From positions 1,372,018 through 1,436,017 of the forward strand of contig MU004187.1 of NCBI GenBank assembly GCA_010093605.1: a DNA stretch of 64,000 nt, read 5' to 3'. The DNA is from Lophium mytilinum. Its lineage: Eukaryota. A model generated the notes under the pieces. That model saw only the letters and a list, made by a program, of their open reading frames with translations. It made no database searches and had not been told where the DNA came from. The position numbers and the translations under genes are program-made. The first letter of the stretch is position 1, and each line of letters opens with the position of its first letter. Shown one piece after another: positions 1-64,000 of this stretch.

Positions 1-680
1 CCCAGCGTTTCCTCAGGACTCTTCCGCCATCGCTTCTGAAAATTGCGAACTCATCCTTCTTGAGTGCAACCAGTGCCAGCATTACGCGCAACGTACCAAA
101 AACCCCTAACAAGAAAACGCGCAAGTCTGCGCATGCTCCGGTGCAACAAGCACCCATCAAAGACACCCGGAGAGAGTCCATAATGCTTATGGACCAGGTC
201 TTGCCCACTGGCAGTGCTCTCTCTCTCGCCGCCAACAACCCAACAAATCCCCACCACGAAACTGCTGTGCACATGAAGAAAGTCTTAAGCATTGCCGAAC
301 GAGAACGACGAAATGCTTTCGACGAACGTCTCACCTTCGCCATCTGGGACCGTGCCACTTCCAATGCCAACCCAGCTACCGATCTGATGGTCTGCCTCGA
401 AACACGGCAGACGATCGGTTTTAGATACGAGGATATCACTCGCGGCGTCGTCATCCACCACGGCAGCAAGGACTCCCGCGTGCCCGTCGACAACGTGCGT
501 TGGCTCGGTCGCCTCATGCGCAGATGCGAGGTTCGCATCATCGATGGCGAGCAGCATGGTCTCATGGCCAGTGCTGTTGTCATGGGCAATGTTCTCACCG
601 AAGTCGCTAAAGAGTGGGAAGATTGGACCGCTGTGGTGCAAGCTGGTGGCAAGAACGCAGACAAGCGTGGCTCGCACTAG
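1..680 (+). CDS. Alpha/beta-hydrolase fold protein, C-terminal part (5' end outside window)
   Basis: ORF ends with VVIHHGSKDSRVPV...IIDGEQHGLM, the Asp and His catalytic-triad segments typical of alpha/beta hydrolases; stop TAG at 678-680. Confidence 0.7.
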   Translation, partial: QRFLRTLPPSLLKIANSSFLSATSASITRNVPKTPNKKTRKSAHAPVQQAPIKDTRRESIMLMDQVLPTGSALSLAANNPTNPHHETAVHMKKVLSIAERERRNAFDERLTFAIWDRATSNANPATDLMVCLETRQTIGFRYEDITRGVVIHHGSKDSRVPVDNVRWLGRLMRRCEVRIIDGEQHGLMASAVVMGNVLTEVAKEWEDWTAVVQAGGKNADKRGSH

Positions 681-1380
681 CCTTTCCTCGATCATTGCAC
701 GATACCTCTACGCCTGTTTAAATCCTACGGACCTATGTACGGAACTTACGAAGCATTTGCGGAAACGCAGGACAGGAGAGATATTCGACACCGTCGACTA
801 CACGGCCTTGTTCCTAGGACCTTCACGCTATATCACGAGCTTCCTGATTCCCTGACTTTATCCTGAGTTGCGCCGACTTTAATCCTCTTTTTCTTGTGTG
901 CTTAATCTCTTATGTATACTCCTTACCTTTCTCTTCTCTTCTTCCACTCTTCTTTTCTTTACTTTACCCGTTTTCCTATGACGCGGCGTCGACGAGCGGA
1001 TACCCTTTGCATATTTAGGACCTTTGGGCGCGGGCACCTTTGTGGGGGAACTAATTGCCGTTGTGCCTTACTTGCTCGGTAAAGGCATACTATAAGGACT
1101 GGATCGTCCGATGTATGAGCTGTAATAAATGTCTTCGGACAAGAGTTGAGACTCGAGCTTCCTTCCCTGTGATAGCTAAATAACATTCAGCCGTGACTGA
1201 CGGCTGTGATATCGAGCTTCAAATTCAAGCACGAAAAACGACGAGCCATTTTTGGCTTTGAATATTAGGGCAAAATCTATCGTCAGCCCATAAGTGGAAT
1301 TATTCGCCCTGCGCCTTTCCTCGTTCCCTCCCGCCCCCTTCCCTCGTCTTAGCGTCCTCTAGTCCCTTTGATGTCACACG

Positions 1381-1540
1381 CCATTACTCCCATTACTCCC
1401 ATTACTCCCATTACTCCCATTACTCCCATTACTCCCATTACTCCCATTACTCCCATTCCTCCCATTACTCCCATTACTCCCATTACTCCCATTGCTCCCA
1501 TTACTCCCATTACTCCCATTACTCCCATTACTCCCATTAC
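1381..1540. repeat. 9-bp minisatellite (CCATTACTC)n, ~17.8 units
   Basis: Directly visible; two variant units (CCATTCCTC, CCATTGCTC). Intergenic. Confidence 0.97.
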
Positions 1541-2115
1541 ATCACACCATCGCCGGCTCCGGTTTCGCCCCCTAATCCTCAAACGTTTATTAGAACATTG
1601 CCGGTGCGGTTCAATTTGTCAGTTCTTGCACTAAATACGTCCTTTAACAGACCACGCTTTCATGAAGCTGTAGCTAATCTTCGTTTCCTGGTTGCCAATG
1701 GTGTTCCTCGAGGTTTGACGTATGTTATCGACAATCGTGCGGTTTTGCTGACTTCTAGGCTGCCACCATTTGCCCATTTTGGGTAATAGCAGTATATGCA
1801 GCCTCTCATTGGCTCCTTCACTAGTCAGTGTTGGAATACTGTACAGTAGCACTCCAACCGGAAGATACGGCGAACGTTACAGCAGGGTACTTCGGTAAAT
1901 AATCTGTTGTCGGACCTAGTTTTGCTAGGGTATAAGCGACCATTTAACTTCCTTCCCATCCGGGGAATGATCTGAGTGATGCATGCATCTATTCATATAT
2001 CGGGGTTGTCCCACTTCAATTCCGACCTCGAGCTTACAGAACCTTTCTCTTCAGTGCCATTGCTGCGGTCAAGAGCCAGGCTGAAGTTCAAATTGTTGCA
2101 TGTTCGTCAATAATC

Positions 2116-3884
2116 ATGTGGGCAAGTAACTGGGCTGCATTATTGGAGGCCGTGACTTTGATTGCCTCGCCCATCGTCCAGGTCGAAGCAGCCCATACTC
2201 TTCGAGCTCAGAATGCCTCAATCTGCGATGCAGGCACGAAACAATACACTGGCACAGTTGATGTTGGAACCGGAAAGAGCTTGTTCTTTTGTGTGTGCAC
2301 GAGAAGGCCCTCCAATACCGAGATGTATCCGCTGACCTCCAATATTTAGGGTTCTATGAGAGCAGAAACGACCCCAAAAATGACCCTCTGATTCTTTGGA
2401 TGACTGGGTAATATGATCCTCGCACGTAGTGATTATTCCGGCTGCTTCTGACTACAATAGGGGCCCGGGTGGCTCTTCATTGCTTGGCGCCTTCACTGAA
2501 CTGGGACCGTGTCTGCTTAATGCGGATAGCAGCTCTACGCACTACAACAACTACAGCTGGGTCAACAATGCCAATTTGGTTTTCTTAGAGTAAGAATGCC
2601 ATTTCCGTCTTCGACATCCACCTCTTCAACTCTCATTCATCTTCAAACTCCCTGTTCCTTCAAATATGCCTCCTAACGCCTCCCGTTCAACCAGTCAACC
2701 CGCCGGCGCAGGCTTCTCAAACACCACCTCGGAAGCCGCGCTCGTCGGCAACCTCGCGTCAGGCTCCGTCGACTTCAACACCTTCCTAAACCTCTTCTTC
2801 ACCGAAGTCTTCCCCCAGTACGCCTCCAACGCCTTCCACATCGCCGGAGAATCCTACTCAGGCCACTACATCCCGTACTACGTGACGTATATCGAGAAGC
2901 TAAAAGCGACGAACTCCTCCGCCGCATTCCCCGGCGTTATCGAATCCATCATGCTGTTCGATGCAGCCGTCGACTCGTTCTCCGCGCTCGACACGGGCTA
3001 CTACGACATGCTCTGCGAAGGCCCTGCAGGGGATATCTTCAACCAGACGTATTGCGATGCTATGGCTAACGCGGTGCCGGAGGTGGAGCGGCAGGCGGAG
3101 ATGTGTAGAGAGACGTATAACGCGACGTATTGTTTAGAGGCGCAAGGGTATTCGAGCGATGTGCTGGAGAAAGGGTTTAATGAGTTGGTGGATTTGGGGA
3201 TTAGGAATCCGTATCATCGTATGTGCCAGATTTGGAGTTTTTCTTCAAGCTTCTTTTTCTTGAGGTTATGCTGATTTGATGCGTTTCCAGTCTACCGCGG
3301 TTGCATACAGGAGCCCCTCTGCCTTCCCGCGGATGCCGGTAATCTGACCGTATATTTCAACAAGCCGGAGATCCAGGCCATGCTTGGGTATAGCGACTAT
3401 TTCTACAGCCCTACCAACGACACCATCGTCGTCGGCTTCATAGAAAGTGGCGATGAAACCATCCCCGCGAATCGTGAGATGACTTACATCTTGAACCAAA
3501 CCGCTATCGACGTTCTCGTAGTGAACGGGGTGCTTGACATAGCCGGTGAGCTTCTCCCCAATTAGTTTCCAGTCAAAGGAACTAGACTCACTGACCAAAA
3601 TAGTCAACCTCCCCGCTCAAAAGCGTATCTACGACGAACACATTCCGTGGAAGAATCAAGCCAAGTTTCGGACCCACTCGTACGTTGACTGGTTCTATGA
3701 CAAGCATGATGCGAATTCGACGACGCCGGTGAGGACGAAGGGCGGGCAGACGAAGAATACTGATGGCTTAGTCTTTGTGACTGTGGACGATGCAGGGCAT
3801 ATGGCGCCAGCAGATCAGAAAGAGGCGGTGGAGTCGGTGGTCAAACTCTGGATTCAGGGGAAGATTGGCGACTTGGTTGGGTAA
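2116..3884 (+). CDS. Secreted serine carboxypeptidase (peptidase S10), multi-exon
   Basis: Signal-peptide-like start; QYTGTVDVG..KSLFF|WFYESRNDPKNDPLILWMTG|GPGGSS; nucleophile motif IAGESYSGHY; His motif VDDAGHMAP. GT-AG introns at about 2291-2349, 2408-2460, 2590-2693, 3219-3290 and 3546-3603. Confidence 0.9.
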
Positions 3885-4275
3885 GCGAGTGATGGATGGT
3901 AGCCTGTGAGAGAGAATCAGGAGCGCAAGATAATCCCCCTAGGTGATAGTAAAGTTGGCTCTGTGTAGATTTCTTAGACATGTAGATTGTGTGACGAGTC
4001 CGGATGAAACAAGAATACTAGAAAGATCTGCGCCATAATTGACGGAACTGAAATTCCATTAGCTCACTTGTACAGAGCATTTGAGGTCGTCGAAAATGCA
4101 ATGGTCCCTGTTGATAGTTTTAAAAATGTGCAGAACATGATCGAAGTGCGGTAAGATACCATAAAGGTCAAGGAAGTGGAAATGCAAAACATGACCGATG
4201 TTGATGAAGTTTGAGAAAAAGATCCAGAATGTTGAATACAGGGTTTCCCAAGGTAGTCATCAGTAGCTGAATATC

Positions 4276-5639
4276 CTACTTAGTGTCCATTGCCTTCAGC
4301 CCCTCAATGATATCAACCCGCAGATCATTCCAGTCTTCAATACCTATACTCACTCGCAACATCGTATCTTCGACTGTATTGTCGCTCATCCGCCGCCACT
4401 CGATCAGTGACTCTACACCGCCGAGGCTCGTAGCATGATGGAACAAGTTTAGCTTGCTAGGGAATGACCTAGCAGCAGTCGAGTCCGCCAACCAAATAGA
4501 GAACACCGCGGGTCCGCCGTTCGGCATCTGCTTAGCCAAAAAGCTATCCTTCTGTAGACTGGAATGAGTGACCTTCACCACATGCTGCTTCACCAGATCA
4601 GCTTCTTCCCCTGTGATCGACCCCTTGATACAGCCATCGAGCCAGGCGACTAGATTATCCGCATTCTTGCTCTGTCTCTGTACTCGCAACTCCATTGTCC
4701 TAATACTCCGGACCCCAAGCCAGCCCTCTAGGTTGCCCATGACGCCTCCCAGGAACAGCCTTTCTAGTCTCATCTCAAGGGCCCTCTTGTTGCCCTCAAC
4801 GTCCGGCTTCACAGCCAGTATCCCACACAGCATGTCGGAGTGCCCGCCGACATACTTCGTCCCGGAGTGCATGACCACATCCGCGCCCCAGGCGAACGGG
4901 TCTTGCAGCTGTGGCGGCCCAAACGTCGAGTCGACGCTGAACAACGCGCCTCGAGCATGAGCACGCTTCGCGTACTTCTCGATATCATACGCCTCGCCCG
5001 TAGGATTGAGCCTTCCATATCTGTCAGCCCGAATCAGTCGAACCTTGGCTAGGTTGAAGCTTACGGCGTTTCTAGATGAACCAGATCTCCTTTCCCTAGG
5101 CCGGCTTTATCCCATTCCTCGTCGCTGGCATGCAGATCAACCGTCTTTACGCCATGCATCTTCTTGTGCAGAGAAATGACCCCATGGCACCCGTGATACC
5201 CGCCTGAGATGGCAATGACCTTGGGAACCACGCTCACCAGCAAGCCATGGAACGCCGCAAGGCCACTAGCGTACGTCACGACATTGGTGGATAGCTTCGT
5301 GGTGGCAGTGTCGGTAAAACCGGGGAAGAGGAGTGGTGCGAGGGCGGTTTCGAGGCGACTGGCATTCGGGCTCGCGAGACGGGAGTATACCAGTGGCGCA
5401 TCTGTACCAAGGATCTCGGGCGAAAGGTCTTCTTCTGATGTTGGGGCGGGTACGAGTTCAAGGGGGTCAGAGGGGTAGCGGTAGGTGGTGGACTAGACGT
5501 GGGGGCACAATTAGCACGCGCGTGAAAAGGAGGGTTTCGGTGTGTATACCAAGTGTATTGGCGGCGCTACGTCTGTCGTCTTGCTGCAAATATCATCGGC
5601 GTGGATGGCGAGGGTCGCTGGTTGGTAGTTCTGTGACAT
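4276..5639 (-). CDS. PLP-dependent trans-sulfuration enzyme (cystathionine gamma-synthase/lyase family), most like yeast YHR112C
   Basis: ATLAIHADD..TDVAPPIHL|STTYRY..VYSRLASPNASRLE..YASGLAAF; VDSTFGPP; PLP-lysine motif HSGTKYVGGHSD; ATSLGGVESLIE; LRVSIGIED. Two introns. Confidence 0.9.
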
Positions 5640-6295
5640 ACTGATAATGTATGTCCTTTTTACATGTATAGCGGCACTGTATAGTTCTAATAGACGTTGA
5701 GGGCTTTTCAGAGTCCAATTGATTGTCTCAAGATGAATGAATGAGTGTGCCTTTTGTCGTACTGCGCGAGAGGGAGGCAATGGGGAAGGGAGATATGAAG
5801 AAGCTATGTACAAATATCGTCGCGGAGCATTTCACGCCCTTCACCCTACTGTACGATATCGGGCCACGCTGTTAGTGGGACGGAGCCAAACAAGCAAGCC
5901 GCATCATATGGGATTACCTATCGCGGATGGCGTGCGAGAAGGGATGGAGTGGTATGAGTGGGCCATCGCGGGCCGTGTCACGGTTCTGGAGCAGGCTCTG
6001 CGACCTGATTATAATTCGTTAATGACGCGGCGATGCTCCGGTGATGCGGGGTACATTTGCCCCTCCATGAGCTGACGAAAATTTTCAGGGTCGAGCACGA
6101 CAAGATAGGTTGCCATCACCATCTGTGCACATTTGATAGTATACAGAGGATAGATTGAGTAGCTGGGGGTAGTTTGGCTGTCATGGACTGTGTCGTCCCT
6201 ACTACCGGATCCGTAACTTTTCAAGCCAGCTGCTTCCGTCGACCTACTGCTCCCTTCCTACGCCTGCACTCCATGCTCCGCCCGTGAGCTTGTAT

Positions 6296-7235
6296 CTACT
6301 GCTGGCCCGCATCGACAATGGTGACGGCAGCCTTGGGGGTACCGGAACCGCTGCCGACGGCCTCAATGGCCCTGACGATCTTGTACGAAGCAACGTCACC
6401 GTCCGGCACTTGGCCGAAGACGACGTGCTTCGAGTCGAGCCAGCTGGTGACGACCGTGGTAACGAAGAACTGGGAGCCGTTGCTGTTTCAGGAGGTTAAT
6501 TAGGGTGATTCAAGACCATGGCGCTCAGGCTGATTTGGGTGCTTACGTGTTGGGTCCAGCGTTGGCCATGGACAGTAGGAAGGGCTTGTTGTGCTTCAAC
6601 TTGAAGTTCTCGTCGGCGAACTTCTCGCCGTAGATGGACTTTCCACCAGTGCCCTGTTGATCATGTGTTAGCCGGTCGGTCTCATGTACGACCTAAAACC
6701 ATGCAGCGAGCTCGGTGAATGTCAGGACTTACGTTGCCACGGGTGAAGTCACCGCCCTGGAGCATGAAGTCTGGGATCACACGGTGGAACTTAGATCCCT
6801 TGTAACCGTAGCCCTTCTCGCCGGTGCAGAGAGCACGGAAGTTCTCGGCCGTCTTGGGGACGACATCATCGAAGAGCTCGAAGTTGATGCGGCCGGACTG
6901 AGCTGTAGACACTGCGTTAGCAATTGATGGATGGAAGTGAGGGCCGAGGGCATTGAGATGATTCGACGATGCTGGATGTGATGGCGCAAGCGTCATCTGA
7001 GGAGGGGCGGAGTGAGGGCAAAGGAACGCTTACATGTGGTTGAGCCGGTCTTGGTGATCTTGCCGTTGGAGTCGACGTCGACCTCCGGGCCGGTCCAGGT
7101 AACGTCGAAGAAGACTTTGATGACCATATTGGGATTGGTTGTGGAGAAGAATCGAGATGTTGGTTTGTGGTGGAGGGGGGAGCGGAATAGAAGAGAACCT
7201 TTGGAACTGAGGGGCATGGTGGGGTATTTGAGCAT
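6296..7235 (-). CDS. cypA: Cyclophilin A-type peptidyl-prolyl isomerase with in-frame N-terminal mitochondrial presequence (cytosolic start ATG at 7127)
   Basis: [78 protein letters not shown]; three introns; ends VTIVDAGQQ*. Confidence 0.95.
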
Positions 7236-7734
7236 CGCGGCTGGGGCACGTGATGGTCACGTGTGCTAAAACCAAGGTTAGCACGTCACCAGCCACCAGG
7301 GGCCGCTTTGCATCAATGCAGCTGCCCTGTAACCTCGGGTGTTCCCAGGTTCGGGATCCTTCAGATGAAGATGGCTTCTGTGGAGAGGCAGAGACGAACT
7401 CACGAAGGGCGCTGGAGCTGGACCGAAGCTGGGAGCTGGGAGCTAGGGACGATCGGACGCTGCGGCAGAGAAACTGCAAAGGACGCAGCGGGACTATGCA
7501 ATGGCAAGGGAGATGTTCTAATAGTACAGTAATGAACAGCGATGCAGACGTCTGTATACTGATGAAAGCAATGGCACAATAATGGAGAAGATTTTGGGCC
7601 AGCCCCTACTAATAGGATACCTAGCTAACGCACAAGCCAGCCCGTGACATGCCTTGAGCGCCACGCTAGGCACGAAAAAGGTGGCACTTTCAATCAAGCA
7701 TTTCAATACCGTCTGAGGTGCCCCGTACAGCTGT

Positions 7735-8274
7735 TAGGCTTGCCAAAGCTGGTGTTTCATGAATAGCTATACAATACTGGAGGACCTCAAACCGCAAACA
7801 TAGAAATGGTGGGTGCGTGGAGTGTATTAACAAGTTTCCACGTAACCCAGAAGTAAGAGGTTCTACCAACGTTCTTAGCTTTAAGAATGCATTGAGGCAC
7901 CATAGACAGCGGCAGACAGGTATATAGAAGGCAGCACGCGGGGTTTATAAAAGGTGGCACTTTATTCTGCCTTTTTATATCTCTCTGCCGCTGCATGCAG
8001 TGCTTTCATCCTTCCGAAGATTTAGACAAGATTAAAACTCTTAGGTTTAGGCTATACAGAAACCTGTCAAGGCACTCTAAGCAGTGGCAGACAGGTGCAC
8101 CTACCTACTAGGTAGAATAGCCATAAGATAGCGTGGTAGAATATATAAGTGGTAGTAGAAATTAGCAGTCCGCGAATCTATAGCGTATACCCACTAGCTG
8201 TAAGCTTGTTCAGCACCATTAGAGGTCCTTTAATATGCTATTGTTACTTATGAAAGCCAACTTTGGCAAGCCTG
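7735..8274. mobile_element. Non-autonomous hAT-like MITE (540 bp), partly RIP-mutated
   Basis: ~54-bp imperfect terminal inverted repeats beginning (T/C)AGGCTTGCCAAAG at 7735 and ending at 8274; flanking 8-mers ACAGCTGT (7727-7734) and ATAGCTCT (8275-8282) match 6/8; interior TpA-rich and non-coding. Confidence 0.8.
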
Positions 8275-8421
8275 ATAGCTCTCTAGACCTCCAGCAGACA
8301 TGCTAGTTTGATGTGACACTTTTCTTTCTGCCCAGCGGGCTAGGGCCCGCGCGAGAATAAGCCACCTCCCCGTCGCCTTTCATAAACCCCCCGACGACAG
8401 AGCCTCCTGCCGCCACGCAAG

Positions 8422-10308
8422 ATGGATTTCTCCAGTTTGAAGGACAAAGTGAGCAATCTCACGCTCTACGACCTCAAGGCGGGCGTGCGACAGGTCCAAA
8501 ATGGTGAGTGGCTCCTGGCGTGGCCAACCGCTTCAGTCGCTGGAGATGCTAACTACTCTTCAAGCCGTAATGAACTACACTGAGTGAGCATATCCGCATT
8601 TCTCTATCCTTTCGCCTCTCTCGCCGCTGTCAGAAGCCCTCCCGGGCTTCAACGAGCGTCCTCATAAGCCCTTGATCAATCGCCGCCCCTGCCTCTGCGA
8701 CCTCGAGAATCAATATGTGGCTAACTCCCTGTCTTCAGGATGGAGGCGAAGGTTCGCGAGGCCACAAACAACGAGCCCTGGGGCGCCTCCTCGTCTTTGA
8801 TGCAAGAAATTGCAAATGGAACATACAACTAGTGAGCAGGGCGCGAACTCATATCATACCTTCGCGAGACTGACCGCAATAGCCAATTGCTTAATGAGAT
8901 CATGCCCATGATATATAAGCGCTTCACGGAGAAAGCGGCGGAGGAGTGGCGGCAGATTTACAAAGTAGGAAACAATCTCTTTGATTTCTGGCCTTCCTGG
9001 CTAACTATATAGGCCCTTCAATTACTTGAGTTCCTCATCAAGAACGGGTCTGAACGAGTAATTGACGATGCGCGGTCACACCTCTCCCTCCTGAAGATGC
9101 TCCGGCAGTTCCACTTTATAGACCTAAACGGCAAAGATCAAGGAATTAACGTACGCAACCGTTCGAAGGAGCTGGCGGAGCTTCTTAGCGATGTCGAAAG
9201 AATCCGATCCGAACGAAAGAAAGCCAGGACCACAAGAAACAAATACGGCGGTGTCGAGGGCGGTATGGGCGTAGGCATGGGAGGAAGTATGGGAGGCAGC
9301 ATGTCAGGAGGAGGCGGAGGCGGAGGAGGGGGAAGCCGGTACGGAGGCTTTGGCAGCGAAGAAGCTAGCGGCTATGGAGCCTATAGCGGAGGCGTCTATG
9401 GCGATGGCGGCGGATTTGGAGGCAATACTGGAGGCTTCTCAGACGCCTCAAGTCGAAGAGACCGTTTCGAGGAATACGACGAGTACGACGAGGGAGCCGT
9501 CGCTGCGCCAGGCCGCAGGAAAGCGGATGCCCCGTCAGCCTCAACTGCTGTAAAGCGGGAAGCGAAGAAAGCCGAGCCTCCCAAGCCGAAGGAACCGGAA
9601 GTTGATCTGTTCTCGTTTGGCGACGATGATCCAGCGCCCGCGTCTACATCTAGTGGCAAGCAAAAAGCAGCGGCAATCACCGATTTTGGAGCAGACGACG
9701 ACGATTTTGACGATTTCCAGGCCGCGCCACCGCCAGCAGCAGCACCTACATCGCAGGCGTCTTTCAGCATTGCACCGCCGGGATCCACGTCAACTACTAC
9801 CTCATCGACTCAATATGCCCAGCCTCAACCTCGCTCTGGCACTCAAGGGGCAAATATCAATGATCTCTTCGCCTCCATCTCTCCGCCTCCAAGTAACGCA
9901 ACAGCGTCGCCAGCTCTTGCATCTGCGTTTTCTCCTCCAGCTATACCACAGCAATCGCAGCCTTACCGTCCCGCCGGATTCCAGTCTGCTCAGCCAAACT
10001 ACTTCACTTCCGTGCCCCTTGCGGCCAATAGCACCCCGGTTTCGAGTACCACCACCCCTGGAGTCATGTCTCCTTCTATTGCCAAAAGCACTCCCGGGGC
10101 TAAACCGTCTGGCGGGGATGCGTTTAGCTCATTGCTTAGCGGAACTGCTATTAAGAAGACTGGCACACCGACCCAGAGAGTCACATTAGCGGATATGGCC
10201 AAGCAGAAGTCTACCGCAGGGATCTGGGGTGCGCCATCTTCTACCAGTGCCAGCCAGCCTGGCGCTGCACCAAAGGCTGGCAACGGTCTTGACGATCTAT
10301 TAGGTTGA
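8422..10308 (+). CDS. ENT3: ENTH-domain epsin-like clathrin adaptor (Ent3/EpsinR)
   Basis: Spliced N-terminus SNLTLYDLKAGVRQVQN|AVMNYTE|MEAKVREATNNEPWGASS..WRQIYK|ALQLLEFLIKNGSERV..GKDQGINVRNR; acidic DLFSF/DDDFDDF motifs; C-terminal LDDLLG. Includes a 19-nt micro-exon (~8565-8583). Confidence 0.92.
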
Positions 10309-10717
10309 TGTAATTTGAGTCTTATTGTCGTTACTATTCGAAAGCATGGCGCGATAAGGTAACGGGGTTTGAATATTGCACGATGGGGAGAAAGGAAAAG
10401 GGGCAAGCCTAGTAACTAGATTGAACCACTTCAGAATGAATTTCGAAATACGTCCTACATTTCCGTGCACTATGTAATTCGTTATTTGGCAGGTAACAGG
10501 GCAGGGACGCCCCTCTTTTTGTCCTCTTGGCTTCGACTTATGCAATGAATTGTGAATGTCTGATCGTGGACATAAAATGGCGGGGTGGTATATTACACGT
10601 GACGGGCGGCCAAATCTCGGGTTTCACTTAAATCGACTCCGACTCATCCAATTCTACAGAGGCACTGAACTTTGATACAGACCTAAAAAGCAGAGACATA
10701 CGGACCAGACGACAATC

Positions 10718-12436
10718 ATGCCGGCCCCTCGCGGCCCAGTGCCAGTGCTGGAGAAGCGCGACCTCCCCCAGGAAGTCCTCAATCTGCTCGATGAGAAGCC
10801 CACCATCCACACCAGCGAGGACTTTCCCGATGTGTCCCAACCGGAGATCAAGGCGGCAATTGACAAGCTAAGATCGCGGTCTATGCTGCAGTATGAGACG
10901 TCGGATACGGAACAAGTCGTTCTGACTTCTGAGGGCAAGGGAATCTGTGACGAGGGGAGCCACGAATATAAAGTGTGGGATGCGGTGCGGCAGAGTGGTA
11001 GGCTGCCAATAAAAGAACTGCCGGTAGGTTTAGGAACCTCTTTCAAGCATATCGAGGCTTTATACAAGAGCATATACTGAATCTGTCTTTCTAGAGCCAT
11101 GTTGGCGCAGACTCGGCGAAGGTGGGGCAAGGAAACGCCTTCAAGAACAAGTGGATAAAAAAGGATGGCGACGCGCTGGTATTGCTGGCAAAAGAAGTGG
11201 AAGACCAGGCCCGGATCACGCTACAAAAGATACAAGAGACGAAGACATTGGGCGACGCAAAACTACTTGCGGACCTCAGGAAGAGGAAGCTCGTCACTCT
11301 GTCAAAAGTCATAACCTATACGGTTACGAAAGGACCCAAGTACGCCAAAGAGATACCAGAGGAGGTCACAGATCTGACATCAGATATGCTCACGAGCGGC
11401 GCGTGGGAGACTGCGAATTTCAAACCTTACAACTTCAACTCTCTGGGAGCGTCACAGAATGCGGGGGCTTTACATCCTCTAAACAAAGTGCGAACAGAGT
11501 TCCGAAACATCTTCTTCAGCCAGGGCTTCGTCGAGATGCCTACTGGACAGTAAGACACCCCTGACCCTTTTGAGAGTCTACTAACGTATATACAGTTTTG
11601 TCGACTCTGGTTTTTGGAACTTCGACGCCCTGTTCGTCCCTCAGCAGCATCCAGCTCGTGATATGCAGGATACCTTCTTCATTTCTGACCCTGCTAAGGC
11701 CGACAAACCAGGTCCGGACCCCGAGACAGAAGCTCAGATGGACGCTATGGAAGCAGGATCGCGCAAGCTCTTCGCTACAGCCACCAAGAAGGAAATCAAG
11801 CCTCGTGATTATGAGCGATATTGGAACAATGTCAAAGAAGTACACCAGAATGGAGCCTTTGGATCAGTCGGATACAGGTATCCCTGGTCTGAAGAGGAGT
11901 GCCTCCGTCTCGTCCTACGGACACACACGACAGCAGTATCAACATGGGTGCTGCATCGACTTGCGGAAGATCCCAGGCCTGCCCGCTACTTCTCAATAGA
12001 CCGCGTCTTCCGGAATGAGACTGTAGATGCTACGCATCTTGCCGAGTTCCACCAGATTGAGGGTGTGATTGCTGATTTTGGGCTGACGCTGGGCGGCTTG
12101 ATGAAGTTTCTGGAGGACTTCTTCTCCAAAATGGGGATCGAAGATTTGCGTTTCAAACCGGCCTACAACCCTTACACCGAGCCATCGATGGAGGTCTTCG
12201 GATATCACGTGGGCCTGAAGAAGTGGGTTGAGATCGGAAACAGCGGCATGTTCAGACCAGAAATGCTAGAGCCTATGGGCCTTCCTAAGGACTTGCGGGT
12301 GTACGGATTTGGGTTGAGTTTGGAACGGCCAACCATGATCAAGTATGGAGTGAGCAACATCAGGGAGCTTCTGGGTCACAAAGTTGATCTTGACTTCATT
12401 GAGAAGAATGCGGCTGTGCGGTTGGAGAAGAACTAG
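10718..12436 (+). CDS. FRS2: Cytoplasmic phenylalanyl-tRNA synthetase alpha subunit
   Basis: [92 protein letters not shown]. Two introns. Confidence 0.97.
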
Positions 12437-12715
12437 GATTGGAGATTACCGCCCATGGTACTCGCAGACTGAGCCTAGGGGGTTCTGGCGTTATTCGCTA
12501 AGTCGAATGAGGGTAGACTACAGCTTAGAACTGTTAAAATCCAACATCTGTACCCCATTACCTAACGCCATTTGGAGGATTCGTAAGGTGACCCTGTTAC
12601 ATCAGAACCGATCGATCGATTACTGGCACTTTTGGTGCGTGTCCATATTGCTCCGAGGATAGCGGTACATCCTTATAGCAGGACGAGTCGAGTATTGCTC
12701 TTGGTGGCCTCGGTC

Positions 12716-13528
12716 TTATGTTGTCCTCCGTTGCTGCCGTTCTTCAATCTTCGCTGCTAGTTTCGTTTCTCTTTTTCCTTTCCAATCCCTATAGTTTGAC
12801 GAGACACCCTTTATCCGCTCGACATATCCAACCTTCTGCCCCTTCAAGAGCGCCAACCCATCTTGTAACAGCCCATAGCTCAGCCCAGCAACCAGTCCCA
12901 TTTTCGCCGTCCGCGCCGCAGTCGGCAGCGGGAATTTATCTGCGCATAAACCGTCAGCACTCCTCCCCTCCGCAGTAGAGGTTCAAAACTCACTCCACAA
13001 ACTCCACAACCCCGCCGTCCCCAATCCCGCCACCAGACTTCCAAACGCATCCCGCACCCCGCTCACATCCGCCTCGCCCACGCACAGCTCATCCACCCCC
13101 TCCATCCCGCTCACCGTCCGCCCCGCCCGCCACGTCGCCCGGAATACGTCCACGCTCTCCTCGCACACGTAGAACACCCCTGCCCACACCCCCAGCATCG
13201 TCCCTTTCCCGACCCCCTCTCGCAGCCCGGACTTCAGCCGGTAGTAGTTCTTGGATTTGTGGTAGAGGTACCAGCCTTTGCCATCGATGGGCAGGCGGTG
13301 CGCGTTCTCGGCGCGGAAGCGGAGGCCTGCGGCGCCCCCGCCGTGGGACATGCCGAGGGTGAGGCCGGTGACGAAGGCGGCGGTCATGGCGATCGTTAGG
13401 CGTGTTTCGAAGGGCATGCTGAGGCGGTCGGTGGAGCGGCGCGGGGCGGTGGTGGTGGGCGAAGCTGTGGGTGCTGGCGAGGTTGAGGAGGAGAGGGATG
13501 GGGTGGGTATAGGGGTTGGAGAAGCCAT
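12716..13528 (-). CDS. Conserved fungal hypothetical membrane protein (possibly Tim17/22/23-like), 2 exons
   Basis: Gly-rich hydrophobic helices and the fungal conserved motif RFRAENAHRLP..GWYLYHKSKNY; intron about 12943-12991 joins to KFPLPTAARTAKMGL. Divergent from IMPDH. Confidence 0.7.
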
Positions 13529-14055
13529 TGTGGTGGGCTGTGCGAGTGGTGGAGGACCTCAATGGGTTGGTATCGTGGGGTTCTTGGGAGTGCTGTTTGA
13601 AGCTTGAAAGACGCTCTGCTTCTAAAAGATGGATTGAAGTTGAGGGTTGAGGCGGAAGGTCGATTGGAAATAGTAGAAAAGGGGTATTTTAAGCAGTTAC
13701 ATTGAATTGAAAGTATGATTGTACAGCAGTTGGACGTCGAAGGAGAACAGACGCTTCATTGAAGAGCTTCATGATCTCGGAGGTGCGAGCGGAAGTCCTC
13801 TGTATTTTTGGAACATTACGGAATCTAACTACCCCACTTCGGGTCACAGCAGAGAGTAAATTACACTAGCGCGAAAACCGGCCCGCGCACCGCTACAAAA
13901 TCTTCTGGCCGCGCTTCTGTCCCTCTTCTTTTCTTGGGAAAGCACTTCTGTTTCCCCCGCCGACTGGTTGATCTTCAATCGTCGTCGTTTCCTTACACTT
14001 CCTACATCCTACACCGTGCTTCTTGACTTACGTCTAGAAGCTTTTCCCCTCCTCC

Positions 14056-15959
14056 ATGGCTATTCTTAACGGCGACTCGATGGCGAATCCCTCCTCCAAG
14101 GTAGAGGACTTCTCCGCTGCCCTTGAGATCCTCAAGAAGGACTACCCCGAGCGCGATGGCATCGATGTGAAGACTTTGATAGACTCGCGTCTCAACGGCG
14201 GTCTCACGTACAATGATTTCCTCGTTCTCCCGGGTTACATTGGTACATCACCTTGCGCGCCTGGTGGACTTTTCTACGTGTCGCTTTAGCTAACACGCGT
14301 AAAACTACAGGCTTTCCAGCCTCTGAAGTCACCCTTGATACCCCAGTCACCAAACGTATCACCCTGAAGACCCCTTTCGTCTCTTCCCCCATGGACACCG
14401 TCACCGAACACTCCATGGCCATCCACATCGCCCTCTTGGGAGGTCTCGGTGTCATCCACCACAACTGCTCGCCAGATGAGCAAGCGGAGATGGTCCGCAA
14501 GGTCAAGCGCTTCGAGAACGGCTTCATCCTTGACCCCATCGTCATCTCGCCAACAACAACGGTCGGAGAGGCGAAGGCTCTGAAGGAGAAGTGGGGATTC
14601 GGAGGCTTCCCTGTCACTGGTGAGTGCAGATCTTTCCTATGAGCAATCACTGTACCCGACGGGTACATCGTATGATGATCAAACTCATTTATAACTTTCG
14701 TTCATCTGAAGCGACTCTGTCGTGCTGTGGACCCCATGATACTTTCTGAAATCTATTCTTCCCACTTGTTGTCTCTAATATCCTTGGTTGCGCCATACTG
14801 ACGTTTATGTGCATCAGAAAACGGCACCCTACGATCGAAGCTAGTCGGTATAATCACGCCTCGCGATATACAATTCCACGCCGAACTTGACGACCATGTC
14901 ACCGCCGTGATGTCGAAGGACCTGGTCACGGCTCGAACTGGCATAACTCTCAAAGAAGCCAACGATCTTCTCAGCAAGTCCAAGAAAGGAAAGTTGCCAA
15001 TCATCGACGAGAACGGAAACTTGGTTGCCCTTCTGTCTCGTTCTGACCTGATGAAGAACCTTCACTATCCTCTTGCTTCAAAGCTACCTCATTCTAAACA
15101 GCTCATATCCGCTGCCGCTATTGGTACTCGACCAGAAGATAAGAACCGTCTGCAGAAGCTAGTCGATGCCGGACTAGACATTGTAATCCTGGATAGTAGC
15201 CAAGGAAACAGCATGTATATGATAGAGATGGTCAAGTTCATCAAGGAGAAGTACCCGGGTCTCGATGTGATTGGCGGAAACGTCGTCACTCGTGAGCAGG
15301 CTGCTAGCCTAATTGCCGCCGGTGTTGACGGACTTCGAATCGGTATGGGCAGTGGCAGTGCTTGCATCACCCAGGAGGTGATGGCAGTTGGTCGGCCGCA
15401 GGCTGCTGCTGTCTACAACGTCACCCAGTTCGCCAAACGCTTTGGCGTTCCTTGCATCGCTGATGGTGGTATTCAGAACGTTGGTCACATCGTTAAAGGT
15501 CTTGCCTTGGGCGCGACCACTGTAATGATGGGTGGTCTGCTCGCTGGTACCACCGAGTCACCAGGACAATACTTTGTCAGCCGCGAGGGTAAGCTTGTCA
15601 AAGCATATCGTGGCATGGGCAGCATCGACGCGATGGAAGACAAGAAGGCCGGCGCTGGTGGTAAGGATTCAAAAGCCAGCAACGCTGGTACCGCCCGGTA
15701 TTTCTCCGAGGGCGACCGTCTGTTGGTTGCTCAAGGAGTCTCTGGATCTGTTCTTGATCGCGGCTCTATTACTAAGTTCGTACCATACCTCATGGCTGGT
15801 GTTCAGCACTCTCTACAGGATATGGGCGTCAAGAGCGTCACGGAACTCCATGATCATGTCGAGAATGGTACCGTAAGGTTCGAGCTCAGGACCGCCAGTG
15901 CTCAGGCTGAGGGCGGTGTTCATGGTCTCGAGAGTTTCGACAAGAAGCTCTACTCGTAG
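14056..15959 (+). CDS. IMD: Inosine-5'-monophosphate dehydrogenase with CBS pair
   Basis: [21 protein letters not shown]; catalytic loop [31 protein letters not shown]. Introns 14243-14310 and 14620-14817. Confidence 0.97.
14672..14749 (+). ncRNA. snR54: Intronic box C/D snoRNA, snR54/SNORD59 homolog (18S Am974-equivalent guide)
   Basis: In the unusually long IMPDH intron 2: C box ATGATGA (14672-78), guide TAACTTTCGTTCA (14692-14704), D' CTGA (14706-09), C'-like ATGATA, D CTGA (14746-49). The guide is complementary to 18S UGAACGAAAGUUA. Yeast snR54 lies in the IMD4 intron. Confidence 0.9.
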
Positions 15960-16266
15960 AAAAGTGAGTTTTTGGGAACGGCGTTGTGGTCTGTGAAAGG
16001 GCGGCACATATTTATTACCGCCATCTGGATGGCTCATAAAGTCGAATGCGTAGATGATGGAGTAATGAGTGATTTGAAGTAGAACATACGGTTAAACTAA
16101 AGCTTTTGCTATCTACTACGCGTATCGCGCCACATCTCATCCTTGCGAAGGCATCTCAGTGGCCCTTTCTCCTTAAACCGACGAAGCGCGCACCTCGAGT
16201 AGGTCATAGCTTTGATCTAGAAGTGTTGCTGCTTCCTTTTCTTCTCATTCATCTCTTCGTGCTATT

Positions 16267-18372
16267 ATGCACCTTTTACTATCCTGTCTTGTGCTGGTTG
16301 TCTCGATCATCGCCCATGCTTGCGTACAAGAAGGATAGCCTCACTTTGTTTCCAGCCGTCAATGTCGCCGATGCGGCTGGCGTGTCATCACCTCTCAGTC
16401 CGTTCTTTGCTGGGTTTGCCATCGAGCCCACTGATCTGAACTCTTCCGCTAGCAGGGACAACCCGAACCAATGCTTAGTGAACCTCCTCCAGGAACTGCT
16501 GATTACGCTGACACCTCTCTTCATATACGACTAAGAGGGAACGCGGGGGGAAAATAATATAAGACTTGTCTTTCGATGATTACAGCTTGCAGCTTGGAAA
16601 ACAGCCCAGAAGCGGTCGGACAGGGAAGTTACGCCCGCGATTCCATGATCTCTGGAGACTCGTATTTTAACGCCTTGGGTCGACTTCCTGAGAGCACTCA
16701 AGTCACACACGGACTGAGTCTGGTCTTTGTAGAAGTAGATACTTAAACAATATCGTGAAGGAGGCTATTGATGCGCTGAAGGGCACGATCGACGCGAAAT
16801 TATTTTCGTCCGAAATTGGAAACGACCTCATCCTCTTGCACACCCTGTCGATTTTACTGGTCTCTATTCAGCCACGAATCTTCTCTTAAAGGACCTCCGT
16901 GGCCTCGTCATATATACGTAATAAATCACATTTCCATGGCTCTTCTTCTCTACCACAGCCCTGCTCGCCTCGTTATCAGGAGCCTACCATGGAACCCACC
17001 CACCGCTGACTCATCCCCACTCCGAGCAATCCTATATCAACCCGCCCTCCCCTCGTCCCTCTTCTCTTCCTCGCCTTCGGGCGTCCATTCCTTTTCCTAA
17101 AATCAAGGGCTCATTGCATGTATCGCCATATATATTGTATATGCGAGGCACAAACCCGGCCTCTGTAGACTATGCTATCTAGACCCTTCCCCCGCCATGT
17201 ATTACCCACTTTTGTCACTCCTTGGGGGCAGCGGCTCAACCCGACAGATACTTAGTAGGAGTCGATGCGCAGATGGATGAGAACCTTGTGGATTTGGATT
17301 TGGCTATATAGGAGGTTTTTGACCCGTGAAGGGTTTTCCTCGCAATCATATACTTTTCTGATCTATGACTGTGTGCTTTGCTGTGATGTGCTTTGGGGTT
17401 GTGTGGTGAGGACACGTGGCCTGAGTGATATGATCTCTATCTCCAGAACGACCTTCGTACTAGGGCGTGGAGAGGGCATATCTACACCTAGGAGTATCCG
17501 AATCGTACAGTAGTACAGTGACTCGTCATAGAAACCTGTCCAATCGTTTACCGCTGCATGAGGAGCCTCGTGTGGTTATCAGTGCTCCGAAAAAGAGAGA
17601 AGTTCGGCAATTTGAATTATAGTGACTACAAGTGAATTCAGGAGGCCACTCTGGATGGTGTCAAGTTGGTGCATAAAGACTCAAAATGTGTGCGCTGCCC
17701 TTGGGTTCTATAAGCAGATGGAAGCTTCACAAATAGTGCCAGGGAAGGCACTGTGGTGTACAATCCACGCTGCCATCGCTCACTTATTGGCAACGGCAAC
17801 GAGACCACCCGAATTAGAACACCAAAGATACTTCTACCTCATACTCTGGTCATATACGTGCCTATGTTACCTATGCATCTAGCGAGCGCTCCCTAGCCCT
17901 CGTCAACAACCTTCAAGCAAACTCCTCCGACTCCCCGAAGGGCGTTTAACCTTTCAATCTCTCCCTTCCTCACTACCAGGGTGACGCACTCTTCCTCTCC
18001 TACCCCACCATCGACGGCACCGGCCCGTTCTTCGGCACAATATGAAACGGCATCTCGTTCGGAACCCCAAGCAATAGCCCACCGAAAACCGCAAACCAGA
18101 TCGTAGAAACCGTACTCATCGGCCCGGACGAGGAATCGGCGGCGTCAGTCCGCGACTCACAAGCCATCATTACGAACATCGGATGTCTGCTTGGATCCTA
18201 TACTGTGCTGACCCCGGAGTAGGCGTCCTATAGGTCGAAAAGGTCGGAGGGTGCGAAGAAGTCCGCGGCGACGTCTGCAGCTACGACTACGACTTCGGCG
18301 GCGATAAGTGCGGCAGTCACTATACCAGTGGCTTTGAAAGCAAAACATGCCGGAGGGGTGTGCGTGGGATAA
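16267..18372 (+). pseudogene. Decayed glycoside hydrolase family 79 (beta-glucuronidase-like, secreted/GPI-type) pseudogene
   Basis: Frameshifted or stop-interrupted pieces: signal peptide MHLLLSCLVLVVSIIAHA; FAGFAIEP..NPNQCLVNLLQ/ADYADTSLHIRLRGNAG; AVGQGSYARDSMI..YFNALGRLP..VTHGL; LFSSEIGND (from EIGNEPD); C-terminal HIRAYVTY..LVN, LFLSYPT..GTI*NG..VRDSQAIITNIG; S/T-rich tail. Confidence 0.65.
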
Positions 18373-18700
18373 TGCCAGCTGATGTTGTCTCTTTTGGGTA
18401 TAGTTGCAGCTGTAGTTTGGGCCGTTTTTCGAATGGCGTAGGGAGGAATACAACGATAGACGGTCTAGTGAGCAATACCATACCTACGAAGAGCAACTGC
18501 TTGCCTCAAACTCGGAAACATGTCTTCACAGACTGTGAGAATTGCAAGGTCATGTGCAGTGGACGTTTCCGTGACATATCTATTCGTCGTGGGTAAGTAG
18601 GTACTCTATGTTCTCCCTTTCTTGATTCTTTTCTGCTATATTTCTCTTTGATTTGTACAGAATCCCTCATGTGTATTCCCACAGCTTGATATGATTGCGC

Positions 18701-20525
18701 TCAGATATCATGCCGAGCGTTCTTGCTCATGTGACGGATTCTCTCACCATGCTAATCGACTCGTTAGCTTTGAAAACGCATTCCCACATCTTCTCAAGAC
18801 TTACATAATAAAAAATGAAGGGAATGGGTATAAAGCAAATCGCTATGCCGCCAAGGAGTGAATTCCCAGGGCCTATACCGAGTCGATGGAAGAGCGCTGG
18901 CGCCTATGCATTCACTAGTCAACCACAAGCCACCGCGGACAGGTCTCTACAACTCACAAAAAGCGGAAAACTGGCGCCGAAAGAAGCGCGGAAAAGAGCA
19001 TTCCCTGCGAATATCGAGGCCGGAGACGCCGGATATGCCATCCCCAAATAATTGAATACTGGATTGAACAGCGTGACCACGCCGACAGTGAAGAAACTAG
19101 AGCCGATGATGGGCATGATCCAGTGAATGCTTTCTCTGGATGACCACCCGTACCAGAACAAGCAAATAGGGAGAGCGGCAGCGCCCAGAAACATCGGCGG
19201 CAAAAGCATCTCGGGTTTGAACGCTGGGTCAGTGAGTTTGGGGACTATATGATATCGCACCCACAGCAAGAAGAGCGGCACCGTAATCACGGCACCTACG
19301 AAGATACCCAGGAAAACCAGGCCCTGTGCGCCGGAGTCGAAGCCATATATCCCGCCGAAAACAAGCGGGAAAGACTCGAACCAGAGAAACAGCACACCGT
19401 ACAGAAGAGCAGAGTACAGGTCCATGAAGAAAACGATAGGCTCGGAGAAGGCCAGCGTGAAGGCCCGGCTGAGGACGATCAGGTCGTCGCGCATGGTGTG
19501 GTGCGCGGCGTCGATTTCAGACTGGCTGCGTAGCCGCTCGTCCCCAGTCGCTTTCCGCAACCTCTTCGCTCTCCTGAGTAGGATGTTCGCGGCGCTGGTT
19601 TCGGGTAGTAGGAAGAAGAGCAGGACCAGGACGCACGCGTCGAGCCATGTGAATACCCATATCGTCCACCGCCAGCCCTTGGCTGGTGCTACGAAGCCCC
19701 CGATGATGGGACCGAAAACGGGGCCTAGAACCCCGAAGGAGGAGTAGATGCAGATGCCGTATAGTATTCGAGCTGGGTCGTAGATGTCCATCAAGGTGGC
19801 GCCGCCAGTTGAGAGGGATGGGCTGCCGCAGAAGCCAGTTGCGAATCGAAAGATGAGGAACATGGGCATGTTTGTGGCGAAGCCGGTGGGCAGTTGAAGC
19901 AGGACGAAAGCTAGCAGTGTATATAGGTATATGGCATTCCTCCCGAGCTTTGGAAGCTCTGACATGGGTGACCAGAGCATGGGACCGATGCCGTAGCCGC
20001 TGGTGGGGAGAAGGATTAGCGAAAAGTCTTATCTGAGGATGAGGCTCTACGTGGCTTGGGGTTTCCTACGCTGTGTAAAGAGAGAGCCCCAGAGTTGCTA
20101 CGGTTTGGCTAACTCCGAAGTCTTCCATGATATCTGGTGCGCCAGCGACGTAGATGGAGCTTCCTATGTACACGGAAAAGTTGAGAATGCATATTTGGAA
20201 TCCGATCAGCAGTTTCCAGCTATCTGGCCAATTCTGGGGGTTCTGGGGCTTGTATTAGGATCGTTGTTATCAAACAAATCATGAAAGCAGATACCTCTGG
20301 ATCATCAGGGCCGTACCAGTCTACTAGATGAACGTCTATGCCATCTTCGACTTGCTTCTCACTCAGATCTTGCGTAGAGGCTCCATGCGGCTCTCCATTT
20401 TCGTCTCGCTGTAGATACTTCTCTCGTAGTGAAGGATCCATTTCGTCAGGGTATCGAAAAAGCTTATTGCTGGATAGGAAGCGAACAAGGTGGCCAAATT
20501 GGGTATCCCGGAAATGTCTCGCCAT
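18701..20525 (-). CDS. MFS drug:H+ antiporter, DHA1 family (Flr1/Caf5-like)
   Basis: VDWYGPDDPE|NPQNW; GYGIGPMLWSPMSELPKLGR; GPVFGPIIGGF..GWRW; LPETS; SEPIVF; FESFP; last exons APALFHRLGIGPGNSLLG|HGERIRHMSKNARHDI*. Confidence 0.92.
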
Positions 20526-21582
20526 CTTGATGTCTGAGATCAGAAGGCTTACATGGAGGCAGCTTCCAACGCATTTGTAATTTATAGAGACTCGGTGTAT
20601 GAAGTAGTGATGGATCTTGACATTAGATCACTTATTGCATAGTACTGATTAAGCGAGGAATGCATCGGAGTTACGTGGAATTGGGTGGAGCTAAAGCTCG
20701 TTAAACCCGAGCATATGTATTAGCGTTCTGTCGCATTGTTCTCTATGATGATCAAGATGATGTATGAAAGTGGCACAGAAGTGAATATTCGATCCAAAAG
20801 CAGTGAAGATAAACCACGAAAGGGGGCCTTACATGTACTGGCCAATTTCCTGGTAGTATCAAGCGCCCGAGCCTGTCCCAACCTTGAAAGGCCCCCCTCT
20901 GATTGCAGCTAGTAAGTTGCGCTTAAGTCCGAATTGCTTAACCTTGCTTTGTCTCTGGCCCTTCAATATGAGGGTGTATATGTACAAGATGTGTCCAGTT
21001 ACCTAATGTATTAGTGACCTTGGTCTATACTCATCGTTCGCCATCACGCACGTGTGAATTTCCCGAGCGGGTAGTTCATAAAAGCGAAAGAAGTGGGCTG
21101 ATCACGGATGGGCGATGTGAAGTTTCTATCAAGTGAGATTAGATATTATATATTGGGTATCAAAAGAGTTCATCGTCCATTAAACCAGACCAGAAATATG
21201 CCTGCTATCCGCAACTCATGCAATCATTACTCCATGTGTCGTTGAGATTATACACAACCATCTTAACCTGCTCGAATACTTTGTCTTCTTCATCTATGTC
21301 TGCGCATCGTAACGCCGGCTTAATTTGTCGAATGATTATTCCGCTGCGCTACCCTCGGTGTGCTAGCTGGCCAGGGCTTCCCTGAAGACTGCCGCATTTC
21401 GTCTCCACAATTAATCCACAGTGTTGTGCTCCAGGGAGGAGGTCACCACGGTGATATGTGTTGCTGATAGTGGGGGATCTTCAACATCTCTCCTTAGCTT
21501 GCTTGAAGCAAGCTGGCCTGTTGACCTCCACAGGTCTTGGGTGTCATTGGCTGATATAGCCCATCGCGTCGAAGCTCCGACT

Positions 21583-21810
21583 TCACTCTAATGGTAGTGC
21601 TGGTGACGGAAGGGCAAATAGTGAGGGATTTGCCGCTGTTGAGAATGATTGAGGTGTGGTAGGCCTCGAGGAGTAAGGCGTAGATGTAGTTGATGAGGAA
21701 GTGGTAGATGGGAAGTCTGGTTCCTCCTCGCCAACCTCAGGCTCGTCGACGGGGATGCGGAGGATCTGGCGGCCGACTAGATTTGGGATGTAGATGTATT
21801 GGGTTGCCAT
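21583..21810 (-). CDS. Possible small hypothetical protein (MATQYIYIPNLVGRQILRIP..., 75 aa, S/T-rich)
   Basis: ATG in CACAATGG context after a C/A-rich leader like other genes here; no recognisable domain. Confidence 0.3.
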   Translation of the reverse strand: MATQYIYIPNLVGRQILRIPVDEPEVGEEEPDFPSTTSSSTTSTPYSSRPTTPQSFSTAANPSLFALPSPALPLE

Positions 21811-22604
21811 TGTGGATGATTGTTTAGTGATTGTGCGGTAGTGGATGGTTTGATGGGTGGAGATGGATGAGGTGGTGTGCGACTGTTTTGGTATGAAGAT
21901 GGGAGTATTGTGGGATGAAAGATAATTCTGATGGTGGGGACATTTGTTGAATATATAATGCTTCCTCAGCAAGAAACTGTGGAGTTAGAGTGGTGTTTAG
22001 TAGGCCCGTTACAGCCGATAGAGGCGCGAAAGGAGTCATCGGCTTTTGGGTTGCTCCATGTCTTCCCCGGGTTGGGCGTCGTACAACCTTCGTTGCAGGG
22101 ATCACAGCGGTACCGGTGTTAATCAACGTCGGAGGACCGTAAATCCCGACACAGCTAGCGAACGGCAGGACAAGGACTTGACATTCTCACCATCAGAATA
22201 CGTTTCCATACCATCTCCATATCATGTCCGTCGGCACCGAAAGACGATGCGGCATGCGACCCTCCACCCAGCTGACGTGAAGGACGCGTTCTGGAGCTCA
22301 ACACCAAGCTTGCGTCGTCACCCCCGGCTGCAGCGGATTAGTGACCACGAACTGTGCTAAGAATAGGCAACAAGTCACAGCTCGTTCCGATTCTACGAAC
22401 GCGACACCCATACTGGCCTCTCAAGAATTCTTCCATTTCTACTAACCTTCCAGCTGCTAACTTATTTTAACTGCTGTCTCGTTCGCTTCCTCATTCGGCT
22501 ACCGATGATACAATGATTCCTCGTACAAGACACCGGTCACAACTTCCAAGACAGTCAAGAGGCCCATTCTAGGTGTATTTCATCCATTTTCGACTAGCTC
22601 ATGC

Positions 22605-24559
22605 TCATAATTTCGCCGCAACCTGTCCTACCTCCTTCTTCGCACGATCGCGTAAATCCCTTCGCAGAATCTTACCAATTGCGTTTTTCGGTAGCTCATC
22701 CACATACACTACACCGCCTCTTATCTGCTTGTAGTCTGCCAGCTTGCTTTTGACAAATTCTTTGACCTCGTCTTCGCTAATCTTTCCTGGGTCAGCAACT
22801 ATGTACGCGCGAGGTACCTCGGAGCCACCCTCGATGGGTAGGCCCACTATAGCAGCTTCTTGAATAGCAGGGTGAGTGTCTAATAGGCCTTCTATTTCGG
22901 CCGGAGCGATCTGAAGGCCTTTGTACTTCAGGAGCTCCTGTTCAAAAATTAATTAGCGTCTTTCAAACCAGTGGGAAAATCAAGCAGTTCCTACCTTCTT
23001 TCTATCTACAATGTAAAATTTGCCTCCTCGATCCACTGCAATATCGCCGGTACAAAACCAATCGTCGTGGAACGTTTCTTGTGTCGCGGCGGGATTGTCG
23101 TAGTAGCCTTGTGTCACCAATGGACCGCGGACAATGACTTCGCCAGGCTGGCCGGCATCGACGTCCTTCATTCGTTCGTCAGTAACACTGTGGCGTTCAT
23201 TCAGGTTAGTATGGAAGCTTGGGACATACATGCCACCCCTCGTCTACAATCCTCATCTCCATGTTTGGCAGTATTGGACTAATACTGCCAGTAACATCAC
23301 TATCGCCCCTTGGCATAGCTGTCACCGCACCCGTTGTTTCACTCAGCCCCCAGGTCTGGCTGATTCGCACGTCTCCTGTCCCTAGCTTTGCATTGACAGC
23401 TTGTTGAAGTTCGCCATCCATAGGCGCTGCTCCTGTGATAGCTGTCTGCACGGTTCTGAATTGGTCCGTGACATCTGCGGACTTTGCAATTCGAAGGAAA
23501 ATCGAAGGAACAGTGTAGAAAGAGGTGATCTTCAAGTCTTTCATGTGCTGTAAGAAGGGCTTCCACGAGAATCTTCGCATCCAGTAGACGGCGCCGGCAG
23601 AGTAAAATGGCGCGATGAAATACCCGAACAAGCCAGCAATGTGAGCTACAGGGAGGTGGGCTAGTGTTCGATATTCTGGTAATTCCCGGCCTTCTGCAAC
23701 TTCTTTTGCAGCCCATTCGCGACCTGTGTGAACCGTCAGTGGCATCCTAAGAAGTAGCAAGAAGCGAGTCACCTTTCACAGACGTTATGTATAACTCAGC
23801 CACCAGATTGAGATGAGATAGCATGACACCTAGGGCTTCGTTAGCAACAATTCTTTCATAGTCGCTTCCAGCTAGTTCTTACCCTTTGGGACACCCGTCG
23901 TCCCACTCGAGTAGAGCAAAACAATCAGACTCTTCTTCAAATCCTCATAATCCGTTACCCGCTCCCATGTTAGCCTATCTCCTGTCTTCCAGTTCAGCGC
24001 CACCCCCCCTTCCAGACTCTTCAGGCCCCACTCGGGCTCGCTCGTTAATACTAACACGCGCTTCAGCGAAATGCCGCACATTTTCGCAGCCTTGATGCCA
24101 ACATCTTTCGAATCTTCGCTCACGACAACCACATTGCCTTTGCCCTGCTTGATCTGCCGAGCCAGCTCTTCGGGCGTAAAGCTAGGGCTTGCGGCTGAGA
24201 AGACTCCACCCGCTGCAATAATGCCATAAAACGCAGCAGGGGCCGCGGGCTGTCCGCTTGTCATGACAACGACAACATCTTTGTTGCGGCCCTGGGCTCC
24301 GACTTCGAAGCGTGATTGCAGGAAGAAGGCAATGCGCTCGACGAGAGCTCGGAGGGAAGCTTTGGTTAGGTGAATGGATGGATTGGTAGCTGAGAGGTGG
24401 AGCGGAGTATCTTCCTGTGCCGCACAGAGCTCAGAATCTAGACAGAACAGTGAGTGCTAGCATTTTCAGGTAGTGAGCGCTAAACGCACCAAACAATAAT
24501 GTTAGCAAATCTATGTTTGGAATGTCTACGCTCTTTGGATGGCGATACACGCGGGACAT
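22605..24559 (-). CDS. 4-coumarate:CoA-ligase-like AMP-dependent acyl-CoA synthetase, peroxisomal (C-terminal AKL)
   Basis: LLYSSGTTGVPKG; HLPVAHIAG; QTWGLSETTG; GEVIVRGP; WFCTGDIA; IVDRKK|ELLKYKG; ELPKNAIGKILRR; ends -AAKL* (PTS1). Confidence 0.92.
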
Positions 24560-25348
24560 TGGTTCTATGACGGAGTTCTCGAGAACGTGTTTTTGGACGA
24601 GCTTTTGGATTGTAGATACAGCGAACCGCAACACAAAGCGAAAGGACATCCATTTTGTGGAAAACTGCCCAATCGACTCGACCACTTAATGTCAGAGTGT
24701 CAGGTTGGTGGGCGCGGGGTTGATGCGGGGGTTCTGCTAGGTTTCCTCGGTCCTTGTCAAGATCAAAATCAGCGCGGATGATGCAAGTACCATTGATTTT
24801 GGCACAGGAAGTATAACCGTTGATAGCCTAAGACAATCTTCCCCAGACGTTGAATGGTAGCTGGCACGTGATAGTCCTATTTAGGTTAGATCAAATACTC
24901 GAAAGCTTCTACTCATCCACTCTCCGTTCTCCAACGACGACACATCACGTACTGCGCACCATAGAGCCATAAAACCTCAGGTCCACATCCTGGAAGCTCC
25001 GCAGTCTTGCACTTGTATCTTATCTCATCAATGGCATCGAGTTAGCAAGGTAATTCCACGCGAAAGAAAAAAAATCCCATTTATGTATCCTTTTTAGTCA
25101 TCACTATGCATCTGAGCGGACCTTAAAGTGGCCCGAATCTGCGGCATTCCTGACTGCCGTCTGACGACTTTAGAAGGGAACTCTAGCGTCTCGAGTGACG
25201 AGATGGTCAAGGACAAGAGGCTCAAGCTTTCCATGCCATGCCCGAAGGTCGTTGGTTGTTAGTCAATGTACTCTACACGATGCGTCAATCGATGCAACTC
25301 GGGCTTGATTCGAGTCATTCGGCTGAGCAGATTTCTCGGGCGCCATGA

Positions 25349-26443
25349 TCACAAGTCGATGTACTCCATGCCCTGAGCATGGTACCTCTCGCCAACCACA
25401 GGGTTCGATGACAGAATAGCCTCCACCGCCTTCATCTCATCGTCTGCGAGCGCCACTGCTGCAGCGTTCTCTCGCACACGCTCTGGAGATGCTGAACCAC
25501 CATCAGTACATCGGAAAGTGCAATTCAAACTTGAAACTTGCAGGTTCCAGGAATTGGGACAATAAGAGGCATCCCCGCCTGCTTTGAGAGCCCAAGAATT
25601 CACCCCAGAGCCACCTGTGCCGTCGTCAATCCCTTCTTCTCTGCAAGCGTCTCAACTTCCTTGACAAGCTGCAAGTTTTTCTTCATATTGTCAGGCTGGT
25701 ATCTTGGAAGCATGCGCCTATAGTCTCCTTCGGGGATGTCCTCGAAGTTGAGCATCTTGCCGGTCAGGAAGCCGCGGCCAAGAGGGCAATACCTAGAGTC
25801 TTTGGTCAGGTTAATACAATCACATCAAGTACGGCTTGGTTTTGACCTACGCAAATACGGGAATACCAAGCTCTTTACAGGTGCTAAGGACACCATTACT
25901 CAACGGATCCGTGTTCCAGAGGGACAGTTCGATCTCCACAGCGGAGACTTTCACAATCTTGGCCGCCTCACGAATGGTTGTCGCGTTGACCTCTGTCAAG
26001 GCTACGCTTCCAATCTTGCCCTCGTCCACCAGCTTCTTGAGCGTGTTCAACGTCGTCTCGATCGGAACGTTCATGTCCCGCCTGGCACATTCAAATATGT
26101 CAATCTTTCCTTTGTCGCCAAGCTGTGCAAGGCAATTCTCCACACTCTTGCGTACGAACTCAGGGGTCCCGTTTGGCGTCCAGTCTTCCAGGGCGCCTTT
26201 GACGTTCAGAAGGACGCGGTCCGCATACTCGGGATATTTGGCGAAGAAACGGTTGAGTATGACTAGGGAGTTGTAGGTTGGTGCACCGTAGAACTCGCCT
26301 GCGTTGCAGGCAAGACAGCCCACTTCGGCGGCTGTGCGAAGGCACTCGATTGCCTGGTCCGCGGTAGCTACTCTAGGAGGTTGGGTGAGGCTGAGCATGC
26401 CGTAGCCAACAGCGCCGATATTCTTGCCGAGAACAGTGACCAT
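25349..26443 (-). CDS. Aldo-keto reductase, pyridoxal reductase (Plr1/AKR8)-like
   Basis: IGAVGYGML; NAGEFYG..NRFFAKYPEYADRVLLNVKG; IDIFECAR; EIELSLW; YCPLGRGFLTG. Two introns. Confidence 0.88.
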
Positions 26444-27719
26444 ATTGTTGGCCTGAGTTGACGGATGGTCGGTTCGAAGTAAGTGGTTGTCTTCTTTGGT
26501 AAGTTAGAAGTAAGTGGCTATACTCTGAGGTGAGTCCAAGGGTCTTTATGAGGCTGAAGCGGGAATTTAAGACATAAAGTGACGATAAGTCCGTGAATTC
26601 AAACAGCTCTGATCGTACATACATCGTACATAGTCGTACATAGGGGAAGAGCGACTATATAGGACCCAAGAGAAAGTTACGTATAGCATACCACTCGGAC
26701 TTAACGTCGGAAACGGTGCGAACTAAAGGTAGGGTATCCACCAGGCGTATCGTGGTACGCCTATACGCTTATACGCTTATACGCTTCTCCGCATGCTATG
26801 CACCGGCCAACCGTAACACCAGACTCTCATCCTCAAATCTGATAGCGGATCTACGCTCCTTGCCAGATCAATGTGTCGTACGTTTTCTGCCGTAGGACTG
26901 GTGCTTATCCAATGGTTATTAGACCACTCACTAATGGTCACAGCGTCGATGTTATGTTCAGTCCCCTGTTCAGCAAAGGAGGCACGCGCTGCAAGCTCAT
27001 GTTCCTATTTTGGTATTCCGAGAAATCTCTCTATCGATACGTTGGCGGCGAAGGTTATGGGTGGCAAGTAGTTCTGGAAATTCAAGGAGGTCGGTGCCGC
27101 TGAACTGTCAGTCCAAGCGCACTGACCGAGGGGGGTTTCTCAAAAGAATCGCTGAAACAATGGGTTGGGCTTAAATTGAGCTCGTTCTTAGTAGCATGTA
27201 TAGCTCAATGCGTATCCTAGTCTGGTTAGGATCCGTCAAAGCGACGAAGTTGGAACGTTTCCTGTTTTGGTATCGAGCGCAAGCTGAAATACTACACTCC
27301 TCGCCAACAGCGACTAAACGCCTTTTATAGAGTACACTGATTCCGCGATATTGTGCTCTAGAAGACCATATGCTTCGGAGCGGCAATGTGCTACCCGAGC
27401 ACTAATGATTCGGACCGTGTCAAACTGCACATCCGACGTGGTAGGAAACGCATAGCTTCCCCGCATGAAGAAAACAACCTACCTGTCAGCCTACCTCAAA
27501 TGACAGGCCTGCAAATTTACACTTATGATAATACGGAGATGAACCCCGCTTTAGCTTGCCGTCGATATTATCAGAATACAGCAACATCTCGCAATCTGAG
27601 CTCAGTATCCAGGAATTACCAGACTAGCTTGGCTGTCTCGCAAACACCCTTTCCTTATAATATTTTAACCTTCCATAGTGTTGAGAGAGTTTAGAAGCGG
27701 GGCTTTCTTAGTTACTGCG

Positions 27720-29668
27720 ATGTCTTCTCCAGTCGAGATCCCCGTCGCCATCATTGGCGGTGGAAGCTGTGGTCTCAATCTCTCCATTTTCCTCTCTGAC
27801 CATCAAGTCGACCATGTCCTTTTCGAGCGCCATCCAGGGACATCGATCCTTCCCAAAGCCCACTACCTCAACCAGCGTTCTATGGAGGTATGGCGTCAGC
27901 ACGGCGTAGAAAAGGCGATCATGGAAGCAGGGTCCCCACAAAGAAACATGAGCCGCATGGACTGGAGGACGTCTCTAGGCGGCTCTGAGCCTTACGATGG
28001 CCAGAAGGTCGGGACTTCTCACTGCTTTGGGGGCGATCCTTACTCAGAAGCCTATGAGATTTACAGGTATAGCAGACTTTCGTTGTATCTATAGTCAGCC
28101 TTGCCAATGCTTTTCAGGAGAGATTCCCCATCTTCGCCCAGCAACCTTCCGCTTATTAGGTCCGAGCCTATCTTCCGTAAAATCGCCGAGGAGCGGAATC
28201 CAGGCCATATCTTGTTCAGCCACACTGTTCTAGACTTTGAAGACAAAGGCGACTTCGTTGTACTAACGGTCGAGGATGCCGCGGGAAAGCCAGTTCAATA
28301 CAAGACTAAGTATGTCGTTGGTGCTGACGGGGGAAAAACCGTGGGCCCCAAGATTGGAATAGAAATGGAGGGCCCTACTAACTTAGTGAACATCGTGAGC
28401 ACGCATTTTCGAGCAGATCTCTCGAAATACTGGGACGGTAAGTGTCCAGCCCTGCATGCCCTGTCTAAAACGAGTAGACTAGGAGCTGACTGCAAGACGC
28501 AGATCGAGTACTGATAACGCACTTTGCCAATCCTGACGGCGAGTCCATGGCGAACTTCAATTTCGGCGCTTTGGTGCAAATGGGTCCAACCTGGGGCAGA
28601 CACTCAGAAGAATGGGCGCTGTACTTCGGCTTTCGCGTTGGCGACCCCCAGCACTTTGCCCCTGACACTCTTATCCCGCGAATTCGTGAGCTTCTCAAGT
28701 TGCCGGACCTCGAAATAGAAGTCCTGCACATCAGCCACTGGGTCCTTGACCGCGTTCTCGCAAGCAAGTATCGCGAAGGCCGTATCTTCGTAGCTGGCGA
28801 TGCCGCCCACCGTCATCCTCCAGCTAGCGGCCTCGGCCTCAATACTGCGATCCAGGACGCGCACAACATTGCTTGGAAGCTAGCAGCTGTGCTCAAAGGG
28901 AAGGCGGCGCCAGAACTGCTCGATTCTTACGAGGCTGAGCGCCGTCCCGTCGGGCGTCGTAACTGCGACTGGGCGCTACTCACCTTTCGACATATCAACG
29001 TGCTTAACGCAGCCATTGGAATTGTTCCGGGAAATAAAGAGGCGAATGTGGCAAGGTTTAAGAGTTTGTTTGAGGATACGCCGTGGGCTAGAACCGAGCT
29101 GGCACAGATTCAGCGCGCTATCGATTTGCACGACATCGAACTCTCAGCGCATGACATAGAGCTAGGATATGTTTATGAGAGTAGAGCAGTGGTGGGCGAT
29201 GGTTCCTGGAGGCCAGAGAGTGACCCAACTGGCAGAAAGTACGTGCCAACAACGAGGCCGGGCCATAGGCTGCCACACGTATGGCTGGAAAAGGATAAAG
29301 TAGTGCTTTCCACCCATGACCTAGTGGGGGCAGGCAACGCGGATTTCTTGCTCATTACAGATGAGCACGGCGAGAGTTGGGTGAAGGTTGCAGAGAGTGT
29401 AAACAAGACGTCAAAGATACGTATTGCTATCGCGCAGGTTGCATCTCGGATTCAAGTCAGAGATCCGAAGCTTTTCGAGGATCGTGATGGTCAGTGGGTA
29501 TTGCGAAGGCAGATTGATAATGGTGGAGCTATCCTGGTGAGGCCGGATAACACTGTAGCTTGGCGCAGTATCCAGTCTAGCAAAGCGGGCGGGAAAGAGC
29601 TGTTGGCTGCTATTGATCTGGTTCTGGGGGAAAGTGACGCAGCTGCAAGTACTAGAGAAGAAAAATAA
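27720..29668 (+). CDS. FAD-dependent aromatic monooxygenase (PheA/TfdB, 2,4-dichlorophenol hydroxylase-like)
   Basis: VAIIGGGSCGL; LPKAHYLNQRSME; VVGADGG; RIFVAGDAAHRHPPASGLGLNTAIQDAHN; YEAERRP; RPGHRLPHVWL; LVRPD. Two introns. Confidence 0.92.
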
Positions 29669-29873
29669 GAGAAATGCTATCGTACTCGGTAATATACACC
29701 AATACACAGCGCTACCTGAACAGCATCGAGCCCGGAATATGCTGGAAATCTTTCCTTGACTTCCAGATTCAGTCAATGACGGCGGCACATGATTGAATGG
29801 GCCCGAGTAGTGGGCAGATGTAATTGGTAAATTAGCTCACCCTCCTTTCCCCCTTCTTCAATTGTGATTGCCC

Positions 29874-31352
29874 TCAGAAGGCTGGCGGAATCGACGGCCC
29901 ATAGATTTTTCTCTGCTCCATAGCACGATCTTCCATCGTTTTCTCTCGCCCTAGTCCATCGTTCTCTTCGCTCTTTTGAGTAGCCGGCCGCTGGAAGCGT
30001 GTCTCAGACTCCTCTTCCGAAAGTATAGACGGAGCTTCCAGATCCTGAGGCCTAATTTCTTCAAATCTCTCAAGCACGAAAGCCATTTGACATGCCCGGA
30101 CATGTGCGAGAGTGGAGACAACGTTCCCCACTATCCACCACGAGAACAGAATAGGCAAAGCACGATAGAGCCGATTATTAGCTCCGCCTGTCCAGATGGT
30201 AACTAAAACCAGATAACTGTTGTGGCTGGGCAAACAGATACCCCAGTGGTAAAACCCCGGCTGAAGTTCAAGTGGACTAACTGTAGTAGCGATATTTATG
30301 AATATCCAGATCAGTATAATGAATGGCATAACCGGTAGAGGAAGAACAGCTGCAAACGCGTCTAGGATATTAAGATGGATGTGCATTAAGAGCCAAAGAG
30401 TCATCCAGGTGAGGACGAATTGGACGCCGTTGACGTCCCAGCTTTCCCGGAAGGCCCAGTAGTAGCCGGATTGCCCAAGCGAGGCGCCTAGGGTATATAT
30501 GATGCCAGCAAATCTGCGAACTATGGTGCTGGATCGGATGGTCATTTTGCTATAGACTTGATGTTGACGGCAGACTCCGTTCAAGACCAGCAGGAAGAAG
30601 AACTGTTGGAGGGCAGGCATGGCCATCGAGACGGTGCTAAAGAAAACGCTAGCGCCTTTCGGGTCTGGATGAATGTCCCCCTCCGCTGCTTGAATGGGGT
30701 TTAGGAAAGCCTGGATCGCGGCTGGATCGGATCGCGCTACGTATGGAAAGGCTTGGGTCCCGTTGATCTTCACGTATGCGACCCCGACAGCTACCACGAG
30801 CTCTTGAAGACTTGCTTGAACCACAGACTCTGCGAAAGTCGTGTAGTACTCTTGATTCCACACATAAGACAATGCTTTGGTAGTATTGTAAGAGCTTGCC
30901 GCCAGGCCCCCTTGGAAGGCTGCTTCTAGCCGACTGGAGGCGTTTTCGGTGGTATATACGGCGCCCCGGAACCTTCCTCTCCGAACGCTCGCGTATATAT
31001 CCTCCGGAGTCGGATAGTCGTCTGGTGAATGAAAATAGATCGTGGGAAAGGTTGGTCCTTGTAGCTCTTTGTATGCAGTGGAGAGGGCCTGGGAGATAAC
31101 GCCTTCGTCATATTGGACAGCAAGAACATGCATGTTCTCATGTCTAAAGCTTGATCTGTATAATGTGCCGTAAAGGTAGGAGCAGCAGACCAAGAACAGT
31201 ACCATCATAGCAACGCCTCCGGCAGCTGTTTGTACAAAGAACTTCGTTCGGATACCCTTCCAATAGTCGTCTTTATAGGGGGTACGGTTGCGTTTGTTGA
31301 TGGTTGGCAGGTCCCAGATATGCCAGAACTTGAGGAAGGTGATATCTAACAT
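29874..31352 (-). CDS. SNG1: SNG1-family (DUF3533) multi-pass membrane protein
   Basis: 492-aa intronless ORF: one N-terminal TM helix (YLYGTLY), lumenal domain, then ~6 TM helices with SPLELQPGFYHWG..LP.HN..IW.GG..RALPILFSW. Confidence 0.8.
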   Translation of the reverse strand: MLDITFLKFWHIWDLPTINKRNRTPYKDDYWKGIRTKFFVQTAAGGVAMMVLFLVCCSYLYGTLYRSSFRHENMHVLAVQYDEGVISQALSTAYKELQGPTFPTIYFHSPDDYPTPEDIYASVRRGRFRGAVYTTENASSRLEAAFQGGLAASSYNTTKALSYVWNQEYYTTFAESVVQASLQELVVAVGVAYVKINGTQAFPYVARSDPAAIQAFLNPIQAAEGDIHPDPKGASVFFSTVSMAMPALQQFFFLLVLNGVCRQHQVYSKMTIRSSTIVRRFAGIIYTLGASLGQSGYYWAFRESWDVNGVQFVLTWMTLWLLMHIHLNILDAFAAVLPLPVMPFIILIWIFINIATTVSPLELQPGFYHWGICLPSHNSYLVLVTIWTGGANNRLYRALPILFSWWIVGNVVSTLAHVRACQMAFVLERFEEIRPQDLEAPSILSEEESETRFQRPATQKSEENDGLGREKTMEDRAMEQRKIYGPSIPPAF

Positions 31353-32187
31353 GGCGCGGGTTTAGGTTGGAGCTATGAAGAGGGAGATATAATCCGAACG
31401 AAAATAGAAGTCAGGATGGACAAGCGTAATAGCGATGAGAATTTTGGAACTGAGATGAACCTAGGAATGGCTTCAAAGAAAGAGCATTGGACTACTTAAA
31501 GTGCTCATCCACGATGCCTGCTGTATCGTGAGCGGTATGTCGGACATTTTTAGGACGCGAGGACACTGAGCCACTATCGGCGAAATGAGGATAATTTACT
31601 CGGCCGATGAAGCGAGGTCAACAATTTCGTGAGTAGTGACATGTCGGCGGGGCTGAAGGAGGTTCCGATAAGCGTCGTCGGGCTGAAAGTGGCATGTCAA
31701 GTGGCATCGCCATGTCTACGACATTTGAAGGAGTTTTGTAGTCTAGCGGCCGGAGTGTCGGCGAAAGCGAAGTCTACATGCTTGGATATCTCGCCACTTC
31801 AATGTGCCTACTCCGTACCTTGCTATGCGTCGATCGTTGCCGATTTGCTTTCACCCGTAGCTCGAAGGAATCCATTTGAAGCTGTTGACTAAGCCTTTTA
31901 ACCTTTTTCAACTCTCGAATTCACAGCAGTCCACCGAGGAACTCCGAACTAGGACTGAAGTATATTCAATAGAACAGTACTTGAGTAAATGATGCCAGAA
32001 ACCCAGGCTCATCAGCGCGTCTCCAAACCCAATGAAGCGACCTCTGCCTAGAGTCTGCTGTATAGTTGGCATGGACGTGTAAGATATAATGTCGTAGAGA
32101 AGAGAAAGTGAGATATTAGGAGGGACACAGCGCTGTAAAGGAAGGCAAACGCCTCCAACTCGATCAACCCAGGCTATACCATACCAC

Positions 32188-32616
32188 TCATTCGATCTCA
32201 ACGGTGCCAGAGTCTCGCCGATCGTATCGCCTTGCTTGCTCCTGTCGGATCCTCAATCTCTCCGCTTCGCAGGGCTCGCAGCTGGCGCGTATCCAGCCGC
32301 CTCTTGCACTCTGTACCCCAGGCCCACCACACTTCTCGCACGTGCGAGAGCTTTCTTGTACTGATTGGTAGATGGCATCTTGGATGGCGTTATTCGTGTT
32401 GGATATGTAGACTCGAAGCAGTCCAAACTTCTCCTTCACTTCAGACACGGTGAATTCGCTAGGTTCTAGGGACGCGGAGGCGACGATGTTGCTGATGCTG
32501 ATTGAAAGACGGCGAATGATTTCATACCATCCGTCTCCGTTTTGAAAACCCCAGGACATGCATTTATAGAGGACGGGGAAGTCATGGTAAAGAGCTTGAG
32601 TCAAGTCGTCGCGCAT
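32188..32616 (-). CDS. Small intronless protein with C-terminal CxxC...CxxC motif, resembling a bacterial/phage hypothetical family
   Basis: GFQNGDGWYEII...VKEKFGLLRVY...SSRTCEKCGGPG...GGWIRASCEPC; ATG at 32616 (142 aa); divergent from URB1. Confidence 0.7.
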   Translation of the reverse strand: MRDDLTQALYHDFPVLYKCMSWGFQNGDGWYEIIRRLSISISNIVASASLEPSEFTVSEVKEKFGLLRVYISNTNNAIQDAIYQSVQESSRTCEKCGGPGVQSARGGWIRASCEPCEAERLRIRQEQARRYDRRDSGTVEIE

Positions 32617-32957
32617 TTTGAGTGATGCTTGTAAGATGTGAGGTTTTCCGGGAGAAGAACGGGATGTGTCTCCCAACCGGCCGCAGGCGCAAAGCTCTTA
32701 TTATATGGCATTTTCGGATGACACGGTGGAGCCAGCTGGAAGCCGCCTTACCGGTTTGTCGTGGCTGTGATTTCGTCTGACAGGTTGACCTGGTGATTGA
32801 GGAGGTATTGACCGCCTCGATGCCCGTGAGGCAGACAGACTCTCCGAGGGCTTGGCGGCGGGGATGTTCTCGGGCGGAAACTTTTCGCGACGAAATTTTG
32901 AGCTTCAACATCAACAACACCAACAGCACGCGCATTGCTGCGGACCATGTACTGAAT

Positions 32958-35900
32958 ATGAGCAAGCGAACTGCAGTTGATGCGAAAGTACGAGGGGGTT
33001 CCGACGAGCGCCACCTGAAGCGCCAAAGAGTCGAGGATCCCGCCGCCAAACACAATCCCAAACCGCAGCCTGTCGAAGTCGCATCGGGACGAGAGCTTCA
33101 GAAGCTGCTGGTGTTCTCGCAAGACACGGCTGCCGAGCTTAGAAATGGTCAGCGTTTCTTGGAGGCGGCTACAATTGTCCTCTGTACTAAACCCAAACAG
33201 GCGTCTTCACCTTTAAAACCCTCCTCGACGCGATCCTATACCCCACCGATGAGTCTGATCTGCCCCGCAAACGGGGCATCCTACGTGAATACCTGGACTT
33301 AAACAAGCCAAAGGAAGCTACAGGCCATGATTCCACCTTCCTGCCCGCAATCATGCAAGGATGGTCCTACGCCTCAGAAACCAGTTTCGATCAACTGCTC
33401 TCAGGCATCACAGCCGTGCTCGCCCTTCTATTAAGAGTTTTAAACAAGGACTTGGATCTGAGAGAATATGGTTTAAGCCTGTGCAAGACTATACTACACC
33501 CATCCCACGCAAGACTCTTCAATCGAAGTCTTAGTGCCATTTCCACGAAGGAACATATCATCGCACCTAGCCTACGTCTACTAACGGAAGTCATTTCATT
33601 CGATGGTGGTGCACTAGCTAGACAAGTCTTTCTGAAAAGGGACTTTGTCCTCGATGCAAAAGTCTTAGCAAGGAATCTCAGCCTTGCAAAAGACGATTCG
33701 CATGGCAATCAAGATGCTCGGCGGCCTGCTATCCGAACAAATGCTGCGCGGTACCTGTTGCAAAACTTCAAGCATCAAGATGAAGCTGCCAAAACTGACC
33801 TCCTGAAGCAAGGGAACGTCGTGAGAGCGTTGTTCCAATACCTGTGGACCGATCCCCCGACATTAGCCGTGGAGATCTTAGATGTCATTAAGAATCATAT
33901 TTTGCTGGACAAGTCCATATCACGTAAAAGCAAGGCGCACGTCTTAACTGATAGAAACCTCGCAAGCATTGCGAGCTTATACAAGTCGCAGCCGCCTGCG
34001 GAACCTCTACCAGATCGGCAAAAGCTTCCGGACGTCGCAGCTCACGAATTCTTACTTCTTGCCTGTACCACTACTGAGATGGGCATTATGCTTCCTTCAT
34101 TTGGTTGGTATCCTCCCGGTATGGAGAAGGATGACTACGAGGAGTTCATCGGTGAGAAGGCTGGAGCTATAATTGACGTAGGGCTGGAATCGACAGAGCG
34201 GTTTAGCAAGAAGGTGCCAATACGGAATACCATACTTGCAGATTTTGCTCAAGGACTTCGGCCCTACGCAAACGTGCTAGAGCAAGAGCTTGTGACTGCT
34301 ATATTCAAGTCATCTCCGGAATTAGTGGCAGATTATTTCGTCAAGAAAGCATCTTTTGCGTTTGACCCGAAGCTCACTTCGACCTGGATTGGATATTCGG
34401 CTTTTTTATACTCTACTATCGAACTCCCAGTTCCAAAGTTTCTAGGTCGCAAGTCTGAATACGGAAACACGCCACCGCCGGTCTCAATTGCAATCGAAAG
34501 TCTGTTACCTCGGCCACTCTCGCAAGCAGTCCTCTCGCGATGCATGAATCAAAGCTCCTCTCTCGTCTCATTTTTTGCCTTGCGGATCCTGATCGTTGCA
34601 TTTCAAAAGCTGGGGAATACCCTAGAAGAGTTCAAACGTGCTTCAGGGGTATCAGGCGGATCATGGGACCAGGCATCCCAGCAACTTCATACCGTCTTCT
34701 GCCAGCGATGTCCACAGATGAGTGTGGTAATATCTCTATTTCGGAAGACATCATCTAGCGACGTTTTGCAGCGAGAAGCTGTCACGCGACTCTTGAGACT
34801 GTACTACGAGGTCTTACCTCAGGTTGCTTTAGAAGAGAAGTTCGATGTTTCGGTACCTCTGTGCAAGGCACTGGCTGGCGGAGACGTTGGAGAGGAGTCA
34901 GCAGAGGACCGGTATCTGCGCGTCTTGGAACTAGAGCACCTCGTCCAAATTTCACGGCATTCTCCAAACATGCGGTGGTGGCAGAAACCTGGTATGTGTA
35001 ACTTTCTCCTGTGAGAGTTTGCCTAATTGTCTTAGAATCTCTCGGCTATTCGCCTTTCATGTCTCTGCTCAAGCTTACTGCAGACACTGCCAATGGCGGC
35101 TCGTACGAAGGCATCAAGAGTCTGCTTACAGGAATCATTCGAGACCATGGATTCCTTCAATTGGAGACGCAGCCATCTGCTCTTGATGCACTTATCGCGA
35201 GTCTCCAGGCTTCCACAGATTTTGCCACGGGCGTCCAGCTAGAATTCCTCGATGAATGCTGCAACCGCTTTATCAAAAAGCCGATCAAATACCAAGACGA
35301 TTTTGATGCCCTGGCAACTCTGGAGCCGTCTCTTACTCCACATGGTCCCTTTAGTATCATTCTACTGACAATGATAGAGCAATGGGCATATAAGCTCAAA
35401 GCTCAATCCGCTCAAGACGACGTGGCAGTCATTGGGCATTGGCTGCCCAAGTTCCTTTATCTTCTAAAGAAGATTGGGGAGGATGACGGCCTACTTCGTC
35501 TTACTGTAGACGCTTTCGGCAACGCTTCAGATAAGGCCAGCCAGAAAGCGTTCAACGATTGTCTCCGTGTTGAGAATAACGAATGGGCGGATAAGTTCCT
35601 CTTAGTAGGGTCAACGACAAGCACCGACGAGGCTATGGTGACGTCTCTAGACGCTCTCACAACGTCGGACCAATTAGCACCGGTAGATCTAGAGCTTCCG
35701 CCAAAAGAAGACCAGAATCACCCTGGCCTCGACCGGTGGCGGCGCAAGGATCTAGAGGAGATCTTAGAGGACAGAGACGTAGGAGAATTACTGCTTTGCC
35801 TTTGCTCGCAGCATGTGGGGATCCGGCTGCAGGCAGTCACCAACATAAAGCAGCTGATTGCTAAAATAGAGGTATGGTAACAAAATGTTCTTGAGACTTC

Positions 35901-36637
35901 ATTGTTTGACTAACGGTGTGCAGGCCGCCGAGAATCCAGATCTCGACCAGCTGGATTTACTCCTCCACGAGGTTGTCGAAACAAGCAAAGGAGTGGCACA
36001 CGCGCCTCTCTCTTATGTAGCTGGGGTTTTCGCCGTTCACGTTGTCACCATTTTAGCTGACCCGACGCACTACATGTTCCCGAAAGTTAACAAGTTCCTC
36101 AACAAGGGGCCATCCTGGGTTGTTGGGAAGATTCCGTCTTATTTTGCGGAGAACACTCTTCGCGGTGAGCCAGAAGAAGACGATGGCTACTACAGAGAAG
36201 TCAACTGGCTCTTGGACTTTTTTATAGACGCACTGCGCACAGCTGAGGTAGGCCATCTCCCCTCAATATTCCTGTAAAGAACGTGAATTGATGTGGAGAA
36301 GGACATGGAAATTTTCCGGGCGAAAAACATCTTTGAACGTGTTCTAGGGTTTTATTCGACCCCTGGTTGTGGTTTCAGAACGAAGGAGAAGATCCTCAGG
36401 CTTTTGTTCCGCGCAGCAGCTGTGGGAGGTAGCACGACATTGATCACACGTTCGGGCGTGCTGAGCTGGATACAAGGACAAGTGGCGCTCAAAGATGGTC
36501 ACCAATCGATGCTCAGACAGCTTGCATTGCGTGTATGGAAGACTTCAGACCAGCAAAAGGTGAATGAATGGAGCAGTGGGAGCGCGCAAACCACGGTGGA
36601 GCAGCTCGCTCGTGGCCAAGAAGAGAGAGACTCTTGA
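32958..36637 (+). CDS. URB1: Nucleolar pre-ribosomal-associated protein 1 (Urb1/Npa1)
   Basis: Large helical protein with QGWSYA, PSLRLLTEVISFDGG, SPELVADYF..FDPKLTSTWIG, DPTHYMFPKVNKFL, GGSTTLITRSGVLSWI; four introns. Confidence 0.88.
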
Positions 36638-36887
36638 GGAGTCGCGACACGTCAAATCCTCACAGTCTCATGTAGAAATATAGTAACCGACTTTGCGGCT
36701 GGAGCTGGATATTACGCTACTCTTCGTATCGATCGATGGATTCCGGGCTGACGATTAGCGCTTGCGGGCGCAGGACGACGGCTTGAATCAGCACTTCCAG
36801 AGTCGAAGTCGGTATCGCGGTTTGCTTCTTAAAGATTCGAAAACGTCGATTGTAGGTTATTTATCAGAGAGGAATCCAACCTTGCGA

Positions 36888-37202
36888 TTAAGCCTTGAAC
36901 AGTATCCAGCCCATTGTTTCAACACAGAACACTAGTTGCCGCTCCAAGTCTTCTGGGGCGCCGGCGAGTGGCCCGGATACCCAATATTGCGCCGTAGGAT
37001 TGTATTCGGGGGCACCATATCCCTCTGGCAGAGGTACGCCAGGCTTTTGCTCGCCTTTTCGGATATCGTTGGAGGCCTTAACCCTATCTTGTAATCTCTT
37101 CTTCTGCTCTGCCCGTCGTGTGCAAAGGACCTGTTCTTCTCTTAGGCGCCTCTCCCTTTCTCGTTCTGCTTCGGGACCCTTGTAAGGTTCGTTGAGAGGC
37201 AT
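36888..37202 (-). CDS. Small hypothetical protein (104 aa, charged N-terminal helix)
   Basis: ATG in CAACATGC context, natural-looking composition; no recognised domain. Confidence 0.4.
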   Translation of the reverse strand: MPLNEPYKGPEAERERERRLREEQVLCTRRAEQKKRLQDRVKASNDIRKGEQKPGVPLPEGYGAPEYNPTAQYWVSGPLAGAPEDLERQLVFCVETMGWILFKA

Positions 37203-38518
37203 GTTGGATTATCTGGTAGAGAGTTTGTGATATAATGTAGAATGCTGGTGGCTTAGCTAGAAGAATGGCGCCTTTTTTAAATAGGTGTATGTGCAGCAGG
37301 CTGACGTGTAAATAGGATATGAGTGGCCGCTTGGTCATTTGTGCCACCTGTGGCAACAGTCAGAAGAGCCCCGGACCGTGCTGTCTAGCTGGATGATGAT
37401 GCTCTCAAGCTGCTTCATCGTCCGGAAATTCCTAACGCTCAACGCTCGACGCTCGAGTTGCTCTCGCTTAACAGGACAGGATTGTGCAAAGGAAAGAGGA
37501 GTTAAAGAACTTGGATCATTTGAGGCGACAGTAATTGAGGCTGTCTAGCCTCCTTTTCTGTGAAGGCACGTAAAATGGGGCTGGTTGGCGTTTGTGGATA
37601 TCGTTCTCCTGCACGCACTATCTTTTATGTGAGAGCCTAGAGATTCGACGACTATTGCATGGTTAGAGCGAGCTTGTGAACGTGGGATCACTCATGTGTG
37701 GGAAATTGTTTTCATCGAAGTTTGTTTTCCCGCCCTGATGAACAGGGCTATATGTTTCAAGCAATGTGATGACTTTGGACTCAAGAGATCGCCTGGCAGG
37801 CTATAGTGACACAAACTTTTTTGGCCATGCTCTCCATGGAATACACAAGAAGGGCGCGGAACCGATGCCTTGAGGTTGAAGTCGGCGAAGAGCGCTCAGC
37901 CCCAGCGCGTGACCGGTCGGCGAAGTGGTCCGTGCGTCGCCCTGAGAGGTCCGCCTCCGATGATGTTGAAGTGACTACGCGGAAACACACAAAACCACCA
38001 ACAGACAACACCGCATCCATACTCGTATAATCGCTGCTCCAGAACCTTCTTGCACTCATCCTACCGCAATCCACTTGCCTCAATCTCTACATACTCGCCC
38101 TCGTCCGCGCGGCGCCACCTATTCTCCTACTACCCCCTCTGCCAGCCTCCCAGGGTAGGCAAACGCACAGGTACGCTGCGATGATGGAGCTCCGAGTCCC
38201 CTGCTGCGACGACGCGCGGGTCATGGGGCCTTCACTTATAGCTGCTAAAGCCTCTGCGCTGTCTAGGTTGTTGATTCTGCGCAATTGCTGCTCCCTGCAT
38301 CGCCGCCCGTCAAAGGCCTCGTCGCTGTACAGAGCGTTCATACTGCACCATTCCTCCTATTGTCGGCCCCTCTCCAAGCGGACTGCCCCCAAGGCAGCCT
38401 CCTTGGAAGGTTCTCGTAGCCTCTGACGCCTCTAACACAAACAACCTCACAACATCACACTAGCAACCTACCTCCTCCGCCGACCTCACCTCTACACCAC
38501 ACCACACAATTCGATAGC

Positions 38519-41278
38519 ATGGCCCGAGACATCGTCCGGTACACGCCTACACAGCTACACCACCTGCGCGACTCTCCTCTGGTTCAGAAACCAGATGGCC
38601 TCCCTTCGATTGAACAATGGATGGAGCCACAGCCCGCTCACGACTCCAGCAGACGACCACGGTCACAAGTGCTGCGAGATGGCGAGCAGCCTGCAAATGG
38701 CGAGGCTCGTGTTGACCGTCCTATCCTGAACGCCTTGGGTATGGGCAATTTCGGACGACGACCAAGTGCCCGTAATTTCCCCCATGTCGGCTTATTTATG
38801 CGACCTTTTCTAACCGAGCCTTTAGAGCCTGAGGATACAGTCCTTGGCCCGCCAAAGCTATCCTTCACCTCGGCATCTCGAAATGCAAAACCCCTAGACG
38901 GCACGGAAAAGCGTGGACTAGCAGCAATCGATTCCGAGGGCTCACTCGCTGACCGCATCGGGTCGCGCGAGAGGTGGTCCAAAGATCGCTTCGAGTCTGA
39001 TCGTAGTCGCGAGAAATCCGGTTTTCAGAATGGGCGACGCGGCGGACGTGAAGAGGGCGAGGGCTGGACCAATGTCAAATCGCGCAAGAGCTTGGGACAA
39101 GACGAGATTGAGCGTCCACACCGCAACGGAGACAGGGATAGGTTCCACAAAGATGGCGATCTGGACAATGGCGAATCGGGTACGAGGCGAGCTGGCTTGG
39201 GCCGGGGCAGATTCGAACAACCTTGGGGACGTGAGGATCCTGCGACCAAGGAAGGGGATGGCGCAAAATCAGGAACACGAGGACAAGGTTGGCGGGATCG
39301 AGAGAGGGACAAGGAACGCGATCGGGACCCTCCCCGTGAGCGAGACTGGACTAGAGGTCGGGGAGGAATAGAGGAGGACCCAGAGTGGATGGACACGGTT
39401 GTTACGGAGAAGAAACCCGCTCGAACCCAGGAAGACTTCCAAAAATGGAAGGAAGAGCAGAAAGAGAAGACTAAGCCTCAAGACAAGAAGGAGCCGATGC
39501 AGGAACCAGCCCCGAGTGTCGCGGAGCCAGTATCGGTGCCGGTTCCCACTCCCCATCCAGCACAGCAAAAGTCGGTTGCGCCATTTGCCATGGAGATTGG
39601 GACGGAGAAGCTGTTCGGTATCTATGGTGAAGGCAAGCGCGCAGACTCGAATGCTGCAGAAAATGCTACGTTGGCGAAAGCGGCTAAGGCAAAGCCCAAA
39701 CCTTCCCGCTTTGCGGGCCTGTTCTATGCACCTGAGGAGCCGGTTGCAAAGGCTCAGGCGCCTGTTGAGACACCTACGTCACCCCCACCGGCAGCAAACC
39801 ATAGCACGAATACTGAGGACAAGGAAGGATTCCAGCGGATTCTACAGATGCTCGGTGGCACCAACATCGCGGGCCAACCAAACCTGGGCATTGCAGTCCC
39901 CTCTAACGGCACCCGCCAGGGCATCCGACCCGACTTTCAGCATCCACAAGGCGATGAAGGTGCTACCATGCCACTGCAAACTCGTCAACACATCCCACGC
40001 GCTCGCGAGGACCAACAGTATGCTGAACATTTGCTATCTCTCAAGCCGGCTGCTCTAGAGGCCCAGGCCAGGCCTCCGGTTGGCATCTTTGGTATACGTT
40101 CCCCGGAGAATGAATCTGGACCTGATCAGTATCGCTATGCACGACCCGAATCAGGTCGTCCCGCCGAAGACTTTCCATTTCCACCACCAGCTCGAAATGG
40201 TGGAAGTCAAGAGACCCTGATTCAGCAGGCGTTAGCTAAAGCTCGGCCAGCTCCGGAACCATTCCGAGACAGCAAGCGTGACTTCTTGCTCACGCTCATG
40301 CAGCAGCCATCTCGTGGAACACCTCCGCAAATGACTGGACATAACCTCCCCCGACAGCAAGCTGACACTTCGAACTTCCTGTCATTCATGGAGAACAACA
40401 CCTTGCAAGGACAGGGCCCGCCCAAAAATCGCGGCCCACCGCCTGGAATATATGACGATCCCCGCATGTATTCGGATAACGAGATGCTTAGGCGCGAAAT
40501 CAACCTTCGAGAAGCCAGCATTCGAGATGTCAACATGAGGGATGCGGGTCTGCGCGAAGCGAGTATTCGCGAGGCCAATATGAATATGCGAGAGACTAGC
40601 ATCCGTGAGGCAAACATACGCGATGCGAACATGCGCGATGCGAACATGCGCGATGCGAACATGCGCGATGCGAACATGCGGGACGCCAACATGCGCGAAG
40701 GAATGCCAACAAACGATTCACTGCGTAAGGCCATGGGACGCCCTCCACCCGGAATTTATGACGATCCCTCGATTGCAGGCTTAACGCGACGCAATACAAC
40801 GGAGAACATGCCTCGTCAACCGACCAACATGGGCATCCCCCAGCAGCCTATCTCCGAACTTCCTCTATGGATGAAAGGACCAGGCATGCCACAACCATCG
40901 TCAGAGCGCAACGTTGCACCTCCTCCTGGCTTTCCCCCAACTGCTATGCGGCAGCCGCCTGGATTCGGTGGTCCACCAGTTGGCAACCCGCCAAATATGC
41001 CTTTCTCGGCCGGCAATACTCCGCTTGGACATCCTGGTATGTTGCCTCGAGGCATGGGCGGACCTGCAGGCATGTTTGCTGGTCAGCCTCCGGGACAAAT
41101 GCCGCCTCCCGGCCCTCCTAGCGGCTACTTTGGTGGTCCGCCAGGCTTCGGTCCTATGGGCATGCCACGCGGAGATGACCCTCGCATGATGATGGGTCCA
41201 CGTCGCCCAGAGTACGACCAGTTCAATCGAGACCCCAATGCTCCCCGCCCACGGCCCGGAGACATGTTTGGGATGTAG
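38519..41278 (+). CDS. Largely disordered protein resembling eIF4E-binding repressors (Eap1/4E-T-like)
   Basis: N-terminal RYTPTQLHHL (YxxxxL-type 4E-binding motif); EEDPEWMD and TQEDFQKWKE blocks; PSRFAGLF; repeated PPPGI/PPGF motifs; probable 54-nt intron 38772-38825. Confidence 0.6.
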   Translation: MARDIVRYTPTQLHHLRDSPLVQKPDGLPSIEQWMEPQPAHDSSRRPRSQVLRDGEQPANGEARVDRPILNALGMGNFGRRPSARNFPHVGLFMRPFLTEPLEPEDTVLGPPKLSFTSASRNAKPLDGTEKRGLAAIDSEGSLADRIGSRERWSKDRFESDRSREKSGFQNGRRGGREEGEGWTNVKSRKSLGQDEIERPHRNGDRDRFHKDGDLDNGESGTRRAGLGRGRFEQPWGREDPATKEGDGAKSGTRGQGWRDRERDKERDRDPPRERDWTRGRGGIEEDPEWMDTVVTEKKPARTQEDFQKWKEEQKEKTKPQDKKEPMQEPAPSVAEPVSVPVPTPHPAQQKSVAPFAMEIGTEKLFGIYGEGKRADSNAAENATLAKAAKAKPKPSRFAGLFYAPEEPVAKAQAPVETPTSPPPAANHSTNTEDKEGFQRILQMLGGTNIAGQPNLGIAVPSNGTRQGIRPDFQHPQGDEGATMPLQTRQHIPRAREDQQYAEHLLSLKPAALEAQARPPVGIFGIRSPENESGPDQYRYARPESGRPAEDFPFPPPARNGGSQETLIQQALAKARPAPEPFRDSKRDFLLTLMQQPSRGTPPQMTGHNLPRQQADTSNFLSFMENNTLQGQGPPKNRGPPPGIYDDPRMYSDNEMLRREINLREASIRDVNMRDAGLREASIREANMNMRETSIREANIRDANMRDANMRDANMRDANMRDANMREGMPTNDSLRKAMGRPPPGIYDDPSIAGLTRRNTTENMPRQPTNMGIPQQPISELPLWMKGPGMPQPSSERNVAPPPGFPPTAMRQPPGFGGPPVGNPPNMPFSAGNTPLGHPGMLPRGMGGPAGMFAGQPPGQMPPPGPPSGYFGGPPGFGPMGMPRGDDPRMMMGPRRPEYDQFNRDPNAPRPRPGDMFGM
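40619..40693 (+). repeat. Coding 15-bp tandem repeat (CGCGATGCGAACATG)x4 plus a degenerate fifth unit, encoding RDANM x5
   Basis: Directly visible within the 38519-41278 CDS. Confidence 0.95.
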
Positions 41279-42034
41279 CGCGCAGCACAGCCTACACGCG
41301 TTCTACCGGTATACGATGAGGGATCTGATCTGGCTTGCACGTGGAGGTCACGGTAGGGAACGCCGTTGACATCGACAGCATGTACGAACAATTTTTGGTA
41401 GCCGTCTTCCTGCATGATTCGGTAGCGTGGCGTCTGGATTCGGTGAAAGACCTGTGCTGTTATCTGCAGACGTCTCCTGCGCCTTCCTCTTGCAAATTGC
41501 AAAACGAGCTAGCGTAGGGAGATTACTTTTGGAAGTTGAGCGCTTGCATTGAGCGTCGACGTATGCGCGCTTCTTGAGCGTGCGCCTTCTACGTGTCTGG
41601 GCTGCCGCCGTCGTCTTTGATGGGGGCTCGCTTATGCGGCAAGACGATGGGCGGGCGAGAGCACGAGTGGATAGTGCTGCCGTGCTGTGTAGATTAGGAA
41701 ATGGAGAATGTTGGAATATCTTTGTGCACAAATGCCTCTACGAGAATGTGATTCGTACGTGTGACGGTTGTATCCGGTGATGCTCAATCAGCGAGTACCT
41801 ATACACTTCTGTGATATTGCCTACATAAAGTTCTACAAAAGAGTCTTCAATTCACGCTGAAGTGTGGTGAACTTGAAGCTCAAGTCACGTGGATCCCAAA
41901 GCGACCTAGGTCAAAAGCACAGGCCGTTGTTTACATCTTGGCACAACACCATCAACCACACCTTCGAAGCACCCCACCTAGACAGAACACCACCACTTCC
42001 ACCCTCACTTCCTGCACCAAACCCAGAAATAACG

Positions 42035-43592
42035 ATGGATTACGGACGCATGAGCACCGCGCGCACCTCCAGCAACAACAATCGCAGCCGGCAGCCAGAC
42101 GAAGGCGATGCTTTCATGACCTTAGTGGGTGTAAACAGCGCCTTATTTAGCTACCGTTCTAACTGTTTTCCAGCCTGACAAAGAGATCGCGGGATGTATC
42201 AACGATATTACGACGTCGTTTGGTATGAGCTTCAATCTAGCCGATCTTCACAAGCCGAATCCGCAGCAGATCCAGAAGATATTCGAGATGCTTCTTGATG
42301 TTATCATGAATGTGACGCGAGAGGTGGTTGCGCCAGCCATGAGAGCAGCAGCGGAGGACATGTGTGGGCCAGATGCTGAACGAATCTATACATCTGACAC
42401 TCGCGATCTGATGGCGTTCTTCCTGACGACAAGGAAGTTGTTGGCTGAGGTACGTTATTCCAAATCTATGAACTACGCACGATGGACTAACGAGTGTAGT
42501 GCGGCATCCAAGACTTCACTTTCCAGGACCTCTACAAGCCTACCCGCGAGCGTCTTGCCAAAATCTTTTCATACCTCATCAACTTCATCCGCTTCCGCGA
42601 GTCACAGTCGGCCGTGATCGATGAGCATTGGGATAAGGCGCAGACCGTGAAGAACCGCATAGAAACACTACACAGGGAGAACAAGCTCAGGGAAGTCCAG
42701 CTTGCCGACCTACAACGAAATCGTAAAGGCACCGAAACAGCGGTACAACAAAGGGAGAAGCGGAATAGCGAGCTCAAACAGCGTCTCTTGGATCTCAAGA
42801 GGGCCCAGGAACGTGTCCAGGAGCGACTTGAGCGTGTCAAGGAAGAACAAAGCAACCTGAAGCGCGTGCTGGAGGAGAAGACAGAGGCTACGATGACTGT
42901 GAAGCAAGAAGCTGCGAAGCTCCGCCCATACACTCAACAGAGCCCGGCGGTTTTGGAAGACTCCCTTCGTGACCTGAACGCCAGCCTGACAGCAGACAAG
43001 ACCCAGATCGACTCGCTAGACCGCCGTGCCCGGGCTCTACAGACCTCTACCGATTCATTCGGCGTGGTTGTATCCGACGTCCACGCCTGTACACGCCTTC
43101 TCACCGAGGTCCAGACAGACCTAAGCAAGGAGGAGGAGGAACTCACTAAGGCTGCTAGACACCGGGATGCTCTGTCAGATCGAAGCAACAATGTCCGGGA
43201 TGTTGAGAGGCAGGAGCGGCTACTGCAGAAGCAGTTGTCCAATGTCAATGCGCGAACAGACAAACTACGATGGAACGCTGACGACAAGGCGGAGTCGGCG
43301 AGGACGCGTATGGAAGAGCTAAAAAGCGTACACAAGCGTCTAGCAGAAGAGAGGGGAGAAAAGGGCAAAGAAATGGAGAGGCGGCGCGTCAGGATTGAGC
43401 AGACTGAAAAGAAGGTAAGTTTAGCACGCTCTCCGTTCAAGGTCAAACTTGCTACACATACTAATCCATGTCTCATAGATGGCCGATTTAAAAGAGAACA
43501 TCGAAAACGAAGTCCATGCGGCACACGACGAGTATCTCAAAATGGAGTCGCACATCAAGCTGTACATCACCGAGATGGAGTCGAGTCTTTGA
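42035..43592 (+). CDS. NUF2: Kinetochore Ndc80-complex subunit Nuf2
   Basis: [59 protein letters not shown]; long coiled coil; last exon [24 protein letters not shown]. Three introns. Confidence 0.92.
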
Positions 43593-44089
43593 GACTAGGC
43601 ATTGTGCTAGACTTTTCTGTCCGTTGCGATGGCTGGTGTATTGACCCGAGTGTTCTATGGGCTTGCTGGGGTGTGTTAGGAGTTTTGGTCTATTTGGATG
43701 CAGTGACTTCTGGTAGAAGCTGGGGCTGGTTAATTGACTGGACGACATTTTTTACATACCCACTACTTCATTCTCTATTCCCTAAGATCATTATATTTGC
43801 TTGAACTCGCTCAACTCGAATCTCGTGAATAAACAACATAAGCGGCGACCGGTCTCCCAAGTCTCCCAAGTCTTGACTTGTTCTGTTTGAGCCCACATGA
43901 GTATTCAGCTAAGCTAGACAAATCCAAATAAAAGTCGAGACATACGACTTTTGCAGCCTTCTCTCCATTGTGGCGCGGCCGGGTCTTCGGAGCGGATAAA
44001 CTCTGCGGGGCCAGCACGCTGGGCCAATTTGTCGTATTCAAAACGGAGTACATTCCTTGGCGTTTTTCTCCGTGCACCCCCCCTAATTT

Positions 44090-45067
44090 TATAAGCACAC
44101 GCCTAGGATCATTAGATAGGATATATATTAATTTTTAACCACTTTTTAACATACCTATATTAGCTATTAGTAAGGCCTCTTATATATATATTAAAGCTTA
44201 TATACTAATAATTTCTAGTATTCTAGTACTACTATAATATTCTTAATATAGTATAACCTTTAATAATAATACCTAATACTCTAGAGACCTACTAGCGGCT
44301 AGAGAAGGTAGAGAAAGAGAAGAAAAAGAAGAAAGAGAAGAAGTAGATACTTTTATAGAATTACTTAGAGTTATACTAGAGAATATATAGACTACTACCT
44401 AGAAAGAGAGATATATACGCTCTAATAATAGCTAAGCTACTATTAAAGCCGCTATAAGACTAGATATAGATCTTTTAGCTAAGATAGTAAAAGAAAAAAA
44501 GAATAAACTATAGTATAAGGCTTAGGTAGCTAAAAAGGCTATATATAAGGCTATAGTAATAAATAGATAGTACGTAGTATAAAAGAAGGTAGTATAATAG
44601 TAAAAGGAGATAGTATAGTAGTAAGAAGAAGTAGTATAAAATAAAGAGATCTAGAATAGTTATAACTCTATACTAGGCCTACTACTATTATTACTACTAA
44701 ATAGAGGTAGAGTACTACTCTTTATATTTTCTTCTACTTTTAGTACTCTAGCGTGCTATAAGTATATAGTATTAATATTACTACTAATATCTACTAGTTC
44801 TCTAGACTATAATATTAATCTATTATTCTAGCTATTTATTAATAAGAAGAAGGTAGATAGTAAGATAGTAGATATAAGAATATAGTTTAGCCTCTCTAGT
44901 AATAATATTAAGCTAGAACTTAATAACCTAGTTATAAAGGTATAGGCTAATAGTAACTACTAGATAGAGTATACTATTACTTTCTATACTATAGTACTAT
45001 ATACTTTAAATAGTAAAGGCGGTATATAAATATATAATATAAATAACTTCTCTATATTCTCTTTTAA
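44090..45067. mobile_element. RIP-degraded repeat of unknown class (outermost layer, interrupted by an LTR element at 45068)
   Basis: Same TpA-rich signature; relic K/E-rich coiled-coil-like frame near 44270-44650; no diagnostic motif recognised. Confidence 0.45.
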
Positions 45068-45267
45068 TATTATAGCTATATAATTACGCATAATATATAA
45101 CTAGAGGTTACGTAATAGAGGCTCTATAGAACGGGTAAATATTACTCCGCCCTTTAGGTTATTATAACGTCTATTCTAGGAACCTCTTTCTCTCTTATAT
45201 TTATCTTTTATTAATATTAATACTATTTAATCTAATAATTCTAATATTCTAACCTTAAGCCCTAATA
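45068..45267 (+). repeat. LTR (family A, 5' LTR of copy 1)
   Basis: TATTATAGCTATA...GCCCTAATA (RIP form of TG...CA); matches the two other copies. Confidence 0.9.
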
Positions 45268-48200
45268 TAAGATAAATACTCTTCTAGCTTCTAGGAGTAA
45301 TAGAAGCACCCCTAGAAATTTTCCATAATAGAGTACGCTCTTATAATAAGCTATAGTATACTTATATCTTTATATATAGTAACTATTAGTAGTATTATAG
45401 ACCCCTAATAAAGACTATACTTAATAATATAGTACTTCTATTAGTAGCGCCGCAGGCCTCTAATAAAGTAATCTAGCTATTATATATAAAGCTAAGTAGT
45501 AGACCTTATAACTATAGTAGACGCTCTATAATAAGCCCCTATAATAGAGGGGTAGTAATAGTACTCTAGAAAGTTCTTACTAATTCTTATTAATTACTTT
45601 AATAGCTCTATAACTTTTTTTTCTATTTATTTTACTATTACTATATAGAGACTAACGCCTAAAAAGCTTAGTATTAATAATAGTATATGCGCGCGCCTAG
45701 TGTTACTATTTAATTACTATTACTATATAGAGACTAACGCCTAGAAAGCTTAGTATTAATAATAGTAAGCCTAAGCGCATGCCTAGCATTATAGAATAAA
45801 TACCTATAGACTATCTATTTTATATACTATCTACTTTCTATATACTACCTATTCTATAAGACCTATTATTTACTATAACCCTCTAGGTAGTCCCGTAACT
45901 AAGTATAACTAGCGCCCCTCTTAAACCTTCTAGGCGCCCGGCGCGTATAGTAAATAATCTAAATTTAATACGCTCTTATATATAAATTTAATACCTTACC
46001 TCTTAAGTTTTCTTTTTTTTATACTAACTTTTCTACCTTTTTATATAGCTAATTCTAACTACTATACTTTTAACTACGCTAAAGCTCTATAGTTTAGTAA
46101 CTCTATCTCTAGTAGACGCTCTACTACTAGACGCCTATTTAGTAATACTAATAGTATTTCTATTAACCCCCGCTATATTAGTATTATATTATATTAAGAA
46201 GGCGCTCTAAACCTATAGTACCTTTTTATAGAAGATAATAATAATAATATAATATAGATTAATTACGGCCCGCAGCCTTCTCTTATCTAGCTAGTAAACC
46301 TACCCTTTTAAGTAACTTAATCTTAGTTATAGATATTAGCTGCTACTTCTTAACTAGCTCTATTTATTAAACTAGTTTCTCTAGTAATACCCGCTAACCT
46401 ATAATATTATTAGAATAAATTTAGTACTATAGGTAAGCCTCTACTAATTACTCTAGCTTTTTTAACTATAGAGAAGACTATACTTCTACTCTCCCGCGTT
46501 AGTAGCTATATACTAGGTAATTTTAATTTACCTAAAGAACCTTAGAATATAACTACTAGCCTTAATAATATAACTACTAGTCTAGATAATATAGCTACTA
46601 CCTATAATAAAAACTTCTTCTCTAATTTTAATTTAGCCAATAAATATAACTATTAAGAGGAGGAACGCTAGTTTAGTAATAACGCGGATAATAAGGTTAA
46701 TAAGCTTAAGACAGCCTATTAAGGCGTTACTATTAATACTTCTAACGCTATAGTATACTATAATACTATTTCTAAGCTATATTAGTTCTATAACTCTAAA
46801 TATCTAAGAATACTATCTATTTATAGTATTTTCTTATCTAATATATCTCTATTATAATACTAATCTACCCGCGTTAAATCTATTACTAGACTTAATACTT
46901 CTAACCTAGCCTAGTAAGTAGCGGGTATAGAATAGAGTAATAGATACTATACTATAATTTACGCGGAGGACTATTAGCAGTTACGCCTTATAATTATATA
47001 GCGCGCTAATAGCTTTATCTTTAAAATGCGCTATAGAGACGGCGTTTACTAATAATATAAACTATAAGGTCTATAGAACCTTATTAAAGATATTTAACTT
47101 ATACTAGAATAGTAGTAGAACTATATTATAATAGCTTACTAAGATAGTAATAACTATAAGTACTAAATAAATATTACTACCTAAGAATAGAATACTACTA
47201 ACACTAACATTAAAGAGCTAAATAAAAAATATTTACTTACTAATAGTAAACTTACTAAGCTCTAGATCTAAGTCTATACCCTTAACTATAAACTTAAGTC
47301 TAAGTAAATAGAGTTAGCCTATATATAACGCCTATATAATAAAAAGTATACTAACTTCTAAGCCTAAACCTATTAGCTTAATAACCTCTAAGCTAGATAC
47401 TAATAAGCCTTAATAAGAATTACCTAGCTTAAAGCTTAAGCCTAATAGAATATATTAGTAGAATAACCTAATAATCTATACGCGGACCTATATAACTACC
47501 CTAATTATAATTCTACTAATAATACTTCTTCTCTACTACTAGTAGTACTATATACTCTTAACCTAAATAACTTTTAATATAACTGTATTCTAGGTTAATA
47601 CTTTACTATAGCTAAAGAAGAAGAAGGTAACCTAGATTTAAGTTAACTAGGCGGTTTCTCTTAGCTATAGGTCTACGGGCCTATCTATTCTTAATTTAAA
47701 TAAGGCTCTTAACCTAAGTATACCTACTTATAGGATTTTAAATTAGAAGCTATAGTATACGCGGCCTAGAAGAATTACCTAATCTATCTAATTTAAGTAG
47801 ACTAGTAGACTTACCCTACTACTATAACTTAAATTTAACTTACTATTAGTTATTATAAGGGATACGTATATAAAGTTATTAAGAACTATAGTCTTTTTAT
47901 ATCTACTAATCTATATTATTTACTTAAGGAACTTATATAGAACCTAGATACTATATTTTAAGAAAGTAACGCTATGCGTTATAATTACCTTCTTAACTAA
48001 CTTAATAGTAAGGGTATAAAATAGAGATATAATAAAAAGATATCTAACTTTCTATAACGTCTTAATGTTATTCTTAATAGGCTTAAGTATAGTAAAATTA
48101 ATAATAGCCTTATAACTTAATACTATTACCTTAAAGAAATACTGCGTATAGATCTTACTAAATATATTAACTTTAGCTTATTAACCTAGTACTAGGTAAA

Positions 48201-48577
48201 AGATAATATTCTATATAAGGACTATTATTATATTTAACGTAAAAAATAAGCTAATAAAGAGCTTTTTACTATATAAATTTTAGTATATTACTTAAATAAT
48301 ATATATATATAGAATAGCTATTATAACTCTAACTACGCCCGCTATAAAGTATCTACTACTAAGACTAATAACTATATTATAGTTAAGAAGACTACTACTA
48401 TTCTACTACTAAGCGTTCTACTATATATCCGCCTACGCCTTAGTAAGAAAGAATACTGCTTTAGCTACTTTAAGAAGAACTACTGCGCTAGTAACTCTAA
48501 ATATTCTATAGCTAGAAAGACTATATTAGAGGCTTAGCGTAATAAGCGCCTTACTACTACTAGTATTAATAGTATTA
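45068..48577 (+). mobile_element. Ty3/Gypsy element, family A copy 1 (5' LTR, leader and gag), interrupted by element B
   Basis: Begins with the same 200-bp LTR as 52243 and 60728; colinear with 52443-~55763; homology ends at AGTATTA near 48577. Confidence 0.88.
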
Positions 48578-51500
48578 CATTATTTCTTAGTATTCTCTTA
48601 GTAGTTATTAAGGTTAGGGGTTATTATATGCACGGACGTTACGTAATCTCTAGGCTAAAGGTTCTTCCGGCGCCTAAGGTTCTACCGGCGCCCGGGGTTC
48701 TACCGGCGCGCACTTAACTATATAGTAGGCTTATAGTTAGAGCCTCTTTTCTCTCTATATAACCTTATTAATAGAAATATAACTTTTTTTTAGCTATAAG
48801 CCTAATACTAGGTTGCGTTATTCTTTAAAACCTAGAAATATAGAAACCTTAATTTCTTTTTATATAGCTACACTGCTGTACACGCGCACCTATATAGATA
48901 CTACTACTAGCTTTAAAATTTAGCTATATAGTTACTTAATTACTAACCTTAAAACTAATATATTTCCTTCTTTTACTTACTTACTTACTTACTTACTCTA
49001 ATACTCTCTCTTTTTATTTTCTATATCTATATAAAGCCTAGGCCTTACTATAAATAACTAGGTATAACTAACTATATTAATACGCCCGGTAGATAACTTT
49101 ATAACTCTAACATTCTATAAGGTAAGGGGGAGGTTAGTTACTAGAACTTTAATAAGATATAAGACTATACTTAGGGCGACATCTTTAAGAAAGTGGATAA
49201 GAAAGTACTACTAGTAGACCTTAATTACTTAGCTTTATATATAAAGAATTAATAAAACCGTCTTACTAAGTAATATAAGCGCGTTAGTAAGCTACTTAAT
49301 ATAGCTATAGTGGAGGCCCTTAATACGCAGGATTTCTATACTATTAGTATAGACTCCTAGAACTAAAATATAGAAAGCCCTATTACTTTTAACCTTCTTC
49401 TAGATCTATATAATATTAAGAACCTAACTATAAAGCTAGAAGGTACTATATTCTAGAGCTTATTTAAGTTCTATTAGTAGGTAAATACTAAGCCGCTTAA
49501 AGCCTTTAAACTACTACGCGCGCTAGTTAAGAGTACTAATATCTATATTAATAACTATAGTACTAGCTTAGAGAAATAGAAATATATATCTATAAACCTT
49601 TATAAGAAGTTTAATAATATAGATAAGAAACTTAGAAACTTAAAGATCTAGCTTAATAACTCTAAGCTTAGCCTTTAGGCTATATAAGCCTACGCATACA
49701 ACCTCTAATAATAATAGTAATAGTCTAAACCTACTAAGATAATATTTAAAGAACCCGTTCGTTTTAATAATAATAAGCGGCGCAATAATAATATTAACTA
49801 TTAGCGGATAAATAGCGGGACTAGAGGATAACTATAAGGTAGAACTAATAACTATAGTTATAAGGGTAATAATACCTATATAGAGCCTATATATACTCCT
49901 CCTACTCTATATATAAACCTCTATAGTAGCGGCAACTAAGCCTACTATTCCGCCTCTCTATATAATAAATAATTAGATAACTAATATTATAATAATAGCT
50001 ACTATAATAGCTATACTCTACTATATACTTAGCTACTATTATTAATATTCTACTAGCGCACCCACCGCTAGCTAGACCCGGTTACGTTTAACGGAGAGGA
50101 CCTGAATGCATACCTAATCTAGCGCAGTAAGGTCCTTACTAAGATTTACTACGCCTTTTCTAATAAGATAGATAACTATAAGCTTAATTATATTAAGAGC
50201 GTTCTCTTAGGTGGACCCTTTAAGCGCATTTAGATATACTACTATAATTAGGTTATCTATAATAAGATTAACGCCCTCTATTCTCTAGATAATAGATATA
50301 GTAAATATAATATTAAGGCTAAGGCCCTAATATAGCTAGAAACTCTTTATATAGGTAATAATTTATTTACTATATTCTATAACTATTTTCTAGATATTAC
50401 CGGCGACCTTAACCGGGGGGCTGCTAAGCTTATCTATTAGTTTAAGACACGTCTTATACTATACCTATAATCTAAGCTTATTAACAGCGTAATATATAAT
50501 TATTTTAATAATTTTATATAATATATCTATACTATAGATATATAGAATATAGCCTTCTAGTAGGCTAAAAAGTATAATACCCTTATCTTCTAGCCCTGTT
50601 AGACTACGGCGTTAACTATAATAATAACTACTTAATCTACTTACGGCTGGGGCCGTAGCTATAGTAGCTACTTATCCACGCCTGCTATAGGTACTAATAT
50701 AATAACTATAACTATAATAACTTCTTTAATAACTACTATAAGTACTCTATACGCCCCTACTATTATAGTAGTAGCTAGTATAGAATAACGCTTACGCGCT
50801 ATAAATCTAGCGGATAAACTAGTATATATCTAAAGTATTAGTAAGCTTACTAAAGCTAATAAAGAGAGAATATGCGTAGCTAGCGCTTATAACTATTATT
50901 ACTATATTAGTTACCGCGCTATTAATAATAATTACCCCCTTTAAAACTTCTCTATCTAGATAACTAGCGGCCTTCCTCTCTACGCTACTAATACTACCTT
51001 TTCCGGCTAGGAAAATAAGTAGTCCTTAAGTATAGTTGCGCCTAAGAACCTATTATAATTAATTATAAATATACCCCGTTATCTACTCTATTATTAACCC
51101 TATTATCTACCCCTTATTCTACACTAACTTCCTCTAAGTGCGGCGACTTAGTTTCTACTAATAACCTTCTAGAACTATAAAGAAAGGACTAGAAACTATA
51201 TAAAAGCCGCTATAGGGGTAGTAAATATAGAATACCTAAAAAGTACTAAATAAAGAAGGTAGTAGAACTCCTACCCTAATTTAATACCCCCTTTTAGCTA
51301 TAGGAAGTCCTAGAGTATATTAAGAATAATAAGAGCTAACTAGAACTTTATATTTCCGCTATAGTAATTATATATACTTAGCACAATATTATAAAACTCT
51401 AGCTAAAGAAAGGTAGTTAGTACTTACTTTCTTATTCTATAGTCTTAGATAGTAATTAAATTATTTATACTTACTCTCTCTCTAATAATAGTATAATATC

Positions 51501-52242
51501 CTCTTTTATTAATTAATTATTTACGCGCAAATATAAAATTTATTAAATTCCTCTTAATTTACCTTACTATCTTACCTATATTAATAACTCTAACTCCTCT
51601 TAGTCTATTATATACGCTATAATTATTAATATTACTATAGGCTTATATATAGAATAGCTAGTCTACTATATTACTAATCTAGAATATATTCCTCTAGTTC
51701 TAGATATAGATTAGTATAAAACTTATAATCTAGAAATTAACTTTATTAAGAAGAGCTTCTACTTCTACTAATTATAGTACTATAATCTACACTACTATTA
51801 TAATAGTATACTAGCTAAGATATACTATAAGGGAGCTCTATTCTACGCTATAGAGCCTAATAAGCTTTAGTCTATATTCTTATTTATAATATCTATTAGT
51901 TTAATAGAATACTATATTTAACGCGCTAAGCCTAAGAACCTTATTTAGATCTATAGACTAGAGTTTATCTCTAAACTAGATAATACTCTATTTAATATAC
52001 CCGCGATTAGGCACGTTATTAGTATTCTAGAGGATAATAGCACGCTTAAACTATATGCTCTTAGCGTTAATAAATATAATAAGTTTATAAAGAAACGCAG
52101 AATGTATTTATCTAATAAGCTATAGAAATAATTAGATAAGTAGTTCCACTCTTAGGTTAATATATAGTTATAATAGAAAGCTAGAAATCTACCTCTATAC
52201 TATAATTATAACTATATAATCCTTCTATAGCTAGATACTCTA

Positions 52243-52442
52243 TATTATAGCTATATAATTACGCATAATATATAACTAGAGGTTATATAATAGAGGCTCT
52301 ATAGAATAGATAAATATTACTCCGCCCTTTAGGTTATTACAACGTCTGTTCTAGAAACCTCTTTCTTTCTTATATTTATCTTTTGTTAATATTAATACTA
52401 TTTAATTTAATAATTCTAATATTCTAACCTTAAGCCCTAATA
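52243..52442 (+). repeat. 5' LTR of family A copy 2
   Basis: Aligns without gaps to 60728-60927. Confidence 0.93.
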
Positions 52443-55400
52443 TAAGATAAATACCCTTCTAGCTTCTAGAAGTAATAGAAGTAACCCCTAGAAAATTTTC
52501 CGTAATAGAGTGCGCTTTTATAATAAGCTATAGTAAACCTATACCTTTCTATATAGTAACTATTAGTAGAGTTGCGGACCCCTAATAAAGACTATACTAA
52601 CATAGTATCCTATTAGTAGCGCCGCGGGCCCCTAATAAAGTAATCTAACTGTTATGCGCAATATTAGGTAATAGACCTTATAACTATAGTAGAGCTTGCA
52701 AGCCCCTATAATAGAGGGGTAGTAATAGCACCCTAGAAAGTCCTTACTAATTATATTAATTACTTTAACGGCTCTATAACTTCTTCTTCTATTTACTATT
52801 ACGTATAGAGACTAACGCCCGGAAAGTTTAGTATTAGCGATAGCGCGTGCGCGCGCCTAGCGTTACTAATTAATTGCCATTACTATATAGAGACTAACGC
52901 CCGGAAAGCTTAGTATTAATAACGGCTAGCCTACGCGCATACTTAGCGTTATAGAATAAATATTTATAGACTATCTATTTTCTATATACTACCTATTTTA
53001 TAAATAGACTACCTAATATTATTATTTACTATAACCTATAACTCTATAGGTAGTCCCGCAACTAAGTATAACTAGCGCTACTCTTAAACCTTCTAGGCAC
53101 CCGGCGCATATAGTAAATAATCTAATTTTAATAGGCCCTTACATATAAATTTAAGACCTTACCCCTTTAAGTTTTCTTTCTTCTATACTAACTTTTTCTA
53201 CCTCTTTATATAGCTAACTCTAGCCGCTATACCTTTAACCGCGCTAAAGCCCTATAGTTTAGTAACTTTGTCTCTAGTAGACGCTCTACTACTAGACGCC
53301 TATTTAGCAACGCTAATAGTATTTCTATTAACCCCCGCCGCATTAGCATTATATTATATTAAGAAGGCGCTTTAAATCTATAATACCTTCTTATAGAAGA
53401 TAATAATAATAATATAATATAAATTAATTACGGCCTGTAACCTTCTCTTATTTAACTCTTCTAAGGCGCAACTTAATCCTAGTTGTAGACATTAGCTGCT
53501 ACCTCTTAACTAGCGCTATCTATTAGACCGGTCCCTCTAGTTATACCCGCTAAACTATAATATTATTAGACTAAGTTTAGTACTATAGGCATGCCCCTAC
53601 TAGTTACTCTAGCTCCTCTAGTAATAACTACGGTAGCGGAAGCTATACTTCTACTCTCCCGCGTTAGTAGCTATATACTAGGCGACTTCTATTTACCTAC
53701 TAAACTTAATAATATAACTACCGGAATTAATAATATAGCTACTAGACTTAATAACACGGCCGCCTATAATAAGGACTCCTCCTCCAACTTTAACTCGGCC
53801 GATAAACACGACCGTTAAGAGGAGAAACGTTAGTTTAGTAATAACGCAGACGATAAAGTTAATAAACTTAAGATAGCCTATTAAGGCGTTACTATTAATA
53901 CTTTTAAAGCTACAGCCTACTATAATATAGTTAATAAGCCTAACTATTAGTCCCGTAACCCTAAGTATCTAAGAATACTACCTATTTATAGTATATCCTC
54001 TTCTAATATATCTCTATTATAATACTAATCTACCCGCGTTAAATCTATTATAGAACTTAATACTTCTAACCTTGCCTAGTAAGTAGCGGGTATAGAATAG
54101 AGTAATAGGCACTATACTATAATACGTATAGAAGACCGTTAGCAATTATATCTTACTATTACCTAGCGCGCTAGCAGCTCCATTTTTAAGATGCGCTATG
54201 GCGAAGAAGTATACTAATAATATAAGCTTTAAAACCTATAGAAGCTTATTTAGAATATTTAACTAGTACTATAATAATAGTAGGACTATATTATGCTTAT
54301 AGATAATAACTATAATAACTCTAGGTATAAAATAAATATTACTATACATAAATATAATACTACTAACGCTATAGTTAAAGGGTTAAATAAAAAGTATTTA
54401 CTTACTAATAGTAAACTTTCTAAGCTTTAAATATAAGTTTACACCCTTAATTATAAACTTAAGTCTAAGTAGATAGAGTTAGCCTATATATAACGCCTAC
54501 ATAATAAAAAGCACGCCAACTTCTAAGCCTAAACCCTTTAGCTTAACAACCTAGAAGTTAAATACTAATAGGCCTTAACGCGGATTACCCAGCTTAAAGC
54601 TTAACTCTAGTAGAAGATATTAGTAGAATAATTTAATAATCTATATAGAGACGTATATAAATAGCCTGCTAATTATAACTTAGCTAATAATATCTCTCCT
54701 CTACCGCTAGTAGGGCTATATATACTTAACCTAGATAACTTCTAATATAATTATGTTTTAGAATAATACTTTACTACTATAGGAGCAGGAGGTGGAGGGG
54801 GAGATAACCTAAACCTAAGCTAACTAGGTAGTTTTACTTAGCTATAAGTATACGGACCTGTCTATTCTTAATATAGATAATAACTAGGCCCTTAATCTAA
54901 ATATATATACCTATAGGATTTTAAATTAGAAGCTATAGCATACGCGGCCTAGAAGAATTACCTAATCTACTTAGTCTAAGTAGACTAGTAGATCTATCCT
55001 ACTACTATAACCTAAATCTAACTTACTATTAGTTATTATAAGGGGCGCGCATATAAAGTAGTAGAAGACTATAGTCTTCTTACCTCTACTAACCTATATT
55101 ATTTACTAGAGAAACTTATCTAGAACCTAGACGCTATATTCTAGAAGAGTAATACTATTTATTATAACCGCCTTCTTAACTAGCTTAACAGCCGTGCTAT
55201 AAAATAGCGTTTTAATAAGAAGACGTCTAACTTTTTACAACGCCTTAATATAGTTCTTAACAGGCTTAAGTACGGTAAGATTAATAACAGTCTTATAACT
55301 TAATACTAGCACCTTAAGAAAACACTGCGCACGGATCTTACTAAGTATATTAACTTTAGTCTATTAACCTAGTACTAGGTAAAAGATAACGTCCTATATA

Positions 55401-58400
55401 AGAATTATTACCGCATTTAATAAGAGAAATAAGCTAAGAAAGAGCTTCTTACTATATAAACCTTAGTACGCCGCTTAAATAATATACACGCGCAGAACGG
55501 CCGCTATAATTTAAACTGTGCCCGGCGTAGTAAAGTATCTACTACTAAGACTAATAATTATATTATAATTAAGAAGACTACTACTATTCTATTACCTAGC
55601 GTCCCACTATACGTCCGCCTACGCCTTAGTAAGGAAGGGCGCTGCTTTAGCTGCTTTAAGAAGAACTACCGCGCTAGCGACCCTAAGTGTCCTCTAGCTA
55701 GAAAGACTATAATAGAGGCTTAGCGTAATAAGCGCCTTATAGCTACTAGCATTAATAGTATTAAACTTAACGCCTTTAAGTATAGTAGTAATAAGAAATA
55801 TTAATATAAATATAAGTATAAGAACTATAACTAGAAGAAAGATAACTACACAGTTTATTCTAATTACTCGGGAAATACTTAATCTCTAATAAAAGTCGTT
55901 ATTAGAGATAGTTAGAAGATACGCTAGCTTAAGCTCTTATATATATTTAAGAGCTTAAGCTACCTTCTCTAAAGCTACCTAATATTAAGCTCTCCGCATG
56001 CGCTATTAGACTTGCCCTACTATCTAGTAAATAGATGGACTTTAACTATAAAATTAAGACTTTAGCTGGAATAGTTAAATCTATAGTCCTTATAGATTCT
56101 AGATATAGAGAATTTATATTTATATCTATAAGCTTTATAAAACACTATAAACTTAATATCTATAAAGCTACTCTATATAATATTAAACTGCTAAATAGTT
56201 CTATATTAGTTATTAATAAAGTAGCTAAAGTTACTATATAGATTAAGGGACACTATAATAAGTTCTAGGCTCTTATCTATAACCTTAAGGGCTATAATAT
56301 TATTCTTAGTATAGGCTAGCTTATAATGTATAATACTTATATAAAATTTAGTACCTAAATAATATAACTAGACTTAGACTACTACTACTCTTAATACCTA
56401 GTTAATTATAAACTAGTCTATATCTAGTCTAAAGACCCTATCGCCCGCACTAGTAAGTGCCTGTTCTAGTAGAAACTTAACGCTTAGCTCGCTGCTTTTA
56501 AAGCACTTAATATTAATATAGTATCTAGTAATAAGTATCTATATAACTTCTAGTAGTTACTAGAGGAAGATATAATCTATATATAGCCTAAATACTTTAA
56601 GCTAGCGCTTATAGATAAGAAGGCGGAAGCCTAAGCGCGCGCTAAAGAATAAGTATATAAAGCAGGTAATATTATTATAGGCCCTACTAACTTTATAACT
56701 AACTTAGTAGCTATTAGCCTCTATATAATATTAAAGAATAACTAATAAAAGTTCTTTAAAAAAATAGAGCGTATACTAATAACTTGCAATAAGCTTAAGG
56801 TACTAGTGCCTATAGAGTATTAGGGCTTCCTTAATATATAGAACCCTAAAGAAGCTAATAAGTTACTACTATGCTATAAGGCTAAAGATAGTATAGATAT
56901 TAATTACTATATTAATATTAAACTAGAAACTAAGGCCCTAGCCTGTAAAGTCTATAGCCTTTTATAAGATAAAATACTAGTTATTAAAATATTTATTAAT
57001 AAGATATATAGAAAAGAATATATTTATAAAAGTAATAGTTAATACACCGCTTCTATTATTATTATTTATAAACTAGGGGGGGGCCTCTATATTTATATAG
57101 ACTATTAAGGCCTTAACACTATTATAATTAAAGCTTGTAATATTCCACCGGCTATAAAAGACACTCTTGCGCTATTAAAACACGCTAGATATTATATAAA
57201 ATTTAATGTTATAGCCGCTTTTAATACTATTAGAATGTAAGAAGGAGATAAGAAGTATATAGCTTTTCTTATAAGATACAGCCTATTTAAATTTACTGTC
57301 TTGCCTTTTAGCCTATATAACGCTCCCGCAACCTTCTAGGCCTTTATTAATAATATTCTACTTAAATACCTTAATAACTTCTGCACGGCCTATCTTAATA
57401 ATATTCTTATCTTTAGTAAGATGTTAGAGGAGTATATAGGCTATATTAAAAAGGTCCTCTAGTAACTCTATAAGGCCGGCCTGTTTCTTAATATTATAAA
57501 GTGTAAATTCTATAAGTAAGAAGTTAAGTATCTAGGTATTATTATTAGCGTTAACGGCCTTAAGATAGATCTAGCCAAAGTTAAAATAGTAGTTAACTAG
57601 CTATAACTATAGAACCTCTATAATATATAAGCTTTCTTAGGCTTCTATAATTTCTACTAATAATTTATTATTGCCTATTCTAATATTATAGGACCCCTTA
57701 TAAGACTTACTAGGGCTAAGGTCTATAAGTAGTTTACCTTCCTATAGTAGAAAGGTAGCTCTAAAGACTTTTTATTTAAATAAATAAAATAAGCGTTTAT
57801 TAACGCTTCTTAGATAGCTTATTTTAATCTAGATCTAGAGATATAGGTAGAATATAATATATCTAACACTATTACAGCTACTATACTATCTTAAATGCAA
57901 GCTAATAGCGTCCTCCGCCCTATTGCGTTTATATCCTATTAAATAAGCGCAGCCTAACTTAATTACTAGATCTATAATAAGAAGCTTCTAGTAATTATCT
58001 ACGCTTTTAAAGAATAGTGTATAGAGCTTATAGGTTATAGATATAGTAATCTAATTAAAGTCCTCTTAGATTACTAAACCCTGCAATACTTTATAGAGAC
58101 TAAGCAACTTAACTAATAATAGGCTAGATGGGCTAAATTCCTCTCTAAGTTTAACTTCCGCATTACTTATAGACTAGGTAAGAATAATAGTAAGGCTAAT
58201 TTACTAACTAGACGCCTAGGTAATATACTAGATAAGAATAATAAGCGCTATAAGATTTAGTAATAGACTATTCTTAAGGACTATAACCTAGAACTAGAAA
58301 TGCAGCACGCTATTAAACTAGCCCACATTATAACTAATAGCGTTATCTATAACGTAGTTTCCCTCGCAGTAATATTATACAACCTTAGTAAAGTAGAACT

Positions 58401-58432
58401 TAATTAGGGGGAGTCTTAGAGTAACCTTAATA

Positions 58433-58612
58433 AAGAACTATAGAAGTTACTAAGGCAGGGGGAGTTATAGAGTAACCCTACTAACAGTGCTATAGAGTAA
58501 GATATACTAGATTACATATAAGAAGAACTATAGGGGTTATTAAGGTAGGGGGAGTTATAAAGTAACCCTGCTAATAATACTATAGAGCGAGATATAGTTA
58601 ATTAGATATAAG
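58433..58612 (+). repeat. 90-bp in-frame tandem duplication between RNase H and integrase of element A2
   Basis: AAGAACTATAG...AGGGGGAGTTATA.AGTAACCCT... at 58433 and 58523, with a partial third G-tract unit near 58406. Confidence 0.85.
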
Positions 58613-60727
58613 AAACCCTTATTAATAATATTATTAGTAACGCTATTAAAGACGCTATTAGAGCTAAGCTACGCCGCTTACTAATAGACATCGTTAAAAA
58701 CTATAGCGTTAAGCTTAAACTCTATAATTATATAATCTATAATAGCCTTATCTTTATTTAAAAGGACCGCCTATATATCCCTACTAAGAAAGAACTCTAG
58801 TTAGCTATTATTAAGAGCCTTTATAAACCGCTACTAGTTAGTTATAGAGAAACTACGTCTACCTATAACTACATCTTAATGTACTACTTCTAGCTATAAA
58901 TAATATATAACGTTAACTATTATATTAAGGCCTATTAGCCGTGCAACTATATTAAATACGCACGCGAAGTAAAATAAGGCTTTCTTAAGCCACTCCCTAT
59001 CCCGGAGCGATACTAGACTAATTTAATAGTAGATTTTATTAGCCCCCTGCTAAAATACTTATAATTTAGGCGGGATTACTAATATATAATAGTAGTTATT
59101 AATAGACTTTCTAAGATATATAAGTTTATCCCTATAGTTACTATAGACGCTAAGAAAGTTGCCTAAGCCTTTCTTAAATAGGTATAGCGTACTAAAGAAT
59201 ATCTATAGTCTATTATTTCTAATAGAGGAATATAATTTATCTCTATCTTTTAGTCCCGCCTATATAAGCGCATTAGAATAAAGCTAAAGCTTTCTACTAC
59301 TTTCTATTCTAAAATAGATAGATAAATAGAAGTTACTAATATAGGCCTAAAGTAATATCTTAGGGCATATATTAACTACTAGTAGGATAACTAGTATAAC
59401 TTCCTTACTATTACTAAATTTAAGGCTAACTTAGTAAAAAATACCTTTACTAGAGTAGCGCCCTTTATAGCTACTAAGGGCTACATTTCTAGCGCAGGCA
59501 CCGCGCTAGCCGCGCAACTACCTAAGGATATAAACGCGCCTATAATTTGTCTTATAAAACTTGTAGATAAATTTATTACTAGAATAGATAAATTGCGCGC
59601 GTTTCTCTATACGGAAATTAAATAGGCCTAGGCTAAGTAAAAGAAATACACTAATGCAGGGCGATAACTAGCTTATACTTATTACCTAGATAATTAAGTT
59701 ATGTTAGATAGACGCTTTATTAAAATAACGCGCCTAAATAAGAAGCTTAACTTTAAAAAGCTAGGCCCCTTTAAGATTCTAGAAAGCTATAAAAATAGAA
59801 GCGTATATAAGCTTAACCTACTAAAGGGTATAGAAAGTATCTATCTAGTATTCTACCTATAGCTTCTCTACCTAGCTAACACTATCCCTATAAAAGGATA
59901 ACGTAATTCTAAGCCTCCCCCTATTAAAATAATACCTATGTACTAGGAAGGTAACGCTAAAGAGATTATAGATAGCCGCCTAGATAGAAGACGTCTTAAT
60001 TCTACTAGTTATAAAAGGGGCATGCTATAATATAAGATTAAGTTTATTAGATAGAATAATAAGCCCTAATAGGATAACTATAATTGCGCTAATAGCTATC
60101 TATACCTTATTATAGATTTCTACTACTAGTACCCTAAGAAACTAGGCCCCTATTTATTATTCTAACTACTATTAGACTGGAAGCTAACCTTAGCTACTAT
60201 CCTCGCCGCTATAGACCTCTATATAACTAACGTTATAGAAGCTATATAATTTAATTACTAGACCGGCGGTTAAATTAATTTATTAAGGAGGCCTAACTGC
60301 GGATGTACGCAATAATTAATGCGGAATAGCGTAGATTATTATAAGTACCTAGTAGTAGGCTAGTAGCTATAAAGGCTATACAGCTCCTTATAGCTCTATT
60401 ATAGCCGGCCCCAGTTTAAATAAATAATAAGATAGCAACACTATAAATAGTAATACTGCGTATAGTAATACTGCGCATAGTAATACTAGTAGACTAATAG
60501 AGTAGCTATATAAACTAAATAGTAAGGCTATAGAAGGCTATATAAAAATAGAAAGAATAAGTAATCCTCTATAAATTAATTTATTTTCTTTATTTAAATT
60601 ATAATTGTAGTATAACCTAGCACTTTATTTAATAGATATTTAAGTAATTATAGATACTCTAGTATAGAAAGGACTCTCTTATAAGAAGGAAGCTTTAATT
60701 AGGGGGCTTCTTTAAAGGGGGGAGACG

Positions 60728-60927
60728 TGTTATAGCTATATAATTGCGCATAATATGTAACTAGAGGTTACGTAATAGAGGCTCTATAGAACGGATAAAC
60801 GTTGCTCCGCCCTTTAGGTTATTATAACGTCCGTTCTAGGAACCTCTTCCTCTCTTATATTTATCTTTTGTTAATATTAATACTATTTAATTTAATAATT
60901 CTAATATTTTAACTTTAAGCCCTAATA
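60728..60927 (+). repeat. 3' LTR of family A copy 2
   Basis: Starts TGTTATAG right after the PPT; followed by TSD CTCTA. Confidence 0.95.
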
Positions 60928-63900
60928 CTCTACTACCTAAATATAAAACCTAAGCTATTTTAAAGAAAAAGAATTATATTATCTATAATAAGCTCTAAAA
61001 GCTTCTAGATAATAGCTTTATTAAGAATAGTAATTCTTCTATGCACGCACCCGTGCTATTAGTTAAGAAACTAGATAGAACTTATTACTTCTATATTAAC
61101 TATTATAAACTTAACGCTATTACTATAAAGAATTAATATCTAATTTCTATTATATAAGAGACGCTTAACCGCCTCTATAAAGCTAAGTAGTATACTAAGC
61201 TAGATATTATCTTAGCTTTTAACCGCGTCCGTATTAAACTAGGTAATAAATAGAAAACGGCTTTTATTATACGCTATAGAATATTCTAATCTAAGGTCTT
61301 AGAATTTAGTATATATAACGGCCCCGGCACCTTCTAGATATTTATTAATAATATTCTCTATAAGTATTTAGATAACTTCTATTTAGTCTATATAGATAAT
61401 ATACTAGTATTTATAGATAGAATAGAAGAAGAATATATTATGCATATATAAAAGATACTAGACTAACTATATAAAGCCGGCCTATACCTTAATATTAATA
61501 AATATAAATTTCTTATTAAGCGTATTAAGTACCTTAGCCTTATTATTATAACTAAGGGCGTTAAAATAGACTAGAAGAAAGTTAAGGCTATTACTAAATA
61601 GGCTACTTCTACCTATCTTAAGAATGTCTAGGCCTTCTTAGGCCTAGCTAACTTCTATAGGCAATTTATATAAGGCTTCTTATAACTATATAAGCTACTT
61701 ACTAACCTTTTATAAAAAGAACTAAACGGGCGCATTTATTTTAAATAGTTATTAGGCTGTTAGAAAGCTTTTAACAACCTAAAAACAGCGTTTACTACTG
61801 CACTCTATCTTAAATACTTTAACTCTAACCGGAAATTATATATTAAAATAGACGCATTTAATTATATAGCCGCAGGAGTCTTTTTATAGCTATATAATAA
61901 TAGAATATAGTACTTAGTTACTTTCTACTCTTATAAAATAATACTAGCGGAGTGCAACTATAAAATCTATAATAAGAAGTTGCTTACTATTATCCTTGCC
62001 TTTAAAGAATAGAAACTATAGTACTAAGGTAATAGATACTAGAACCCTATTTAAGTACTAATAGATTACTGCAATCTACTATACTTTATAACTACGTAAT
62101 AACTAAACTAATAATAGATGCGTTAGCTCTAGATTCTCTTAGAAATTAACTACGTCCTAATATACCGGCCTAGCTATCTAGAAACTAAACTAGATAGTTT
62201 TACACGCCGTAGCTAGGATCTACCGCAATCTAATAATAATAAATAATTTCTATTTTAATAATAAACTATAATTAAAATAAAGAACCTCGCCTCTAAGGTA
62301 TTAAAAGAGCTCTATCTTTATACTATAGATATTATAAGTTATACCCGGCCCCTATATAAACTTATTAAAAAGGCCTATAATATAGATAAAACTGCGTTCT
62401 AGAAGGGGGGCAGTAACCTAGATAACTAGTTAGATAACTATCTAGTCTACTATATTATAGCGCTTAAGTAACGCGGTAATTAGAAGCTTCTATGCAATAT
62501 TCTAAAGAATAAGCGCGTCTAACTATTAATAAGTAAGTTAGAGGTTATAGATAATAAACTATAGATTCTCTATAAGAACTTCTAATAACTATTTATACTA
62601 TAGTTAGCCGCACTCTAGCTTTAGATTATATAGCTAGAATATAACTATACTAGTGCAGGTTATAGAGGCTATATAGACTGCCTCTAGCGTATACGCCCTA
62701 GCTACTACTAGCTATAGTTTACTAAATTAATTACAACCTATATTAACGCTTACTAGCGCTACTATAATATTAAGCCCTCTAACTTTACTAAGTAAGGTTT
62801 CTTACGCCTCTTACCCGTCCCCCTTTATTACTAGCGTAATATTACTATAGACTATATAGTTAACTTACCTATTTATAAGTATTATAGCTATAAGTATTAT
62901 TATATACTAGTTGTAATTAATAGACTCTTAAAAGAATATTACTTCCTTACTATTACTTTACTAGAAGTAGATAAGCTAGCTAAGGTCTATTTCTAATAGA
63001 TCTATTAACTATATAGACTACTAGCGTCTATTACTAGTAATCTAGGAATATAATTTATCTCTAAATTCTAGTAATATCTCTATTATTAGATATAATTATT
63101 ACTAAATACGTCTACCGCTTTCTACCTAGAAACTAATAGTTAAATAGAAATTACTAATATAGATATAAAGAAATACCTATAAGCCTATATTAACTATATA
63201 TAGAATAACTAGTATAACCTACTACTCTTAGCTAAGCTTATTACTAATATCTATGTATTAGCTACTATAGGCTTATTACCGTTCTTTATAAATTACAGCT
63301 ACACCTCTTATTTAGAGCTTAAGCCACCTATTATTAAAGATAAGAAAATATCTAAAAATAAGGAAATTAAATAAGAACTAGCTAATAATATAGCTAAATG
63401 CCTAAAGAATATTAAGGTCTATCTACAGGACCGTATTATATAGGCTTAAGAGGAATAAGCTTACTAAGCTAACCGCTACTATAATGTAGCTACAGACATT
63501 CGCGTTAATAATATAGTCTAGCTTAACGCTAAGAATATTAAATTAGACCGCACTAAGAAGGCCCTTAATAATAAGTTTATAGGCCTCTTCCGCGTTAATA
63601 AGGTTATTAATTAGGGCGCGGCCTTCTAATTAGACCTTCTATCTAATACTAAGATCTATAACGTCTTTTATTCTTTATTATTACGGCTTAATACTTCTAA
63701 ACCTATTAAGGGATAGGATTACCCTAAGCCTATACCGCTACCTAAGCTAATCTAATAAGAGGATAATAATAAGCCTATAGAGGAATTTATAGTTACCTAA
63801 ATTATTAACTTATATATTAAGAATAATAATATCTAATATAAGGTTTACTATGTTAGTAGTGCATAACTATATAAATTCTAGTAACTATTTAGGAATCTTA

Positions 63901-64000
63901 AGAGCTACCTCTATAAGGTTTTTAACTTTTATTATTATAGCCTATAGAAACTTAAACTACCTGCTTACTTTATTAAACTAAAGGACTAGACTCTATCTAC

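Follow-up and report, generated by a model that had tools for sequence, protein, structure and literature searches.

The locus considered here raises two questions: where an intronless gene of prokaryotic or phage appearance, lying head to head with URB1 in the filamentous ascomycete Lophium mytilinum, came from, and what its product may do. The initial annotation of the window (the whole 64-kb stretch of DNA that was analysed) had described a 142-aa open reading frame carrying a signature typical of bacteria and bacteriophages, and had read it as a domesticated prokaryotic or viral gene. We examined this reading by comparing the protein, designated P0001, with large protein, genome and virus collections, by building phylogenetic trees of its family, by aligning transcriptome contigs to the locus, and by surveying the gene neighbourhoods of its prokaryotic and viral relatives.

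Translation bore out the 142-aa ORF and, sub-range by sub-range, the motifs that had been quoted for it (Table 1). P0001 consists of three parts: an N-terminal, probably alpha/beta module, a four-cysteine zinc ribbon, and a basic C-terminal extension that occurs in fungi only. The N-terminal module is marked by two near-invariant motifs, GDGW and (Q)VKEKFGxLRFY; across 149 aligned family members G29 and W30 of the former and K61 and K63 of the latter are invariant, and P0001 has every invariant or near-invariant residue of the family (G29, W30, K61, E62, K63, F64, G65, L67, R68, Y70, C93, C96 and C113). The match to its fungal orthologue (E 1.0e-69) and the number of related clusters given below far exceed what a chance ORF would give. 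The codon usage of P0001 is host-like, that is, ameliorated: its GC3 is 0.594 (0.549+-0.058 for eight long ORFs of the window) and its CAI-like value 0.793 (0.794+-0.014 for the same ORFs). A search of the 64-kb window for a second copy (paralogue) found none.

Table 1. Coordinates of the features at the P0001 locus, numbered from the first letter of the window.
Feature	Position	Strand	Remark
P0001 ORF, including stop	32188..32616	-	Member of an unnamed prokaryote/phage zinc-ribbon family; ATG at 32616, stop at 32188-32190; RNA contig unspliced across it
GDGW motif, aa 27-30	32527..32538	-	Translation
KEKFGLLRVY motif, aa 61-70	32407..32436	-	Translation
Zinc ribbon CxxC-x16-CxxC (C93, C96, C113, C116), CEKCGGPG...GW...CEPC	32269..32340	-	Translation
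C-terminal RRDSG, aa 133-137, after basic segment	32206..32220	-	Confined to fungal-type clade
DUF3533 (Sng1-type) membrane protein gene, downstream of P0001 on the same strand	29874..31352	-	Pfam E 6.9e-77
URB1 (Npa1) exon 1, 63 codons	32958..33146	+	Followed by GT..AG intron 33147-33199
Divergent intergenic region, 341 bp, P0001 ATG to URB1 ATG	32617..32957	.	Candidate bidirectional promoter
3505-nt transcriptome contig: P0001, 835-bp spacer and DUF3533 gene	29500..32793	-	Zero joints, zero differences

P0001 lies on a 2.25-Mb contig, between the DUF3533 gene and the intron-bearing URB1/Npa1 gene on the opposite strand (Pfam Npa1, E 6.6e-102). By its contig, its flanking genes and its codon usage, P0001 is truly integrated in the chromosome and is not a contaminant. 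The distance of about 340 bp given earlier between the two starts agrees with the interval measured between the ATGs. Expression, for which RNA data had been named as a check, was also observed: P0001 is transcribed, lying unspliced on a 3505-nt contig of run X1. The kind of this run is recorded as 'RNA?', which is a guess; we take it as RNA from its spliced joints, because four GT..AG joints in URB1 indicate that it contains spliced RNA, and its contigs skip the first URB1 intron. The transcription of P0001 is seen on a contig that runs on into the DUF3533 gene and not as a separate mRNA, and assembled contigs of this kind give neither transcript ends, nor strand, nor expression level. The P0001-side contig ends at 32793 and the main URB1 contig begins at 33042; RNA depth is low (8.66) in the bin between them (32776-33009). 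A bidirectional promoter between P0001 and URB1 is plausible.

The family to which P0001 belongs is very large. A phmmer search of a 1.84-billion-protein library returned 9836 clusters at E<=1e-3, of which 1525 reach E<=1e-10, the alignments at the stricter threshold spanning P0001 from residue 1 to about 120, and an HMM built from alignment A2 matches P0001 at 1.4e-51; sequence similarity identifies P0001 as a full-length homologue of a GDGW / KEKFGxLRFY zinc-ribbon family of prokaryotes and phages. Relatives are encoded by at least 462 of 602 pattern-matched stretches in GTDB prokaryote genomes, covering many phyla as well as archaea (among the matches listed, the best prokaryote loci are from Melainabacteria, Acidobacteriota, Pseudomonadota, Nitrospirota, CPR and archaea), and by at least 589 of 600 pattern-matched IMG/VR viral stretches. 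In the nearest ESM Atlas clusters viruses and bacteria make up 53-87%, Uroviricota being the commonest group. These counts uphold the view that the signature is typical of bacteria and phages. A tblastn search of phage records with a fungal query found the family in only 7 of 50,697 records, a figure that understates its presence in phages, as the ESM Atlas and IMG/VR results make clear. P0001 matched none of the Pfam and NCBIfam models above cut-off; no function-annotated PHROG family was found for the zinc-ribbon family, one member of which is matched by phrog_599 at 5.2e-9. Inteins were present in 13 relatives, placed directly after KEKFG in 12 (KEKCG in one of these) and before CDDGW in one; in the relative P0330 the insertion site is the CxDGW motif, which is homologous to GDGW. 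Tandem forms of the domain bear a HEPN label, which proved to be a JGI name only, as Pfam gives no HEPN match for P0055 or P0314. We found no description of the domain in the literature: the passages available of PMC9503650 and PMC7824862 are silent on it, and the founding NAR 2016 paper may cover it.

Within this family the closest relatives of P0001 are fungal. Its best match, at 77% identity, is encoded by Mytilinidion resinicola on a 3.07-Mb contig, and all subsequent matches are at or below 50% identity. Besides L. mytilinum, eight named fungal species from the Dothideomycetes and Hypocreales carry a member: those of Mytilinidion, Sporormia, Melanomma, Purpureocillium and Pochonia, together with Clonostachys rhizophaga, C. 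byssicola and C. rosea. In a careful IQ-TREE analysis of 108 rows under a site-heterogeneous model, a clade of 41 rows (UFBoot 78, SH-aLRT 94) takes in the seven labelled fungal rows without exception, every one of the 14 rows with the C-terminal tail and the row for Pochonia, and all 40 rows with a prokaryote name fall outside it; the tree is unrooted, its bootstrap fell short of full convergence, and a UFBoot of 78 amounts to moderate support. Organism names are lacking for 30 of the 41 rows, and a look-up of 27 rows returned four names, all of them fungal. The prokaryote label needs a single change in 98% of 200 bootstrap trees. The sister group of the fungal clade (Melainabacteria, Acidobacteriota and others) is placed at 40/82 support in the unrooted tree, and in a quick tree the fungal clade fell in an 87-row group with bacterial rows (SH-aLRT 83). 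A second marker is the C-terminal R[RK]DSG tail, which occurs in 22 of 336 proteins, all 22 being rows of the fungal-type clade or their cluster-mates at 90% identity, and which follows the core motif in none of 165 occurrences in 161 prokaryote and viral loci. By tree placement and by its RRDSG tail, P0001 belongs to this fungal-type subclade.

The distribution, that of a donor-dominated family with patchy recipients, is what horizontal transfer would be expected to leave. Old transfer is favoured because the closest relatives of P0001 form a small and patchy fungal group, and we regard it as the most likely origin: the ancestor of P0001 would have been taken from a bacterium or phage well before the split of this fungus and Mytilinidion, and the gene is now part of a small Pezizomycotina clade, patchy in its distribution, within the very large prokaryote/phage family. 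A domesticated prokaryotic or viral gene is the best reading in view of the family's range, its scarcity in fungi, the contig, the host-like codons, the transcription and the kept invariant residues. In this the initial annotation was right as to a prokaryote- and phage-dominated family, and the gene is expressed and host-like, but the nearest relatives of P0001 are Pezizomycotina proteins; the lineage-specific novelty that it implied does not stand, given those relatives, a clade devoid of named prokaryotes and a tail restricted to fungi. It had also held that broad, vertically inherited fungal orthologues forming a clade apart from prokaryotic sequences would speak against transfer. This is borne out in part, as a separate fungal clade does exist, but it is patchy, not broad, and lies among bacterial lineages.

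The fungal members may instead owe their presence to several events, either independent transfers from related donors or fungus-to-fungus spread among soil Dothideomycetes and Hypocreales. We consider this possible, though clearly the less probable course. It would account for the patchy range (eight named species and L. mytilinum, in two classes), for identities of only 40-50% across the clade, and for the incongruence between gene tree and taxonomy, Melanomma (Pleosporales) grouping with Clonostachys and Purpureocillium (Hypocreales) and not with Mytilinidion. The common R[RK]DSG tail and basic extension, however, argue that the tail-bearing members, at the least, descend from a single fungal ancestor, and the internal branches are weak, so that noise or old paralogy may explain the incongruence. 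Since the gene tree departs from the species tree, it is compatible with a single old transfer and later losses as well as with repeated transfer or with passage between fungi.

It is unlikely that the gene was gained recently, and in a Mytilinidion-like lineage alone, straight from a phage or bacterium. P0001 does have a single close orthologue, with a sharp drop in identity beyond it, and a first FastTree placed the P0001 pair at the edge of the fungal region beside P0010, a probably prokaryotic sequence; under the site-heterogeneous model, though, P0010 moved to a bacterial group and the pair fell inside the 41-row fungal-type clade. Moreover, the pair has the RRDSG tail missing from the 165 prokaryote and viral copies, and the composition of P0001 is fully host-like.

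We think it very improbable that fungi inherited the family vertically from an ancestrally eukaryotic or universal stock, with loss or missed annotation of small intronless genes explaining why it is nearly absent elsewhere. In favour of this, a distinct fungal clade does stand apart from named prokaryotes, and the number of named species is a lower bound because small ORFs often go unannotated; against this, the eight Pezizomycotina species are the only named eukaryotes among the matches listed from a library of ~15 billion proteins, the prokaryote and phage clusters run to thousands from many phyla, and the fungal clade lies among bacterial lineages in the tree. That P0001 is non-functional (a contaminant, an assembly artefact, or a decaying relic in the 5' leader of the DUF3533 mRNA) is barely credible, since the RNA contig continuous into the DUF3533 gene is outweighed by megabase-scale contigs in two species, a frame intact in both with 14 of 14 clade-invariant residues kept, host-like codon usage, and a promoter-side gap in RNA cover that speaks against DNA carry-over.

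What the protein may do was approached through the gene context of its prokaryotic and viral relatives. Among 150 flanking ORFs at 78 prokaryote loci, the immediate neighbours comprised AAA ATPases (PF00004, 14 loci), Metallophos (9), HAD_SAK_2 (3), AP_endonuc_2 (3) and DSPc (2), while about 50 of the 78 loci had no informative neighbour. An AAA gene and at least one Metallophos gene occurred nearby in 12 of 24 loci examined to +-4 kb, and one locus (L034) has four consecutive Metallophos genes; the neighbouring AAA modules are similar to that of the Lon ATPase, though with scores under its cut-off (e.g., 225 bits vs 608). Beside the viral relatives, 150 ORFs included Metallophos (6), RNA ligase (2), RlaP (1) and DNA ligase (1). 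The domain is also found fused to Metallophos (P0301, P0315), to cREC_REC with cpYpsA (P0321, P0322) and, in one ESM Atlas cluster, to NADAR. PADLOC-DB v2 models matched neither P0001, nor the one bacterial copy and the one tandem form searched with it; in P0301 it is the fused Metallophos portion alone that matches a model, the PADLOC candidate PDC-S10, at 4.4e-63. In the passages available of PMC9503650 and PMC7824862, such partner domains have predicted roles in RNA end-healing and ADP-ribose processing.

From this context we infer that the family binds nucleic-acid ends or nucleotide ligands. The prokaryote/phage domain would be a non-catalytic or weakly catalytic recognition module, using a lysine/arginine/tryptophan surface made by the GDGW and KEKFGxLRFY motifs to bind either the ends of nucleic acids, probably of RNA, or a ligand that is a nucleotide or derives from ADP-ribose. 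Its partners may be a Lon-like AAA+ ATPase and a set of phosphoesterases of calcineurin-like, dual-specificity, HAD-SAK and endonuclease-IV-like TIM-barrel type, encoded together in mobile islands for conflict or repair. Fungi would have kept the stand-alone domain for the same binding activity, placing it under host control through a divergent promoter common with URB1 and a kinase-consensus tail, the RRDSG sequence of P0001 presumably fitting the basophilic-kinase (PKA-type RRxS) consensus. The function suggested by context may not carry over, because the fungal genes have no prokaryotic partner adjacent. Taken as a whole, the account of an old transfer, domestication and a retained binding module under host control seems to us probable. 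In the RNA-repair and NAD/ADP-ribose networks of the Aravind group, the same partners recur (cREC, cpYpsA-SLOG, NADAR, HAD 'Swiss-army-knife' and calcineurin-like phosphoesterases, fused or adjacent to the family), but the bacterial clusters studied here have no consistent ligase or kinase, and the fungal gene is a stand-alone one. We considered reading KEKFG as a ligase-like KxDG nucleotidyl-transferase motif and dropped the idea by reasoning, given its different spacing and the small size of the domain.

The ESM Atlas model is confident (pLDDT 0.91, pTM 0.85), its structural neighbours being all unnamed and mostly viral clusters; no named structural or sequence neighbour was found for the N-terminal module, and resemblance to solved chains is confined to the zinc ribbon (eL43, E 0.015; TraR 5w1s_M, E 0.041). 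The ribbon raises the alternative that the protein is a zinc-finger regulator of the DksA/TraR or Lar/RalR type, acting by RNA polymerase binding or restriction alleviation, which we judge quite unlikely. The Purpureocillium member P0199 bears the automatic UniRef name 'DksA C4-type domain-containing protein', the ribbon is matched by chains of TraR and YbiI at E 0.04-0.12, seven of 149 members show a match to Lar_restr_allev (best E 1.5e-5), and RalR matches P0001 at E 0.072; yet all such matches are limited to the ribbon of about 30 residues and lie under the curated cut-offs, P0001 matches neither Pfam family, neither type has anything like the N-terminal motifs that define the family, and the genomic neighbourhood brings phosphoesterases and AAA ATPases in place of genes for restriction or transcription. 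With Lar/RalR (PF14354, NF007260) the family shares a short phage-borne CxxC...CxxC ribbon, but the ribbon alone aligns, and Lar is without the GDGW and KEKFGxLRFY module that makes up two-thirds of P0001; PF14354 did not match P0001, and the RalR model NF007260 scored 13.8 bits against a cut-off of 113. DksA/TraR C4 zinc fingers have a four-cysteine ribbon of similar spacing, whereas P0001 lacks their N-terminal coiled coil and the gene context is unlike; Pfam zf-dskA_traR matched neither P0001 (E<=10) nor any of the 149 members (E<=0.01). The DnaJ central domain (PF00684) scored 13 bits on P0001 against a cut-off of 32.7, with one CxxCGxxG unit only.

Beyond the binding module, a bolder proposal can be made tentatively, and we hold it to be doubtful. 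The family may be a central, as yet undescribed component of a conflict or repair module that is widespread in prokaryotes and phages and consists of a Lon-like AAA+ ATPase, the zinc-ribbon domain and several phosphoesterases, in which the intein-targeted motifs would form a catalytic or ligand-sensing site for damaged RNA ends or ADP-ribose/nucleotide signals; Pezizomycotina might then have captured the sensor and wired it through RRDSG to kinase signalling, within an unrecognised fungal pathway of RNA surveillance against stress or mycoviruses.

Gene transfers from bacteria to fungi are well documented as a class. Like other genes acquired in this way, P0001 is intronless, integrated, ameliorated and expressed, and its small fungal clade appears among bacterial lineages; unlike them, it encodes no metabolic enzyme or transporter but a small uncharacterised domain of conflict-system type, and in fungi a basic tail of eukaryotic style, with R[RK]DSG at its end, has been added to it. 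As a case of transfer alone it is of moderate interest, such events being well known, although it offers a clean, expressed example of how a gene of phage or bacterial type has become fixed in filamentous ascomycetes. Beyond that, it points to a protein family of great size (about 10^4 clusters at 50% identity) for which Pfam and NCBIfam have no model and whose features are unusual: a recurrent link to Lon-like AAA ATPases and batteries of phosphoesterases, fusions to RNA-end and ADP-ribose domains, and inteins that split both conserved motifs. With the stand-alone, single-domain copies in the genetically tractable Clonostachys, Purpureocillium and Pochonia, it could become possible to test what the family as a whole does.

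The window encodes one member (P0001, 142 residues) of a family of zinc-ribbon proteins that has no name, is characterized by the motifs GDGW and KEKFGxLRFY, and is shared by prokaryotes, phages and a few fungi. The motif pattern described in the initial annotation was recovered in full by sub-range translation, and the two neighbors it named were identified by Pfam (see table); its estimate of about 340 bp between the divergent starts was measured as 341 bp from the ATG of the ORF to that of URB1. An upstream TTG gives an alternative reading of 162 aa, and the ATG form has the length of the orthologue. A 53-nt GT..AG intron follows URB1 exon 1 and is skipped by the RNA contigs.

Features around the P0001 ORF, and prokaryote gene arrays (positions in their own loci) containing a gene of the same family (X)
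Feature	Position	Strand	Evidence or content
ORF of P0001, 142 residues	ATG at 32616, stop 32188-32190	-	translation
GDGW	32527-32538	-	sub-range translation
KEKFGLLRVY	32407-32436	-	sub-range translation
CxxC-x16-CxxC ribbon	32269-32340	-	sub-range translation
C-terminal RRDSG	32206-32220	-	sub-range translation
DUF3533/Sng1-type gene, downstream of ORF	29874-31352	- (strand of ORF)	Pfam E 6.9e-77
URB1/Npa1, divergent to ORF	exon 1 (63 codons) 32958-33146	+	Pfam E 6.6e-102
Array in L050 (Methylotenera MAG)	3360-8563	one strand	Metallophos, X, AAA, one gene of no named family, Metallophos, DSPc, HAD_SAK_2, HU
Array in L034 (uncultured Nitrospiraceae MAG)	1854-9588	one strand	AAA, AP_endonuc_2, X, four Metallophos genes
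Array in L016			AAA, X, AP_endonuc_2, Metallophos

Expression was assessed from one public run covering the stretch, labelled 'RNA?' by guess, whose contigs were compared with 29500-36500. The run contains spliced RNA, as four GT..AG joints are found in URB1 in its contigs. A 3505-nt RNA contig matches 29500-32793 with no joint and 0 differences, and the ORF is therefore transcribed and unspliced; the RNA check proposed in the initial annotation thus found transcript cover, and the gene is intronless as had been claimed. The main URB1 RNA contig begins at 33042, the bin between it and 32793 has a depth of 8.66, and this sharp drop in RNA cover in the divergent intergenic region is compatible with a shared promoter region. 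The same 3505-nt contig covers the 835-bp spacer from the ORF stop to the DUF3533 start (31353-32187) together with both genes, which lie on one strand and may have overlapping or read-through transcripts, two arrangements that look alike in the contigs. The ORF is ameliorated in composition: its GC (0.529) and GC3 (0.594) are inside the range of eight long window ORFs (GC3 0.549±0.058), and with these as reference its CAI-like index is 0.793 versus 0.794±0.014. Each of the 14 positions invariant in the fungal-type alignment is retained, as is every family invariant. Elsewhere in the window, the GC falls from about 0.50 in the gene-rich 1-44000 to 0.27-0.33 in 44001-64000. This second block lacks any ATG ORF reaching 180 aa and looks like an AT-rich repeat isochore, probably RIP-degraded, directly beside the gene cluster.

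Membership of P0001 in the DksA/TraR, Lar/RalR or DnaJ zinc families was rejected because the model matches fell short: the sole Pfam match is DnaJ_CXXCXGXG (13 bits versus a cut-off of 32.7), the sole NCBIfam match is RalR (13.8 bits versus 113), PHROGs gave two partial matches, both weak, and PADLOC gave none. When the members of the 149-member family alignment were scanned singly, the most frequent matches were Lar_restr_allev in Pfam (7/149) and phrog_50 in PHROGs (6/149), and these matches were all limited to the zinc ribbon; a PDB profile search found ribbon-level likeness only (eL43, E 0.015; TraR, E 0.041). Literature text searches and the portions consulted of PMC9503650 and PMC7824862 contained no description of the domain; a 2016 RNA-repair paper defining several partner domains may mention it.

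The attribution of this signature to bacteria and phages in the initial annotation is correct, and the family is very large and widespread. An exhaustive phmmer search of 1.84 billion representatives found 9836 clusters at E≤1e-3, of which 1525 also pass E≤1e-10; at least 462 prokaryote stretches (pattern and tblastn, one genome per species) and at least 589 viral contigs (pattern and tblastn, IMG/VR) were confirmed to encode relatives, and the nearest ESM-Atlas clusters are without names and mostly from Uroviricota. Among the matches listed, the best prokaryote loci belong to Melainabacteria/Obscuribacterales (40-46% identity), Acidobacteriota, Pseudomonadota, Nitrospirota, Myxococcota, CPR bacteria and archaea. 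Seven of 50,697 GenBank phage records match the fungal query (tblastn), three of them huge uncultured phages and another Stenotrophomonas phage vB_SmaS-DLP_6. In this last phage (L002:3416-4345) the domain is the C-terminal part of a 309-aa protein with the annotation N-acetyltransferase, whose gene lies in a replication/nucleotide-metabolism region, with the clamp loader/RegA genes on one side and the DNA polymerase gene on the other.

P0001 is matched best by a protein from Mytilinidion resinicola that has the same length (77% identity). The next matches in the full scan have 42-50% identity, and for several of them cluster records and a profile search supplied fungal names: Melanomma pulvis-pyrius, Purpureocillium lilacinum, Sporormia fimetaria, Clonostachys rhizophaga, C. 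byssicola, C. rosea and Pochonia chlamydosporia. Phylogenetic analysis (IQ-TREE, LG+C20+F+G4 by PMSF) of 108 rows (53 taken from the part of an initial FastTree that is fungal-like, plus 40 named prokaryote loci and 15 environmental rows) placed all fungal rows and all rows with the C-terminal tail, but no prokaryote row of the 40, in one 41-row fungal-type clade (UFBoot 78, SH-aLRT 94, rough values as the bootstrap stopped short of full convergence at a correlation of 0.977). A single change of prokaryote label suffices in 98% of 200 bootstrap trees, and an organism name was found for 4 of the 27 clade rows checked, all fungal. The sister, weakly supported (40/82), consists of 13 bacterial rows, from Melainabacteria, Acidobacteriota, a polyangiacean and Methylomicrobium. 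Branching within the clade departs from taxonomy: Melanomma joins Hypocreales, and the query pair joins rows lacking organism names. The C-terminal motif R[RK]DSG, a feature that does not depend on the tree columns, is present in 22 of the 336 proteins collected, each a fungal-type clade row or a 90%-identity cluster-mate of such a row, and follows the core motif in none of 165 occurrences from 161 prokaryote and viral loci.

In our reading, the gene reached Pezizomycotina by an old transfer from a prokaryote or a phage, after which came loss, paralogy or spread between fungi. The horizontal transfer put forward in the initial annotation is supported in substance, but as an old event common to a patchy fungal clade rather than a recent private acquisition. 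P0001 behaves like the known class of bacterium-to-fungus transfers. Contamination is untenable, since the ORF sits in a 2.25-Mb contig and its Mytilinidion orthologue in one of 3.07 Mb.

The nearest upstream and downstream ORFs of 78 prokaryote loci (150 proteins) include a classical AAA ATPase (PF00004) at 14 loci, a calcineurin-like phosphoesterase (Metallophos) at nine, HAD_SAK_2 and an AP_endonuc_2 TIM barrel at three each, and a DSPc phosphatase at two. Other neighbors include resolvases, integrases, toxin-antitoxin parts, GmrSD, HEPN_SAV_6107, Fic and HNH, and the neighborhoods have the flavor of mobile defence islands. When 24 of these loci were viewed out to ±4 kb on the strand of X (94 further ORFs), 12 proved to have an AAA gene together with one or more Metallophos genes, some of them in tight arrays (see table); neither PADLOC nor NCBIfam gave a system name to the L034 and L050 arrays. 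The AAA modules are like that of Lon ATPase, but their scores fall short of the equivalog cut-off (225 bits versus 608 in one case). Around viral copies, most of the 150 flanking ORFs lack a Pfam match, and the others include Metallophos (6), HNH (3), RNA ligase (2), RlaP (1) and DNA ligase (1).

Longer relatives (23 found) include fusions to Metallophos (P0301, P0315), to cREC_REC and cpYpsA-SLOG (P0321, P0322) and, in one Atlas cluster, to NADAR, as well as tandem duplications of the domain. Two tandem copies followed by a C-terminal region with the JGI label HEPN are seen in bacterial P0049, P0050, P0055, P0313 and P0314 and at loci L044 and L054; the two tandem forms scanned with Pfam (P0055, P0314) had no HEPN match at E≤1e-3. 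Inteins (LAGLIDADG_3 and Intein_splicing) interrupt 13 relatives, and their sites were mapped with an HMM built from the family alignment. Twelve, in metagenome proteins within P0316-P0334, share a single insertion site in the profile, immediately behind KEKFG (KEKCG in one), begin with Cys and end in GN, the next extein residue being the Ser of SLRFY (SMRFY in one); this C-terminal GN, in place of HN, is unusual. The remaining intein (P0330) lies between GFD and CDDGW, ends in HN and has Cys at +1. Inteins tend to lodge in proteins of replication, repair and nucleotide metabolism, at the motifs that are most conserved and critical to function, and the two split motifs are therefore marked, indirectly, as a functional site.

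According to PMC9503650 and PMC7824862, the cREC, SLOG, NADAR, HAD 'Swiss-army-knife' and calcineurin-like domains have predicted or known roles during phage-host conflicts, either in RNA-terminus healing or in the processing of ADP-ribose and cyclic-phosphate derivatives. We tentatively propose, as a possibility that we hold at rather less than even, that the family domain is a zinc-stabilised recognition module that might bind a phosphorylated nucleic-acid end or nucleotide-derived ligand through its conserved lysines K61 and K63, arginine R68 and tryptophan W30, and that it might serve AAA-driven, phosphoesterase-rich repair or conflict modules. In fungi the stand-alone domain would retain this putative binding role. 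The RRDSG tail matches RRxS, the consensus of basophilic kinases, and thus may be a candidate regulatory phosphosite. The fungal transfer is by itself nothing out of the ordinary in this field; the family to which the fungal gene belongs is large, without a name, and unusually well marked by context.
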